This document shows positions 1 to 64,000 of a DNA stretch of 64,000 nucleotides, one piece after another. The notes below the pieces were generated by a model, which was given only the letters and a program-made list of their open reading frames with translations, ran no database searches and was not told where the DNA came from. The stretch covers positions 736,001 through 800,000 of the forward strand of contig CAVPIB010000004.1 of assembly GCA_963704885.1 (NCBI GenBank). The letters are read 5' to 3'. The stretch comes from an uncultured Actinomycetes bacterium. Its GTDB lineage: Bacteria; Actinomycetota; UBA4738; HRBIN12. Within the stretch, counting starts at the first letter, position 1; every line of letters begins with the position of its first letter. A program made the translations under genes and the position numbers.

Positions 1-101
1 AACTCGGCCCCGAGCGTGCGGAGCGCGGCGTTCAGCGCGCGAGCATAGACCGTGTCGTCGTAGATCACGCCGCCGATGTCGAAGAACACCATCTCGAGCA
101 C
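1..101 (-). CDS. HAD-family hydrolase, 5' part only (runs off the window edge)
   Basis: Manual translation from GTG at 101: VLEMVFFDIGGVIYDDTVYARALNAALR, matching HAD motif I (DxxGxxxD). TAGCAT -10 box 6 nt upstream. Not in the ORF track. Confidence 0.75.
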   Translation of the reverse strand, partial: MLEMVFFDIGGVIYDDTVYARALNAALRTLGAE

Positions 102-124
102 GCCCCGATGCTAGCGGGCGATGC

Positions 125-973
125 TCAGCGAGGTCGTGACTGGCGACCGGCGCGACGCCGGAGCTCGGCGAATCGATCGGCGTCCGTGGTATCGCACCCC
201 ATCCGGACGGGCTCGTAGCGATGGCCGTGACAATCAGAAGCGCCCGTGGCCACCAGGTCAAGTCGATCCGCAATGGCTCGGTACCGGGCGCGCTGCGCCT
301 CGTCGTGATCCGGGTGATCGACCTCCAGTCCCACCATGCCACCCTCGGCCATGGCCTCGATCAGGTCGTCGGGCACCGACCCCTGACCCTTCCACATCCC
401 AGGGTGAGCCAGCACGCAGACCCCGCCGGCCCCACCGATCAGCGTGAGCGCGTCGAGTGGATGCAAGGCATGCTTGGGAACCCACGCGAGACCGCCGTCG
501 GCGATGAACTCCTCGGTGAACGCCGCCTTCTCGTTCGAAACGATCCCGGCCTCCACCATCGCCTGAGCAACGTGGGGACGGGCGATCGTGTCGCCGCCGG
601 CGATCTCCCGTACGCGCCCGAAGTCGATCGGGTAACCCAGCTCCTGTAGCTTCTCCACCATGAGCTCTCCACGACGGAACCTGGTGTCGGTCAACCGCTG
701 CAGCTCGGCCAGCAGGTCCTCGTTCGCCGGGTCGATCCAGTAGGCCAACACGTGGAGGCTGGCCTCCTCGTACTCGGCGGAGAACTCGATGCCGGGGATC
801 ACCACGATCCGGCCGTGAGCTGACGCCTCAGCCTCGTTCAACCCTTCCAGCGTGTCGTGATCGGTGATCGCGACGCCGGTCAGCTCAAGTTCGATGGCGA
901 GCTGTACCGCCTCCGTCGGCGTGAACGTGCCGTCGGAGCGGTTGGTGTGAACGTGGAGGTCGTATCCGGCCAT
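125..973 (-). CDS. PHP-domain phosphoesterase (TrpH/YciV-like)
   Basis: DLHVHTNRSDG, AITDHDT, LAHP and GASDCHG metal-binding motifs. Confidence 0.9.
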   Translation of the reverse strand: MAGYDLHVHTNRSDGTFTPTEAVQLAIELELTGVAITDHDTLEGLNEAEASAHGRIVVIPGIEFSAEYEEASLHVLAYWIDPANEDLLAELQRLTDTRFRRGELMVEKLQELGYPIDFGRVREIAGGDTIARPHVAQAMVEAGIVSNEKAAFTEEFIADGGLAWVPKHALHPLDALTLIGGAGGVCVLAHPGMWKGQGSVPDDLIEAMAEGGMVGLEVDHPDHDEAQRARYRAIADRLDLVATGASDCHGHRYEPVRMGCDTTDADRFAELRRRAGRQSRPR

Positions 974-1021
974 GACCGTCGATGGTGACAGATGCCGGCG
1001 AGCGCCGTCACGCCGGAGGCT

Positions 1022-2047
1022 CTAAGGAGCTGGAGTCACGAGAGCATCGGTGATCTCGGTGACCGTGCGGCATCCGGTGAGGGCCATGGCATTCTCGAAC
1101 TCCGCACGCAGCAGATCGAGCACATGTGACACGCCCGCCTGCCCGTCGACCGCGAGACCCCAGATGAGCGGCCTGGCCACCATCACCGCAGCCGCCCCGA
1201 GCGCGAGGGCTTTCAAGATGTCGGTCCCCCGCCGCACGCCGCCGTCGACCAGTACAGGAACGCGGCCGGCCACGGCGTCCACCACCTCGGGCAGCGCCGT
1301 GATACCGGCGGGCGCCCCATCAAGCTGTCGCCCCCCGTGGTTCGATACGACGATCCCGTCGACACCGGCCGCGACCGCGAGCTCGGCGTCCTCGGCCGTG
1401 AGGATTCCCTTGACCAGAACCCCCAGGCCGGGCGTGCGCTCACGGATCCACCCGATGTCATCCCAGGAAAGCAGTGGGTCGAAGGTGAGCGACGACTTCG
1501 GCATGCCGATCGGCAGCTTGAAGCCGTTCCGCGTGTCGCGGTGCCGCAGACCCATCACGGGGAAATCGACGGTCAGACAGACCGCGCCGTAGCCGGCGGC
1601 CACGACCCTGCTCAGCATCTCCGACGTGATCTTTCGATCCTCGAAGACGTAGAGCTGCCACCACTTCGGTCCGGCGGACGCCTCGGCGACATCCTCCAGG
1701 AACTCGATCGCGGTGGACGACACCACCATGGTGGTGCCGGCGGCGGCGGCGGCCCTGGCCGTGGCGAGCTCACCGTCCGGGTGAGCCAGCCCCTGGTACG
1801 CCCACGGCGCCACCAGAACCGGGAACGAGATAGGCACCCCGAGGATGCTCGTGGAGGGATCCGGTCTGCCCGCCCCGCGCAGGTAGCGCGGCCGGAGCCT
1901 CCAACGATCGAACGCATGGCGGTTCTCCGCGAGCGTCCACTCATCGCCTGCGCCGCCCGCGTAGAAGTCGTACACGTCGCCTGGGAGATGCTCTCGCGCG
2001 ATCGGCTCGTAGTCGTCGACAGTCACGATCTGCCGGGTATCGTCCAC
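1022..2047 (-). CDS. FMN-dependent alpha-hydroxy-acid oxidase/dehydrogenase
   Basis: WWQLY, LVKGI, VSNHGGRQLD and DGGVRRGTDILKALALGA motifs. Confidence 0.93.
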   Translation of the reverse strand: MDDTRQIVTVDDYEPIAREHLPGDVYDFYAGGAGDEWTLAENRHAFDRWRLRPRYLRGAGRPDPSTSILGVPISFPVLVAPWAYQGLAHPDGELATARAAAAAGTTMVVSSTAIEFLEDVAEASAGPKWWQLYVFEDRKITSEMLSRVVAAGYGAVCLTVDFPVMGLRHRDTRNGFKLPIGMPKSSLTFDPLLSWDDIGWIRERTPGLGVLVKGILTAEDAELAVAAGVDGIVVSNHGGRQLDGAPAGITALPEVVDAVAGRVPVLVDGGVRRGTDILKALALGAAAVMVARPLIWGLAVDGQAGVSHVLDLLRAEFENAMALTGCRTVTEITDALVTPAP

Positions 2048-2094
2048 GGCCCGAGCCTAGCGGACCGAGGACCCACTGCTACGATGCGGCGGTC

Positions 2095-2676
2095 GTGGTG
2101 AGCTCTCCGGACGCGCGCGCCGCTGCCTTCCTGAAGGGCATCACTTACCTCCGCATCGTGCTGACGCCCGTCGTGATGGCCTTGGTGCTCATCCCCGAAA
2201 GCAGCAGGACCGTCGACTTGGCCGCGGCCGCCCTGTTCGCGATCGCTGCTGCCACGGATTTCTTCGACGGACGGCTGGCCCGGCGCTGGAAGCAGACCAC
2301 AACCCTCGGCACGTTCCTGGACACCACGGCCGACAAGCTGTTGGTGTCGGGCGTCCTGATCGCCCTGGTCTCCGTGGGGCTCGCGTCGGCGTGGGTCGCT
2401 TTCATCATCGTGGGGCGTGAGGTCGTGATCTTGGGATTGCGCGGCGCGGTCAGCGCCGCCGACGGCACCGTCGTGAAGCCGTCGATCTGGGGGAAGTTGA
2501 AAGCTAACGTTCAGTTCCTGGCGATCTTCCTGGCGATCCTTCGTGCGGGAGAGCCCATCGGTCCGCTCTACCTGGACCAGTACGTCATGCTCGCGGCGGC
2601 CGTGGTCACCCTCGGTTCGGGGGTCGAATACTTCGCCAGGTTCGGCGGGATGCTCACCCGGCGATCCGACCGGTAG
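2095..2676 (+). CDS. pgsA: CDP-alcohol phosphatidyltransferase (PgsA-like)
   Basis: TDFFDGRLARR...GTFLDTTADKLL signature, GKLKA motif, hydrophobic helices. Confidence 0.85.
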   Translation: MVSSPDARAAAFLKGITYLRIVLTPVVMALVLIPESSRTVDLAAAALFAIAAATDFFDGRLARRWKQTTTLGTFLDTTADKLLVSGVLIALVSVGLASAWVAFIIVGREVVILGLRGAVSAADGTVVKPSIWGKLKANVQFLAIFLAILRAGEPIGPLYLDQYVMLAAAVVTLGSGVEYFARFGGMLTRRSDR

Positions 2677-2680
2677 CTGC

Positions 2681-3688
2681 GTGTCGGGGCCCGCGTTCGT
2701 CACGGGGGGGAGCGGGTTCGTCGGCGGGGCGTTGCTGGCCAGGCTCATCGCGGACGGTCGTGACGTTCGGGCGCTCGCCCGGTCGGCGGAGGCCGCCGCA
2801 TCCGTGGAGGCCGCAGGCGCCCGCTCGGTCGCGGGCGATCTGTCAGACGTAGCCGCATTGCTCGAAGGTATGCGTGGCTGCGAGACCGTGTTCCACGTGG
2901 CCGGCATGAACGCGATGTGCATGCGGGACCCCGAGGCCATGCTTCGCACGAACGTGGAAGGCTCCGAGGCCGTGCTGCGCGCCGCGGCGGCGGTGGGTGC
3001 GCGGAGGCTGGTGCTGACCTCGTCGGCCACCACGATCGGCGAACCCATGGGGGTCGTCGGCCGTGAGGACACCCCGCACCGCGGAACGTTCCTCTCCGAG
3101 TACGAGCGCTCGAAGTTCCTCGCCGAGCAGCGGGTGCTCGGCCTCGCCGAGGAACTGGACGTCCAGGTGGTGTGCGTGAACCCCTCATCCGTCCAGGGTC
3201 CGGGACGGACCGGTGGTTCGGCCCGGATCCTCATCCGCTCTGTGGACGCGCGGCTCCCGTTCATCGTCAACACCCATCTGTCGATCGTTGACGTGGAAGA
3301 CTGCACGCAGGCGCACGTCTTGGCGGAGTCGCGCGGCACGTCCGGCCAAAGGTACGTGGTCAGCGGGGCGAGTCTGACGACGCGGCGAGCGGTGGAGCTG
3401 ATAAGGAGCGTCGCCGGTCGACCAAGGCGCGCGTTCCGTCTGCCCAGGAGCGCGGCGACCGCCGCGGGAGTCATCGCGTCGGGGATCTCCGCCGTGACCG
3501 GCCGCTCCGTCCCCTTCTGCCCCGAGCTCGCGCGCACGCTGCTGCATGGGCACCGCTACGACGGTTCGTTGGCGACCCGGGATCTGGGACTCTCCTACTG
3601 CCCGCTCGAGGACACCATCGAACGCACGTTGCGCTGGTACGCCGACCGGGGTGTGATCCGGCCGCTGCCCACCGGAGGCGTACCATGA
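2681..3688 (+). CDS. NAD-dependent epimerase/dehydratase (dihydroflavonol reductase/HpnA-like extended SDR)
   Basis: VTGGSGFVG Rossmann motif and YERSK catalytic motif. GTG start at 2681, just after the pgsA stop. Confidence 0.85.
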
Positions 3689-3734
3689 CGGTCCGACCGC
3701 CTTGCCCGCGACGCGTCCGACCACGGAGGGCCTT

Positions 3735-4727
3735 GTGAACGAGAGCCGACCAGACCGCAACCTCGCGCTGGAGCTGGTCCGCGTGACCGAAGCGGCGGCG
3801 CTTGCCGCCGGTCGCTGGATCGGTCACGGCGACAAGATCGCGGCCGATGGGGCCGCGGTCGACGCCATGAGACTGATGATCGACACGGTCTCGATGCACG
3901 GAACGGTCGTGATCGGCGAGGGTGAGAAGGATGAAGCGCCGATGCTCTTCAACGGTGAGGAGGTTGGCGACGGCACCGGGCCGGGGGTCGACGTTGCGGT
4001 TGACCCGATCGACGGCACGCGCCTCACCAGCCTCGGTCAGCCGAACGCCCTGGCGGTGATCGCGCTCGCCGAACGGGGCACCATGTTCTTCCCAGGCGCC
4101 GCGGTTTACATGGAGAAGGTCGCCACCGGACCCCAGGCCGCCGATGCGATCGACGTGGCCGCGCCTCCCGCGGAGAACGTCAGGCGCGTCGCCAAGGCGA
4201 AAGGTGTCGGTCCCGAGGACATCACCGTGACGATCCTCGATCGGGACCGCCACGTCGACATGATCGAGGCCGTTCGCGGGGTGGGCGCTCGCGTGTTCCT
4301 GATATCCGACGGCGACGTTGCCGGCGCCATCGCGGCCGCCACCCCACGGTCCGGGATCGACCTGCTGCTCGGGATCGGAGGCACGCCCGAAGGGGTGATC
4401 GCGGCCGCCGCATTGAAGTGTCTCGGCGGTGCCATCCAGGGCCGGCTGTGGCCGCGGGACGACCAGGAGCGCGCGACTCTGGTGGAGCAGGGCTTCGACC
4501 TGGATCGGGTCCTCGGGACGGACGATCTGGTGTCGGGGGACGAGGTCTTCTTCGCGGCCACGGGGATCACCGACGGCTCCCTCCTGCGCGGAGTGAAGTA
4601 CTGGCCCGACGGCGCAACCACGCATTCCATGGTGATGCGCTCGCATTCGGGAACCGTCCGCTACGTCGAGGCCGAGCATCAGTTCCAGAAACTCGAACGA
4701 TTCTCGGCGATCGCGTACCGCCGGTAA
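3735..4727 (+). CDS. glpX: class II fructose-1,6-bisphosphatase
   Basis: [39 protein letters not shown] and GGTPEGV motifs. GGAGG SD before the GTG. Confidence 0.96.
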
Positions 4728-4811
4728 GGGTCGCAGCGATACCTGGCAGCCGTCAGTACCGCTCCGATTCGGCTATCGTGCGCCCCGAACGACCTGAAGG
4801 AAGGAGCCAGG

Positions 4812-5069
4812 ATGGCCGAGAAGACGATCCTCGTCTGCGACACATGCGGCAAGCCCGCTGCCGAGACCGTCACCATCAAGACCTCGCGCGGGAACTTCGT
4901 GAAGGACCTCTGTCCGTCGCACGTGAACGAGCTGACCGCGGGAGCGCGCAAACCGCGCCGCGGGCGGCCTCGCGCGGTTGCAGGCACCGCTCCGAGGAAG
5001 CCCGCCGCCAAGAAGACGACACGCGCCGCGCCCAAGCGTCGCGGGCGGCCGCGGAAGAAGCCGGTCTAG
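4812..5069 (+). CDS. small basic DNA-binding protein: Lsr2-like N-terminus with CxxC/CxxH plus two AT-hooks
   Basis: The N-terminus MAEKTILVCD..AAETV....DL aligns by eye with the Lsr2 dimerisation domain. RRGRPR and KRRGRPRKK AT-hooks. AAGGAG SD. Confidence 0.7.
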   Translation: MAEKTILVCDTCGKPAAETVTIKTSRGNFVKDLCPSHVNELTAGARKPRRGRPRAVAGTAPRKPAAKKTTRAAPKRRGRPRKKPV

Positions 5070-5302
5070 CCGCTCCCCGACTCGCCTTCTGGTTCGGCGA
5101 TCGCGTATACGCCCTTCCCTGTCTTCATCACCGTGCCCGCGCGCACGCCCTCGCGCAACGCCAGCTGCACACGGCCGCGGACGTCCGTGGTAGTGAATGG
5201 GTCGATCAGGCCTTGGCGAAGGACCCTATCCAGGACCACCGTCCAGTGCAGCGGTTCGCCGGCGGTTCGCAGGACCTCTTCCACGGCGTGGGCGGGGTCC
5301 AT
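5066..5302 (-). CDS. small winged-helix protein (HARE-HTH/RpoE-delta-like)
   Basis: MDPAHAVEEVLRTAGEPLHWTVVLDRVLRQGLI...KTGKGVYAI. ATG overlaps the upstream stop (TGATG). Confidence 0.65.
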   Translation of the reverse strand: MDPAHAVEEVLRTAGEPLHWTVVLDRVLRQGLIDPFTTTDVRGRVQLALREGVRAGTVMKTGKGVYAIAEPEGESGSG

Positions 5303-6312
5303 CAGGCGTGGACATCGCCGTAGGCGATGAGCTCCTGTGCGAAGAGCTCGAGCTGTTCCGGCTCCTGGAGCGCGAACGGAAGTACCCACGGCGAGATGAC
5401 TATCTCCTCGACACCGAGCCCGGCGAAGGTCCGGACACGGTCGCGCACCTGCTCCGGCGTCCCGGACAGGGTATCCGCACGCCAGTCGTCGTGCGACTCG
5501 CCGTCCAACGCCCCGCCGGGCATGGAGGCGCGCCCACGCTCGAAGACGGCTCGAGCCGCGCTCTCATCCATGCCGATCAATCCATAGAGCCCCACAGACA
5601 GACGAAGCGTCGCCGGGTCGCGACCTACGGCCTCGCACGCCCGCCTGGCGGCCGCCACCCGCTCACCGTAGGCCTCGGGCGTCCATCTCCAGGCCGCGTT
5701 CCATCCGTCCGCGTAGCGGGCCGCCAGGTCCAGGGCACGGTCGCCGCCCTTCGCTCCCAACCACACCGGGACCTGGGGCTCCTGGATCGAGGGAGGCAGC
5801 AGCACGGCGTCGCGGAGATGGAACGGGCCCGCGTCCAACGTGACCGGCTCGGGACCTCGCAACGCGGTCAGCAACTCCAGGGCATGCTCCAACATGTCGA
5901 ACCGGTCCCCCGCCGATCCGAACGGCAGACCGAAGGCGGTGAACTCCTCCTCGAACCACCCCGCACCGATGCCCAGGTCGAACCGGCCGCCGCTGATCCT
6001 GTCGATGGTGGCGGCCATCTTGGCAAGGAGCGCGGGATGGCGGAACGGAGCCGACAGGACCAGGCTGCCCAGACGCACCCGCTCGGTCACGGCCGCGAGC
6101 CCCGCGAGGGCGGTCATCGCCTCGAGCGAGGCTATCGGTGCAGGTTCCACACCGTAACGAGAGAACGTGTAGAGGAGGTGATCGGACACCCAGAGCGAGT
6201 CGAACCCCAACGCCTCGGCACGTCGCGCGACCGCCGACATCGCGTGGAAGCTGATGGGCTCGGCGTCCGGGAGCGAGAAGCCGTAGTGAGGCAGAGCCAG
6301 CCCGAAGCGCAT
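5302..6312 (-). CDS. luciferase-like monooxygenase (LLM) family oxidoreductase, possibly F420-dependent
   Basis: AEALGFDSLWVSDH, RHPALLAKMAATIDRISGGRFDLGIGAGW and AARYADGWN motifs. Confidence 0.9.
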   Translation of the reverse strand: MRFGLALPHYGFSLPDAEPISFHAMSAVARRAEALGFDSLWVSDHLLYTFSRYGVEPAPIASLEAMTALAGLAAVTERVRLGSLVLSAPFRHPALLAKMAATIDRISGGRFDLGIGAGWFEEEFTAFGLPFGSAGDRFDMLEHALELLTALRGPEPVTLDAGPFHLRDAVLLPPSIQEPQVPVWLGAKGGDRALDLAARYADGWNAAWRWTPEAYGERVAAARRACEAVGRDPATLRLSVGLYGLIGMDESAARAVFERGRASMPGGALDGESHDDWRADTLSGTPEQVRDRVRTFAGLGVEEIVISPWVLPFALQEPEQLELFAQELIAYGDVHA

Positions 6313-6351
6313 GCGCGGAGGATACGACGCGGCGTCAGCGCGGCTCGGTCG

Positions 6352-7149
6352 CTAGGGGGCGGGAGTGGAGATGGCGTTCTGGAGGGTCACGCTGCCTTGC
6401 AGCACGATCGACCCGTCCGAGCTACGCACCTCGATCCCGGTGTACCGGGAGAGATCCAGGTTGAACCGCCGGAACGCGATCGCGCCGCCACCCGAATCGA
6501 GTGACCTGATCACGCCTACCCGGAGCATCCGGCCGCGCTCCGAGAACAGGAACACCCGGAACGGGAGCCCCTCGGCATCCGAAGGCCCGAACCCGTTCAC
6601 CATCACGATCGCCACGTCGGGTGTGGTCGACGACGCCAACGTGACGGCGGAACCGCTGGCCGTCGCTCCGCGGGTCTCAGCGGTCAGATTGGCGACGGAC
6701 ACCTGGTTGCTTGGGTCGGCGAACTCCAGCTCGGCCAAGAGCTGCTGGAACCGCTGGGCGGCATCGGCCTGTTCGTCCTTCACCTGCTCTGAGAGATCCT
6801 CGAAGCGCGCAGCCCGCCCGGCCATGACCGCCCCCCAACCCAGGCCCGAGACGGCGACCATCCCAGCCACGGCGAGCGCGACAGCTAGCCGACCACGGCG
6901 AGCCACGAGCGGCTGGCGTTTCGAAGTCACGGAGCCGACGACGTCAACGATGCGGTCCGCGAGATCCGGGCCGGGCTCCACGGGAGCGAGCGCGAACGCG
7001 AACGTCGCCGCCGCGCTCTCTAACTCGCCGGCCTCCTTCCTGCAGGCGGCGCACCAGGCGAGATGCCGATCCAACACCTGAACCTCGCTCGGCGGCACGG
7101 CGCCGAGCGCGCGCTCGGGAAGTCTGTCGCGAACCGCGACGCAGTTCAC
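6352..7149 (-). CDS. zinc-binding anti-sigma factor (zf-HC2, RskA-like) with one TM helix
   Basis: HLAWCAAC (HxxxCxxC) motif, TM segment, GTGA overlap with the sigma gene. Confidence 0.85.
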   Translation of the reverse strand: MNCVAVRDRLPERALGAVPPSEVQVLDRHLAWCAACRKEAGELESAAATFAFALAPVEPGPDLADRIVDVVGSVTSKRQPLVARRGRLAVALAVAGMVAVSGLGWGAVMAGRAARFEDLSEQVKDEQADAAQRFQQLLAELEFADPSNQVSVANLTAETRGATASGSAVTLASSTTPDVAIVMVNGFGPSDAEGLPFRVFLFSERGRMLRVGVIRSLDSGGGAIAFRRFNLDLSRYTGIEVRSSDGSIVLQGSVTLQNAISTPAP

Positions 7150-7718
7150 GACGGCTCCTTGCCTTCGTTCGCGCGACGGACCTTGATGAGAGCGGCACGC
7201 AGCCTCGTCTTCACCGTGCCCAACGGGATCCCGTCCGCCTCGGCGATCTCACGGGCGGTGAGGCCCCGGAAGTACGACCGCGCCAGCAACCGGCGTTCCG
7301 CGTCCGAGAGCGACGCGAGCGCGCGCATGGCCGCATCGCGTTCGAGCACCACCGCCTCTTCGTCGACGCCCGGGCGCTCCGGCACCTCGTCGACCAGCAC
7401 CAGCGTGGGTCGAGTCACCCCAGTTTCACGCCTGAGCCGATCGACCGCCAAGTTGTGCGCGATCGTCATGAGCCATGTAGACAGGCGACCCCGCGTGGCG
7501 TCGAACCGAGCCGCCTTGCGCCAAGCCGTGAGGAAGACGTCCTGCGTGAGCTCCTCGGCCGCCTCGCGGGTTCCGAGCAGGCGCATGCCAAGCGTGTAGA
7601 CCGGTCGTCCGAAGCGCGCATAGATCGCGCGGATGGCAACGTCGTCACCTGCCAGGAGTCCTTCCACCAATCGCTGTTCCTCTCGAGGGAGGAGCGGACC
7701 GTCGTTCCGAGCTTGCAC
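7146..7718 (-). CDS. ECF RNA polymerase sigma-70 factor (SigK-like)
   Basis: AEELTQDVFLTAW region 2, TWLMTIAHNLAVD, and IPLGTVKTRLR region 4. Confidence 0.93.
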   Translation of the reverse strand: MQARNDGPLLPREEQRLVEGLLAGDDVAIRAIYARFGRPVYTLGMRLLGTREAAEELTQDVFLTAWRKAARFDATRGRLSTWLMTIAHNLAVDRLRRETGVTRPTLVLVDEVPERPGVDEEAVVLERDAAMRALASLSDAERRLLARSYFRGLTAREIAEADGIPLGTVKTRLRAALIKVRRANEGKEPS

Positions 7719-7883
7719 CCGATGTTCCCTTCGATATACGGCGCCTGGACTCCGCGCGGCTTGCGGGCCACCGGCGCTTCGATTATCACCTGTCCACCTT
7801 CAAACATGCACGACTTCGAACCCAGGGCGTAGGCTGACGGCTATCGGCACGCGTAACAAGGGGTGGCCTTGCGGGTTGTGCGC

Positions 7884-9245
7884 ATGAGCGAGCGACGAGC
7901 TTGGATGGTCCGCTTCACCCTGGTCGCACTCGTCGTATCGCTGGGGCTGACCTCGGCCGGAACCGCACGGGGCCAGGATCTGGACACCCCCGGGATCATC
8001 GGCCTGCGCCTTGACGGCGTGGTGGATCCGTTCCTGGCCGACTACATCCGCCGCGGGGTGGGATCGGCGAACGACGAGGGCGCTCTCGCCGTGCTCATCA
8101 CGATAGACACACCCGGAGGGCTCTCCTCCTCCATGCGCGAGATGACGCAGGCCATCCTCGGCTCTCGGATCCCCGTCATCTGCTACGTGGCGCCCGAGGG
8201 AGCCCGCGCCGCATCTGCCGGGGCGTTCGTGCTGATGTCGTGCCCGGTCGCAGCCATGGCAGCCGGAACCAACGTGGGGGCGGCAACGCCGGTCGGCGTG
8301 TCGGGGGTCGTGCTGCAGCGCAAGGTCACGCAGGACGCGATCGCTTCGATCCGAAGCATGGCGGAGACCTACGACCGCAACACAGACGTCGCCGAGTCGT
8401 TCGTGCGCGATGCCACAAGCATCACGGCGGAGCAGGCACTCGCCGAGAACGTCATCGACCTGATCGAGCCGAGCGTAGATGCTCTTCTCGCCGACGTGAG
8501 CGGCACGACGGTGACGCTCGGCGATGGCTCCACCGTCGTCGTGCCCGGTCTCGAAGATGCGTCGATAGACGAACGCGCCCTGTCGCCGGGGGCCTCCTTC
8601 CTGCACGGGCTCATCGACCCGAACCTCGCCTTCATCTTCTTCTGGCTGGGCCTGGGCCTGATCATCTTGGAGCTGCTCGTACCGGGACATATCTTCTCCG
8701 GAACCATCGGCACGATCTTGCTGGTCACCGCGGTCGCGTCGTTCGGGCTCCTTCCGGTGCGACTGCTCGGGATAACCCTGCTGATCGCATCGGCAGTCTT
8801 CTTCGTGGTGGAGATCACTGCGCCCGGGCTCGGCGTCTGGTCGATCGCGGGGCTCGTCTCGTTGCTGGCTGGTGGGTTGCTGCTCTACGACGGCTCTGGG
8901 GGGGTCCATGTGTCACCCCTGGTCCTGATCTTGGTGACGGCCGGCGTCGGCCTCTTCTTCGGCCTGGCCGTCTCCAAGGTGCTCGAGATCCGACACATAC
9001 CACCGGTGCCGCACGGCGCCGATGCCCTGGTCGGTAAGGATGGGGTCGTGATCGGCGCCGGACTCGGGCCGAGCGGCGTGGTTCGGATCGCCGCCGAGGA
9101 GTGGCGGGCGACGTCGCCCGCCGGACCGCTCCCCGGAGGCACCCGGGTCCGCGTCACTGCGCTCGACGGGTTGGTGCTCACCGTCGAGCCGTTCTCGGAC
9201 GAGCACGTGTCGGCCTCCGCGCCGACGGAAGGAGCTGCTCAATGA
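7884..9245 (+). CDS. nfeD: NfeD family membrane-bound serine protease (long form)
   Basis: IDTPGG, RAASAGAF and TNVGAATP ClpP-like domain, TM region, C-terminal OB-fold (EEWRA). Confidence 0.9.
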   Translation: MSERRAWMVRFTLVALVVSLGLTSAGTARGQDLDTPGIIGLRLDGVVDPFLADYIRRGVGSANDEGALAVLITIDTPGGLSSSMREMTQAILGSRIPVICYVAPEGARAASAGAFVLMSCPVAAMAAGTNVGAATPVGVSGVVLQRKVTQDAIASIRSMAETYDRNTDVAESFVRDATSITAEQALAENVIDLIEPSVDALLADVSGTTVTLGDGSTVVVPGLEDASIDERALSPGASFLHGLIDPNLAFIFFWLGLGLIILELLVPGHIFSGTIGTILLVTAVASFGLLPVRLLGITLLIASAVFFVVEITAPGLGVWSIAGLVSLLAGGLLLYDGSGGVHVSPLVLILVTAGVGLFFGLAVSKVLEIRHIPPVPHGADALVGKDGVVIGAGLGPSGVVRIAAEEWRATSPAGPLPGGTRVRVTALDGLVLTVEPFSDEHVSASAPTEGAAQ

Positions 9246-10168
9246 ACTACGCGTTCCTGATCGGGCTCGCGGTCGTGGTGTTCATCGTGGTGGCGCTGCT
9301 CGCCTCCGCGATCCGCATCGTCCGCGAATACCAACGCCTCGTCGTGTTCCGACTGGGGCGCGTGCTCGCCACGAAGGGTCCCGGCCTCGTGATCCTGATC
9401 CCCTTCATCGACAAGGCGGTCCCCGTCGACCTCCGCGAGTTCTACCTGGAGATCCCGCAACAGACCGCCATCACCGAGGACAACGCCTCCATCTCGATCG
9501 ACTTCATCGTCTTCAACAAGGTGATGGACCCACAGCTGTCAACCTTGGCCGTCCAGAACTTCTCGGGAGCCGCGCAGAACATCGCGGCCACGACGCTCCG
9601 CTCGGTGGTGGGCGATATGTCGCTCGACGATGTGCTCGCCAAGCGCGAGCACATCAACGAGACCCTTCGCACGAAGCTTGATGAGGTCACGGAGCGGTGG
9701 GGCGTGAAGGTCACTAACGTGGAGATCCGCGAGATCATGCCGCCGCCCGCCGTACAGGAGGCGATGACCCGCCAGATGTCGGCCGAGCGGACGCGTCGCG
9801 CCGTCGTGACAGAGGCCGAGGGATCCAAGCAGGCCGCGGTCACGGTGGCCGAGGGCAACAAGGCCTCAGCCATCCTCAATGCAGAGGGCCAGAGGCAGGC
9901 CGCGATCTTGAACGCCGAGGGTGAGCGGCAGGCGGCCATCCTGCGCGCCGAGGGCTTCTCTCTGGCGCTCGACAAGATCAACGAGGTGGCCAACCTCGTG
10001 GCCACGAATACCATGAGCCTGCAGTACCTCGACACCCTGAAGCAGATCGGCTCGTCGCCGTCCTCGAAGATCGTCGTGCCCATGGAGCTAGCTGGGCTGG
10101 CGGCAGGGGTCGTGGCGCTGGCCGAACAGGCGTCGGGTGACGGGCGAGCGGAACCTGCCCAGGAGTGA
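9242..10168 (+). CDS. SPFH/stomatin (slipin/paraslipin) protein
   Basis: REYQRLVVFRLGR, TTLRSVVG, RWGVKVTNVEI and AERTRRA motifs. ATGA overlap with nfeD, the known nfeD-SPFH pairing. Confidence 0.93.
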   Translation: MNYAFLIGLAVVVFIVVALLASAIRIVREYQRLVVFRLGRVLATKGPGLVILIPFIDKAVPVDLREFYLEIPQQTAITEDNASISIDFIVFNKVMDPQLSTLAVQNFSGAAQNIAATTLRSVVGDMSLDDVLAKREHINETLRTKLDEVTERWGVKVTNVEIREIMPPPAVQEAMTRQMSAERTRRAVVTEAEGSKQAAVTVAEGNKASAILNAEGQRQAAILNAEGERQAAILRAEGFSLALDKINEVANLVATNTMSLQYLDTLKQIGSSPSSKIVVPMELAGLAAGVVALAEQASGDGRAEPAQE

Positions 10169-10169
10169 C

Positions 10170-11264
10170 CTAGACGGGAACCGTCATCCCCGCTTGCTGC
10201 AACGCGAGCGAGAAGTCGTGCTGCGACGAGACCGCCTTCATCGCCGCCTCGATCGTCACTGTGCCCTTCTTGACCAGCTCCAGCATGTACTGATCGAACG
10301 TGACCATCCCGTAGTAGCCACCGTCGGCGATCACTTCTTTGATCTCGGCGGTCAGATCCGGGTCGGCGATCCGCTCCGCGATGCGACCCGTGTTGATCAG
10401 GATCTCCAGGCCCGGCGTCCGGCCGCCATCGATGGTCGGGACCAGCCGCTGACACACGATGCCGCGCAACGTGCCTGCGAGCGCCAGGCGCACCTGCTTC
10501 TGCTGATGCGGCGGGAAGAAGTCGATGATGCGGTTCACGGTCTCTGTGGCATCTACCGTGTGGAGAGTCGACAGGACCAGGTGACCCGTCTCCGCAGCCT
10601 GGATCGCCGTCCTCACGGTGTCGGTGTCGCGCATCTCGCCGATCAGGATCACGTCGGGGTCTTGCCGAAGCGCGGCGCGGAGCGCGGACAGGAAGTCGTC
10701 GGTGTCGTTGCCGACCTCGCGCTGGTTGATCGACGCCGTCTTGTCGTGGTGCAGGACCTCGATCGGGTCTTCGATCGTCACGATGTGCACGGGCTTCGTT
10801 TGATTGATGTATTCGATCATCGCCGCGAGGGTCGTGGTCTTGCCCGCGCCCGTAGGGCCGGTGACCAGGATCAGGCCGCGCTGCGCGTCGGCGATCTCCC
10901 GCACGGCGTCCGGCAGCCCGATCTCCCCGAAGGATGGACCGCCCACCCGCAGACGGCGGAACACCATGCTGAGGGATCCGCGCTGGCGGAACACGTTGGT
11001 GCGGAACCGTCCGACATCGTGTACCGAGTACGCGAAGTCGGCCTCGCCGTGGTCCTCCAGCCGGTCGCGCCGGTTACCCGGGACGATCGCGTCGGCGATC
11101 GAGGTGGTCTCCTCGCTCGTGAGCGGCGCGCGATCCAGCCGGTGAAGACCCTCGGGCATGCGGTACATCGGAGGGGAGCCGACCTTGACGTGCAGATCGG
11201 AGCCCTCGCCCTCCAGAAGGCCTTCGAGCCAACCATGGAACTCCTCGACTATCGGTTCGGTCAC
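10170..11264 (-). CDS. pilT: type IV pilus retraction ATPase PilT/PilU
   Basis: SDLHVK, GPTGAGKTTT, TIEDPIE, ALRQDPDVILIGEMRD and GHLVLSTLHT motifs. Start uncertain (11264-11276). Confidence 0.9.
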   Translation of the reverse strand: MTEPIVEEFHGWLEGLLEGEGSDLHVKVGSPPMYRMPEGLHRLDRAPLTSEETTSIADAIVPGNRRDRLEDHGEADFAYSVHDVGRFRTNVFRQRGSLSMVFRRLRVGGPSFGEIGLPDAVREIADAQRGLILVTGPTGAGKTTTLAAMIEYINQTKPVHIVTIEDPIEVLHHDKTASINQREVGNDTDDFLSALRAALRQDPDVILIGEMRDTDTVRTAIQAAETGHLVLSTLHTVDATETVNRIIDFFPPHQQKQVRLALAGTLRGIVCQRLVPTIDGGRTPGLEILINTGRIAERIADPDLTAEIKEVIADGGYYGMVTFDQYMLELVKKGTVTIEAAMKAVSSQHDFSLALQQAGMTVPV

Positions 11265-11394
11265 GCCTTCCATCAAGACCTCTCTCCTCGTTCGGGTACG
11301 CGCCGCCGCCAGCCGAACGGCACCCTCTACTCATCGGACACCGGCCGGGACGACTTCAGTGCCGTTAGGAAGCAACCCCAACGAGTTCGAGGAT

Positions 11395-12072
11395 CTAGGA
11401 GCGGCGAGCCACCAGGCGACAGATCGTCGAACGGTCGGCGAGCGGTTCGAACTCGCTCAGACGAAGCGGCGGCCGGGAGGCGCTCAACATGCCCTCCAGC
11501 AGGCCGCGGTGGACCGCGCAGACCAGCTCACGGTGATCGTCGAGAAGGTCGCGGAACGGGCAGTCGCGCAGAGAGATCTCCACGATCTTGGCGCTCTTGC
11601 GCCTGAAGCGCGGATCGAACCCGGCCTCGGCAAGCGCCTCCTGAAGCACCGCCAGATTGAGGCCGGACGGACCCCGGGCGTTCGGACGGGGGGCGCTGCG
11701 TCCGATCAGGTAGGCCCCCCACTCACTGGCCGCCGCCTCGGCTCGCTCGCGTTGACGCACCCCTGTCAGCAGACCGGCGAGGATGTCGCCCAGGAGCCGA
11801 TAGTCGCGGCCCTCGCGTTCCTCACGGTCGATCGCCGAGTACAAGACCTGCGGACGCCCGACGCTCGTGCCACGGTGGACCTCGCTGGATACCAGACCCG
11901 CTTCCTCGAGCCGACGCAGGTGCGGGCGGAGCGTGTTGGCGTGCAGCGACAGGCGCGAAGAGAGCTCGCGTACCGGCACCGGCCGGCCGGACAGACGCAG
12001 GTAGCGGTAGAGGCGGTAACGCGTGTCCTCCGCGAGAGCTTTGTGGACCTCGATGGGTGATGGGTCGGGCAT
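11395..12072 (-). CDS. ArsR/SufR-like HTH transcriptional regulator
   Basis: N-terminal wHTH with GRP wing, C-terminal CPF...VCAVH...C ligand cluster. Confidence 0.8.
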   Translation of the reverse strand: MPDPSPIEVHKALAEDTRYRLYRYLRLSGRPVPVRELSSRLSLHANTLRPHLRRLEEAGLVSSEVHRGTSVGRPQVLYSAIDREEREGRDYRLLGDILAGLLTGVRQRERAEAAASEWGAYLIGRSAPRPNARGPSGLNLAVLQEALAEAGFDPRFRRKSAKIVEISLRDCPFRDLLDDHRELVCAVHRGLLEGMLSASRPPLRLSEFEPLADRSTICRLVARRS

Positions 12073-12088
12073 CAGCGGGACCTCGCCG

Positions 12089-12121
12089 TATGATGGATTT
12101 CCACGGTTCGCACCGTGTCAA
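12089..12121. promoter_or_regulatory. candidate divergent promoter/operator
   Basis: TATGAT (12089-94, + strand), perfect inverted repeat CACGGT-N4-ACCGTG (12102-17), and TTGACA on the - strand (12116-21). Confidence 0.45.
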
Positions 12122-12148
12122 CCAAGCTTAGAGCCTGAAAGGACACCG

Positions 12149-13313
12149 GTGGTCACCGAAGCCAAGGTCCGCGAAGCCCTCCGAAACGTGCTGGATCCCG
12201 AGATCGGACGCCCGATCGAAGACATCGGCATGCTCCGGGGCATCGGGATCGACGGCGGCGCGGTGAACGTCGACGTCCTGATCACGATCGAGGGCTGCCC
12301 GCTGAAGGACCGCATCACGAGCGACGTCACCGCCGCGGTTTCGCCGCTCGAGGGCGTCGAACGGGTGACGGTCTCCCTCGAGCCGATGTCGCAGGAGCAG
12401 CGAGAGGCGCTGGTGCAGCAACTCCGCGGAGGCACGCCGGCCGCGCCGCAGCAGAGCCGGATCTCGTTCCCACCGTCCACCGCGATCGTGGCGGTGGCCT
12501 CGGGCAAGGGCGGCGTCGGCAAATCGAGCGTCACCGTGAACCTGGCGTGCGCGCTCGCCGCCGAAGGTCACCGGGTCGGCGTGCTGGACGCGGACGTGTG
12601 GGGGTTCAGCGTTCCGCGGATGCTCGGGGTGCACGGCAAGCCGGTCGGCTTCAACGACATGATCCTGCCGCTCGAGGGCCACGGCGTGAAGGTGATCTCG
12701 ATGGGGTTCTTCGTGCCCGAGGAGACGCCCGTGATCTGGCGCGGACCCATGCTCCACAAGGCGATCGAACAGTTCCTGGGCGACGTGTACTGGGGCGACC
12801 TGGACTTCCTGCTCTGCGACCTGCCGCCCGGCACCGGCGACGTGTCGATCTCGTCTGGCCTCGTTCATCCCGGGCGCGTCGATGCTGGTGGTGACCACCC
12901 CCCAAGAGGCCGCCCGCAAGGTGGCCGAACGCGCCGGCAAGATGGCCGAACGCACGAACCTGCGACCGATCGGCGTGGTCGAGAACATGAGCTTCTACGT
13001 CTGTCCGCACTGCGGTGGCCGCGACGACATCTTCGGGACGGGCGGCGGGCAGGAGGCGGCCGACACGCTCGGCGTGCCGCTGATGGCGCAGGTCCCCCTG
13101 GTGCCGGCGCTCCGCGCCGGCGGCGACTTGGGCGCGCCGATCGTGGTCACGGATCCGGAGGCCCCGGCGAGCGAGGCTCTGCGCGAAGCGGCACGCGCCG
13201 TCGCGCGCGCCACGAAGTCCAAGGTGGGAAAGCCGCTCACTCTGATGACGAATGCCCCGGTCGCAGCGGCAGCTGGACACGCCGGTCACGATCACGCTGG
13301 ACACAACCACTGA
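12149..13313 (+). CDS. mrp: Mrp/NBP35 (ApbC) Fe-S carrier ATPase with N-terminal DUF59 domain; apparent +1 frameshift at about 12854
   Basis: VLDPEI/CPLK, ASGKGGVGKS, DLPPGTGD, VENMS..CPHC and a His-rich tail. Removing T12854 gives DVSISLASFIPGASMLVVTTPQ. Confidence 0.88.
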
Positions 13314-13804
13314 CCACCCCCGACGACGTCCTGCGCGCGAGCTTCGCCCACCACGTGTGGGCGACGATCGCGCTGATCGACGCGCTGGAAGCGCTCTCGG
13401 CCGACCCCGACTCCGCGATCCCCGGGACCTACGGGTCGATCGCGCAGACCCTCACGCACCTCGTGGACGCGGACGACCGCTACCTGCAGCGACTCACCAT
13501 CCCGACCCTGCCCCCGTACGAGGATCATGGCGCTCAGCCGCTCGCGGAGCTGCGAGAGCGGATGACGAGCCACGCGGATCGCTGGACGGAGAAGCTGGAC
13601 CGGCTGGACGCAGGAACCCTCGACGCCACGATCGCCGGTCACGAGGACTACCCCGACACGCCGCACGCGGAGACCCTGCTGCTCCTCCAGGCGCTGCACC
13701 ACGGCGACGACCATCGAACTCAGGTGTGTTCGACGCTAGGTGCGCTCGGACTCGAGGTCCCCGATCTCGACGGCTGGACCTACTGGGCCGAAGGCCGCGA
13801 CTGA
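13310..13804 (+). CDS. DinB family protein
   Basis: HHVWAT, GSIAQTLTHLVDAD and HGDDHRTQ metal-binding His pattern. The only start at the expected place is CTG overlapping the mrp TGA. Confidence 0.8.
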   Translation: MTTPDDVLRASFAHHVWATIALIDALEALSADPDSAIPGTYGSIAQTLTHLVDADDRYLQRLTIPTLPPYEDHGAQPLAELRERMTSHADRWTEKLDRLDAGTLDATIAGHEDYPDTPHAETLLLLQALHHGDDHRTQVCSTLGALGLEVPDLDGWTYWAEGRD

Positions 13805-14769
13805 AGCTCGTCGGCGGAGGCTGCCGCCGTCTCGCCCTCCGGTTCATGGGCACTCGCGTCCGGCGGCGACTTGGCCGGGTGGAACGCCCACCAGATCAGG
13901 ATGCTGGCCGAGATGCTCGCGACCGCAAGCGCGGTCCACTGGCTGCCGGAGAACGGCCCGAAGAACCGCTTGTCGATCCGGAGGGAGTCCTCGAGCAGCC
14001 GGGCGAGCCCGTAGTAGAGCCCGAACGTGAGCGCGAGCACCCCTTCGCGCCGAGGCTTCTTGTTCATGTTCCACAGGATCGCGAAAAGGATCCAGGCAAG
14101 GATCATGTCGTAGAGCGCGGTTTGATGGACGCCGACGCCCTGGGCGATGACGGTCTGCCCCTTGAGCAACTGTGCCCCTGCCCGGGAGATCGTTTCGACA
14201 TGATCGTTCTGGAGCTGGGCTCCCCAGAAGCCCAGACTCCCCGGCTGCTGGTTGAACGGTGGCGCAAGGTTGCCCCCTTCATAGGTCCACGCCAGGAGCC
14301 AGCTCGTGGGCCTGCCCAGGTGATCCCCGATGATCAGATCGCCGATCCGCCCGATCGCGATCCCCAGGGCGAGCGCGGGCGCCACCGGGTCCATGACCTG
14401 GAGGAAGCGATAGCCATACCCGCGCATCCGCGGCACGTTGATCAAGATCGCGCCGGCTATCCCACCCAGGAGCGAGATCCCGCCCTTCCACACCTGCAGC
14501 CACTCGAGCGGGCTCTCGAACTCGCTGAGATGGGCTATCACGTAGAAGAGCCTCGAACCGACGATGGCGCCGATCAGTGCCCAGAAGAGCATCGTGCTGA
14601 TGTGCTCGGCCGAGACACCGTGCTTGGGTCCGATCCGGCCGAGGAGCCACCCGCCGATCAGGAAGCCGATCGCGATGCCCAGACCGTGCGGCGAGATAGC
14701 GAAGGCATCGCCGATGCGGATCCTGTCGAGCACGGGCCAGCCGACGGAGGCGAGGAGCGATAGCACCAC
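13780..14769 (-). CDS. lgt: prolipoprotein diacylglyceryl transferase
   Basis: GAIVGSRLFYV, WKGGISLLGG, IGRIGD, HQTALYD and YGLARLLEDSLR motifs. Confidence 0.9.
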   Translation of the reverse strand: MVLSLLASVGWPVLDRIRIGDAFAISPHGLGIAIGFLIGGWLLGRIGPKHGVSAEHISTMLFWALIGAIVGSRLFYVIAHLSEFESPLEWLQVWKGGISLLGGIAGAILINVPRMRGYGYRFLQVMDPVAPALALGIAIGRIGDLIIGDHLGRPTSWLLAWTYEGGNLAPPFNQQPGSLGFWGAQLQNDHVETISRAGAQLLKGQTVIAQGVGVHQTALYDMILAWILFAILWNMNKKPRREGVLALTFGLYYGLARLLEDSLRIDKRFFGPFSGSQWTALAVASISASILIWWAFHPAKSPPDASAHEPEGETAAASADELQSRPSAQ

Positions 14770-14777
14770 GTTCGAGT

Positions 14778-15374
14778 CTACCGGGGGGCGTGAGAACGGC
14801 CGGGCCACAGGCGGGCCACGGCGCGGCCCAGCAGCAAACCGCTCAAGACGTCCGACGGGTAGTGCACGCCCACGTAGACACGAGAGGCTGCCACCGACAT
14901 GTCGAGTGCCGACAGACCGGTCCGAGCCAAGGACCCGATCCCCAGTTCGCGCCCGGCGACCGTGGCGAACGCCGTCAGTACGGCGGGGTGGCTGCTCGGC
15001 CAGGAGGAGCCGTGAGGCGGACCGATCAACAGACGCGTGCCGTCGCCGTCGGCCTCGTACGGGCGGGACCGGTTCGCCACGCGTTTCAGTCCCTGGCCCG
15101 CGAGCCATGTGATCCCGGCCGCGCCCAACGCGCTCGCGGCTGCGCGGCGGCGTCCCGTGATCGCGAGCACACCCGCCGCCCCCGCGGCTGCCCAGAGCGA
15201 CCCCAGTTCCGTCACCCCGGTGAAGAACCGATCCGCCTCGTGACCGTGCCCGCGGTTCAGCGTTTCGAAAAGCTCCGCGTCCACCTCGCGCCCCTCTGCC
15301 GTGGACGACCTCCTACCCACGGCGGCCGTGGCGACGAGGAGGGCCGTCCCGATCAAGACGTTGCGCGGCTTCAT
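14778..15374 (-). CDS. PAP2 family phosphatase
   Basis: KRVANRSRP, SWPSSH and SRVYVGVHYPSDV motifs. Confidence 0.88.
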   Translation of the reverse strand: MKPRNVLIGTALLVATAAVGRRSSTAEGREVDAELFETLNRGHGHEADRFFTGVTELGSLWAAAGAAGVLAITGRRRAAASALGAAGITWLAGQGLKRVANRSRPYEADGDGTRLLIGPPHGSSWPSSHPAVLTAFATVAGRELGIGSLARTGLSALDMSVAASRVYVGVHYPSDVLSGLLLGRAVARLWPGRSHAPR

Positions 15375-15397
15375 GGTCGAGCGATGATAGGCGACGG

Positions 15398-15838
15398 TCA
15401 GCCCGCTTCGATGTCGCGCTTCTGCGCGAGCACGCCACGCTTCAAGGCCAGCTGGGATCCACCCACGGCCTGGATGCTCCGCGCCCCCAACCCGCCGAAC
15501 GGTCCGCGGAACCGGTACGCGATCTCGTGACGCAGCACGCTGCGTTCGAAAGGCAACGCGGCGATCGAGGTGGAGACGGTGGCCTCGAGCAACCCGGAGA
15601 GTCGAACCACCGCCCGCCACGGCGGCTCCCACTCCAGGACCTCCGCATCGACGGTGGTTCGGAATGCCACGAAACGCATCATCACCTCGTATCGGACCCC
15701 GAGGTTGAGCCCCTCGGGCGGGACGCGTACCGACTCGATATGCCGGTCCCAGTGCGGGAGGTTCGCCGGATCGCTCGTGACCGCCCAGACACGCTCGGGC
15801 GGCGCGTCGACCTCCACAGAGAACTCGACCGTCGTCAT
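15398..15838 (-). CDS. SRPBCC (polyketide cyclase/START-like) protein
   Basis: VEVDAPPERVWAVTSDPANLPHW and EWEPP motifs. Confidence 0.85.
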   Translation of the reverse strand: MTTVEFSVEVDAPPERVWAVTSDPANLPHWDRHIESVRVPPEGLNLGVRYEVMMRFVAFRTTVDAEVLEWEPPWRAVVRLSGLLEATVSTSIAALPFERSVLRHEIAYRFRGPFGGLGARSIQAVGGSQLALKRGVLAQKRDIEAG

Positions 15839-15866
15839 CAGGCGGTGAGGCTAGCGGACGGTGAAG

Positions 15867-16814
15867 CTATCCGACGCCGAGACTCCCGCTGGTCCATCCC
15901 TTCCACCAGACCATGCGGGCGGGTTTGATCCGCAATAGCGCTCCGGCCTCGGGGTCGATCGAATTCGCCAGTGCTCGGGCTGACTTCGCCCCCGACCCAA
16001 GGGCGTCCAGCACGAAGATCCCGCCGGTTCCCTGCACCATGGCTCCGACCATGTCGCGGGCCCGCCACTCCGAAGCCCGGTCCATGGTGAGCGCGACCGG
16101 TGTCTCGGGTCCGGCACCCGCCAGTGCCAGCGTTTCGGCGGGGAGGGCCGAGTAAAGTCCCCCACCGTCCACGCGCCACCGGGCCGGGAGAACCACGAGC
16201 CCACGTGCGCCTGAGATGGTGAGCGATGCCTCGCCGTCGCTCCCCAGCGCCTCCCGCACGTCGGCTGGAAGTCCGCTCAGGGGATCGGCGCCGCGCTTGG
16301 ACGAGCGGAAGGTTTCGTTCGACAGACTCTCGCCGCCCCATCGGCCGCGCCCTTCCTGCACGCCGTCTTCTCCCAGGAGAGCCGTCCGCTCCACGTCGAT
16401 GCCCACGAACACGCGCCCGGGAGGCATCCACGCGAACGGGACCTGGCGGGCGTCGACCGCATAGCCGGCGAAGAACTTCGCGTTCTTCTTGCCGAACGCC
16501 GTGCCGGCGCGCGCGATCGACGTGGCGCCCGACAGCGCCGCGGCCCACGTGCTGCGATCGAACACGTCGTAGGTGCGGACGGTGCCGGTGAAGGTGATCG
16601 AGAGCTCCCCTGAGCGCACCAGCCCCGCCACGCCCGGGTCGACCTTCCAGGCGCGGGCCTTGACCGATCGGCGAGACGTCGTGAGCCAGACGCGACCACC
16701 CGAGTACGCGAACACCAGCGGCGTGCAGTGCGGTCCTCGCGGGGTGGTGGAGGCAACGGCGCAGAACGAACCCTGCTCCAGGACCTGCTGCACCGCGGTT
16801 GACAGGAAGCTCAT
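15867..16814 (-). CDS. pyridoxamine-5'-phosphate-oxidase-like split-barrel protein, apparently two domains
   Basis: FCAVASTTPRGPHCTPLVF...KARAWKVDPGVA, and a second barrel-like half ending RIKPARMVWW. Confidence 0.7.
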   Translation of the reverse strand: MSFLSTAVQQVLEQGSFCAVASTTPRGPHCTPLVFAYSGGRVWLTTSRRSVKARAWKVDPGVAGLVRSGELSITFTGTVRTYDVFDRSTWAAALSGATSIARAGTAFGKKNAKFFAGYAVDARQVPFAWMPPGRVFVGIDVERTALLGEDGVQEGRGRWGGESLSNETFRSSKRGADPLSGLPADVREALGSDGEASLTISGARGLVVLPARWRVDGGGLYSALPAETLALAGAGPETPVALTMDRASEWRARDMVGAMVQGTGGIFVLDALGSGAKSARALANSIDPEAGALLRIKPARMVWWKGWTSGSLGVG

Positions 16815-17437
16815 GACGCTCGCACCCTCCGCCCGGCCCCGGGAGGGAGCGCGAGCATCAGTCCGGTCCAGAGCATATGGCTCACGAGACTCGCGAGCAT
16901 CCCGCCCGACCAGACAGCGAGCCCCGCCCAGAGGGCGCCACCGACGACGGCCCCGGCTACGATCGGCAGACTAGCGCTCGCCGAGTTGACCCCCACGTAC
17001 GCCAGCCACGTCCAAGCGCCCGCCGCGGCCCCCGCCAACGCCTGACCCAAGCGCGCCTGGAACAACCCGCGCCAGAAGAGTTCCTCGCCTGGTACCAGGA
17101 TGAACAGGGAGAGGCCAAGCGAGCGCGCCAGAGAGATCTCCGCCGCCTCCTCGTACTTGTCGATCACCTGTCGGCGGAACGGCTCCCAGCGTGCGGCCAA
17201 GGCGACGAACGCGCGGGTCGCCACGTAGAGCGTGAGCCCGCTCACCACGCCCATCGCGAGAGCGGTCCCCTCGTCCACCTCCGTCGCTGCGACCGGTCGC
17301 TGCGCAAGCGCGGCGACCACCCCCATGCCCAGCAGGATCGGCGGCATCAGGCGCCAGACGACCGCGCGGCCGGTGGCCACCAGCCGCCAGCCGGCAGCCT
17401 CAGCGAGCGCCCCGAGCAACATCAGGAGCGGTTGCAC
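16811..17437 (-). CDS. CPBP (CAAX/Abi) intramembrane glutamic protease
   Basis: GEELFWRGLFQ and SHMLW motifs, multiple TM helices. Confidence 0.85.
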   Translation of the reverse strand: MQPLLMLLGALAEAAGWRLVATGRAVVWRLMPPILLGMGVVAALAQRPVAATEVDEGTALAMGVVSGLTLYVATRAFVALAARWEPFRRQVIDKYEEAAEISLARSLGLSLFILVPGEELFWRGLFQARLGQALAGAAAGAWTWLAYVGVNSASASLPIVAGAVVGGALWAGLAVWSGGMLASLVSHMLWTGLMLALPPGAGRRVRAS

Positions 17438-17440
17438 CGT

Positions 17441-18220
17441 CTACACCGGGAGGAACCTGACCTTCACGGCGACCTCCGCCGTGAAGGCCGTCACGACGGC
17501 AAGGTAGAAGAAGCCGGTCGCCGACTGCACCGCGGAGGCGCGCTCACCGCGCAGCGCGGCCTTCACCATGACGGCGACGAGGGCGGTGGTCCCGACCATA
17601 CCGAGCGCTATCCACGGCGCCAGAGCACCCGCCGTCAGGAGCGGGTTGAACGCCTCCGACGAGCCCACCCCGCCGAACCCCCCAGCGATGACTGCCACGG
17701 CCTCGACCGTGACCGCCACCAGCATGATCGTCGTGGCTCGGTTGATCGGCGTCCGGCCGAGCCCGCGATCAGTCAGGTACCAGTGTCCGAGCAACAGACC
17801 GTCTAGCACCGACCCCAGGAAGGCGGCCCCGGCCAGGAGCCCGAACAGCGCGAGCGCCGGCTCCTGCCGTCCCGTCCCGGCCATAGCCACGAGCACGGCT
17901 ATCGACACCGGGACGGAGAGCAACCCCAGGACACGTGCGGCCGAGTTAGCCTTGAAGAGTTGGAGCGCCGTCCAGGCGAGCGTCACGACCATGCTTGCGA
18001 GTGCCAGACGCACGCTCCAAGTGCCGGCGTCGTCGCCGACGATCGCTCCGGCCGCGGCCGCCCGCCAGGCCGCGAACGCCACCACGGACAGGAGCACCCC
18101 CGAGAGCGTGAAGTACCCGCGTTTCACCTCGCCCCAGAGGGGGGTGAACCACAGGAAGGCCAGGGAGCCCGCCACCGTCTCGGCCAGCACGAGCGCCATC
18201 ACCCCCGCCGAGCCGCTCAT
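17441..18220 (-). CDS. uncharacterised polytopic membrane protein
   Basis: About 8 hydrophobic helices, with LLGHWYL and SATGFFY motifs that look conserved. Confidence 0.7.
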   Translation of the reverse strand: MSGSAGVMALVLAETVAGSLAFLWFTPLWGEVKRGYFTLSGVLLSVVAFAAWRAAAAGAIVGDDAGTWSVRLALASMVVTLAWTALQLFKANSAARVLGLLSVPVSIAVLVAMAGTGRQEPALALFGLLAGAAFLGSVLDGLLLGHWYLTDRGLGRTPINRATTIMLVAVTVEAVAVIAGGFGGVGSSEAFNPLLTAGALAPWIALGMVGTTALVAVMVKAALRGERASAVQSATGFFYLAVVTAFTAEVAVKVRFLPV

Positions 18221-18308
18221 GTGCGCCGCTTCCGCATAGGCAGTAGAGCGTACCGGTCGCGTGCAAGCGACCGAGCGTTGGGCGCGCCGCCCGGTAGGCT
18301 TGCCGCCC

Positions 18309-19100
18309 ATGAACGACTGGCGCTCCTACGACGAGGTTGCCGAGACCTACGAGCGCGTCCACGCGCCTCGGCTGCTGGAGATCGCGCACGCATTGGTCGG
18401 GCTCGCCGAGGTGAGCGAGGGACAGCTCGTGCTGGACGTCGGAACCGGAACGGGCGTGGCGGCACAGGCGGCATCGGAGAGCGGGGCACGAGTGGTCGGC
18501 ATCGATCCCTCGACCGGGATGCTCACGGTGGGGCATCGCGAGCGCTCGTCGCTCACGCTCGTGGGCGCCCAAGCGATCGACCTGCCGTTCCGCGACGGCA
18601 CGTTCGACACGGTGACCGGCAACTTCGTGCTCTCACACTTCCGCCAATACGACACGGCGTTGTTCGACATGCTCCGCGTGACCAAGTCGGGGGGACGGAT
18701 CGCACTGACTTCATGGTCCGACGTGAAGGACGAGCTCCAGGAGACGTGGGCCGAGCTGGTCGCCTCCGTGGTGCCGCGCGAGATGCTGGAGCCGGTCTGG
18801 GCCGCGGCCGCCCCGTGGCACGCGAAGTTCGCCGATCGACAGGCTCTCGAAGACGTCCTGATCGGGAGCGGCCTGCGGCGCGTTCGGACCGAGAAGCGGC
18901 AGTTCCGGTTCCAGTACTCGCAGAACGACTACCTGGACGGTCTCGGGATCTGGGCGACCGGCAGGTTCGTGCGGGAGATGATCGGCGACGAGGGGTGGCC
19001 CGCGTTCCAGGAAAGGGCCCGCGCGGCCTTCAAGGAGCGGTTCTCCGATCCGCTGAACGACTTCCGCGACGTCATCCTGGCGGTAGGCACCAAGCCGTAG
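18309..19100 (+). CDS. class I SAM-dependent methyltransferase (UbiE-like fold)
   Basis: VLDVGTGTG, GIDPS and LPFRDGTFD motifs. Confidence 0.88.
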   Translation: MNDWRSYDEVAETYERVHAPRLLEIAHALVGLAEVSEGQLVLDVGTGTGVAAQAASESGARVVGIDPSTGMLTVGHRERSSLTLVGAQAIDLPFRDGTFDTVTGNFVLSHFRQYDTALFDMLRVTKSGGRIALTSWSDVKDELQETWAELVASVVPREMLEPVWAAAAPWHAKFADRQALEDVLIGSGLRRVRTEKRQFRFQYSQNDYLDGLGIWATGRFVREMIGDEGWPAFQERARAAFKERFSDPLNDFRDVILAVGTKP

Positions 19101-19162
19101 CGTCCACGCTCGCAGATCGACCCCGTCTACAGCGGCTGTTGCATCGTCCCGATACTTCGACC

Positions 19163-20620
19163 ATGGAGACCCTCTCCCAGCGTGTCGTCGGTCGGATGGC
19201 CAGCGTGCTGTTCATCGGCGCCGGCCTCGTGGTTCTCGTGCTCTCGCTGTCCGGGCTGGAACCCCAGTTCAACGCGCCGGTGGTAAGGGTCGCGGGTGGG
19301 CTTGCACTCCTGGCGGGCATCGTGTGCTGGTTCCTCCCTTGGCAACGTTGGCCGCGCTCACGAACGCTCTGGCTCCTGCCTTTGGGGCTGGGTCTGGTGA
19401 CCGTCAAGTTCGCCTTCGGCAGCTTCAGCGCGTACTCGTTCGCCGCCTACTTCGTTGTGGCGTTCATGTGGATCGGCATCTCTCACCCGCGGGGGACCTC
19501 GCTCTGGTTCCTACCTCTGGGAGCCGTCGCCTACGCCGTGCCGGTCTGGATGCACGCGCGATCGTCGGCAGCGGTCGTTTCCGGGTTCGAGATCCTCGCC
19601 ATCTGCGCCTTGGTGGGCGAATCCGTGGGATGGGTGTCGCAGCAGTTGCGCCGCGCCGAGGCCCTGGAGGCCAAACGCTTGTGGGACATGCAGGGGTTGT
19701 TGCACGCCGGCGACATCCTCGCCCGCCTGACCGAGGCGTCGCGAGCCGCCGAGGTTGCATCGGACCTGTCGACACAGCTGCTGCGGGCCGCCGGCGCCAT
19801 CGTCCTCCTCCCAGATGACGGAGGCTCGCTCGTCATCGGAGGAACGGCCAGATGGCCCGACGCCCAGATCGGAGCGCGGTTGTCGGAAGCGGAGGCGCCG
19901 TCTCTGTTCGGCGCACTTCGGGGAACCGCCCCCATGGTGGCTACGCAGGATCAGCTTCCAGCCAGCCTCGCGCTCCGACCCGACGACGGAGGCACCTTGC
20001 TGTTCGTCCCCCTGCGCGGCGTGTCCACGGTTCAAGGCGTGCTCCTCGCCGACCTGGATCGGGAAGAGAAGGCCCTCGACCGCTTCGACGTGGACATGGC
20101 GATGAGCTTCGCCACCCAGGCCGGTCTCATGCTCGAGCGGCTGCACGCCGTCGAGTCTCTGGTGAGCGACACCCTCCGGGACGAGCTGACCGGACTGGGC
20201 AACCGGCGATCGTTGAATCACGCGCTCGCACGCCTGGAGTCGGGCGATGCGATCGTCCTGATGGACCTCGATCGGTTCAAAGAGCTGAACGACACGAGGG
20301 GCCACGCGGCGGGAGACGAGGCGCTACGGTGGTTCGGCGCCCATCTCGCCAAGGGCCTGCGAGAAGGTGACGCGGCGATCCGCTACGGCGGCGACGAATT
20401 CCTCCTGCTGCTCCGGGGGGTCGGAGAGCGGTCCCAGGCGATCGTCGAACGCCTCCGCGAGGGCTGGCTCCAAGGACGCCCTCCGGTCGGGTTCAGCGCC
20501 GGCATCGCGGTGCACGCAGAGGGCGAGCTACCGGCGAACACGGTGGCGCGCGCGGATCAAGCCCTCTACGAGGACAAGGAAGGCAACGCGCGGGACGACC
20601 GGATCGAATGGGTCAGCTGA
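19163..20620 (+). CDS. membrane-anchored GAF-GGDEF diguanylate cyclase
   Basis: N-terminal TM helices, GAF-like region, DELTGLGNRR, DLDRFKELNDTRGHAAGD and RYGGDEF. Confidence 0.88.
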   Translation: METLSQRVVGRMASVLFIGAGLVVLVLSLSGLEPQFNAPVVRVAGGLALLAGIVCWFLPWQRWPRSRTLWLLPLGLGLVTVKFAFGSFSAYSFAAYFVVAFMWIGISHPRGTSLWFLPLGAVAYAVPVWMHARSSAAVVSGFEILAICALVGESVGWVSQQLRRAEALEAKRLWDMQGLLHAGDILARLTEASRAAEVASDLSTQLLRAAGAIVLLPDDGGSLVIGGTARWPDAQIGARLSEAEAPSLFGALRGTAPMVATQDQLPASLALRPDDGGTLLFVPLRGVSTVQGVLLADLDREEKALDRFDVDMAMSFATQAGLMLERLHAVESLVSDTLRDELTGLGNRRSLNHALARLESGDAIVLMDLDRFKELNDTRGHAAGDEALRWFGAHLAKGLREGDAAIRYGGDEFLLLLRGVGERSQAIVERLREGWLQGRPPVGFSAGIAVHAEGELPANTVARADQALYEDKEGNARDDRIEWVS

Positions 20621-21335
20621 GGTCCAGGACGCGGAACTGCTCGGCGCGCTCGACACCTATCTTCTTGCCTGCGCTCACGGCCTCCTCGGTCAGGAACTCC
20701 TCGAAGAACCGGATCCCTTCGACGAGCTGACTCGCATGCTCCGCGAGCCCCGCTACCTTGCGTTCGAACCAGTCGCTCACGTCCTCGGTGTGGTTCGCCT
20801 CGTTCGTCCACCCGAGCCAGATGTCGTGGATCTCGCGCACGTCGAGCCCTTCGCCTAGGTGCTCGGGGAAGAAGTGCGGATTGCCCGCCCCCGGGAACGC
20901 GGCGTCGAGCGCGATCTCGCCGGCGCGACGGTGATCCGTGTGGTTGTAGTAGCGGTTCTCGAAGAACCACGCGGTCGGGTCCACCGAGACCACGGTCTCG
21001 GCACGTACCTCGCGGATCCTGCGGATCACGGCCTCGCGAACCACCTGGGTGTTCTCGAGCTCTCCGTCGGGGATACCCATGATCTGGGCGCTCGCGAGGC
21101 CCAGGACCTCTGCCGCCGCCTGCGTCTCCCCCAAGCGGGTCATGGCGAGCTCACCACGGTCGCGGAGCGGATCGCTCGAGCCGCGATCGCCGTTCGTGAG
21201 GACGAGCAGATGCACCTCGCGACCCGCCGCGCACCACTTGGCGAGAGTGCCTCCCGCCGCGATCTCTGCGTCGTCGGGATGAGCGAATACCCCGAGCACC
21301 GGGCCCGTCCGAGGTGTTGGCGTGTCGTCGGGCAC
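20613..21335 (-). CDS. PIG-L/LmbE family deacetylase
   Basis: FAHPDDAE, TNGDRG, HTDH and HASQ motifs. Confidence 0.9.
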   Translation of the reverse strand: MPDDTPTPRTGPVLGVFAHPDDAEIAAGGTLAKWCAAGREVHLLVLTNGDRGSSDPLRDRGELAMTRLGETQAAAEVLGLASAQIMGIPDGELENTQVVREAVIRRIREVRAETVVSVDPTAWFFENRYYNHTDHRRAGEIALDAAFPGAGNPHFFPEHLGEGLDVREIHDIWLGWTNEANHTEDVSDWFERKVAGLAEHASQLVEGIRFFEEFLTEEAVSAGKKIGVERAEQFRVLDLS

Positions 21336-21343
21336 CGATACTC

Positions 21344-22816
21344 CTACGCGCTCTGATCCAAGATGTAGCGGACGAGTGTCCGAACCGGCACGCCCGTACC
21401 CCCTTTGGGGCCCAGGTCGTTCCCCTTGTCGCTGAACGCGGGGCCCGCGATATCAAGGTGGATCCAGGGCGTGTCACCCACGAACTCCGCCAGGAACCAG
21501 GCGGCCGTGATAGCGCCACCGTATCGTTCGCCGATGTTCTTCACGTCGGCGATGTTGGAGTCGATCAGGCGCCGGTAGTCCGCGAAGAGAGGGAGCTGCC
21601 ACATGGTCTCGCCGACCGCCTCGCCCGCGGCGGCGATGTCGCGGAACAGGGCGTCGTCGTTGCCCATGGCGCCGGTCACCAGGTCGCCGAGAGCGACCAT
21701 GCACGCGCCCGTGAGCGTGGCCGTGTCGATGATCACCTTCGGCTTCTTCTCGGCCAGGTAGGCCAGCGAGTCTGCCAGGACCAGCCGGCCCTCGGCGTCG
21801 GTGTTCAACACCTCGGAGGTCTTGCCGCCGCGATGCCGGAGCACGTCTCCCGGTTTGGTGGCGGACCCGCTCGGCATGTTCTCCGACGACGGGATCGCGG
21901 CGATCACGTTCACCTTGGGTTTCAGCTGCGCGATCGCCTTCATGGTGGCCATGATCGACGCGGCTCCGCCCATGTCGTCCTTCATGGTCTCCATGCCCTT
22001 GGCGTCCTTGATGGACAGACCACCCGAGTCGAACGCGATCCCCTTGCCCGTGAGGGCGATCGGAGTCTGTGTGCCCGCACCCGTATACGACAGCTCGATC
22101 AGCCGCGGGGGGTTCACGCTGCCCGCGCCGACTCCTAGGATCCCGCCGAACCCGCCCTTCTCAAGTTCCGGCTTGCCCCAGACCTTGCAGCGAAGACCCA
22201 CCTGGCGTGCCATCTTCTGCGCCTCACGGGCGATCTGCGCCGGCGGCATATCCCCCGCCGGCGTGTTCACCAGGTCACGCGCCCAGCAGACCGCTTCGGC
22301 CACTATCCGACCGCGGCGTATCCCCTCGCGCGCCGACGTCGCGTTCGCCCGAGCGGATCCCACGACGATCACGCGTGACAGGCTGGGCGCGGCCTTCACG
22401 GTCTTGTAGCGATCGAATCGATAGCCGCCGAGCACGACGCCTTCCACCGCGGCTTGCGCCGCGGCAGCGAGGTCGCGAGCGCCCGCCGCCTGCGGGAAGG
22501 TGGTGGCTGCCGTGCCGAATCGACTGAGGGAGCCCGACACCCGGCCGAGAGCGCGACGCATGCTCGTTGGCGTGAAAGCTCCCTTGTCGCCCACGCCGAC
22601 CAGCAGGACGGCGTTCGCCACGAACCGGTCGCCGTCTCGCCGGATCACCAACAGGTTCTCGTTCGGCTTGCCGGTGAGCTTCGCGTCGCGGTAGGCACGC
22701 TCCAGACCCACCTCCTTGACCCCCGGCCCGGGCACGGGACCCTGGAAGACGGGCAGGACCAAGACACCGGCGCGGACCTTCGCCGGCGCGTCGGACGAGT
22801 ACGTGAACGTGGTCAA
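21344..22816 (-). CDS. pepA: leucyl aminopeptidase (M17)
   Basis: GKGIAFDSGG, MKDDMGGAA, NTDAEGRLVLAD and HLDIAG motifs. TTG start with AAGGAG SD. Confidence 0.96.
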   Translation of the reverse strand: MTTFTYSSDAPAKVRAGVLVLPVFQGPVPGPGVKEVGLERAYRDAKLTGKPNENLLVIRRDGDRFVANAVLLVGVGDKGAFTPTSMRRALGRVSGSLSRFGTAATTFPQAAGARDLAAAAQAAVEGVVLGGYRFDRYKTVKAAPSLSRVIVVGSARANATSAREGIRRGRIVAEAVCWARDLVNTPAGDMPPAQIAREAQKMARQVGLRCKVWGKPELEKGGFGGILGVGAGSVNPPRLIELSYTGAGTQTPIALTGKGIAFDSGGLSIKDAKGMETMKDDMGGAASIMATMKAIAQLKPKVNVIAAIPSSENMPSGSATKPGDVLRHRGGKTSEVLNTDAEGRLVLADSLAYLAEKKPKVIIDTATLTGACMVALGDLVTGAMGNDDALFRDIAAAGEAVGETMWQLPLFADYRRLIDSNIADVKNIGERYGGAITAAWFLAEFVGDTPWIHLDIAGPAFSDKGNDLGPKGGTGVPVRTLVRYILDQSA

Positions 22817-22924
22817 CTTGGACTCCTTCTGACGAACGACGGGCGGCGGTCAGTCTAGCCGTGGCCGGACGGATACTGCCGGCCGCCCGTCCTCCGGACC
22901 CGTCCGGCCGCTACGCTTCGGACC

Positions 22925-23260
22925 GTGAAGCCACGAGACATCCGCGACCTTGTGCGTTTCTCAGAGGGCGAACCCCACCATGAGACCCTGTTCGAATCCC
23001 GACACCTATGGTCTGAGGTGATCTGCCTCGAAGGGACCCAGGGGCTCGGTCCCATGAGCGACCCCGCGTCCGACGCGATCCTGGCGGTGATCTCCGGAGA
23101 GGTAGCGGCCCAGGTCGGGAAGGGCCGGTCCCGGATGAAGCAGTGGGATTCGGTGCTGGTGGAGGCGGGGGTCGAGCTGACTGTACGCAACGCGTCACCC
23201 GATCCTGCCGTCCTGCTGCTGGTCGCCGCCCCGCCCCCCGCCCCGTCGCTCCAGCCCTGA
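22925..23260 (+). CDS. cupin-fold protein
   Basis: Cupin strand pattern (VISGEV...VLVEAG...VRNAS), without the usual metal-binding His residues. TACGCT -10 box 7 nt upstream. Confidence 0.65.
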   Translation: MKPRDIRDLVRFSEGEPHHETLFESRHLWSEVICLEGTQGLGPMSDPASDAILAVISGEVAAQVGKGRSRMKQWDSVLVEAGVELTVRNASPDPAVLLLVAAPPPAPSLQP

Positions 23261-23264
23261 CGGG

Positions 23265-23738
23265 TTACCTGTCGAGCCGCGTCCGCGGCGCTCTCACGGG
23301 TCCGATGGCGATGATGTGCCGCCGGAGCGAGGACTGCGCTCGTCCCATCAGCACCCACATCAAAGGGCGGTAGCACCAGGCCGCCAGCTCTCCCAGGAGA
23401 GGGACCCGCAGCCGGACGTCCTCCGACCACGTGAAACGCGTTCCACCCTCCACCCTTTCCAGCCGCCAGACACCGAGTCCTACCACCACGCTGCCGTGAC
23501 GGATCTCCAGCCGCTGAGGGGGGTCCCACCGTGTGACCTCCATCGGCTCGTCGAACGCGCCGATCCCCATGATCCGGGTCCTGATGGACAACCGGACCCC
23601 CACGCCTTCTCGCCGCGAGGAGATGACCTCCACCCGATCGGCGTCCAGCATCCAGTCGGCCTGGCGCTCCCAATCCATCAGCACCGCCCACGCCTCCTCG
23701 GCCGTCGTAGGCAAGACGATCTCTCGTTCGACCCGCAT
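23265..23738 (-). CDS. SRPBCC family protein
   Basis: AWAVLMDWERQADW, VTRWDPP and GTRFTWSE motifs. TAGACT -10 box 7 nt upstream. Confidence 0.82.
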   Translation of the reverse strand: MRVEREIVLPTTAEEAWAVLMDWERQADWMLDADRVEVISSRREGVGVRLSIRTRIMGIGAFDEPMEVTRWDPPQRLEIRHGSVVVGLGVWRLERVEGGTRFTWSEDVRLRVPLLGELAAWCYRPLMWVLMGRAQSSLRRHIIAIGPVRAPRTRLDR

Positions 23739-23789
23739 ACCTCGGAGTCTATGGACGTAGGCGATGCCGACCCAGGCTAGGCTTCGCGC

Positions 23790-25025
23790 ATGATGGGTAC
23801 CCGGGGGGCGGCGGTCGCCGCCGCGCTGGCGACGGCCTCGGGTCCGCTCCCGGCTAGAGGCGCGGCGGCGACCGCGAGCGTGCTGACCGAACCGGCCGGG
23901 GTGGCATGGGAGGACGGGATCTTGACCTACGTCGGTCCGGCAGGCGGCCTGCCCTGGCCCGCCGCGGTCGGCTCCGCCGACCGCGGCCTCCTGATCCCCG
24001 GGTTCGTCGACTGCCACGTGCACCTCCCGTTCTACGGATGGCGCGCGGACGAGTTCGATGCGCGACTGGCAGGAGCGAGCTACCGCGACCTCCACGGCGA
24101 GGAGGGCGGGATCTTCCGGAGCGCACGGATGCTCGCGGCGGCCTCGGACGACGAGGTTCTCGCGTTCTGCCTGCCGCTCGCGCGGGAGATGGCCTCGCAC
24201 GGCACCACGGCGATGGAGCTCAAGACCGGGTACGGCCTGTCGGTCGAGGCCGAGCTGCGTCAGGCGCGGTTGGCGCGCGCGCTCGCCGACACGGCCCCGC
24301 AGACCTGCACCGTGACCCTGTTGGCGTGTCACGCGGTGCCGCACGGCATGGCGCGCGAGGACTGGGTGCGGGTCGCGTGCGACGAGCTGATCCCGGAGGC
24401 CGCCGCGGCGGGCCTGGCCGACCAGGTGGACATCTATGTCGAGGACATCGCGTTCTCGCTGGACGATCTATCCGACGTGGCGGAGGCTGCCTCGCGAGCC
24501 GGGCTCCCGCTGCGCGTCCACGCCGATCAGCTAGGTCCGAGCGGCGCCGCGGAGGCCGCGGTCGCGCTCGGCGCGCGGAGCGCCGATCACCTGAACCACT
24601 TGAGCGGCGATGGCGTCGCCGCGTTGCGCGCGGCGGCCGGCACGGTCGCCGTCCTTCTGCCTGCATCGTCGTTCCTGCTGCGTGCCTCCCGGCCTCCGGT
24701 CGCCGAACTGAGGAACCCGGGCGCTGCGCTCGCGATCGCGACCGACTTCAACCCGGGAACGTCCGCCGTGTCGTCCATGCCCGAGACGATCGCGTTCGCG
24801 TGCACGAGCTACGGACTGAGGCCGCTCGAGACCCTGACCGCGGCGACCGCTAACCCGGCGTTCGTCCTGGGCCTGGACGATCGGCTCGGAACGTTAGAGG
24901 TGGGCAAGCGTGCCGATGTCCTACTGCTGGAGGAGGCGACGTTCGCGCAGCTCCCCTACCGGCCGGGACACAACCCTGTCGTCGCCACGATCATCGGCGG
25001 CGAGCTCGCCCCCACTGGTCCGTGA
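23790..25025 (+). CDS. hutI: imidazolonepropionase
   Basis: PGFVDCHVH, ELKTGYGL, HADQL, SADHL and ATDFNPG motifs. Next to hutH and hutU. Confidence 0.93.
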   Translation: MMGTRGAAVAAALATASGPLPARGAAATASVLTEPAGVAWEDGILTYVGPAGGLPWPAAVGSADRGLLIPGFVDCHVHLPFYGWRADEFDARLAGASYRDLHGEEGGIFRSARMLAAASDDEVLAFCLPLAREMASHGTTAMELKTGYGLSVEAELRQARLARALADTAPQTCTVTLLACHAVPHGMAREDWVRVACDELIPEAAAAGLADQVDIYVEDIAFSLDDLSDVAEAASRAGLPLRVHADQLGPSGAAEAAVALGARSADHLNHLSGDGVAALRAAAGTVAVLLPASSFLLRASRPPVAELRNPGAALAIATDFNPGTSAVSSMPETIAFACTSYGLRPLETLTAATANPAFVLGLDDRLGTLEVGKRADVLLLEEATFAQLPYRPGHNPVVATIIGGELAPTGP

Positions 25026-25029
25026 TGGA

Positions 25030-26556
25030 CTAGTCGAGAGCGCCGACCACGCCGGCTGCTGCGGCGACCAGCTCTCCCTCGCGCACCAGCCAGGCGCAAG
25101 CCTCGATGTCCCGTCCCAGCTCGCGATCGGCGTCCAGGAACGGCACGGCCTGTCGGATGGCGGCTCGTGCCGAGTCCGTGGCCGCCGCCGGCTCGAGAGG
25201 CGCTCGCAGGTCGAGCGCCTGCGCCGCGGCCAGAGCCTCCATGGCAACCACGAGCTCCGCGTTCGCCACTATGTCGCGGGCGTGGCGCGCCGCGATCATG
25301 CCCATGCTCACGTGATCCTCCTGGCCCGCCGACGACGTGATCGAGTCGACCGAGGCCGGGTGTGCGAGCGACTTGCATTCCGACACCAACGAGGCGGCGG
25401 TGTACTGCACGAGCATCAGGCCGGAATTCAGCCCGCTCCCCTGCACGAGGAACGGGGGAAGACCGTTGCTGAGCTTGGCGTCCAGCAACCGGTAGAGCCG
25501 ACGCTCGCTGATGCTCGCCAATCCCACCGTGGCGAGCGCCAGAGCGTCGAGCGCCACCGCCACGGGTTGGCCGTGGAAATTCCCGCCGGAACGGACCTCG
25601 TCGTCGTCCGGCAAGACGATCGGGTTGTCCGAAACGGCGCCAGCTTCGATCTGCAGGACACCTTGCGCATATGCGAGCGCGTCGCGCGTGGCCCCGTGCA
25701 CCTGGGGCGCGCAGCGCAACGAGTACGCGTCCTGCACCAGGTGGGGGCTCTCGCGGTGCGACGCCAGGATCGTCGACCCGGCCAGCAGCCGCCGGAGGTT
25801 GGCGGCCGATGCCATCTGACCCGCATGCGGGCGCAGCCGCTGGAGCCGTTCGTCGAACGGCGCGTCTGTTCCGAGACACGCCTCCACCGACATCGCAGCT
25901 ACGACATCCGCGGCGCGGGCCAGGTTGGCAACGCGTGCCGCTGCCAAGATCCCTACGGCAACCATGCCCTGGGTGCCGTTGACGAGCGCAAGACCCTCCT
26001 TCGCCCGGAGGTCCAGCGGCTCTAGGCCGGCGTCGGCAAGGACGGCCGCTGCCGGCTCGGTCCCGCCTTCCGCAGCGAGCAGCTCACCGTGACCGATCAG
26101 CGGCAGAGCGAGGTTGGCGAGCGGCGCCAGGTCTCCAGAGGCTCCCAGCGAGCCTTGCTCGGGAACCGCCGGGATCAGGTCCCGGTTCAGCATCTCGACC
26201 ATCCGGTCCACGATCAACGGCCGGACGCCAGAGTGACCGAGCGCCAGCACGTGCGCGCGGAGCAGCAGCATCGCGCGGGCCTCCTCGCGCGAGAGCGGTC
26301 TGCCGACGGCCGTCGCGTGCGAACGCACGATCCCCAGTTGCAGTGCGGCTGCCTGCGACGGCTCGATGCGCACATCGGCGAGCGATCCGAAGCCGGTGGT
26401 CACGCCGTACACGGTCTCCCCCGAGGCGACCACGCGCTCGATCACGTCGTTGGCCGCCACCACTCGCTCGCGAGCCAAGTCTGGGAACTCCACCGCGGCG
26501 CCGCGCGCCACCGCCACGACATCCGCCAGCGTGAGCTCGCCCCCGAGCGCGACCAT
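25030..26556 (-). CDS. hutH: histidine ammonia-lyase
   Basis: VYGVTTGFG, GASGDLAPL (ASG MIO motif), QDAYSLRC and GGNFHG. Confidence 0.96.
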   Translation of the reverse strand: MVALGGELTLADVVAVARGAAVEFPDLARERVVAANDVIERVVASGETVYGVTTGFGSLADVRIEPSQAAALQLGIVRSHATAVGRPLSREEARAMLLLRAHVLALGHSGVRPLIVDRMVEMLNRDLIPAVPEQGSLGASGDLAPLANLALPLIGHGELLAAEGGTEPAAAVLADAGLEPLDLRAKEGLALVNGTQGMVAVGILAAARVANLARAADVVAAMSVEACLGTDAPFDERLQRLRPHAGQMASAANLRRLLAGSTILASHRESPHLVQDAYSLRCAPQVHGATRDALAYAQGVLQIEAGAVSDNPIVLPDDDEVRSGGNFHGQPVAVALDALALATVGLASISERRLYRLLDAKLSNGLPPFLVQGSGLNSGLMLVQYTAASLVSECKSLAHPASVDSITSSAGQEDHVSMGMIAARHARDIVANAELVVAMEALAAAQALDLRAPLEPAAATDSARAAIRQAVPFLDADRELGRDIEACAWLVREGELVAAAAGVVGALD

Positions 26557-26561
26557 CCCTA

Positions 26562-28223
26562 TCAAGCCTCGCGCATCGGGATGCGGACGCCTCGCTCCGC
26601 CGCCACTTCGAGGGCGCGGTCGTAGCCGGCGTCTGCATGACGGATCACGCCCATCCCCGGGTCGGACGCCAGCACGCGTTCGAGCCGTTCGCGAGCGTTC
26701 TGGGTGCCGTCGGCGACCACGACCATCCCCGCGTGGATCGAGTAGCCGATCCCCACCCCACCTCCGTGGTGAACGCTCACCCAGTGAGCGCCGGCCGCCG
26801 TGTTGATCAGCGCGTTCAGGATCGGCCAGTCGGCGATGGCATCGGAGCCGTCCTTCATGTCCTCCGTCTCGCGGAACGGCGACGCTACGCTGCCACTATC
26901 CAGGTGATCGCGTCCTATCACGATCGGCGCGGCGAGCTCGCCGCTCGCAACCATCTCGTTGAACCGCAGCCCGGCCTTCGCGCGCTCCCCATAACCCAGC
27001 CAACAGATCCGTGCCGGCAGGCCCTGGAACACCACCCGCTCAGACGCCATCCGTAACCAGCGATGCGATCGCTCGTCGTCGGGGAACAGCTCCACGACCG
27101 CGCGGTCCGTCTTCGCGATGTCCTCCGGATCGCCCGAGAGCGCCGCCCACCGGAACGGCCCCTTCCCTTCGCAGAAGAGCGGCCGGACGAAAGCCGGGAC
27201 GAACCCGGGGTAGGAATACGCGCGATCGTGAGCCAGCCCGCCTATCTCGGCGCCCGCCCGCAGGTTGTTCCCGTAGTCGAACACGACCGCGCCGCCGTCC
27301 AGGAACCCGACCATCGCGCTCACGTGCTCGGCCATCGAGGCGTAGGAGCGGCGCTGGTAGTCATCGGGGTCGGATGTCCTCATCGCGGCGGCGTCGGCGA
27401 GGGAGAGCCCGGCAGGCACATAACCGCCCAAGGGGTCGTGCGCGCTCGTCTGGTCCGTCACGATGTCGGGCTTCCAGCCGCGTCGGAGCAGTTCCGGCTC
27501 CACCTCGGCGCAGTTGCCCACCAGTCCGATCGAGACGGCCTCACCGCCTGATCTGGCCTCGTCGACCCATCCGAGCGCGATGTCCAGATCGTCCGTCTCG
27601 CGGTCCAGGTACCGGGTCTTCACACGGCGTTCGATCCGCGTGGGGTCGACGTCGATGCAAAGAGCCACGCCCTCGTTCATGGTGACCGCCAGCGGTTGCG
27701 CGCCGCCCATCCCACCGAGCCCGCCGGTGAGCGTCACGGTGCCACGAAGCGTTCCCCCGAACCGCTGATGCGCGCACTCGGCCAGCGTCTCGAAGGTCCC
27801 CTGCAGGATGCCCTGGGTCCCGATGTAGATCCAAGAACCGGCGGTCATCTGTCCGTACATGGTGAGCCCGGCCGCCTCGAGCTCGCGGAACGTGTCCCAG
27901 TCCGCCCACTTGGGCACGAGCATGGAGTTGGAGATCAGCACCCGGGGCGCCATCGCGTGGGTCCGGAAGACGCCCACGGGCTTGCCCGACTGCACCAGCA
28001 GGGTCTCGTCGTCACCGAGCGTCTGGAGAGTTCGAACGATGGAATCGAACGCCTCCCAGGAACGCGCGGCCCGACCCGTGCCCCCGTACACGACCAGATC
28101 CTCGGGTCGTTCAGCAACGTCGGGGTCGAGGTTGTTCATGAGCATCCGCATCGCGGCTTCCTGTGGCCACGAACGACACGACAACGTCGTGCCTCGCGGA
28201 GCCCTGACCTCGCGTGCGCTCAT
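26562..28223 (-). CDS. hutU: urocanate hydratase
   Basis: [36 protein letters not shown] and HHGGGVGIG motifs. Confidence 0.97.
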
Positions 28224-28353
28224 GGTTCGAGCCCTCCTTGGAACGATGCTCGACCTGCGCGATGATACGCCGGTTGGGGGATGCGCCCGGGTGGAACCTC
28301 CTGGCTCATCGGGGTGATTGAACGCCCCGGTCCCTGCGGGTACGGTCCTGGCC

Positions 28354-29547
28354 GTGGTTTCCGTCGGAACTTCCCCCGGCGGTCCGGAGCTTGCTGGACA
28401 GCCGATCCGGATCCTGATCGCCGATGATGAGCCCGCCCTGCGCGGAGCCATCGCCGACCTGCTCTCGCACGAGGACGGCGTGGTGCTCGTGGGCGAGGCC
28501 GGCGATGCCGATCAGGCGATCGCGATGGCGGTGTCGCGGCGGCCAGATGTCGCGCTCGTGGACGTCAGCATGCCGGCCGGAGGCGGTCCGCGCGCCGCTC
28601 GCGAGATCATCCGCCTGTCCCCCGAGACCCGTGTTATCGCGCTCTCCGCGTTCGAAGACCGACCTACCGTGCTCGAGATGCTCAGGGCCGGCGCCGTGGG
28701 CTACCTGGTCAAAGGAACCGCGAGCGAAGACCTGATCGGATCGATCTCCAAGGTCTTCGACGGAGGCGCCAGCCTGTCCGCCGAGCTGCTCGACGGCATC
28801 GTGCACGAGCTCTCCTCGCAGCTCCGGCGCGAAGAGATCGAACTGGAAGAGCGACACGCCCTCCGTGGCGAGATCGACCGGTTCCTGACGGGCGAGGGCC
28901 TGACCATGGTCTTCCAACCGATCATGGAGCTCCGCAGCCGCCAGATCGTCGGGTGGGAGGCGCTCGCCCGCTTCCACTCTCTGCCGCTGCGGCCGCCGAA
29001 CGAGTGGTTCGCCGAGGCGGTCGAGCTGGAGTTGGGTGTGCAGCTGGAGCTGATGGCCATCCGGAGCGCCATGCGGTCGCTCCCCAGCGTGCCTGCCGGC
29101 GCCTACCTATCCGTCAACTGCTCCCCGCGCGCGGCGATGTCTCCGGAACTCGGCAAGACGCTCGGCGAGCACGCTCCACGGATGGTAGTGGAGATCACCG
29201 AGCACGAAGCGATCGAGGACTACGCGGCGCTGGCGACGACGCTCGAGGGACTGCGGACGCTCGGCCTGCGCATCGCGATCGACGACGCCGGCGCGGGGTT
29301 CGCCAGCCTGCGCCACACCCTACTGCTGCGACCCGACATGCTGAAGGTCGACATCAGCCTCACCAGGGACATCGACAACGATCGCGCCAAGCGCGCGCTG
29401 ACCTCCGCGCTCATCTCGTTCGCCGACGAGATGGGGATGTCGATCATCGCGGAGGGGATAGAGACCCAGGCCGAGCTGGAGACGCTCCAGTCCCTGGGTG
29501 TTCCGTTCGGGCAGGGGTACTTCCTGGCCGAGCCCGCCCCGCGCTAG
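28354..29547 (+). CDS. REC-EAL response-regulator c-di-GMP phosphodiesterase
   Basis: REC domain (IADDE, DVSMP, YLVK) plus EAL domain (WEALARF, EITE, IDDAGAG, AEGIE, QGY). GTG 7 nt after TACGGT chosen as the start. Confidence 0.88.
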
Positions 29548-29550
29548 CGC

Positions 29551-30516
29551 TCAGTCGATACGGCGGTCGATCGCCCACGAGGATCCGGCGGTCGACTTGG
29601 TGAAGGTCTTCATCTCGGTCGCTATCGCTACGGCCTCGGCGTAGTGCGCGAAGGATCGATGTTGTGTGGTGGCGATGCCGATCGAGATCGAGAGCATCGG
29701 GAAACGCTGGAGCTCACCGCGACGGTTGGCCACCTCGACGTAACCCCGCTCGCGGTCCTCCGGGTCGTAGAGCGTCGGTATCTCGGCGTCGAAGCGCGCG
29801 ACGATGCCCTCTGCGACATCGGTCGCCTTGTCCGGCGAGACGATCAGTACGAAGTCGTCGCCACCCACATGCCCGACGAAGGCCTCTGCGGCGGTCACCT
29901 CTCGTGAGACCTCCTCCAGCAACGTCGACGTCGCCTGGATGACCTGATCGCCGCGCATGAAGCCGTAGTGATCGTTGTAGGCCTTGAAGTGGTCGAGATC
30001 GGCGTACAGCAGTGCGAATTCCCGCCCGCTCTCAACCAGCTGATCGATCTCCTCTTCGATCCGAACGTTGCCCGGGAGCCCCGTGAGCGGAGACTGCGCT
30101 CGCATCTCTCGGGCCCGGCGCAAGACGCCGCGGATCCGGGCGAGCAGCTCCGGAGTGTCGAACGGCTTCACGATGTAGTCGTCCGCACCGATCGCGAACC
30201 CCTCCAGCTTGTCGGCGGAGAGGCCGCGTGCCGTGAGCATGATGATCGACACGGTAGCCGTGCGTGGGTCCTGGCGCAGACGGCGGGTCAGTTCGAACCC
30301 GTCCATGTTCGGCATCATGACGTCGGCCAGGACGAGATCGGGGCTGCGCTCCTGGGCGAGCTCCAAGGCCTGGTTGCCGTCACTCGCGACGCGCACATCG
30401 TAGCCGGCCGCCCGCAACTCGATCTCGAGCAGACGCGCGATGAACGGGTCGTCGTCGGCTACCAGCAGGCTCTCGCCGCCCGCAGCCTCGGACTGGTCGA
30501 TCTGTTGGTCGCTCAC
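29551..30516 (-). CDS. REC-GGDEF response regulator (GGDDF variant)
   Basis: REC domain (DVMMP, KPF), PLTGLPGN, DLDHFKAYNDHYG and HVGGDDF. Confidence 0.9.
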   Translation of the reverse strand: MSDQQIDQSEAAGGESLLVADDDPFIARLLEIELRAAGYDVRVASDGNQALELAQERSPDLVLADVMMPNMDGFELTRRLRQDPRTATVSIIMLTARGLSADKLEGFAIGADDYIVKPFDTPELLARIRGVLRRAREMRAQSPLTGLPGNVRIEEEIDQLVESGREFALLYADLDHFKAYNDHYGFMRGDQVIQATSTLLEEVSREVTAAEAFVGHVGGDDFVLIVSPDKATDVAEGIVARFDAEIPTLYDPEDRERGYVEVANRRGELQRFPMLSISIGIATTQHRSFAHYAEAVAIATEMKTFTKSTAGSSWAIDRRID

Positions 30517-30698
30517 GCCTCCCCCTGCTTGGTCAGGTGGGACATCCGCCCACGTCCACCGTCCCTAGGTTCGGCACTTTACTCTCGAAGATGTAGCCAA
30601 TCCCGGTATTCGCTTCCGGCCGCTCTCAGGGGGCAACCCCATGCCGGGACGTCGTCGGCCGCGCGTGGCACGATAGGGCCACGGACGAGAGGGGTTGC

Positions 30699-32072
30699 AT
30701 GGAGACGCTCGACACGTTCCTGGATGCGATGGGCAACACCCCGCTCGTGCGTCTGCACTCGGTCACGCGCGGCGTGCGTCCGACCGTGCTCGCCAAGCTG
30801 GAGATGCTGAACCCCGGCGGGAGCGTCAAGGACCGCATCGGGATCAGGATGATCGAGGCGGCCGAGAGATCGGGCCTGCTGAAGCCTGGCGGCACGATAG
30901 TGGAGCCCACATCGGGCAACACCGGTCACGGATTGGCGATCGCCGCGGCCATCCGCGGATACAAATGCATCTTCGTTATGCCCGACAAGATGAGCCAGGA
31001 GAAGATCGGGCTCCTGCGAGCCTACGGCGCCGAGGTCGTGATCTGCCCGACGGCGGTCGCGCCCGAGTCGCCCGAGTCCTACTACAGGGTCGCCGATCGG
31101 CTCGCCGAGGAGATCCCAGGGGCTTACCAACCCAACCAGTACTTCAATCCCGAGAACCCCAAGACCCACTACGAAACGACGGGACCGGAGGTCTGGCGTC
31201 AGACCGACGGGGCGATCGACGTGTTCGTGGCCGGTGTAGGGACCGGCGGCACCATCAGCGGCGTCGGGCATTACCTGAAGGAGCAGAACCCGAACGTGAT
31301 GGTGGTCGGCGCCGACCCCGAGGGCTCGGTCTACTCCGGTGACGAGCCTCGCCCCTATCTGGTGGAGGGGATCGGGGAGGACTTCTGGCCGGGAACGTTC
31401 GACCCCGCTGTGGTGGACCGGTATGTGAAGGTGTCGGACAGGGATTCGTTCCGGACGGCGCGCGCCGTTACTCGACAGGAGGGGATCTTGGTCGGTGGCT
31501 CTGCGGGGACGGCTGTCTTCGCCGCCCTGCACGTCGCGCGCGAGCTGGACGAGACCAAGACGATCGTGGTCCTGCTCCCGGACACCGGGCGCCAGTACCT
31601 GTCCAAGATCTACTCCGATTCGTGGATGCTGCAGCACGGGATGCTCGACCGCCCCGACGTGGTGCGCGTCGAAGAGGTGCTCACGCACAAGCACACGGAG
31701 ATGCCGCCGCTCATCACTGTCGGCGCGCACGACAAGGTGCGCCAGGCCGTGGACCGGCTGCAAGAGCACGACATCTCGCAGGCACCCGTCGTGCGCGAGG
31801 ACAGCACCGACGTGTCGCAGTTCGTGGGCTCGATCCGCGATCGTGAGCTGCTGGATCGGATCTTCCGCGACCCGGATGCGCTGCAGGCCGACGTGGCCGA
31901 GGTCATGGCAGCGCCGATCGCCATGGTGGAGTTCGACGACCCGATCGAATCGGCGTTCGCCGAGCTGGAGCACGGGTCCGCGGTGCTGGTGACCAAGGCG
32001 GGCCAGGTGCTCGGCGTGCTGACGCGGAGCGACCTGCTGGACTTCCTGGCCCACCGACAGCGGACGCCTTAG
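30699..32072 (+). CDS. cbs: cystathionine beta-synthase with C-terminal CBS pair
   Basis: NPGGSVKDR, EPTSGNTG and GTGGT motifs plus a C-terminal CBS domain pair. Confidence 0.95.
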   Translation: METLDTFLDAMGNTPLVRLHSVTRGVRPTVLAKLEMLNPGGSVKDRIGIRMIEAAERSGLLKPGGTIVEPTSGNTGHGLAIAAAIRGYKCIFVMPDKMSQEKIGLLRAYGAEVVICPTAVAPESPESYYRVADRLAEEIPGAYQPNQYFNPENPKTHYETTGPEVWRQTDGAIDVFVAGVGTGGTISGVGHYLKEQNPNVMVVGADPEGSVYSGDEPRPYLVEGIGEDFWPGTFDPAVVDRYVKVSDRDSFRTARAVTRQEGILVGGSAGTAVFAALHVARELDETKTIVVLLPDTGRQYLSKIYSDSWMLQHGMLDRPDVVRVEEVLTHKHTEMPPLITVGAHDKVRQAVDRLQEHDISQAPVVREDSTDVSQFVGSIRDRELLDRIFRDPDALQADVAEVMAAPIAMVEFDDPIESAFAELEHGSAVLVTKAGQVLGVLTRSDLLDFLAHRQRTP

Positions 32073-32075
32073 CGC

Positions 32076-32915
32076 GTGCGATCGCTCGGCATCGATGTCG
32101 GTGTGACCAAGGGCCTGGACCTGGTCCTGATGGACGAACGCCGGGTGCCACTCGCGGTACGGGCGCACGTCGGACCGGGCGAGGTGGGCGCGCTCCTGGA
32201 TGAGCTGCGCCCCGACGTGATCGCGATCGACTCCCCGCCGCGATGGGCGGCGAGCGGCCGTTCGCGCCGCACCGAAAGAGAGCTGGCCTCGTGCAACATC
32301 CAGTCGTTCAACACGCCGTCTGAGGCCCACGGCCGCGGTAACGCGTTCTTCCGCTGGATGGAGGTGGGGTTCGAGGTCTTCCGGGTGGCGAACGAGCGCG
32401 GCTTCTCCACGTACAGCGGCGGCAACCCTAAGGGTCGGGCGCTGGAGGTCTTCCCGCACGCGACTGCCGTGGTGCTGGCGGGGAGTCTTCCGCCGAAGGG
32501 CATCTCGAAACACGGCTGGCGTGAACAGGTATTGCGCGCCCAGGGCGTCCGGACCGACGAGCTGACCTCGGGGGACCGGATCGACGCGGCCCTGGCTGCG
32601 CTCACGGGCCTGATCGCGCTCGAAGGTAAGCGATTCGCCCCCGGCGATCCGAAGGACGGCGTGATCGTCCTGCCCGTGAGCACGCTGCCGGCAAAGCCGT
32701 TCCGCCGGGCGGCGCGCGCGCCGGCGGTGGTGGCGCCGCTCTTCAACTACTGTGCCTGCGGCGATCCGGCGTGCGACGAGTTAGTGCGGAGCCAGTTCGC
32801 GCCCGGGCACGACGCCAAGCGCAAGGCCGCGCTCTGGCGGCAGGCGCGAGAAGGCCAGGAAGCGATCGACGAGCTACAGGAGCGAGGATGGAAGCTGCCC
32901 CCGGAGATGCGGTAG
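32076..32915 (+). CDS. DUF429 (RNase H-like) protein with C-terminal Cys/His domain
   Basis: LGIDVG, IAIDSP, EVFPHAT and DRIDAALAA motifs, with tail CACGDPAC...FAPGHDA. Confidence 0.78.
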   Translation: MRSLGIDVGVTKGLDLVLMDERRVPLAVRAHVGPGEVGALLDELRPDVIAIDSPPRWAASGRSRRTERELASCNIQSFNTPSEAHGRGNAFFRWMEVGFEVFRVANERGFSTYSGGNPKGRALEVFPHATAVVLAGSLPPKGISKHGWREQVLRAQGVRTDELTSGDRIDAALAALTGLIALEGKRFAPGDPKDGVIVLPVSTLPAKPFRRAARAPAVVAPLFNYCACGDPACDELVRSQFAPGHDAKRKAALWRQAREGQEAIDELQERGWKLPPEMR

Positions 32916-34045
32916 ACGGCGAGCACTTCGAGACTCGCGCCATCCACGCGGGTCAGGACCCCGAGGGACTGTACGGCGCGGTGAACGTCCCCATCTATCA
33001 GACGTCGACCTACGCCCAGGATGCCGTGGGCGAGTTCAAGAAGTGGGACTACGGCCGAGGAGGTAACCCGACGCGCGAGGCGTTCCAGGTTGCGCTTGCG
33101 GCCCTGGAGGGTGGTACCGATGGCTTCGCGTTCGCAAGCGGCCTGGGCGCCGAGACCACCCTGTTGCTCACCCTGCAGCCCGGCGACCACGTGGTGCTTG
33201 CGGACGACGTCTACGGCGGCACGTACCGCCTGCTGTCGAAGGTGTTCGCAGGTTGGGGGCTGACGTTCTCGACCGCGGATCTGAGCGACGCGGCGGCGCT
33301 GGGGGCGGCGCTCACGCCACAGACCCGGCTGGTCTGGATCGAGACGCCGTCCAACCCGCTCCTGAAGATCGTAGACATCGCCGCGATCGCCGATGTTGCG
33401 CACGCGGCGGGTGCGCGGGTCGTCGTCGACAATACGTTCGCAACACCTGCGCTGCAGCGGCCCTTGGAGTTCGGCGCCGACGCCGTCGTCCACAGCGTGA
33501 CGAAGTACATCGGCGGCCATTCGGATCTGATCGGCGGCGCGATCGTGACGAGCGATGCCGAGTGGATCGAGCGCCTCGGCTTCCTGGTGAACGCGGTGGG
33601 CGCGGTGCCGGGGCCCATGGACTGCTACCTGGCGCTACGCGGACTGAAGACGCTTGCCGTGCGGATGCGCGCGCACTGCGAGGGCGCGCGCGCGATCGCC
33701 GCGTTCCTCGCGCAACACCCTCGGGTCCAAGCGGTCCACTACCCCGGGCTGGCATCACATCCGGGACACGGCGTAGCGGCCCGTCAGATGTCGGACTTCG
33801 GCGGGATCGTTACGTTCGAGGTCGGCTCGGCAGAGGAGGCCTTGGCGGTCGTGCAGGGCACGCGGCTGTTCTTCCTCGCGGAGTCGCTCGGTGGCGTCGA
33901 GTCCTTGATCGAGGTACCTGGGCCTATGACTCATGCCAGCGTCGCCGGGTCCCCGCTGGAGGTGCCACCGACGTTGATACGACTTTCGGTCGGGATCGAG
34001 CACCCCGACGACCTGATCGCGGACCTGGAGCGAGCGCTCGGGTAG
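32888..34045 (+). CDS. cystathionine gamma-lyase/gamma-synthase (Cys/Met PLP enzyme)
   Basis: FETRAIHAGQ, PIYQTSTY, VVDNTFATP, HSVTKYIGGHSD and AESLGGVESL motifs. Confidence 0.93.
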   Translation: MEAAPGDAVDGEHFETRAIHAGQDPEGLYGAVNVPIYQTSTYAQDAVGEFKKWDYGRGGNPTREAFQVALAALEGGTDGFAFASGLGAETTLLLTLQPGDHVVLADDVYGGTYRLLSKVFAGWGLTFSTADLSDAAALGAALTPQTRLVWIETPSNPLLKIVDIAAIADVAHAAGARVVVDNTFATPALQRPLEFGADAVVHSVTKYIGGHSDLIGGAIVTSDAEWIERLGFLVNAVGAVPGPMDCYLALRGLKTLAVRMRAHCEGARAIAAFLAQHPRVQAVHYPGLASHPGHGVAARQMSDFGGIVTFEVGSAEEALAVVQGTRLFFLAESLGGVESLIEVPGPMTHASVAGSPLEVPPTLIRLSVGIEHPDDLIADLERALG

Positions 34046-34297
34046 GGGCTACAACACCGAGGCCAGGTCGCGTCGGAGGGACCTCGAACCCGATCGTCGT
34101 CGACCGGCCAAAAGGCTTATAGACCATCCCCCGCTCCCAGGTCTAACATAGGTCATCCGTCCGAGTTCCAATCCTTCGTGGGCGTATAGATCTGAGGAGA
34201 CCACGAACTGAATCCCCCCGATGCTGGCCGGGGCCTACTGTCGATCAGGAGGTCCCGTCCAGCGGCCACTCGCATTTCGCACACGATCACCTGGGTC

Positions 34298-37200
34298 GTG
34301 CTCGCTGGTCTGCTATCGACGACCCTGGCCGTCGCCACGGCCAGACCCGCGCGGGCGTTGTCCCCGGTCCTGCTCGCCGATTGGGAGATGAACGAAGCGC
34401 CGGGTTCGCAAGTGATGACCGACAACAGCGGCAACGACATCAACGGCGCGATCGGGAGCGCGGTCCAGGTCGGCACTTTCCTGGACGGGGCGACCGGCTA
34501 CGCCTGGGACAACGGCAGCCCCACCGCACCGCCGCCCAAGCCTGAGCGCCTCGTGACGGTCTCCGACAGTCGCCTCAATCCGGGGAACCGGGACTTCGCC
34601 ATCACTATCCGCTTCCGTACCACCCGTTCGTACGGGAACATGATCCAGAAGGGCCAGTCGCAGACCCCCGGCGGCTATTTCAAATGGGAGATCCCCAGCG
34701 GGATCCTCATGTGCCTGTTCAGGTCGCGCAGCCAGAACGGCACGCTTCTGGGTGAGAAGTCCGTCAAGTCGCCCGCGAGCATGCCGCTCAACGACGGCGT
34801 GTGGCATACGGTCCGGTGCGAGAAGACGGTCGATCGGGTGACGATGACTATCGACGGAACGACCACCGTGCGATCGTCGCGGGGCACCATCGGGAGCATC
34901 TCGAACACCGTCCCCCTGACCATCGCGGGGAAATCGAACTGCGACCAGGTCGAGATCACGTGTGACTACTTCAGCGGCAACATCGACTACATCCGCATCG
35001 AAGCCGGCAAGACGGGGACCGATCTCCAGCCTCCGACGACGCCGGGGCAGCCGACCGGAGAGAGCCACGGCTACAGCGTGACCGACCTCACCTGGGCGGG
35101 CTCGACCGACAACGTGAGCAGCACCCTCCAGTACCGGGTCTATCGCGATGGCGGCTTGATCGCCATCACGCCCAGCTCAGCGTCAACGGTCCACTACACC
35201 GACACGGGACTGGCTCCCGGATCGACCCACACCTACTCGATCCTCGCATCGGATCTGTCGGGCAACGTCAGTCCGATGAGCCCGGTCTCCGCTCCGATCC
35301 AAACCGAGGTCGCTCCGCTGGGCACGTTCGTCGACGACTTCTCGAGCGGGTTCACGAACTGGAACACAGTGACGGGCATGACGATCGACGGATCGATCGG
35401 CGATGCGGACGCGCCGAGCGCTCGGGTGCAGGTCAACGACGCGGCCGCGACCGCGTCGAAGGTGCTGCCCAGCACGCTCAGCTCGGCGTGCACGAGCTTC
35501 CACATCAACGCGACCGCGCTCGTCTCCAACTCGATCCTGATGCGGCTGCGCACCGCGGTCGACGGGAACATCCTCCGGTTGTTCGTCGATACCGCGGGCA
35601 TGCTTCGGCTTCGCTCGGACGTGTCGAGCACGCAATCGCCCGCGACCGTCCCGCTGGGGACCGGGGCTTGGCACACCCTCGAAGTGTGCGGGACCGTCGG
35701 CACAACCGGTTCGTGGAGTCTGTATCGGGATGGTGCCCTGATCCTCAACCAGTGGGTCGTCAACACGGGCACGGCGCCCATCGGGCGGCTCGAGCTCGGT
35801 GACTTCAACGCCCGGACGTGGACCGCGAACTACGACACGGTGATCGTCGACCAAGCCGCGGGAGAGCAGCTGCCGGACACCGACGGGCCGACGACGCCCG
35901 GTCAGCCGACGGGTACCAGCACGTCGGCGGGCCGCATCGACCTGACGTGGGGCGCTTCGACCGATCAGACCCCGCCGATCACGTACCGGATCTACCGCGA
36001 CGGTGACACTGCCCCGATCGGTCAGACCACCGGTACGACGTTCAGCGACACAGGTCTCGTCGACGGGTCGTCCCACACCTATGCGGTGGACGCGGTGGAC
36101 GCGGTCGGCGGGACGCCCAACGTGAGCCAGCTGAGCCCGTCCTCGGACCCGATCACGGTCTTCACTCCCGTGCCGGACACCGACGGGCCGACGACGCCCG
36201 GTCAGCCGACTGGTACCAGCACGTCGGCGGGCCGCATCGACCTGACATGGGGCGCTTCGACCGATCAGACCCCGCCGATCACATACCGGATCTACCGCGA
36301 CGGTGACACTGCCCCGATCGGTCAGACCACCGGCACGACGTTCAGCGACACCGGTCTCGTCGACGGGTCGTCCCACACCTACGCGGTGGACGCGGTGGAC
36401 GCGGTCGGCGAGACGCCCAACGTGAGCCAGCTGAGCCCGTCCTCGGACCCGATCACGGTCTTCACTCCCGTGCCGGACACCGACGGGCCGACGACGCCCG
36501 GTCAGCCGACTGGTACCAGCACGTCGGCGGGCCGCATCGACCTGACATGGGGCGCTTCGACCGATCAGAGCCCGCCGATCACGTACCGGATCTACCGCGA
36601 CGGTGACACTGCCCCGATCGGTCAGACCACCGGCACGACGTTCAGCGACACAGGTCTCGTCGACGGGTCGTCCCACACCTACGCGGTGGACGCGGTGGAC
36701 GCGGTCGGCGAGACGCCCAACGTGAGCCAACTGAGCCCATCCTCGGACCCGATCACGGTCTTTACGCCGCCACCCTTCATCTTCGCCGACGACTTCTCGA
36801 CGGGGAACTTCGCGAATTGGTCGGGGTAACGAGGCTCACGATCGACGCCACGCAGGGATCCGGCGCCTTGCCGAGCGCCCGGGCGCAGGTGAGCGGCCAG
36901 AGCGCTTGGGCCTACCGGACCCTTTCGGAGACGTACACCTCGGCGTGCATGAGCGTGAACATCAACGCGACGTCGTTCGGCGGCAACGCGGTCGCCTTGT
37001 TGCGGTTGCGGACGTCCACGGATGACCCAATCGTGCGGGTCTACGCGAGCGCGACGGGGGTCCTTTCGACACGCTCGGACGTCTCCGGGGCCACGTTCAG
37101 CTCCGGCGTCACGCTCGGCGCCGGCTGGCACCACCTTGAGCTTTGCGGCGCGGTCGGGAGCACAGGTGCGTGGGACCTCTACCGAGACGGCGTGCAGATC

Positions 37201-37323
37201 GTGAACGGATGGGTCTCGAACACCGGCACGACACCGATCGGCAGGATCCAGATCGGCGACACAGCGGCGAAGTCGTTCACGATCAACTGGGATGACGTGG
37301 TGCTCGATCAGGTCGTGGGGTGA
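34298..37323 (+). CDS. secreted multidomain protein: LamG/ConA-like domain, FN3-like repeats and two copies of a beta-rich domain; apparent -1 frameshift at 36823-36826
   Basis: AxA signal peptide, LNDGVWHTV LamG motif, FN3-like PTTPG...YRIYRDG...YAVDAVDA. Adding one G to the GGGG run joins DDFSTGNFANWSG to VTRLTID, matching the first copy DDFSSGFTNWNTVTGMTID. Confidence 0.85.
35871..36770 (+). repeat. three tandem 300-bp intragenic repeats (FN3-like modules)
   Basis: Units start TGCCGGACACCGACGGGCCG at 35871, 36171 and 36471. I counted 7 differences between units 1 and 2. Confidence 0.97.
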
Positions 37324-37673
37324 GTTCCAGACCTGAACGTGCGCAACACCAGAGCTGCCTCCACAAGAGCCAGCTGGAAACAGACCGATTCCCGAGCGGG
37401 TAAATCCTGGGCTGACGCATCACCCAGCTGACCATCCGTGGGCGAGGGCGAAGTCAACGGCGCCCCAACGATCGCTCTTGGATGCAGAATGCTGACGACG
37501 CGTGCAGTAGGGACCGACAGCGACTCCACTGCGACTTCCCAACCTGCTCCCGCTCTGCCGGCGCCACCATCGGTTAGTCCACCAAGCGGTTTCGGGTTGG
37601 AGCTCGAGGGCGACGTCCGCTGTTCAGAAGACCCGACGGATCGCCGTTGGAGGATCGGGCTCCCCCGTAACGA

Positions 37674-37838
37674 CTAGGACTTCGGGCGCTTCATGTAGGC
37701 GACCAGGCTCTTGCCGCCCATCGGGTTCTCGATCTGGGCGACCGAGACAAGCTCCCATCCGTCCTCTCCGAACGTGTTCAGGATCTCGCCGGGGTTGTGC
37801 TCCAGGAGCGGTGCCACGAAGTACTCCCACTTCTGCAT
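37674..37838 (-). CDS. small DUF4177-like protein (54 aa)
   Basis: Manual translation MQKWEYFVAPLLEHNPGEILNTFGEDGWELVSV...LVAYMKRPKS, with KWEY/GxxGWELV pattern. Not in the ORF track. Confidence 0.85.
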   Translation of the reverse strand: MQKWEYFVAPLLEHNPGEILNTFGEDGWELVSVAQIENPMGGKSLVAYMKRPKS

Positions 37839-37842
37839 CTAC

Positions 37843-38266
37843 TCATCCTTCCGTGTCGAGCCGCTTGATCGTGTTCCGGATGCATACGCCCATGATGACT
37901 TCCAGGCCCGCCTCCGACGCGATCCGATAGGCCTCTTCGTTCACGATCCCGTCCTGCAGCCAGAGCACCTTCGCGCCGATCGCCACTGCGTCGCGCGCCA
38001 CGTCGGGTGTCTGCTCCGCGCGCCGGAACACGTCCACCACGTCGACCTGGATCTCGTCCGGGATGTCACCCAACGAGCGCGTACGCCCGCTCGCCAAGCA
38101 CTTCCGTCTCACGCGGGTTGACCGGAACGATCCGATAGCCGCGCTCCTGCAGGTACTCGGCCACGCCGTACGACGGGCGATCGGGCTTGGACGACAACCC
38201 GACGACGGCGATCGTGTGGGAATCGCCCAGCAGCGCCCGGAGCTCTCGATCCTCGGGCGCGCTCAC
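37843..38266 (-). CDS. CoA-binding protein (YccU-like); apparent +1 frameshift at about 38077
   Basis: TIAVVGLSSKPDRPSYGVAEYLQERGY..PVNP and VDVFR...LWLQDGI...C lie in two frames. Removing one base gives AYASLGDIP. Confidence 0.88.
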
Positions 38267-38850
38267 CGCTGGATCAACCACGATGCCTCCCTCCGTACCA
38301 CCTCGAGCAATGAGTGCAGCATCCACCCGGTCGCTCCCCAGATGGTGTGTCCGTCCAGCTCGTAGGCGAACCCCTGCCAGGCCGTTCCGCCTTCGCGCGC
38401 GATCTCTACCGCGCGCTCCACCGCGGCAAGCCGCGCCACGGGGAACGTCAGCACCTCCTGGATCTCCTCATCGCTCACGGTGAACGCCGGCGGGGCCGCC
38501 AACATGCCCACGAACGGGATCACCAGGATCCCACTCACGAACGTGTGGACAGCCGGGAGCGCCCCGACCAGCTCAAACTCCGCCGGGACCAGGCCTATCT
38601 CCTCGAACGCTTCACGTAGCGCGGTGTCTCGAAGCGTCTCGCCCGGGTCCTGCAGCCCTCCAGGGAACGAGATCTCCCCGGCGTGCCGAGAGAGATCATT
38701 CGAACGGACCGTGAACACTATCGAGGGCTCGGGCGCTTCCACGAACGGCGCGACCACCGCCGCCAACCGGTCGCCCGGGCCGGGCGCCGGGACGGGGTCC
38801 TGGTCGAGCGCAGACCGCAGCGCCTCCCGGAGTTGTTCGACGGGTACCAT
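38263..38850 (-). CDS. Nudix CoA pyrophosphatase (NudL-like)
   Basis: HAGEISFPGG...ALREAFEEIG and IWGATG motifs. Confidence 0.92.
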   Translation of the reverse strand: MVPVEQLREALRSALDQDPVPAPGPGDRLAAVVAPFVEAPEPSIVFTVRSNDLSRHAGEISFPGGLQDPGETLRDTALREAFEEIGLVPAEFELVGALPAVHTFVSGILVIPFVGMLAAPPAFTVSDEEIQEVLTFPVARLAAVERAVEIAREGGTAWQGFAYELDGHTIWGATGWMLHSLLEVVRREASWLIQR

Positions 38851-38864
38851 CGGGCGCCATGGTA
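38845..38864. promoter_or_regulatory. symmetric divergent leaderless promoter pair
   Basis: TACCAT-CGGGCGCC-ATGGTA: a TANNNT box sits 8 nt before the ATG on both strands. Confidence 0.6.
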
Positions 38865-40074
38865 GAGGAGGCCGATACCGACTCAGCCGCCGCGGCCGCG
38901 CGGGCGGTCGAGCGCGGATCAGGTCCTTGCGTTCGCGCGGGCCTTGATCGCCGCGCCCAGCGAGAACCCCGGCGGCACCGAGGACGAGGCAGCGGCCGTA
39001 GCGTCGGACATCCTCACCGAGCTAGGTGCCAACCCTCGCACGATCCGTAGTGTTGAGGGCCGGCCGAGCGTCGTCGCCTCGCTCGGGACCGATCCCCGCC
39101 CCTCCCTTGCCTGGAACGGACACCTCGACGTGGTTCCCGCCGGAGACCCGTCCAACTGGTCCCACGATCCGTGGGCCGGCGATGTCGCGGATGGCCGGCT
39201 GATCGGGCGCGGAGCGGCCGACATGAAGGGACCGATCGCGGCGGCGCTCGCGGCGGCGGCGGCCGTCGGCCGGGCCGGCCTGGAGCTGGCCGGCACGCTC
39301 ACCTTCCATCTGGCGGCCGACGAAGAGCTCGCCGGCATCCACGGGACCAAGGTGCTCTGGGAGCAGGGCCTGCTGAACCAGGATGCATGCGTGGTCGGCG
39401 AACCGAGCGATCTGTCGATCGGGCTGGCCGAGCGCGGCGGGGCGTGGATCACCGCCACGGCCCGCGGGAAGGCTGCCCACGGGTCGCAGCCTCACCTGGG
39501 CGTGAACGCGATCACTTCGATGGCGCATCTCCTGCTCCGGCTACCAGAGGTACTGCCGGACATCGAGCATCCACTGGTCGGACGCCCGACGGTGAATGCC
39601 GCCCTGATCGCCGGAGGCAGCGCGCCCAACGTGGTGCCGGACGGCTGCGAGGTGGACATCGACCGCCGGACCATCCCAGGCGAAACCGACCCCGCTCTGG
39701 TACTCGCGCCGTTCGACCGCCTGGGCGCGGCCATCCGATCGGAGCATCCCCAGGTCGACCTGACGTTCAAGATGCGCGAATGGACCGACGCGGCCGAGGC
39801 ACCCAGGGACTCGGCGATCGCCGATGTGGCACGGGCGGCCGTTGCAGCGGAGCGTGGCGCCCCGATCACCGACGTGGGGTTCACGGGCATCACCGACGCG
39901 CGCTTCTACATCAACCAGGCCGCCATCCCCACCGTGATCCTTGGTCCCGGCTCGTTGTCGGTCGCCCACACCGCGAACGAATGGGTCGCGGTGGACGACC
40001 TGGTGAGTGCGGCCCGGATCTACGCACGGATGTTCGTGACCTTCCTCGGGGCTGCCCGCCGGCCGAACGCGTAG
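38859..40074 (+). CDS. M20 metallopeptidase (ArgE/DapE family); apparent +1 frameshift at about 38916
   Basis: NGHLDVVP, GRGAADMKG, DEE, GEPS and HTANE motifs. Removing one G joins ...AVER to DQVLAFARALIAAPS. Confidence 0.88.
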
Positions 40075-40093
40075 CTGAGGGTATCCTGGTGCC

Positions 40094-40444
40094 ATGGACG
40101 CCATGACCTCCGAGGACGTCATCGCCGTGACGGACAAGGCCGCTCGCAAGGCGCGCCAGCTCGCCGCCAAGGATGGGCGTCCCGACGCGGCACTCCGCGT
40201 GCGGGTCCTGGCCGGCGGATGCTCGGGCTTCACCTACGAGCTGTCGTTCGCCGAGGGCCCCGATCAAGGCGACGCCGTGATCTCCGGACCTGACGGCTTC
40301 CGGGTTCTGGTCGATCCGGTCAGTCAGCCGATCGTGCGTGGTTCCACGCTCGACTTCGACGAAGCCTTGATGGGCGGTGGCCTGAAGATGCTGAACCCGC
40401 AGGCGAAGCACGAGTGCGCCTGTGGCGATTCGTTCAGCATCTAG
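40094..40444 (+). CDS. HesB/IscA-type Fe-S cluster carrier
   Basis: GGCSGFTY and CACGDSF motifs. Confidence 0.93.
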   Translation: MDAMTSEDVIAVTDKAARKARQLAAKDGRPDAALRVRVLAGGCSGFTYELSFAEGPDQGDAVISGPDGFRVLVDPVSQPIVRGSTLDFDEALMGGGLKMLNPQAKHECACGDSFSI

Positions 40445-40459
40445 CTTCCGAGCCACGCG

Positions 40460-40820
40460 TCACGAAACCGTCAGGGTCCCCTTCATCGTTTCCGGGTGGT
40501 ACTCGCAGTGGAACCCGATCGTCTCGGTCGCATCGAACGTCAGCGTGGCGGACTCGCCGGCCTCTACGTCCTGACCGGCGCTGTCATCGTCCAGGGTGAA
40601 GCTGTGCTCCACCGCACCAGTGTTGGTGATGGTGATCGTGTGCTCGCCAGACGACACCTCGAGCGTGGCCGGATCGAATGCGAAGTCCTCGACCGTGATC
40701 GCCAGATCCGACGTCGCGCCGTCGCCGCTTCCGGCCTCGTCATCACCGCTCGCAGGCGACGCCCACGAGCGTCAGCGCCAGTAGCGCACCACCGATACCG
40801 ATCCACCGCCGTCCTCGCAT
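40460..40820 (-). CDS. cupredoxin-domain lipoprotein; apparent +1 frameshift at about 40751
   Basis: Signal peptide with lipobox VGVAC, then FAFDPATL, HSF and CEYHPETM type-1 Cu ligands. Removing one base gives VAC-SGDDEAG. Confidence 0.83.
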
Positions 40821-40908
40821 TTCACCCACCCTGGTCTCGTGATCGCCGGTACTACGTGCGGGCGGGCGCTGCGGTTCGCGGATCGGACCCGACATATACT
40901 CAGGCTTG

Positions 40909-42036
40909 ATGCCCTCCTCGGCGGACAAGACTCAGTGGCACGACCTGTACCACGAGGTCGTGATGACCGGGATCTGCACGGGCTGCACGGCATGCATCGT
41001 TGCCTGTCCCTTCCACGTGCTGGACTACGAGAACGACGTCCCGGTCCAGTTGCAGGAGGAGGGCGTGGACCAGTGCTCGCACGGCGAGAAGGGCTGCGAT
41101 ATCTGCACGCGCGCCTGCCCGCGGTTCCGCGATTGGGAGGGCGAGATCGATCAGACCCTCTTCGGCATGACGCGGAAGCCGGAAGACGTGATAGGTCAGT
41201 ACCACGAGATCTGGTTGGCCCGCGCCACCGACGCGCCATCACTCGCGCAAGGACAGGACGGCGGGGTCGTCTCTGCCCTGCTGATCTGGGGTCTCGCCAA
41301 CAACGAGATAGACGGGGCCTGCACATCCAAGCTCTCCGACGACCAGCCGTGGGGCGCGGAGCCGACCGTCGTGACCGACGCGCAAGGAGTGCTGGACACC
41401 GCGGGCTCTCGCTACACCTACTCCGCCAATCCCCTCGCGCTGATCAAGGCGGCCGAGTTCGGCTTGTCCAAGGTGGCGCTCGTTGGGATGAGCTGCCAGG
41501 CGTCGGTCACCGGCGCCATGGAGGCACGCCGTGTGAACAAGTGGCGGAAGAAGATCGCGTGGACCTTCGGCTTGCTCTGCTCGAAGTCGTTCACGTACGA
41601 CGGACTAATGGTCGAGATCGCGCAGAACCAGCTGGGCCTTGACCTGGATCACCTGGCACGCGTGAACGTGAAGGGCAAGCTCTTGTTCTACACGGATACC
41701 GGCGACGAGCACACGTACTCATTGAAGGCTGCGCACGAGTTCACACGACCTGGGTGCCTGCGCTGTCCGGACTTCGCGGCGGAGCACGCCGACATCTCTT
41801 TCGGTGGCCTGGGCCAGTCGGAGGGCTGGACCCTCACGATCGTGCGAACCGACCGAGGGCTCGACATCTGGAACAGGGCGGTCGCCGACGGCGTGGTCGA
41901 GGCCCGGCCGGCCTCGGAGGATCCCAAGGCCGTGGAACTCATGTTCAAGCTGGCCGCCAGGTCCCGCGATCGCTGGCCGGACACGGCCGGAACACGAACG
42001 GACCCCTCCCCCGGCCTGGTCCCCGACCCCGCCTGA
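40909..42036 (+). CDS. FrhB/FdhB (F420-binding beta-subunit family) Fe-S flavoprotein with N-terminal ferredoxin motifs
   Basis: CTGCTACIVACP, GCDICTRACP, GQDGGVVSALL, AGSRY, VGMSCQ, GLLC and GCLRCPDF...ADISFG motifs. Confidence 0.9.
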   Translation: MPSSADKTQWHDLYHEVVMTGICTGCTACIVACPFHVLDYENDVPVQLQEEGVDQCSHGEKGCDICTRACPRFRDWEGEIDQTLFGMTRKPEDVIGQYHEIWLARATDAPSLAQGQDGGVVSALLIWGLANNEIDGACTSKLSDDQPWGAEPTVVTDAQGVLDTAGSRYTYSANPLALIKAAEFGLSKVALVGMSCQASVTGAMEARRVNKWRKKIAWTFGLLCSKSFTYDGLMVEIAQNQLGLDLDHLARVNVKGKLLFYTDTGDEHTYSLKAAHEFTRPGCLRCPDFAAEHADISFGGLGQSEGWTLTIVRTDRGLDIWNRAVADGVVEARPASEDPKAVELMFKLAARSRDRWPDTAGTRTDPSPGLVPDPA

Positions 42037-42147
42037 CCAGCGCTTCCGTAGGCAGATTCACGCCCGGCGGTTCCTCGCCGATACAACAGTCAGGACCCGA
42101 ACTCGGGCATGCCTCCGCACGATCGGGGGTCGGGGGAGGAAAGACGA

Positions 42148-45026
42148 GTGGTGGACACAGCTGAAGCGAACACGCCGGGCCTCGGGGCTGCGGCGTGACG
42201 CGATCCTCGAGGCGGTGGCGTTCGCCGCGGAGCAGCTGTTGCTCTCCGCGGACTGGAGTGACGCCGCCGAGGGAGTGCTTGCCCGCTTGGGGGTCTCCGC
42301 GGGCGTCTCTCGCGCCTACATCATGCGCAGCGTCGTTATCGAGGGCCGGGACTGTGTGGAGCAGCTCGCGGAATGGTGCGCGCCCGGCATCTCGTCTCAG
42401 TTCGCGAACCCCGACCTGGCGGGTGGACCGTGGGAGGACCTCGGGTTCGATCGATGGGTGGAGCTGCTACGCCACGGTGAGCTGATCCAGTCGCGCGTGC
42501 AGGATCTCCCGCTCGTGGAGCGAGCCGAACTCCAGAGCCAAGACATCTTGTCGATCGCGGTATTCCCGGTCGCCGTCGACGGCGGATGGTGGGGGCTTAT
42601 CGGGTTCGACGACTGCGAGGAAGCGCGAGACTGGTCGGGAGCCGAACTGGACGCCCTCCGCGCCGCCGCCACGGTGCTCGGCGCCGCGATCCACCGCGAT
42701 CGTGCGGGAGAACGAGCCCTGGCGAACGAGACCGAGTACCGGGCATTCGTGGAACAGATCCCGGCCGTGACATACACGGACGTCTTGATCGACGGCCGGG
42801 CGCAGATCGACTACATCAGCCCGCAGGTCGAGATCCTGCTGGGATACCCGCGCCAGGCGTTCCGAGACGATCCCGACTTCTGGTTCTCGATCGTCCACCC
42901 CGACGACCGCGAACGGATCGAGCGAGCCGCCTCACAGGAACATGCGGAGTTCGACACCGAGTACCGCATGATCGCGGCCGACGGCCGGGTCGTATGGGTC
43001 CACGACATGTCGGCCGCGATAGTCGACGACGGGGGCGAAACCACCGCATGGCAGGGATTCCTGGTGGATGTCACCGCTCGCCGCCAGGCCGAGGAGCGGT
43101 TCATCGAGAGCGAGCAGCGCTACCGGGCTCTGGTCGAGAACATCCCCGTGGTCGTCTACGCGGAGGCTCCCCGCAGCGTGGGGGGGCCGATGTACCTGAG
43201 CCCGCAGGTCGAGCAGGTCTTCGGATACGAGCCGGACACCTGGACCCAGACGCCCGGATTCTGGCGATCCCACGTGCATCCCGACGACCTCGAGCGGGTG
43301 CTCGCGGTGGACGCCGAGACCGACCGCACGCTCGAACCCTACTGCGTCGAGTACCGCTTCCGGGTCGCCGACGGCTCGTACCGCTGGATCCACGACGAAG
43401 CAGCGATGGTCCGCGACGAGGACGGCGCTCCGCTCTTCTGGCAGGGCGTGTTCATGGACATCACGTCGAGGAAGGGAGCCGAGGACCGGCTGCGCTCGGC
43501 CGAGGAACGCTACCGTGTGCTCGTCGAGCACATCCCAGCCGTCGTCTACGTGGAGCGTCAGGACGGTGATCCGGACGCCTTCTACATCAGTCCGCAGGTG
43601 GAACACGCCTTCGGGTACCCGGCCGAGGAATGGCGCCTGACCGACGACTTCTGGATCGATCATGTTCACCCTGATGACCGCCAGATGGTCGAGGCCGCCG
43701 ACGAGCGAACGAACGAGGAGTTGCGGACCTTCTCCCTGGACTACCGGTTCAAGGCGGCCGACGGTACCTGGCGGTGGGTCCACGACGAAGCGCTCGCCCT
43801 GAGGGAGGCAGACGGCACCGGCTACTGGCAGGGATTCATGCTCGACATCACCGAACGCAAGGAGGTCGAGGATCAGCTGCGGGAGGCCGAGCTCAAGTTC
43901 CGTACCATCGTGGAACAGAGCCAGGCCGTCTTCTACACGCGAGAGATCGATCCGAACGACCCAGCGCTGTCCCACACCACGTACATCGCGCCCGGGAACA
44001 CCGAGCTTGGTCGGCTACACCCTCGAGGATATCGAGCAGGATCCGGGTCTATGGCGCAGGATCGTTCACCCCGAGGATCGCGAGCGCGTGCTCGCGGCCG
44101 ACGCCGCCGGCAACACGGACGGTAGCGACGACTTCTCCTTGGAGTTCCGGATGATCCGAAAGGACGGGCGGATCGTGTGGGTCCAGGACGAGGCGACGCT
44201 CGTGCGGATACCCGGGAAGGCGCCTTACTGGCAGGGGTTCATGCTAGACGTGACCGAGCGCAAGCTCGCGGAGGAACAGCTGGCTCGCGCACTCGACGTG
44301 GAACGGGAGGCCGCGCAGCGACTCAGATCCGTCGACGAGCTGAAGAACACGTTCCTCCAGGCGGTCTCCCACGACCTTCGGACCCCGCTCGCAGCGATCC
44401 TGGGCCTGGCGATCACGCTCGAGCGCGGTGACATCCACCTGGCGGAGGACGACGCGCGGGACCTCGCCAGGCGGATCGCCGACAACGCCCGCAAGCTGGA
44501 ACGGATGGTCACCAACCTCCTGGACATGGATCGACTGGCCCGCGGCATCGTCTCGCCCAAGCTGGGCGCCACCGATGTCGGCGAGCTGGTCCGGCGGGTG
44601 GTGGCCGAGTCCGACATGATCGAGCCCTCGCGCGTGACGGTCGATACGGATCCCGTAACGATCGAGGTGGACGCCGCGAAGATCGAGCGGATCGTCGAGA
44701 ACCTGTTGGCGAACACGGCGCGGCACACCCCGTCGAACGCACACGTTTGGGTTAGCGTTCGGCGCTACGAAGGTGGCGCTCTCATCGTCGTTGAGGACAG
44801 CGGTGTGGGAGTGCCCCCCGAGCTACGCGAAACGATCTTCGAGCCGTTCCGGCAGGGTCCCGAGGCGCCCCAGCACTCGCCCGGCGTGGGCGTGGGCCTC
44901 ACGCTGGTGCGGCGATTCGCCGAGCTCCACGGCGGACGCGCGTGGATCGAAGAGCGCGAGGGCGGAGGCGCGTCGTTCAGGGTATTCCTACCCCCTGGCG
45001 GACCCGAGGCAGCTGAGATCGCCTAA
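42148..45026 (+). CDS. soluble GAF-4xPAS sensor histidine kinase; apparent +1 frameshifts at about 42180 and 44007
   Basis: GGAGGA SD before GTG 42148. GAF (GLIGFDDC), four PAS/PAC units (HPDD/HPED), SHDLRTPL, ENLLAN, DSGVG and GVGLTL. No TM helix seen. Confidence 0.88.
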
Positions 45027-45054
45027 GTGCCAGCGGAGCGAGTGGGGCCAAGTC

Positions 45055-45381
45055 TCAGAGGGCGGCCCAGCCGGCCACGATCGGGTGATCGACCGCAGCG
45101 GGCCCAACCTGGGCGGCACCGCCCGGCGAACCGAGACCGCTGACGTCGTCGTTGAAGAACTCGGCGTTGATCGGAGTGAACTGCTTCCACTCGGCCGGGA
45201 CGTCGTCCTCGTAGAAGATCGCGGTCACCGGGCAGGCCGGCTCGCAGGCGCCGCAGTCGACGCACTCGTCGGGCTGGATGTAGAGCATCCGGGGACCTTC
45301 GTAGATGCAATCGACCGGACACTCGTCGACGCACGCGCGGTCCAACACGTCGATGCAAGGCTCTGCGATCGTGTAGGTCAT
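45055..45381 (-). CDS. fdxA: 7Fe ferredoxin
   Basis: MTYTIAEPCIDVLDRACVDECPVDCIY...CVDCGACEPACPV, the actinobacterial FdxA pattern. Confidence 0.93.
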   Translation of the reverse strand: MTYTIAEPCIDVLDRACVDECPVDCIYEGPRMLYIQPDECVDCGACEPACPVTAIFYEDDVPAEWKQFTPINAEFFNDDVSGLGSPGGAAQVGPAAVDHPIVAGWAAL

Positions 45382-45464
45382 CCGATTTACCCCTTTTCCA
45401 CGGTGTCGGCCTAACAAACCCAAGTGTACGGGATGCGAAGCGTCCTGCAACCTCCCGCCCGCGG

Positions 45465-46424
45465 TCAGTCCGGGGCCAGGGCGCGCAGGGTCTGGGCGGC
45501 AGATCCGGCGGGATCTTCCGACGTCACGACCGGGTACACCACGGGCAGGTCGGCGCCCGCGTCGCGGAACGCCTTCAGGCGCGCCCTGGCGCCGGCGACG
45601 TCACCGCTCAAGCAGATCTGGCGGATCAAAGCCTCGGGAACATCCTCGGGACGCCCTGCCGTGAAGGCGGTGGCGGCGGCTCTCGCCAGATCGCCGAGCC
45701 CCATCGATGCGTACTGCCGCGCGTACGCAGGGAAGGACGCATACTCCCCGATCGCGGCCTGCAAGGCGCCGAACGCGGCAGCCTCGTCGGATCCCAAGCT
45801 GGCGCGAACGTAGACGGCGATCGTGACCCTGGCCGGATCGCGACCGGCGGCCTCGGCGGCCTCACGCACCTCGGCGCGCGCCGTAGCCACGCGTTCGGGG
45901 ATGCAGCAGTTGAGCAGGACCCCGTCGGCGATCTCCCCGGCCAACCTGACGGCTCTGGGCCCGAGTGCCGAGATCCAGATCGAGACCGGGTGCTCCGGCA
46001 CGAGCGACAGCTGCCGCGTCCGGCCATCGATCTGAACCGACTCGCCCGCGAACAGCCTCCGAAGAAGTGCGATCAGCTCCCGCAGGCGACCGAGCGCCCC
46101 TGCCACCGCCGGACCGGTTCCCAAGCCGAGGAGCAGGCGTCCGCCGGAGCGTTCTTGGACGCTCGCGGCCGCCATGGCGCTGAGCATCGGACTCCGGGAG
46201 GTCATGGGGATGATGCCGGAGCCGAGCAGGAGCCGGTCGGTGGACCCGGCCAGAGCGCCCAGGGCAACCAGGGCATCCCGACCGAAGATCTCCGGCAAGA
46301 AGACGGCCGTGTATCCCTTGGACTCACACTCCACCACCAAGCCCTCGAACGTCTCCCAAGGGAGCGGATCGCGGAGCGCGAACCCTGTGTCTCGTAGTTG
46401 TCGAGCGTCTGTCACGGCTGACAT
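45465..46424 (-). CDS. LLM class flavin/F420-dependent oxidoreductase
   Basis: SGGRLLLGLG and ALGPRAVRLAGEIADGV motifs. Start may be GTG 46415. Confidence 0.87.
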   Translation of the reverse strand: MSAVTDARQLRDTGFALRDPLPWETFEGLVVECESKGYTAVFLPEIFGRDALVALGALAGSTDRLLLGSGIIPMTSRSPMLSAMAAASVQERSGGRLLLGLGTGPAVAGALGRLRELIALLRRLFAGESVQIDGRTRQLSLVPEHPVSIWISALGPRAVRLAGEIADGVLLNCCIPERVATARAEVREAAEAAGRDPARVTIAVYVRASLGSDEAAAFGALQAAIGEYASFPAYARQYASMGLGDLARAAATAFTAGRPEDVPEALIRQICLSGDVAGARARLKAFRDAGADLPVVYPVVTSEDPAGSAAQTLRALAPD

Positions 46425-46434
46425 GGTGCCACGT

Positions 46435-47097
46435 GTGGAACCGATCACGTTCTCGACCGCGGATGCCGTTCGGCTGGAGGGAGAGATCCGGCTCCCCGAA
46501 GGCGCCACGCGTGGTTCGGCCGTGGTGTGCCATCCACATCCGCGACACGGCGGGAGCAAGGACCACCCCATCCTGTGGGCCGTCCGCAACGAGCTCTCTC
46601 ACCGAGGTCTCGCGGTGCTCGGGTTCAACTTCCGTGGTGTCATGGGTTCCGAAGGGACGTATGGGGGCGGACATGCCGAGATCCGCGACACGCACGCTGC
46701 CGTAGGGCGGATCAGGCAGGAGGCACCGGATCTGCCGACCGTGGTCTGCGGATGGTCGTTCGGTGCGAACGTGGCGTTGAGGGAGGCGCTCGACGACGAT
46801 CGCGTCGCAGCCCTGGCGTTGATCGGCATGCCGCTGCGGCCCGGTGACGTCGAGCTTCCGGCCCCGCCTCAGGCGGACGCGCTCGGCGCGCTCGGTGTGC
46901 CGGTGCTCCTACTGGCGGGCGAGCGCGATGAGTTCTGTCCGAGCGAGGACCTGCGGGCCTTCGGCGATCGCTTCCGGGCGGCTCGGGTGGAGATCCTCGC
47001 GGACACGGACCATTTCCTGTGGCGTCACGAGCGCAAAGCCGCGGCCCTGATCGGCGGGTTCGTCGACTCCGTTCTTGGCGGACCAGCGTCGGGTTAG
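46435..47097 (+). CDS. alpha/beta hydrolase
   Basis: CHPHPRHGG, FNFRG, GWSFGA, GERDE and DHF catalytic-triad motifs. Confidence 0.9.
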   Translation: MEPITFSTADAVRLEGEIRLPEGATRGSAVVCHPHPRHGGSKDHPILWAVRNELSHRGLAVLGFNFRGVMGSEGTYGGGHAEIRDTHAAVGRIRQEAPDLPTVVCGWSFGANVALREALDDDRVAALALIGMPLRPGDVELPAPPQADALGALGVPVLLLAGERDEFCPSEDLRAFGDRFRAARVEILADTDHFLWRHERKAAALIGGFVDSVLGGPASG

Positions 47098-47465
47098 ACC
47101 GGCCCTTCGCGCTTGGCGTGCCCGTTGGAACGAGGATCCATGGTCTGTGGCTTCGATCTGGACCCCCACACGAAAGGCATGAACAGGAGGACGCCGCCGA
47201 AGAACCCGGGCCACACCAGCCAGCCCAGCAGGACGCAAGCTGTTGAGATGCCCACCCAGATCCAGGGAGTGGACCACCAGGGGCGAGGGACGGGCTGGGC
47301 GTCGCGTGGCGGCGTAACGATGTCGGGCTCGACCAGTCGTGCAGCGCGGCGCATCGCCGCTCGGTCCATACGCCATCGGCGACGCAGCAGCAGCACGGAC
47401 CCGATGGACAGCGCCGCCAGGACCACGAAAGGCAGGGCGACGTAGAGCAGATCCCCGCGATCCAC
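47094..47465 (-). CDS. hypothetical membrane protein
   Basis: Two to three hydrophobic segments. TACGCT -10 box 6 nt before the GTG. Confidence 0.65.
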   Translation of the reverse strand: MDRGDLLYVALPFVVLAALSIGSVLLLRRRWRMDRAAMRRAARLVEPDIVTPPRDAQPVPRPWWSTPWIWVGISTACVLLGWLVWPGFFGGVLLFMPFVWGSRSKPQTMDPRSNGHAKREGPV

Positions 47466-47492
47466 GACCTCAGCGTACGCCGGGCGTGAGGC

Positions 47493-47609
47493 TCAACGCT
47501 TCCCGGTCTGGCGCCATCGGTCGCCCCAGGTGGACCACGAGCGGACCATCCGGGCGATGGCGAGAACCGCCAGCGCCAGCAACGCGAGGACGCCGAGCCA
47601 GACGGCCAT
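47493..47609 (-). CDS. putative 38-aa single-TM small protein
   Basis: MAVWLGVLALLALAVLAIARMVRSWSTWGDRWRQTGKR, starting 4 nt after the ALDH stop and filling the gap. Not in the ORF track. Confidence 0.5.
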   Translation of the reverse strand: MAVWLGVLALLALAVLAIARMVRSWSTWGDRWRQTGKR

Positions 47610-47613
47610 CGAT

Positions 47614-49041
47614 CTACAGCGGCACGTGGGACATGACCATGATCCGCTGCTCGGTCATCTCTTCCATCGCGAAGCGCAGACCCTCACGGCCGAAGCCGCT
47701 CTCCTTGGACCCTCCGTAAGGCATCTGGTCCGCACGGAACGCCGAGACATCGTTGATGATCACGCCGCCGACCTCGAGCGTCCGGTGCGCCTCGAACGCG
47801 CGGTTGATGTCGTTCGTGAAGACGCCGGCCTGCAGGCCGTACTTCGAGTCGTTCACGACCGCCAATGCCTCTTCGAACGTCTGGTACGGGCTGATCGTGA
47901 CGACCGGGCCGAAGATCTCTTCCTTGCAGACCTTCATCTCGGGGTTCACCTCTGACAGCAGCGTCGGTGAGAAGAACGGTCCCTCGCCGGTGCCCCCGGT
48001 AAGGAGCTCCGCGCCCTGCGAGACGGCCTCGGAGACCCACTCGCCGATCCGTGTGACCTCGCCTTTGTCGATCACCGGTCCCACGTCCACCGTCGGATCC
48101 ATGGGGTCGCCGACCTTCAGGCTCTCGACCTGCTTGACCAAGCGCGTCGTGAACTCGTCGTAGACCTCGCTCGCGACCAGGACGCGTTGGACGCTGATGC
48201 AGCTCTGCCCGGCCTGGTAGTAGCCGCCGAACGCGATGCGCGCGGCCGCATTGTCCAGGTCGGCGTCGGAGTGCACGATCACGCCGGCGTTGCCGCCGAG
48301 CTCGAGCGTCACCCGCTTCTTCGGGTCCAGGCTCTTCAGGTACCAGCCGATATCTGCAGAACCGGTGAACGAGATCTTCCGATAACGCTCGTCCCGCGCC
48401 ATGCCGTCGGCGACCTTCGAACGAACGGGGAGAACCTGGTACATCCCCTTCGGCAGGTCGGTCTCGGCGAAGAACTCAGCCAGGCGCAACGCGCCCACCG
48501 GCGTGGCGGACGCGGGCTTGACCACGATCGGGGCACCGACCGCGAGCGAGGGCGCCACCTTGTGGGCCACCAGGTTCAGCGGGAAGTTGAACGGGGTGAT
48601 GCCCAGCACCGGGCCGATCGGGAACCGCCGCAGCAGACCGATACGGGACCCGAGCGCGGCCTCGGTATCCAGGCGCATCAGCTCGTCGTCGCCGTGGCGG
48701 ATCACCTCGGATGCCCAGCGGAACGTGGAGACGGCCCGAGTCGCTTCGACCTTCGCCCACTTGAGCGGCTTGCCACCCTCGCGCGCGATCAGCTCGGCGT
48801 TCTCGTCGATCGTCTCGGACAGGCGCTTTGAGATGTGATCGAGAGCCTCTGAGCGCGCGTGCACCGGCAGGTGCTGCGAGGTCTTGAAGGTCTCGTGTGC
48901 CGTGGCCGCGGCCTCCTCGACATCGGCCTCGGTGGGGACGCCGATCTCGGCCACGACGCTGTCGTCGAACGGACTCTTGACCTCGAACGTGCCTTCGCCG
49001 GTCCGCCAGTCGCCGTTCACCAGGAATGGTCTCACCTCCAT
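47614..49041 (-). CDS. NAD(P)-dependent aldehyde dehydrogenase
   Basis: ITPFNFP, SFTGS, LELGGN, GQSCIS and EEIFGPV motifs. Confidence 0.94.
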   Translation of the reverse strand: MEVRPFLVNGDWRTGEGTFEVKSPFDDSVVAEIGVPTEADVEEAAATAHETFKTSQHLPVHARSEALDHISKRLSETIDENAELIAREGGKPLKWAKVEATRAVSTFRWASEVIRHGDDELMRLDTEAALGSRIGLLRRFPIGPVLGITPFNFPLNLVAHKVAPSLAVGAPIVVKPASATPVGALRLAEFFAETDLPKGMYQVLPVRSKVADGMARDERYRKISFTGSADIGWYLKSLDPKKRVTLELGGNAGVIVHSDADLDNAAARIAFGGYYQAGQSCISVQRVLVASEVYDEFTTRLVKQVESLKVGDPMDPTVDVGPVIDKGEVTRIGEWVSEAVSQGAELLTGGTGEGPFFSPTLLSEVNPEMKVCKEEIFGPVVTISPYQTFEEALAVVNDSKYGLQAGVFTNDINRAFEAHRTLEVGGVIINDVSAFRADQMPYGGSKESGFGREGLRFAMEEMTEQRIMVMSHVPL

Positions 49042-49092
49042 GCTGCCCTCACACCTCCGTCCGTACGGCCGACTATTCTGGCTCAGACTAGA

Positions 49093-50532
49093 TCAGTCGA
49101 GCGACCACATGACGTGCTTTATCTGCGTGTAGTCCTCGAGCGAATACATCGACATGTCCTTACCGTACCCGCTCTGCTTGTAGCCACCGTGCGGCATCTC
49201 CGGCGAGATCATGAAGTGCGTATTCACCCACACCGCGCCGAACTGGAGGCGCCGCGCTACACGAGCGGCCCTGGCAGCGTCGCGCGTCCAGACCGACGAC
49301 GCGAGGCCGTAGACCACGTCGTTCGCCCACGTCACGGCCTCTTCCTCGTCGTTGAACCGCTGCACCGTGACGACGGGACCGAACACCTCCTGCTGGATGA
49401 TCTCCGCCTTCTGGTCGTCCACGGTCACGACCGTCGGCTTGTAGTAGGCGCCCGGTCCTTCCACCGGTTCGCCGCCCGTCAACACCTTGCCGCCGGCCGT
49501 CTGGGCCCGGTCGACGAACCCCGCGACGCTCTCTCGTTGCTTCGCGGACACGAGCGGCCCCATCTCGACGGACTCGTCGGTGATGTCGCCAACCTTGATC
49601 GACTCCACGGCCGGCACGAGCTCGGCGAGCAGGTCCTCGTAGATCCCGGATCCCGCCACGACCCGGCACGAGGAGGTGCAGTCCTGGCCGGTGTTCGTGT
49701 AGCCGGCGAACTTCAGGGTCTCGACCAGCTTGGATACGTCGGCATCGTCGAACACGACGACCGGAGCCTTGCCGCCCAGCTCGAGGTGGACCCGCTTCAC
49801 CGTGTCCGCGGCGGCGCCCATGATGATCTTGCCTGTGGACGTGTCGCCGGTTACGGAGACGAGACGCACGTCGGGGTTGCGCACGAGCTGGTCCCCGATC
49901 TCCGACCCGTGACCGGTGATCACGTTGATCACTCCCGGCGGGAAGATGTCCGAGGCGAGCTCCCCCAGACGGAGCGCCGTGCGCGGCGTGATCTCGGCGG
50001 GCTTGATGACCGACGTGTTCCCGGCGGCGAGCGCAGGGCCGATCTTCCAAGCCACCATCATCAACGGGTAGTTCCACGGGCAGATGCCGACCGTGACCCC
50101 CAGCGGCTCGCGGCGGATCATGCTCGTGAAGCCACGCTCGTACTCGCCGGTGGACTTGCCCTCCTGCACCCGCGCCGCGCCGGCGAAGAACCGCAGGTTG
50201 TCGGTGATGAAGGGGATGTCGGCCGCCGACACGGAGATCGGCTTGCCCACGTCCTCGGACTCGAGCAGCGCGAGGTTGTCGGCATCGGCGTCCATCGCGT
50301 CCGCGAGCTTCAGCATCATCGCTGCTCGCTCCTTCGGCGGCGTGTCGAACCACACCTCGTCGTAGGCCTTCTGAGCAGCGGCGACGGCGCGATCCGCGTC
50401 TTCCCGGGTCGCCACCTGCACCGTGGCGACGGCTTGGTCGGTCGCGGGGTTGATGTCGGGCTCCGTCTCTCCCCTGCCCGAGTCCACCCACTCGCCGCCG
50501 ATGAGCATCTGCCAGGTCTTTCCGTCGGCCAT
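49093..50532 (-). CDS. gamma-aminobutyraldehyde dehydrogenase (PatD/YdcW-like)
   Basis: [21 protein letters not shown] and [25 protein letters not shown]. Divergent from gabT. Confidence 0.88.
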
Positions 50533-50776
50533 GCTTCCCTCACCTCCGTCTCGGAGCACGAACGCCGCATGGAACGGCGCGGACGCCGCCAGTATGCCGC
50601 TTCGGCGCCGAACCAGGATACTCATAGCTCGGTTCTCCTCCTTCACCCGCGAGCGACTTCCTCACTCGAGGCCGAGCCGGATCCCCGCGCCTGCCGAAGC
50701 CATACAGGGGTAGCCTGGAGCCATCGAACTCGACGCCCAGCCGCGTGGACGCGACGCCACGGAGGAGGAGACCCAT

Positions 50777-52114
50777 ATGGACATCCCGCAGGAGCGGAAG
50801 GTTGTCACCGAGATCCCCGGGGCGCGGTCCCTCGAGTGGATCGCTCGCCGGGCGGGGGCCATGCCGTCTGGATTCCCGACGATCCATCAGATCGTGGCCG
50901 CGCGCGCCTCGGGTGCCATCGTGGAGGACGTCGATGGGAACCGGCTGATCGACTTCGCCACCGGCATCGCGGTCCTGAACGTCGGCCACAGCGCGGACGA
51001 CGTGATCACGGCCGTCGAACGTCAGTTGGAGCGCGACACCCACACCTCCGGCGTGACCGCGAACGAGCCATCCATCGAGCTGGCCGAGAGGCTGAACGCT
51101 CTCACTCCCGGCGACTTCCCCAAGAAGACGTTCTTCGCCAACTCCGGCGCGGAGGCGGTGGAGAACGCCGTGAAGATCGCGCGCTACGCGACCGGCAGGC
51201 AGGCGATCATCTGCTTCGACCACGCGTTCCACGGGCGCACCCTCTTGGCGATGTCGCTCACCGCCAAGGTGATGCCGTACAAGCAGGGCTTCGGGCCGTT
51301 CGCGCCCGAGATCTACCGGCTGCCGTTCGCCTACCCGTACCGCTGGCCGGGCGGGGCTGAGCGTTGCGCGGAGGAGGCGCTCGCCTACGCGCTCGACGAG
51401 ATGCACAAGCACATCGGCGAACAGAACATCGCCGCCGTGATCGTGGAGCCTATCCAGGGCGAGGGCGGGTTCATCGTTCCCGCGCCCGGGTTCTTGAAGG
51501 GCCTGTCGGACTTCTGCACGGAGCACGGGATCGTGTTCGTGGCCGACGAGATCCAATGCGGCATGGGGCGGGCCGGACGCTGGTACGCGATCGAGGACGA
51601 GGGCGTCGTGCCGGACCTGGTTACCACCGCCAAGTCCTTGGGCGCGGGCTTCCCGATCTCGGCGGTGACCGGTCGCGCCGAACTGATGGACGCCGTGCAT
51701 CCGGGGGGACTCGGTGGGACGTATTCGACCAACCCGGTGGCCGCTGCCGCCGGCTTGGCCGTGCTGGACAAGATCGAGCGCGAGGGACTCCTGGAACGCT
51801 CTCGGGCGCTCGGCGACACGATCATGGCGCGATTCCGGTCCTTCGCGGACCGCTATCCGGTCGTGGGAGACGTGCGAGGACGCGGGGCCATGTGCGCGAT
51901 CGAGCTGGTGAGCGACCGGGCGACCAAGGAACCGCTCGGCGCCGACGCCATGAACGCGATCACCCGTCGGTGCCTGGAGAACGGCGTCATCGTGATCACC
52001 GCAGGAACCTACGGGAACGTCGTCCGCCTGCTGCCACCCCTCATCATCGACGACGCGCTGCTGGAGGACGGCCTGGACGTGCTGGACGACGCGATCGGGG
52101 CGGTAACGCCCTAG
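50777..52114 (+). CDS. gabT: 4-aminobutyrate aminotransferase (class III PLP)
   Basis: NSGAEAVENAVKIAR, FHGRT, EPIQGEGG, DEIQ and TAKS motifs. Confidence 0.88.
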   Translation: MDIPQERKVVTEIPGARSLEWIARRAGAMPSGFPTIHQIVAARASGAIVEDVDGNRLIDFATGIAVLNVGHSADDVITAVERQLERDTHTSGVTANEPSIELAERLNALTPGDFPKKTFFANSGAEAVENAVKIARYATGRQAIICFDHAFHGRTLLAMSLTAKVMPYKQGFGPFAPEIYRLPFAYPYRWPGGAERCAEEALAYALDEMHKHIGEQNIAAVIVEPIQGEGGFIVPAPGFLKGLSDFCTEHGIVFVADEIQCGMGRAGRWYAIEDEGVVPDLVTTAKSLGAGFPISAVTGRAELMDAVHPGGLGGTYSTNPVAAAAGLAVLDKIEREGLLERSRALGDTIMARFRSFADRYPVVGDVRGRGAMCAIELVSDRATKEPLGADAMNAITRRCLENGVIVITAGTYGNVVRLLPPLIIDDALLEDGLDVLDDAIGAVTP

Positions 52115-52156
52115 GGTCGCCGGGACCTGCCCACAGGGAGTTGCTAACGTCCGGGC

Positions 52157-53440
52157 GTGACGGCGCCCGCGGACGGCTCTGACCCCCCAGGTCGCGACTC
52201 CCGGCTGCGCCGGATCACGATCGATCTGACTCCGCTGCGCGTGTCCCGCGACTACCGGCTCCTCCTGGCCGGCAGCTTCACGTCGGAGCTCGGTTACCAG
52301 TTCGCCCGTATCGCTATCTATGTGCAGGTCACCGAGCTGACCGGCTCGGCGGCCGCCGTCGGCCTTGTGGGCCTCATCAGCCTGATCGCGCTCTTCCTCG
52401 GAACGCTGGTAGGAGGGTCGTTCATCGACGTCCACGATCGACGGACGACGCTCGCGTGGGCACAGGTCGCCCAGACCCTCAGCGCCGCGATCCTCCTCGG
52501 TGGCGCGCTCCACGGCCACCCACCCATCGGTCTCATCTACGCCGCTGCGGCGCTGCACGCGTTCGTGGGATCGATCGACCAGCCGACTCGCTCGGCGATG
52601 GCTCCTCGATTGGTAGGCAAAGACCTATTGCCCTCAGCGGTGGCGCTCAACCAGGTGTTGTGGCAGACGATCGGGATCATCGGTCCGGCTCTCGCCGGGA
52701 TCGTGATCGCGAGAGCCGGTTTCGGGCTGGCGTACGGGATCGATCTGGTGACCTACGGCGCTCTCTTCGTGGCCGCCCTCCTGATGCGACCGATGCGACC
52801 GGAGCACGACCCCGAGGCAGCCACCGGATGGGGAGCCGTGAAGGAGGGCTTCCGCTACGTGCGCAAGAACCGGCTGATCAGCTCCACGTTCGTGATCGAC
52901 CTGATCGCGATGATCTTCGGCATGCCGCAGGCGCTGTTCACGTTCCTGGCGGTGTCCCAGTTCCACCGGGGGCCCGAGATCGTGGGACTGCTGTTCGCCG
53001 CACCCGCTGTGGGCGCGCTCGTGCAGGCACTCGCCGCAGGATGGGCGAAGAACTTGCGACGACAGGGAGTGGCGGTGATCTGGTCTGTCGCCGCGTGGGG
53101 GGGCGCGATCGCGGCGTTCGGGCTGGTCGGGTCGAACCTGCCCCTCGCGCTCTTCTTCTTGGCGATCGCCGGCGCTGCCGACGTGATCTCGGCGATCTTC
53201 CGGTCCACGATCACGCAGGTGAACACCCCGGACCGCCTGCGCGGCAGGATGTCCCAGATCTTCATCCTGGTCGTCACCGGCGGCCCACGTCTGGGGGACT
53301 TCGAAGCCGGCCTGGTGGCGACCTGGTTCACGCCGACGGTGTCGGTCATATCGGGCGGCCTGGCGTGCATCGTAGGTGCGGGCTTCGTCGCGGTCGTGTA
53401 CCCGGAGCTCAGACGCTATCGCGCGGACCAGGCCGCCTGA
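52157..53440 (+). CDS. MFS transporter (EntS/DHA3-like)
   Basis: About 12 TM helices, with IDLIAMIFGMP, TPDRLRGR and GGPRLGD motifs. Confidence 0.88.
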   Translation: MTAPADGSDPPGRDSRLRRITIDLTPLRVSRDYRLLLAGSFTSELGYQFARIAIYVQVTELTGSAAAVGLVGLISLIALFLGTLVGGSFIDVHDRRTTLAWAQVAQTLSAAILLGGALHGHPPIGLIYAAAALHAFVGSIDQPTRSAMAPRLVGKDLLPSAVALNQVLWQTIGIIGPALAGIVIARAGFGLAYGIDLVTYGALFVAALLMRPMRPEHDPEAATGWGAVKEGFRYVRKNRLISSTFVIDLIAMIFGMPQALFTFLAVSQFHRGPEIVGLLFAAPAVGALVQALAAGWAKNLRRQGVAVIWSVAAWGGAIAAFGLVGSNLPLALFFLAIAGAADVISAIFRSTITQVNTPDRLRGRMSQIFILVVTGGPRLGDFEAGLVATWFTPTVSVISGGLACIVGAGFVAVVYPELRRYRADQAA

Positions 53441-53455
53441 GATACGGTTCCGCCC

Positions 53456-53761
53456 ATGTCCCGGCTCACCGACGGAGAAGTCCGCGCCGCGCTGGCGCAA
53501 GGTCTCGATGGATGGACGTACGACGGTCGCGCGGTCAGCAAGGAGTACGTGTTCAAGGGGTTCATGGCGGCCATCGACTTCATCGATCGACTGGCGGAGC
53601 AGGCCCAGTCGGCGCGTCACCATCCCGACCTAGAGAATCACTACAACCGCGTGCTCGTGTCGCTCACCACACACGACGAAGGGGGCGTGACCGAGCAGGA
53701 CGTCGCGCTCGCACGGGCGATCGAGTCGGTGGCCGAACCCGCGGAGCCGAACCAGACCTGA
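53456..53761 (+). CDS. pterin-4-alpha-carbinolamine dehydratase
   Basis: HHPDL and LTTHDEGGVTEQD motifs. Confidence 0.92.
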   Translation: MSRLTDGEVRAALAQGLDGWTYDGRAVSKEYVFKGFMAAIDFIDRLAEQAQSARHHPDLENHYNRVLVSLTTHDEGGVTEQDVALARAIESVAEPAEPNQT

Positions 53762-53762
53762 C

Positions 53763-55568
53763 ATGGCCGATCCCGTCCGCCTGGTGGAGCTCCGCGTGCT
53801 CGACGGCCCCAATCTGTACTTCACCCGTCCCGCGATCAAGCTGACGCTCGCCGTTCCCGGCTGGCTGCGCACGACAGAGGAACGGGTGACCGCGATAGTC
53901 GATCGCCTTGGGTTCCCCGCAGGCACCAAGGCTGGACCCCCGGGGAGCGATCAGCGGCGCAGGTTGGTCTCCCGCATCGCCGCGCACCTGGCGCGCCGGA
54001 CGGCGGTCGCCGGCGGCGCGCGACGCCTCTCGGTCCGGGCACGACCTGGGCCTGAGCGTGATCAGATCGTGGTGGCGTTCCCCTGGCGGCGGCGCGCCGC
54101 CGCCGAGTCGCTGGCGAACGAGATCGCCGACGGGATGAGCGCCTTGCTCCGCCGCTCGCCCGACCGGCTGATCGCCGAGGCCGGTAGGCGCCTCGCGGGC
54201 GTCGAGCCGGGTGACGCACCGGCCGTCCCGGACCCCGACGTTCCCGTGATCCAGGTGACGGGGACGAACGGCAAGACGACGACCGTGCGCCTCCTGGCCC
54301 ACCTGGTGCGGGCCGCGGGACTGCGGGTGGCCTACTCCTCGACGGACGGCGTGTACCGCGACGACGACGATCTGGTGGAGGCCGGCGACTACTCGGGGTT
54401 CGGAGGCGCGGCCCGGGCGCTCTCCCAGATCCCCGACATCGCGGTCCTTGAGACGGCGCGTGGCGGGATGCTCTTGCGCGGCGTGGGCGTGCAGCACAAC
54501 GACGTGGCCGTCGTGACCAACGTCAGCGACGATCACCTCGGATTGAACGGCGTGGACACCGTGGATCAGCTGGCCGAGGTGAAGAGCATCGTCACCCGCA
54601 TCACGCGGCCGGATGGTTGGGACGTCCTGAACGCCGACGACCCTCGCGTGCTGGCGATGCGCCGGCATGCGAGCGGACGCCCCTGGCTCTTTACCACCCA
54701 CCCGGATCATCCCGCGATCCGCGAGGTGCTCTCCGAAGGTGGCCGAGCGATCACCGTTCTGGACGACCGGTTGTCCTGGCTCGAGAGGCGACAGACCCAT
54801 CCGCTACTACCGGTCGTCGACGTCCCGGTGACCCTGGCCGGCCTCTCCAAGACGAACCTGCAGAACGCCATGGCCGCCACCGCGGCCGCCCTCGCCATAG
54901 GCCTGCCGGAACGTGCGGTCGTTCGGGGCTTGAGATCGTTCGTGTTGGACCCCGAGCGGAACCCGGGCCGCGCGAACCTGTTCCGGCTCGACGGCCGGAT
55001 CGTGGTTATCGACTACGCCCATAACGAAGCCGGGATGATCGGCCTCACGGAGATCTTGAACGGACTATGTCGCCGTGAGAGCGAGACTTGGCTCGCCATC
55101 TGTACGGCCGGCGACCGGACCGACGCCATCCTGCACTCGTTCGCGTTCAGAGCCGCGGTCGGTTCCGACCACCTGGGAGTGGCGGAGCTCCTCCACTACC
55201 TGCGTGGGCGCACGCGCGAGGACATCGTGGAGCGGCTGCGCGAGGGGGCGCGGGAGGCCGGTGTCGACGACGTGTCGGTCTACGACGACGAGCTCGTGGC
55301 CCTGCGCTCCTTGCTCGAGCGCTCATCTGCAGGTGACGTTGTGAGCGTCACGGCGCTCGGGAAGCGACCCGAGATCTTCGCCTGGCTGGACGGGGCCGGC
55401 GCCACACGGTTGAGCCCGGGCGAAGTCCGACGCCTGGTCCGCGCGGTGCGTCGGTCGCGCGAGACCGATGCCGACGCGGGGGCGACCACCGACCCGGGAC
55501 TAGACTGGATCGGATGCAGGTCGATCCTAAGACGCCTTCCGTCCACGCGATGGAGTCCCCACTCGTGA
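53763..55568 (+). CDS. cyanophycin-synthetase paralogue: N domain plus Mur-ligase domain, no ATP-grasp domain
   Basis: LRVLDGPNLY N-terminus, VTGTNGKTTT, ETARGG, TNVSDDHLG, NADDP, NPGRAN, DYAHN and GDR. The 3' end is uncertain: it overlaps otsA, and a TAG at 55501 lies one base out of frame. Confidence 0.85.
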   Translation: MADPVRLVELRVLDGPNLYFTRPAIKLTLAVPGWLRTTEERVTAIVDRLGFPAGTKAGPPGSDQRRRLVSRIAAHLARRTAVAGGARRLSVRARPGPERDQIVVAFPWRRRAAAESLANEIADGMSALLRRSPDRLIAEAGRRLAGVEPGDAPAVPDPDVPVIQVTGTNGKTTTVRLLAHLVRAAGLRVAYSSTDGVYRDDDDLVEAGDYSGFGGAARALSQIPDIAVLETARGGMLLRGVGVQHNDVAVVTNVSDDHLGLNGVDTVDQLAEVKSIVTRITRPDGWDVLNADDPRVLAMRRHASGRPWLFTTHPDHPAIREVLSEGGRAITVLDDRLSWLERRQTHPLLPVVDVPVTLAGLSKTNLQNAMAATAAALAIGLPERAVVRGLRSFVLDPERNPGRANLFRLDGRIVVIDYAHNEAGMIGLTEILNGLCRRESETWLAICTAGDRTDAILHSFAFRAAVGSDHLGVAELLHYLRGRTREDIVERLREGAREAGVDDVSVYDDELVALRSLLERSSAGDVVSVTALGKRPEIFAWLDGAGATRLSPGEVRRLVRAVRRSRETDADAGATTDPGLDWIGCRSILRRLPSTRWSPHS

Positions 55569-56992
55569 TCGCGTCGAACCGTGGCCCCCTCAGCTTCGAG
55601 CGCGACGACAGAGGCGAGCTGATCGCCCGTCGCGGCTCCGGGGGTCTCGTCACGGCCCTCTCCAGCGTCTTCTTCCGCGACGACATCACGTGGGTGTCGG
55701 CGGCGATGACCGAGGGTGATAGGGCGATCGCCGACTCCGGTGAGGAGGTGGCCCCCGAGGCCGGGATCCGCGTCCGATTCGTAGGGATCCCGGAGGATCG
55801 GTACGAGGCGTATTACAACCGGATCGCGAACGGCGTGCTGTGGTTCCTCCACCACTACCTCTGGGACATCGCGCGATCGCCCCGGTTCGGCGATGACACC
55901 GTGCGCGACTGGCAGGAGTTCGTCGAGGCCAACCGGAGCTTCGCTACCGTACTCGCGCAGCAAGCCGGCGACGCGCCCGTCTACCTGATCCAGGACTATC
56001 ATCTCGCGCTGGTCCCGGCCATGCTCCGTGAGCTCCGGCCCGACGCGAAGATCGTCCATTTCTCCCACACGCCGTTCGCAGGTCCCACCTACCTACGGAT
56101 CCTCCCGGTAGAGATGCGCTCGGCGCTCCTGCGCGGGATGGCGGGCGCCGACGTCGTCGGGTTCCAGGCCCGCACCTGGGCGGAGAATTTCCTGCTCTCG
56201 TGTCGCGGCCTGGAGGGGATGCGCGTGGACCTGCATCGGTGGCGGGTCTCCGACGACGAGCACCCCACCGTCGTGAGGACCTTCCCGGTAGGCGTGAACG
56301 CAGCCTCGATACGCCAGACGGCGGCGGAGCCCGACGTTCAGGCCACCCGCAAGGAGATCGAGCATGAACGCGGCGAGCGAGCCTTGTTGCTGCGAGTGGA
56401 CCGGCTGGAGCCGTCCAAGAACATCTTGCGCGGGTTCCTTGCCTACGAGCTTTTCCTGCGGCGCAACCCCGCGTGGCTCGGTCGCGTTCGGTTCCTGGCC
56501 CTTCTGAGCCCCTCCCGTGAGGACGTGCCCGAGTACCTGAACTACGGCGAGGAGTGCCTGGCGGAGGTGAAGCGGATCAACGCCGAGCTCGGCCGGGACG
56601 ACTGGGAACCGATCGACGTCCGCGTCCAAGAGGACTACGCGTACGCCGTCGCCGCGTACGGCGTCTACGACGCGATGCTCGTGAACCCCGTCTACGACGG
56701 CATGAACCTGGTCGCGATGGAGGGGCCGCTCATCAACCGCCGACACGGCGTCTTGATCCTGTCGCGCAACGCAGGCGCCTTCGGTCGACTGGGTCGCCAC
56801 GCGCTCTCGATCAACCCTTTCGACCTGGCCGAGACCGCCGAGGCTATCCGAGAAGGTCTCGAGATGCCCGACGAGGAGCGGACCCGACGCGCACGTGGTC
56901 TTTCTCGGATGGTGCAAGCGCATACGCCGGCCACCTGGCTCACCGAACAGCTCGAAGCCGTGGATCAGGTCCGAGGTCCGGCGACCGGCTGA
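55514..56992 (+). CDS. otsA: trehalose-6-phosphate synthase (GT20)
   Basis: ASNRGP, GGLV, QDYHL, HFSHTPF, RVDRLEPSK and DGMNLVAME motifs. TAGACT -10 box 7 nt before the ATG. Confidence 0.88.
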   Translation: MQVDPKTPSVHAMESPLVIASNRGPLSFERDDRGELIARRGSGGLVTALSSVFFRDDITWVSAAMTEGDRAIADSGEEVAPEAGIRVRFVGIPEDRYEAYYNRIANGVLWFLHHYLWDIARSPRFGDDTVRDWQEFVEANRSFATVLAQQAGDAPVYLIQDYHLALVPAMLRELRPDAKIVHFSHTPFAGPTYLRILPVEMRSALLRGMAGADVVGFQARTWAENFLLSCRGLEGMRVDLHRWRVSDDEHPTVVRTFPVGVNAASIRQTAAEPDVQATRKEIEHERGERALLLRVDRLEPSKNILRGFLAYELFLRRNPAWLGRVRFLALLSPSREDVPEYLNYGEECLAEVKRINAELGRDDWEPIDVRVQEDYAYAVAAYGVYDAMLVNPVYDGMNLVAMEGPLINRRHGVLILSRNAGAFGRLGRHALSINPFDLAETAEAIREGLEMPDEERTRRARGLSRMVQAHTPATWLTEQLEAVDQVRGPATG

Positions 56993-57002
56993 AGCTCGCG
57001 CT

Positions 57003-57330
57003 TCAGGGCGCGATCGCGCGGAGCAGCTCCCGCATCCCCACGGGTCCGTCTACTACCACGTCGGCCGCGGCGACGACCTCGGGCGGGAGCGACCCGCGTC
57101 ACCGCTCCGACCACGTCGGCCGAGACGGGGACAGCTCCCCCTCGTCGCCTAGACCGTAGAGCCCCGCGATCTGGACCCGGTCGACGCCCACGAGCTCGGC
57201 AACGTGGGCTCTTGGACGTCCCGACACCACAGCCACGAGCGCGTAGGCCAGGGTCAGCTCGCCAAGCACGTCCCTGATGCCTGGGTCGATACGCGCGAGT
57301 TCGGGACGTTCGACGAAATCGCTGCGATCA
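57003..57330 (-). pseudogene. otsB: trehalose-6-phosphate phosphatase (OtsB-like) remnant
   Basis: VERPELAR...VAVVSGR...AGLYGL, then an in-frame TGA at 57099, then the C-terminal PPEVVAAADVVVDGP. The DxDGT motif and the central part including GDDxxD are missing. Confidence 0.7.
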
Positions 57331-57359
57331 CCCCAGATCCCGCTGGGGATGCCCGTCGC

Positions 57360-57530
57360 CACCATGCTCGCGCCCTCTGCGAGAAGCTGCTCTCCTTGGC
57401 CAGCCCGCTCGGCCTGCACGCCGAGGAGCTCGATCCTGTGAGCGGCCGTCATCTCGGCAACTTCCCGCAGGCGTTCACGCACCTCGCCCTTATCAACGCC
57501 CTGATGCATGTGATCCACGCGGAGTCCGAG
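57360..57530 (+). pseudogene. C-terminal fragment of a GH15 glycoside hydrolase (trehalase/glucoamylase-like)
   Basis: ARALCEKLLSLASPLGLHAEELDPVSGRHLGNFPQAFTHLALINA, the GH15 C-terminal signature, with no upstream catalytic domain. Confidence 0.78.
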
Positions 57531-57563
57531 CAGGAGAGGACCGCAGCGTTTCCCGGCGAGGCG

Positions 57564-57905
57564 TCAGTCGGAGATCTGGCGGCTGCAGGCGACGCAGTAC
57601 GGGGTCCAGGGGATGGCCTCCAGACGCTCGGCGGGGATCTCAGAACCGCAGCGGACGCAGGCCCCGTACGCGCCGTCGTCGATCCTAGCCAGAGCGCCGT
57701 CGATGGCGGCGAGCGTTCCAGCGAGCGACCGGGCCGCCGAGGTCTGGTTGATGCGCTCCACCGCCTCCGTCGTTCCGTCGCCGACGCGCTTGCCGAAAGA
57801 AACCGTCGCCGTGGGGTCCCGCCGGACCTCGACGAGCGCTCCGAGTGAGGACCGCAGCTCATCGCGGCGGGCCTCCAGCTCCTGCTTGATCCGCTCCACG
57901 TCCAC
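57564..57905 (-). CDS. TraR/DksA C4-type zinc-finger protein
   Basis: Coiled coil followed by ALARIDDGAYGACVRCGSEIPAERLEAIPWTPYCVAC. Confidence 0.9.
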   Translation of the reverse strand: MDVERIKQELEARRDELRSSLGALVEVRRDPTATVSFGKRVGDGTTEAVERINQTSAARSLAGTLAAIDGALARIDDGAYGACVRCGSEIPAERLEAIPWTPYCVACSRQISD

Positions 57906-57917
57906 CTGGAGATCGCC

Positions 57918-60767
57918 TCAGACGCTGAGCAGGTCAGGGTCGCCGCCGACCGCCTCGACCTGACCGTCGCCCTCAGAGGCCCTCAGCACCTGAGGGGCAG
58001 CCGAACCCCGTCGCGATTCCAGCTCGTGGTACACCTCGGTGGCGTAGTCCACGCACAGAACGACCAGGTCGCCGGGGCGCGAGCGGTTCAAGGCCATGCG
58101 CGCCGCCTCCATCTCGTCCAGGACGATCTCGGCGTTCCCGACTCGGGCCGTTCCCGTCTCCTGAGCCTCGCGCACGCCTTCCAGGATCAGCTCGGCGGTC
58201 TGCCCCGTCGGCCGCCCACGGCTCTTGCGGTCCTCCCGGATGATCAACTCATCGAAGTACTTAGCGGCGACCCGTCCGAGCTCGCGCATATCTTCGTCGC
58301 GCCTGTCACCCGCCGTGGCGACCACAGCGACCCGCAGGTTGGCGGTCCACGAGGCCTCTCCCGGCTGACCGCCCACCGGTGCGTCCGACGTCATCCGATC
58401 CACGAAGTCCCCCACCATCTCCAATCCAGCGGCGTTGTGGGCGTAGTCGATCAACACCTTGACCCCATCCAGGTCGAACAGGTTCAACCGACCGGGCGCC
58501 TGATAGACGGAGGTGGTGAACGACCGCAGACCTTGCCGGATGTCATGAAGGTGCGCACCGGCTGCATGCGCGGCCGCCGCTGCGGCCATGGCGTTCTGCA
58601 CCATCATCCGTGCCTTGCCCTCGAACGTGGCCGGCAGCGTGTGCACCCACGCGATCGGCATGGTGCGACGCCCCTCGCGTATCACCATCATCTCGCCGCG
58701 CGGGCCGTGCTCCAGCACGACCGCCTTGCGACCACGCCGGATCCAACGTTCGACCAGATCGTGCTTCTCCTTCATGGTGAACAGGATCACGTTCCCGCTG
58801 CAGTGGCGGCGCATCTCGAGCACCAGCGGGTCGTCCGCATTGAGCACCGCGTATCCGTTGCGTGGCACGGCTTCCACCACTACTTGCTTGACCGCAGCCA
58901 GCTGCTCCAGCGTGTCGATCTCCTTCAGACCCAGATGGTCGCCAGTCACGTTCAGGACCACGCCGACGTCGTTGCGTTCGTAACCCAGGCCCTCTCGGAG
59001 GATCCCACCGCGCGCGATCTCGAAGATGGCCATGTCCACGCGGGGGTTCTGCAACACCATGAGCGCCGACTTGGGACCCGATGCGTCGACGCGTTTGACC
59101 AGTCGCTCGTCGATGAAGATGCCGTCGGTCGAGGTGATGCCCACCTGGCGTCCCATCCCCCGGAAGATGTGGGAGATCATGCGCGTGGTGGTGGTCTTCC
59201 CGTTCGAGCCCGTCACCGCCACGATCGGGATCCGGGCCGGGGTGCCAGGCGGGAAGAGCAGATCTACCACGTGTTTCGCCACGTACTGCGGCTCGCCCTC
59301 GGTCGGATTCGTGTGCATGCGGAACCCCGGAGCCGCGTTCACCTCCACGATCGCGCCGCCGGTCTCGCGGACGGGATGTGCGATGTCTGGAGCCAGGAAG
59401 TCGATGCCGGCGACGTCGAGCCCCACCACCCCGGCCGCCTCCTCGGCGATCTCGATGTTGTCCTCGTGGGCGTCCCACGTCCTGTCGATCGAGATGCCTC
59501 CCGTGGACATGTTGCCTGTGGCAGCCAGCAGCACGCGCTCACCCTCGGGCGGCACGTCGTCCAGCCCGTAGCCCTGCTTCTTGACCAGCTCGATAGCCGC
59601 GTCATCGATCTTGATCCTGGTCAGGACCTTCTCGTGACCGAGGCCACGTCTGGGGTCTTGGTTGGTGAGCTCCACCAGCTCGCGGACGGATCGCTTGCCG
59701 TCGCCGATCACGTGCGCCGGGACGCGCTCCGCGATCGCCACAACCCGCCCCCCGATCACGAGGACCCGGTAGTCGTTGCCGGTCACGAAGCCCTCCACGA
59801 CCACCCGGCCGTTCCGCGATTCCTTCACCGCGCGTTTGAACCCGGTGCGGACGCCGCGTTCGGTTCGAAGTTCCAGACCCACCCCGCGCCCATGGTTGCC
59901 GTCGAGCGGCTTGGTGACCACGGGGAACCCGATCCGCTTGGCCGCGGCCACGGCATCGTCTTCGTTGCGTACGACCTCACTGCGCGGAACAGGCAGGCCC
60001 GCCGCGGCCAACAGCTGATTGGTCATCTTCTTGTCGCCCGCGATGTCCACCGCCAGCGCCGACGTGGCCGACGTCATGGTGGCGCGGATGCGTTGCTGAT
60101 ACTTCCCCTGGCCGAGCTGCACCAGAGATTGCTGGTTCAGCCGGATGAACGGGATGTCCCGGCTGGCCGCCTCGTCCAAGATCGCCTGCGTCGAAGGGCC
60201 GAACTGCCGCCTCTCGGCCAGGAGGATCAGGCGCTCGAGCTCCGGCGTGAACTCGAACCCCGGGGCTGGCTTGATCAGCTGGTTCACCAGGCGGACGGCC
60301 AGCTTGCCGGCCTCGACGCCCACCACTTCCTCGGCGTAGCCGTAGATCACGTTGTATCGACCGTGCGCGCCGGCGCTTCGGGTCTTGCCCCTTGAGATCT
60401 GGGCGCCGGACTCGCGTTGCAACTCGAGAGCCACGTGCTCGGCGACGTGTCCGAGCCAGGTACCGTCCTCCAACCGCTCGCGGAAGCCGCCTCGCTTGCC
60501 GAGCGAGCAGGAGTGTTCGCCGACGCCGGGTAGAAGCTCCAGGAGCCTGCCGTTGAAGCCGGGGATCGTGTTGGACGGCCACTCCTCGAGCGAGCCCAGA
60601 TCCACCAGCATCCGGATGCACGGCTCGTAGGACCAGTAGTTCGGACCTCGGAACACCTGCGCCTGCAAGATCTTCAGGTCGGGGCGGAGCCGGGCCTGCT
60701 TCTGGGAGGCGGGCTCGCGCTTCTCCCGCTGCCGGTCGGCGCGGGTCTTGGCCGCCCCCGCGGTCAC
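57918..60767 (-). CDS. cphA: cyanophycin synthetase CphA1
   Basis: RGPNYW, Cx19HxxEH N domain, GPST, KPLDGNHGRG ATP-grasp, EVNAAPGFRMH, GSNGKTTT and DYAHN. Confidence 0.96.
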   Translation of the reverse strand: MTAGAAKTRADRQREKREPASQKQARLRPDLKILQAQVFRGPNYWSYEPCIRMLVDLGSLEEWPSNTIPGFNGRLLELLPGVGEHSCSLGKRGGFRERLEDGTWLGHVAEHVALELQRESGAQISRGKTRSAGAHGRYNVIYGYAEEVVGVEAGKLAVRLVNQLIKPAPGFEFTPELERLILLAERRQFGPSTQAILDEAASRDIPFIRLNQQSLVQLGQGKYQQRIRATMTSATSALAVDIAGDKKMTNQLLAAAGLPVPRSEVVRNEDDAVAAAKRIGFPVVTKPLDGNHGRGVGLELRTERGVRTGFKRAVKESRNGRVVVEGFVTGNDYRVLVIGGRVVAIAERVPAHVIGDGKRSVRELVELTNQDPRRGLGHEKVLTRIKIDDAAIELVKKQGYGLDDVPPEGERVLLAATGNMSTGGISIDRTWDAHEDNIEIAEEAAGVVGLDVAGIDFLAPDIAHPVRETGGAIVEVNAAPGFRMHTNPTEGEPQYVAKHVVDLLFPPGTPARIPIVAVTGSNGKTTTTRMISHIFRGMGRQVGITSTDGIFIDERLVKRVDASGPKSALMVLQNPRVDMAIFEIARGGILREGLGYERNDVGVVLNVTGDHLGLKEIDTLEQLAAVKQVVVEAVPRNGYAVLNADDPLVLEMRRHCSGNVILFTMKEKHDLVERWIRRGRKAVVLEHGPRGEMMVIREGRRTMPIAWVHTLPATFEGKARMMVQNAMAAAAAAHAAGAHLHDIRQGLRSFTTSVYQAPGRLNLFDLDGVKVLIDYAHNAAGLEMVGDFVDRMTSDAPVGGQPGEASWTANLRVAVVATAGDRRDEDMRELGRVAAKYFDELIIREDRKSRGRPTGQTAELILEGVREAQETGTARVGNAEIVLDEMEAARMALNRSRPGDLVVLCVDYATEVYHELESRRGSAAPQVLRASEGDGQVEAVGGDPDLLSV

Positions 60768-61642
60768 TCCGAGGCCTCCCGCTCGGCTTCGAGCGCCCCC
60801 TCGCCGGCCATGAGCCGGCGCGACCGCAGATCGAACCAGTAGCCGGAAGGGAGCGTGTGCAAGACCGCGCCCGACACCATCAGCGGGCGGTACCCCTTGC
60901 CGCGGTACGAGTCGGTCTTCACGTGCGATCCATCCACGATCGTCACGGCTCCACGGCCGATCACCTGGATCGTCTGGTCGGAATGCACTATCGCGCAGGT
61001 GTCCTCGTCGAGCCCTACTCCCAGGAGGGACGGCGACCCCGCCACGATCGCGAGGAGCCGGCCGATCCGGCCTCGTTGCTCGAAGTGCTGATCGATCACC
61101 ACGCCGTGAAGGATCCCCAAGCCGGCGGAGAGCTGCGCCATCCGGTTCTTGGGGGTGGAACCGGTCCGGCCGAAGGCGACCATATGTGAGGCCATGGCAC
61201 TCGCGCCAGCCGACGTACCGGCCAGCACAGCACCACGGTCGTGGGCCAAGAAGAGGGCGTCTCCCAAGCGCGTCCCGGCCACCACCGAGGCCAGACGCGA
61301 CTGGTTGCCTCCGGTGAGGAACACGCCCGTGGCGGTCTGCACGGTCGCCACGAGCGCCGGATCGTCGGCCTCCTCGCGGTCATCGGGCCGAAGGCCCGTC
61401 ACCGTGCTGATCCCGAGCCCTCCGAAGAGCTCGCGGTAGAGATCGGTGGCGATGTCTCCCAGCGACGAGGCGGTGGAGATCACCACGACGTGCCCCTCGG
61501 GCCCGCCGGCGAACTTCGCGAACCGAGCCAGGATGGCCTTGTCGCGGAACTTGTCCTCGGCGCCCCCTATCACCATGACCGGACCGGCCGTGCCGAGGCC
61601 GGCCACGGACGATAGGGGACCCTTCTCCTTCGCGCGCGCCAC
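60764..61642 (-). CDS. cphB: cyanophycinase
   Basis: IGGAEDK, TGGNQ, GTSAGA, IDQHF and GLDEDT motifs. GTGA overlap with cphA. Confidence 0.95.
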   Translation of the reverse strand: MARAKEKGPLSSVAGLGTAGPVMVIGGAEDKFRDKAILARFAKFAGGPEGHVVVISTASSLGDIATDLYRELFGGLGISTVTGLRPDDREEADDPALVATVQTATGVFLTGGNQSRLASVVAGTRLGDALFLAHDRGAVLAGTSAGASAMASHMVAFGRTGSTPKNRMAQLSAGLGILHGVVIDQHFEQRGRIGRLLAIVAGSPSLLGVGLDEDTCAIVHSDQTIQVIGRGAVTIVDGSHVKTDSYRGKGYRPLMVSGAVLHTLPSGYWFDLRSRRLMAGEGALEAEREASE

Positions 61643-61748
61643 GTCGGTCAGTCTAACGGTGCACCCCCCGCTGGCCGGTTACATCGGGGCAGTCCCGCCC
61701 GTTCGTTGGGTAGGCTGAGCGATCGGCAACCAACGAAAGGAACAGCGC

Positions 61749-62258
61749 ATGCCTTCAGCGACGTTCGTAACCAACCAGGGTTCGTTCACAGTCACGCTGA
61801 TGCCCGAACACGCACCGGTCACGGTGTCCAACTTCGTGGCGCTTGCGACCGGCGCTCGCGAATGGACGGATCCCCGCAACCGCAAGAAGAGCTCCGAGCC
61901 GCTCTACTCGGGCACCATCTTCCACCGCGTGATCGACGGGTTCATGCTCCAGGGTGGCGACCCGGCTGGAACCGGGATGGGCGGCCCGGGCTACAAGTTC
62001 GACGACGAGTGCCCCGCGGACGGCCCGACCTTCAACCAGGTTGGACGCCTCGCCATGGCGAACTCCGGGCCCGGTACCAACGGCTCTCAGTTCTTCGTGA
62101 CTGTCGCCGAGACGCCATGGCTGAACGGCCGCCACACGATCTTCGGACAGGTGACCGATGGCTACGACGTCGTGGAGCGCATCGCGAAGGTTGCCAAGGG
62201 CCCCCAGGATCGCCCGGTGGACGACGTGGTGCTCGAGCGGGTCGAGATCGTGGAGTGA
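61749..62258 (+). CDS. cyclophilin-type peptidyl-prolyl isomerase
   Basis: FHRVIDGFMLQGGDP, AMANSGPGTNGSQFF and HTIFG motifs. Confidence 0.96.
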   Translation: MPSATFVTNQGSFTVTLMPEHAPVTVSNFVALATGAREWTDPRNRKKSSEPLYSGTIFHRVIDGFMLQGGDPAGTGMGGPGYKFDDECPADGPTFNQVGRLAMANSGPGTNGSQFFVTVAETPWLNGRHTIFGQVTDGYDVVERIAKVAKGPQDRPVDDVVLERVEIVE

Positions 62259-62259
62259 C

Positions 62260-62889
62260 GTGACCGCGATCCTCTGCTTCGGCGACTCCAACACCTGGGG
62301 CTACGCGGCCTCGACGCAGGATCGGCTGAGCCGATGGGAGCGGTGGCCCGGCGTATCGCAGCGGGAGCTGGGCGAGGACGTCCACGTGATCGAGGAGGGC
62401 CAGAACGGCCGGACCACCGTATTCGAGGTGGCATTCGAGCCCTACAGGAACGGCCTGGCGCACCTGCCTGTGTCGCTGCAGACCCACGCGCCGTTCGATG
62501 CGGTGGTGGTCTCGCTCGGCACGAACGACCTCTTCGTGCCGGGCGTGAACGCCTATCACGCGGCGCACGGGGCGATGAAGCTGGCCGAGGTTGCGCGTCT
62601 CAGCGGCGTAGGTCCCGCGGGCGCCGCACCCATGGTGCTCGTGGTGGTCCCTCCCCCGTTCGCTCCGCTCGGCGCCTGGGGAGGGGAATCGCCCGATGGC
62701 GAGCGGGAGTCGCAGCTGTTCGGCGAGGCCTTCCGCGTGATGGCCGACGACTACGGCGGGGTCCCGCTGCTCGACCTTCGCGACCATGTGATGTCGAGCG
62801 CCCTAGATGGGATCCACTTCGAAGCGGCGGACCACCATGTGATCGGCGTGGCGGTGGCCGGTCGCCTGCGCGAGCTACTGAACCTCTAG
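62260..62889 (+). CDS. SGNH/GDSL hydrolase (arylesterase-like)
   Basis: FGDSNTWG, GRTT, LGTND and DGIH motifs. Confidence 0.92.
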   Translation: MTAILCFGDSNTWGYAASTQDRLSRWERWPGVSQRELGEDVHVIEEGQNGRTTVFEVAFEPYRNGLAHLPVSLQTHAPFDAVVVSLGTNDLFVPGVNAYHAAHGAMKLAEVARLSGVGPAGAAPMVLVVVPPPFAPLGAWGGESPDGERESQLFGEAFRVMADDYGGVPLLDLRDHVMSSALDGIHFEAADHHVIGVAVAGRLRELLNL

Positions 62890-63011
62890 CGCTCCGGGAT
62901 CCGGTTCAACCGGTAGACGTGGTGGACCCGGGGCATCAGCGTCCACCAAGCGGGGTGGCGCCCCACATCTCGTTTGCCGCATACTCCCTACCTCTTCCGG
63001 AGGAGCGAGTC

Positions 63012-63998
63012 ATGTCCGAGCGACCTAACGTCCTGGTCACCCGCCCCATCATGGAGGGCCCGACCGAGGTGCTTCAGCAACGATGCGACGTCACGATCCA
63101 CCGCAACGAGTTCGGTATCCCGCGCGAGGAGCTGCTCGAGGTCGTTCGCGACCGCGACGCCATCATCACCATGCTCACCGAGCGCGTCGACGCCGAGCTG
63201 CTGGCTGCGGCCGGCCCACAGCTGAAGGTCGTGGCGAACCACGCCGTGGGGTTCGACAACATCGACGTGCCCGCATGCACAAAGGCCGGCGTCCTGGCCA
63301 CGAACACGCCCGACGTCCTCACCGAGACCACGGCCGACACCGCGTTCGCGCTACTGATGGCCGCGGCGCGGCGAGTCGGTGAGGGAGAACGCCTGCTGCG
63401 AGCGCGGAGGCCGTGGATCTGGGGACCGCTGATGATGCTCGGACAAGACGTCCACCACAAGACGATCGGGATCGTGGGGTTCGGACGGATCGGGCAGGCC
63501 GTCGCTCGGCGCGCGAAGGGCTTCGGCATGCGCGTTATCTACGCGGACGCCCTCCAGCTCCCGCCCGAGGTCGAGGCCGAGACCGGGGCGGAGCGGCGTG
63601 AGCTGGACGATCTTCTGGCCCAGGCCGACTTCGTCTCGATCCACACGAACCTCACGCCTGAGACGCGCCACCTCTTCGACGCGGCGGCGTTCGCGCGGAT
63701 GAAGCCGACCGCCGTCCTCGTGAACACCTCACGCGGCCCGGTGGTCGATGAGTCGGCGCTGGCCGACGCGCTCGCGTCCGGCGAGATCTTCGCCGCCGGG
63801 CTCGACGTCTTCGAACGCGAACCTCAGGTGGAGGAGCGCCTCCTGGAACTCGAGAACGTGGTGATGATCCCGCACCTGGGGAGCGCCACCGTCGACACCC
63901 GCGATGCGATGGGCATGCTGGCGGTCGAGAACGTGTTCGCCGCGCTCGACGGAGCGCGTCCACCGACGTTGTTGAACCCGGACGCGTTCGCGGGATGA
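63012..63998 (+). CDS. D-glycerate dehydrogenase/glyoxylate reductase (D-2-hydroxyacid dehydrogenase)
   Basis: AVGFDNID, GFGRIG, NTSRG, LDVFE and PHLGSA motifs. Confidence 0.93.
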   Translation: MSERPNVLVTRPIMEGPTEVLQQRCDVTIHRNEFGIPREELLEVVRDRDAIITMLTERVDAELLAAAGPQLKVVANHAVGFDNIDVPACTKAGVLATNTPDVLTETTADTAFALLMAAARRVGEGERLLRARRPWIWGPLMMLGQDVHHKTIGIVGFGRIGQAVARRAKGFGMRVIYADALQLPPEVEAETGAERRELDDLLAQADFVSIHTNLTPETRHLFDAAAFARMKPTAVLVNTSRGPVVDESALADALASGEIFAAGLDVFEREPQVEERLLELENVVMIPHLGSATVDTRDAMGMLAVENVFAALDGARPPTLLNPDAFAG

Positions 63999-64000
63999 CC

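Follow-up and report, generated by a model that had tools for sequence, protein, structure and literature searches.

Current accounts of cyanophycin biosynthesis name two enzymes, CphA1, which performs both half-reactions, and CphA2, which re-polymerises dipeptides using its G domain only. Outside the peptidoglycan stem peptide, the Mur-ligase fold also serves to activate side-chain or polymer carboxylates with ATP, as in the poly-γ-glutamate synthetase PgsB/CapB and in MurT, which serves lipid II amidation. CphA2 is a reduced member of its family, with an N domain lacking the metallopeptidase motif (PMC9262961), a G domain that is its sole catalytic domain and an M domain that is truncated and inactive (PMC10273328). 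The protein described here, which we call the N+M protein, is the opposite of CphA2 so defined: the G domain is absent and the M domain is full and apparently active, making it formally the mirror image that the preliminary description had seen in it. A search of the literature for cyanophycin synthetase-like, truncated, actinobacterial, Mur-ligase and DUF4938 proteins gave no description of such an enzyme; the accessible part of a bioinformatics survey (PMC10206079) makes no mention of one, and the name 'CphA3' was found only for an Aeromonas beta-lactamase. The N+M protein is an intact and conserved 'half' synthetase, apparently unstudied, with the parts for holding the polymer and for ligating side chains.

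Domain architecture and catalytic residues

The N+M gene lies in a window of 64 kb (the whole stretch of DNA that was analysed; Table 1), and its product was confirmed to be a CphA N-domain fold followed straight by a Mur-ligase (M) domain that is complete and of CphA type, without an ATP-grasp (G) domain. Pfam domain mapping, as the preliminary description had proposed, placed Mur_ligase_M at residues 165-376 (PF08245, 62.8 bits; cut-off 24) and Mur_ligase_C at residues 402-530 (PF02875, 32.9 bits; cut-off 28.4), making the protein a member of the Mur ligase superfamily; all 36 family members match both models, and no match was found on residues 1-158 of the N+M protein. No ATP-grasp domain was matched on it by Pfam at E ≤ 1, and the adjoining CphA1 matches RimK, CPSase_L_D2 and others; one of the 36 family members gave a sub-threshold match to ATP-grasp_5 (E 0.043). 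The cyanophycin synthetase model TIGR02068 aligns over positions 478-847 of 862 only (E 1e-101), with a score of 341.4 bits that is below the curated cut-off of 850, and BLASTP against the adjoining CphA1 pairs residues 160-543 with 513-917 at 39% identity. The P-loop begins at residue 167, close behind the end of the N domain at about residue 158; relative to CphA1 some 330 residues are missing, the very length first described as absent. Because it has no ATP-grasp domain, the N+M protein cannot extend an Asp backbone. The family alignment and the AF2 model put the conserved part at about 570 of the 601 residues of the open reading frame, because residues 571-601, which overlap the start of otsA, are both unconserved and disordered (pLDDT < 50).

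Table 1. Features of the N+M locus and its surroundings, with positions in the window.
Feature	Position	Strand	Evidence
N+M protein gene	53763..55568	+	ORF, stop-free 601-aa translation; family alignment; AF2 model pLDDT 90
N domain, residues 1-158	53763..54236	+	hhalign E 9.8e-5; domain-alone fold search; invariant columns; charge
Mcore, residues ~159-395: P-loop G167-T173, T194, E230, H258, N290, F393	54237..54947	+	PF08245; 36-sequence invariance; mapped to TeCphA1
Mlid, residues ~396-548: R403 and H420 (ATP phosphate contacts)	54948..55406	+	PF02875; N+M and CphA1 column counts
Mlid class-specific residues: N400-P401, G450-D451-R452-(T/S/P)453, Y479-L480-R481-G482-R483	within 54948..55406	+	Column counts
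Conserved basic C-terminal helix (552-570), then disordered unconserved tail (571-601)	55416..55568	+	Alignment, pLDDT
otsA (trehalose-6-phosphate synthase-like GT20), between N+M gene and cphA1	55514..56992	+	PF00982 E 2.6e-105
DksA/TraR-type zinc-finger protein, next gene downstream of cphA1	57564..57905	-	PF01258
cphA1 (cyanophycin synthetase 1), complete N-G-M layout; Cx19HxxEH and every M-domain motif present	57918..60767	-	TIGR02068 1170.7 bits (cut-off 850); Pfam; motifs
cphB, cyanophycinase	60764..61642	-	TIGR02069 241 bits (cut-off 126.6)
gabT	50777..52114	+	Pfam, NCBIfam
MFS transporter	52157..53440	+	Pfam, NCBIfam
Pterin-4a-carbinolamine dehydratase	53456..53761	+	Pfam, NCBIfam

The Mur-like domain had been described as intact, and all of its motifs were found in the translation (GTNGKTTT 167-174, ETARGG 230-235, DHLG 257-260 and DYAHN 417-421) and in the alignment of 36 sequences (48-80% identity), in which K171, T172, T194, E230, H258, F393, R403 and H420 are invariant. 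In a comparison of 19 N+M proteins the same residues are identical throughout, except that position 172 is Thr in 17 and Ser in two. The protein thus has the P-loop Lys, the Mg ligands and the lid Arg and His of an M domain; the equivalents of its catalytic residues in TeCphA1 are K499, T500, T522, E558, F692, R731 and H748 (PMC9427784).

These residues bear on the possibility that the protein is a noncatalytic partner or regulator binding to CphA1 or to cyanophycin granules, much like the regulatory subunit of a hetero-oligomer originally suggested. In favour of a binding partner, the gene does accompany cphA1, a polymer-binding N domain has been kept and the basic C-terminal helix is conserved. 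However, the residues contacting ATP, Mg and phosphate are the same in all 36 sequences, the most distant of them at 48% identity, which is unexpected in a pseudo-enzyme, and the N+M protein is without Gcore, the part through which CphA1 forms its large dimer interface (PMC9427784). We therefore disfavour this role as very unlikely.

The N domain

In sequence the likeness of the N region to that of CphA is weak. BLASTP against the adjoining CphA1 aligned 23 residues (E 0.1), and PF18921 matched neither the N+M protein nor any of the 36 family members at E ≤ 1; as Pfam is silent, we decided N-domain membership from the fold and from a comparison of profiles. Comparison of 17 N+M N regions with 18 CphA1 N domains using hhalign gave an E value of 9.8e-5 (probability 58%) over 127 collinear columns, in a register that pairs exactly the N-terminal stretches quoted in the preliminary description. 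When the AF2 model of the whole protein (pLDDT 90) was superposed on CphA1 chains, a check also proposed there, N and M aligned jointly over 519-526 residues (Z 48-51, rmsd 3.1-3.4 Å), residues 5-546 of the model covering residues 1-877 of the CphA1 chain; against Mur ligases only about 350 residues aligned, with Z of 27-33. The N and M folds thus have the same mutual orientation as in CphA1 (TIGR02068; 7LG5, 7LGQ and 7WAE). Folded alone (pLDDT 94.6), the N region matched CphA2 best (7ta5, Z 10.1) and then CphA (7lgm, Z 9.1), with 138 residues aligned in each case; these were the sole chains with Z ≥ 8 among 48,161, and the next match had a Z of 5.5. The predicted fold and the profile comparison together confirm that the N domain is of CphA type, a real likeness, if a weak one in sequence, and the claimed resemblance is borne out to that extent.

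The Cx19HxxEH peptidase site is absent, as had been claimed; hhalign sets R71 against the first His and A74 against the catalytic Glu, and H75 of the N+M protein is unconserved in the family. The motif occurs in none of 19 N+M proteins, compared with 19 of 21 adjoining CphA1s, and because the metal site of the N domain is lost the N+M protein cannot cut primers. The helix equivalent to the active-site helix of CphA1 carries a cluster of Arg residues: across the 36 sequences R65 and R67 are invariant, together with W108, and R71, R109 and R110 are nearly so. Of 17 N+M proteins, 16 have N domains with net charges from +2 to +14, compared with -11 to +1 in all 18 CphA1s, although the basic character is not universal: the N domain of one copy (G242) carries -13 net. 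In SuCphA1 a loop reaches the M domain through Y14 and I17 (PMC9262961); in its counterpart in the N+M family G15 and N17 are invariant and L18-Y19-F20 are at least 90% conserved.

The N domain also bears on whether the enzyme might make small molecules, ligating an amino acid to free Asp or to a short peptide to give β-Asp-Arg-like dipeptides or short primers that start or feed CphA1. When primers are lacking, CphA1 works very slowly (PMC9262961). In principle the side chain of free Asp could be activated by an M-type domain, and the strict dependence of the gene on cphA1, described below, would fit a helper. Yet 19 of the 21 adjoining CphA1s keep their own primer-making Cx19HxxEH and should therefore manage without such help, and a small substrate would hardly account for a conserved, polymer-holding N domain with an invariant Arg cluster; we regard this role as improbable.

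Genomic neighbourhood and distribution

The cphB and cphA1 genes beside the N+M gene, described from the outset as a complete pair, both score above their TIGR cut-offs (Table 1). Scanning species-representative genomes with an N-domain pattern confirmed at least 594 relatives, and all 80 of the public loci retained encode the same N+M protein; conservation on this scale rules out an assembly artefact or a chance event. In 50 of the 80 loci cphA1 is convergent with the N+M gene and lies no more than 6 kb downstream of it, and otsA follows the N+M gene directly in 24. The DksA/TraR-type gene is found downstream of cphA1 in seven of 21 loci, all from one taxonomic family (f1). A scan of positions 50400-58000 on both strands found no promoter or terminator, and Rfam gave no match over the whole 64-kb window.

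Survey of co-occurrence and synteny with cphA and cphB, a further check from the preliminary description, showed a strong tie in two phyla. Among 401 genomes of the phylum of the window, 41 contain cphA1 and every one of these has an N+M gene; 39 carry the type found in the window (five of them in pieces) and two (G294 and G327) carry a second type, directly downstream of cphA1. The remaining 360, without cphA1, have no N+M gene, no match being better than E 9e-17. In the second phylum cphA1 is present in 24 of 181 genomes and an N+M gene in 22 of the 24: 17 have the type of the window, convergent with cphA1 and within about 3 kb of it, five have another N+M-like reading frame elsewhere, and in G511 and G539 none was found; the 157 genomes lacking cphA1 gave no match at E ≤ 1e-20. 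Pooling both phyla, the N+M gene occurs in 0 of 517 cphA1-free genomes, but these counts overstate the independent support because the genomes sampled within each phylum are related.

A Mur-type ligase of an unrelated pathway, whether of the cell wall, folate or a GABA or polyamine product, might also have come to lie near cphA1 by chance. The N+M gene is packed tightly behind gabT, the MFS gene and the pterin dehydratase gene on the same strand (50777..53761, +), with two aldehyde dehydrogenase genes upstream and otsA after it. The protein has the PF08245 and PF02875 domains, the P-loop, the Mg ligands and the lid Arg and His in common with MurE, MurC, MurD, MurF and FolC. GABA and aminoaldehyde genes are thus present upstream, as had been pointed out; however, gabT and the MFS gene each occur in nine of 21 loci, mostly adjoining the N+M gene and only in f1, so that no general link to them holds, whereas the link with cphA1 is general. 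The Mur ligases also differ in having a nucleotide-sugar-binding domain at the N-terminus where the N+M protein has one of CphA type, and the scores of the latter are far below the cut-offs of the NCBIfam models for MurE (76.7 against 373; the best MurE model gives E 1e-21), murF (51.9 against 288.6), murD (51.4 against 211.95), murC (40.1 against 335.1) and folC (45.8 against 162.65), as well as for PgsB (TIGR04012, 16.6 bits against 222.7) and MurT (25.8 against 800). No GatD-like partner or membrane component was found near the gene, and the genome encodes its own MurC, MurD, MurE, MurF and FolC. A role in such a pathway is, we believe, extremely unlikely. All the outcomes that had been named as speaking against the preliminary description failed to appear: the N domain is of CphA type, the distribution is bound to cphA1, the assembly is sound, and the protein does not cluster with MurE, MurF, FolC or CapB.

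The protein had been called a CphA paralogue, but it is not one that arose by recent deletion from the neighbouring CphA1. In a quick tree, in which the outgroup was effectively MurE and MurC (the rows OUT_MurE and OUT_MurF being one reading frame), the N+M proteins split into two deep clades, both lying outside that of the CphA1 M domains; with the conservation described above, the tree rules out a recent loss of the ATP-grasp region from the adjoining cphA1. Nor is the N+M protein a substitute for a dead domain, because the M domains of the adjoining CphA1s are intact, with every motif kept in 21 of 21. Among sequence-cluster members of 10 representatives, one is labelled 'Clostridia bacterium' and the others are metagenomic.

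Class-specific substitutions and proposed function

Columns that are invariant or nearly so in CphA1 were found to be systematically replaced in the N+M proteins. Position 279, which corresponds to E607 of SuCphA1, a residue in contact with cyanophycin (PMC9262961), is Glu in 21 of 21 CphA1s and Arg or Lys in 17 of 19 N+M proteins; position 210 is Ala in 19 of 21 CphA1s and Tyr, Phe or Trp in all 19 N+M proteins. In the lid, position 453 changes from Arg (21/21) to Thr, Ser or Pro (18/19), and the invariant Arg or Lys of CphA1 at position 474 is replaced. In MurE the incoming amino acid is bound at its side chain by the DNPR/DNPA motif (PMC3829189), the first residue of which aligns with an Asp present in 21 of 21 CphA1s and with Leu, Lys or Val in all 19 N+M proteins, the motif position reading L/K/V...R; this mapping comes from a single L-INS-i alignment, from which a Mur ligase of locus L003 was left out as MurD-like. 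Conversely, N400, Y479 and L480 (the last two in 19 of 19) and the aromatic residue at 210 are invariants specific to the N+M class, and the lid motifs D451-R452 and R481-G482-R483 are common to both classes. Loss of the lid Asp would argue mildly against cationic amines (Lys, Orn or polyamines), which had been among the candidates; nevertheless, because two CphA1-invariant Arg residues are lost along with the Asp, the direction of any shift in specificity cannot be read from charge alone.

The N+M protein might also perform in trans the reaction of the CphA1 M domain, addition of Arg to the β-carboxylate of Asp, as a booster of this half-reaction or as a filler of gaps on Asp that the synthetase left bare. 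Nothing is closer to it than the M domains of CphA (39-45% identity, and the TIGR02068 match given above), it has the catalytic residues and shared lid motifs in common with CphA1, and a basic N domain would suit acidic stretches free of Arg. Against this, the DNPR-aligned Asp, the Arg at 453 and the Arg or Lys at 474 are all replaced, the new invariants fit a changed specificity, and the family is a deep clade rather than a recent copy. We think this role rather unlikely. Since polymer contacts and lid residues that CphA1 keeps fixed have been exchanged throughout the N+M class, we think instead that its substrate pair differs from the C-terminal Asp and Arg of CphA1.

The analysis thus shows the architecture, the fold, the intact catalytic residues, strict co-occurrence and synteny with cphA1 and cphB, and the class-specific substitutions. 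N and M make up a complete unit for the half-reaction of the M domain. We put at about even the chance that the N+M protein is active on its own as an ATP-dependent amide ligase of the CphA M type, working in cyanophycin metabolism on a substrate pair unlike that of CphA1. We infer both that its substrate would be a cyanophycin-type polymer and which groups would be joined. The chain would be held, as in CphA1, in the groove between N domain and Mcore, a carboxylate of the chain would be phosphorylated with ATP and an amine then joined to it; the likely acceptor would be a more acidic, Arg-poor Asp stretch, and recognition of the amine would not depend on the lid Asp that is invariant in CphA1.

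If it is such a ligase, the N+M protein would be a third member of the cyanophycin system, conserved, M-only and bound to cphA1, and it would imply a step missing from the textbook pathway, whether side-chain addition in trans, a new side chain or repair. The results suggest such an extra, unrecognised step in cyanophycin making in many uncultured soil bacteria, and were a different side chain installed, modified cyanophycins, wanted for materials and for dipeptide production, could be reached by a natural route. A bolder reading, possible but doubtful, is that cyanophycin is made here by two enzymes, the N+M protein adding a second kind of side chain or modifying a different carboxylate so that the polymer is not the textbook multi-Arg-poly-Asp, and that N+M is the unit ancestral to CphA1; the first part would concern a large group of soil Actinomycetota and of bacteria labelled Chloroflexota or Dormibacterota, most of them uncultured. 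The family also bears on the origin of the three-domain synthetase: because its deep clades lie beside rather than inside the CphA1 clade, the N+M module may be the ancestral unit that received an ATP-grasp insertion to give CphA1.

N+M proteins of DUF4938 type, together with the second N+M clade, resemble the family of the window in size (about 560-580 residues) and in having an N region of about 170 residues before a CphA-like M domain; they fall in a different clade in the quick tree, and phmmer with the N domain of the window left these N regions unmatched. PF16292 (DUF4938) matched none of the 36 members of the family of the window at E ≤ 1 and nothing in the 401 genomes of its phylum, where the controls were likewise without a match, and the only paper that we found naming DUF4938 assigns it no function. 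In two copies of the second type (L049 and L050) the N domains are acidic, as judged by eye.

Domain architecture and gene context

The product of the ORF under study, here called the N+M protein, matches the Pfam Mur ligase central domain at residues 165-376 and the Mur ligase C-terminal domain at 402-530, with no Pfam match in residues 1-158. Its match to TIGR02068, the NCBIfam model of cyanophycin synthetase, has E 1e-101 but is confined to model positions 478-847 of 862 and stays below the cut-off (341 bits vs 850). The models for MurE, MurF, MurC, MurD, FolC, MurT and PgsB were 80 orders of magnitude weaker and none reached its cut-off, all falling far below. By BLASTP, residues 160-543 align with 513-917 of the neighbouring CphA1 at 39% identity, and among solved structures CphA1 chains come closest (7lg5, E 4e-61). 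The Mur-ligase (M) domain thus follows straight after the N region, whereas in CphA1 the ATP-grasp (G) domain lies between the two. The observation made in the preliminary description, a protein of N and M domains without ATP-grasp beside a complete cphA1-cphB pair, is confirmed, and the best matches to CphA models and structures speak against the alternative it had raised of a protein clustering with MurE, MurF, FolC or CapB. Residues 571-601 are unconserved and disordered, and overlap the otsA-like gene; the two ORFs share 55 bases, reduced to 19 should otsA begin at Met13, the point from which its homologues align.

The synthetases described in the consulted portions of the literature are CphA1 (N-G-M) and CphA2, with N and G domains and a truncated, inactive M domain (PMC9262961, PMC9427784, PMC10273328). 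CphA2 therefore keeps G with M inactive, whereas the N+M protein keeps a full M domain without G. A full-text literature search returned no description of an N+M enzyme, the excerpted text of a CphA gene survey (PMC10206079) does not mention one, and the sole publication found in that search to name DUF4938, a domain of some N+M proteins, assigns it no function.

Features of the cyanophycin locus and its surroundings (window positions)
Feature	Position	Strand	Remarks
Second aldehyde dehydrogenase	47614-49041	-	part of putrescine/GABA catabolic set 47614-52114
Aminobutyraldehyde dehydrogenase	49093-50646	-	NF010000, 690 bits vs 615 cut-off
GabT	50777-52114	+	TIGR00700, 536 bits vs 507 cut-off
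Pterin-4a-carbinolamine dehydratase gene	53456-53761	+	ends two bases before N+M start codon
N+M gene	53763-55568	+	ORF; 601-aa translation, no stops
otsA-like GT20 gene	55514-56992	+	wedged between N+M gene and cphA1
DksA/TraR-type zinc-finger protein, 113 aa	57564-57905	-	directly downstream of cphA1
cphA1, complete	57918-60767	-	1170.7 bits; N, ATP-grasp and M domains
cphB	60764-61642	-	family model match

The window, part of a 3.0-Mb genome that is 97% complete, is rich in GC (66-71% across 46-62 kb). In 24 of 80 related loci otsA lies directly 3' of the N+M gene, as here, and its insertion places cphA1 further off. Among 21 mapped loci, gabT and MFS transporter genes each occur in nine, mostly adjoining and 5' of the N+M gene, and the zinc-finger gene lies directly 3' of cphA1 in seven; all three neighbours are confined to the taxonomic family of the window (f1). 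The GABA and aminoaldehyde genes noted in the preliminary description are therefore present, but their synteny with the N+M gene holds only within this family. The putrescine/GABA set could tie arginine freed from cyanophycin to GABA catabolism, and the zinc-finger protein may regulate the cph operon. The dehydratase gene occupies the same place in 4/21 mapped loci and has no evident functional link to the N+M gene.

The N-terminal domain

Sequence evidence alone for a CphA-type N domain is weak: only 23 residues of the region align with CphA1 by BLASTP (E 0.1), and none of 36 family members matches Pfam PF18921 at E<=1. Profile-profile comparison of 17 N regions with 18 CphA1 N domains gave E 9.8e-5 (probability 58%) over 127 collinear columns, pairing the very stretches on which the resemblance had been proposed. 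An AlphaFold2 model of the whole protein, built from a 36-sequence alignment (pLDDT 90.0, pTM 0.87), superposes on CphA1 chains over N and M jointly, with Z 48-51, rmsd 3.1-3.4 A and 519-526 residues aligned, residues 5..546 mapping onto 1..877 of the CphA1 chain; Mur ligases, in contrast, align over only about 350 residues (Z 27-33). The Foldseek alignments agree, running over ~880 columns and leaving the G domain as a gap (query TM 0.69-0.76). In this model, therefore, the N and M domains are predicted to pack together in the CphA1 arrangement. When the N region was folded by itself (pLDDT 94.6) and searched, with no prefilter, against 48,161 representative chains, only two reached Z>=8: CphA2 7ta5 (Z 10.1, rmsd 4.0) and the Acinetobacter CphA 7lgm (Z 9.1, rmsd 3.7), each with 138 residues aligned; the next reached Z 5.5. 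The profile, full-model and lone-domain tests all identify the region as a CphA-type N domain.

In most CphA1s the N domain carries a metallopeptidase-like site, Cx19HxxEH, that makes primers (PMC9262961). The motif is present in 19/21 neighbouring CphA1s and absent from the window's protein and from all 19 N+M proteins compared; in the register of the profile alignment R71 takes the place of the first His and A74 that of the catalytic Glu, and H75 is not conserved, which bears out the reported loss of the site. In its place stands an invariant or near-invariant cluster of R65, R67, R71, W108, R109 and R110. The net charge of the N domain is +2 to +14 in 16/17 N+M proteins vs -11 to +1 in 18/18 CphA1s, the exception being the copy of genome G242 at -13; two copies of the second N+M clade (below) look acidic by eye. 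A positive N domain would be suited to a chain that is more acidic and poor in Arg.

Catalytic residues and substrate recognition

In TeCphA1 the ATP site comprises the P-loop Lys499, the Mg2+ ligands Thr500, Thr522 and Glu558, Asn497 and Phe692 around the adenine, and the lid residues Arg731 and His748 on the phosphates (PMC9427784). Their counterparts K171, T172, T194, E230, N169, F393, R403 and H420 are invariant in the 36-sequence alignment, where identity falls as low as 48%, and identical in 19/19 proteins of the mapped loci, except that T172 is Ser in two. This is the pattern of a predicted active ligase, not of a pseudo-enzyme; it agrees with the Mur-like domain having been called intact, and disfavours the suggestion that the protein is a regulatory subunit. 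The hydrophobic N-domain loop of CphA1 (Y14, I17) that packs on the M domain (PMC9262961) also has a conserved counterpart, with G15 and N17 invariant and L18-Y19-F20 at >=90%, so that, in structural terms and by analogy with CphA1, N and M together form a full unit for the half-reaction on the side chain. Every M-domain motif is kept in 21/21 neighbouring CphA1s, which rules out that the N+M protein replaces a defective domain there.

Signs of a different specificity came from aligned columns of 21 CphA1s and 19 N+M proteins. Position 279, which aligns with the cyanophycin-contacting E607 of SuCphA1 (PMC9262961), is Glu in 21/21 CphA1s and Arg or Lys in 17/19 N+M proteins. Position 210 is Ala in 19/21 CphA1s and aromatic in 19/19 N+M proteins; position 400 changes from Ala/Ser to Asn (19/19), position 453 from Arg (21/21) to Thr, Ser or Pro (18/19), and position 474 from Arg/Lys (21/21) to a small residue. 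Ahead of R481-G482-R483, which both classes share, the N+M proteins carry one extra residue and an invariant Y479-L480. In MurE, the DNPR motif holds the incoming amino acid by its side chain, and in the S. aureus enzyme the Asp of the motif contacts the lysine epsilon-amino group (PMC3829189). When the MurE encoded in the source genome was included in an L-INS-i alignment, the DNPR Arg falls on R481 and the Asp on an Asp invariant in CphA1 (21/21) that is Leu, Lys or Val in 19/19 N+M proteins. We infer that this Asp helps CphA1 to bind the incoming Arg and that the N+M proteins probably recognise the amine differently. The interpretation given in the preliminary description, of a putative side-chain ligase that may use another amino acid or amine, is partly supported.

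Distribution, linkage to cphA1 and phylogeny

A word-indexed search with the N+M protein gave 6774 matches, of which the best 120 are all 467-731 aa long (most 560-600), 66-96% identical and named 'cyanophycin synthetase' or 'Mur ligase family protein'. Two N-domain peptide patterns, scanned against a single genome of each species, confirmed at least 594 relatives, ruling out an accident of one assembly. Eighty loci among them all encode the same N+M protein, all in metagenome-assembled genomes, labelled mostly Actinomycetota/Actinomycetes, with some Chloroflexi/Chloroflexota/Chloroflexia, Candidatus Dormiibacterota, Limnocylindrales, Solirubrobacterales and, at one locus, Candidatus Rokuibacteriota. 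Exhaustive HMMER over 1.84 billion cluster representatives found 1147 proteins at E<=1e-30; the best 150 include 67 complete proteins with 130-260 residues ahead of a CphA-like M domain and 14 with the CphA1 layout.

CphA1, scored as a strong N-domain match inside a long ORF, was present in 41 of 401 genomes drawn evenly from the window's phylum, and the N+M query matched better than E 1e-60 in the same 41 and no others (39/39 without the unpublished genomes G088 and G343); the best match in the other 360 was E 9e-17, to ordinary Mur ligases. The window's type occurs in 39 of the 41, as a single match including the N terminus in 34, whereas in five it is in pieces at contig ends or has internal stops, and the other two (G294, G327) have an N+M gene of the second clade directly 3' of cphA1 and in the same orientation. 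In 181 genomes from the phylum of a genome labelled Chloroflexia (locus L112), CphA1 occurs in 24: in 17 the window's type shares a contig with cphA1 and is convergent to it, the two genes overlapping or lying up to about 2.8 kb apart, another N+M-like ORF lies elsewhere in five, and no N+M gene was found in two (G511, G539); the other 157 gave no match at E<=1e-20. Within 6-kb flanks, cphA1 is convergent in 50/80 related loci. The N+M gene thus accompanies cphA1 in 41/41 and 22/24 genomes and is found in 0/360 and 0/157 otherwise, counts that show a pattern, not a probability, because related genomes are not independent; homologues occurring mostly without cphA, which would have spoken against the preliminary description, were not seen. 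The architecture and its tie to cyanophycin genes are solid.

A quick maximum-likelihood tree (IQ-TREE, LG+G4, SH-aLRT only) of 111 M-domain rows (77 N+M, 31 of CphA1 layout, and MurE/MurC outgroup rows; 401 columns kept) gave three groups without resolved order among them: an N+M clade with the window's protein (35 rows, support 98), a second N+M clade (36 rows, support 80) with the G294 and G327 genes and two DUF4938-positive proteins, and a CphA1 clade (37 rows, support 98) that contains six short proteins alongside the local CphA1s. The N+M clades lie outside the CphA1 clade, and the tree therefore disfavours the window's gene as a recent deletion derivative of the neighbouring cphA1, the origin implied by calling it a CphA paralogue without ATP-grasp.

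The six short proteins (P0249, 611 aa; P0228, P0213, P0216, P0250, P0269) may be fragments or independent, secondary losses of the G domain; in P0249 only ~90 residues separate a canonical PF18921 N domain (E 4.5e-47) from the M domain that follows. Four genomes of the second phylum (G451, G463, G502, G547; 5.8-6.5 Mb) have cphA1 and, on a different contig, a 542-577-aa M-type ORF at 34-35% identity that looks like an unlinked N+M variant. An in-frame stop or frameshift splits the N+M gene or cphA1 in G376:C9 (L031), G222:C3, G293:C21 and G122:C289, either as real pseudogenes or through assembly errors. Orthologues in family f51 (L032/L045 of G165 and L046 of G230; 732 and 762 aa) have an extra C-terminal extension, identified as a TPR region in the G165 copy, the one scanned (Pfam TPR_5, E 1.8e-24). 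Stand-alone Cyanophycin_syn-like N domains (PF18921, E 1e-6 to 1e-14) occur as short ORFs of 136-280 aa in G012, G042, G057, G072, G128, G142, G207, G220, G233, G246, G272, G292, G308, G319, G330, G363 and others, in families f17, f25, f42, f57 and f68, where no full cphA1 was seen.
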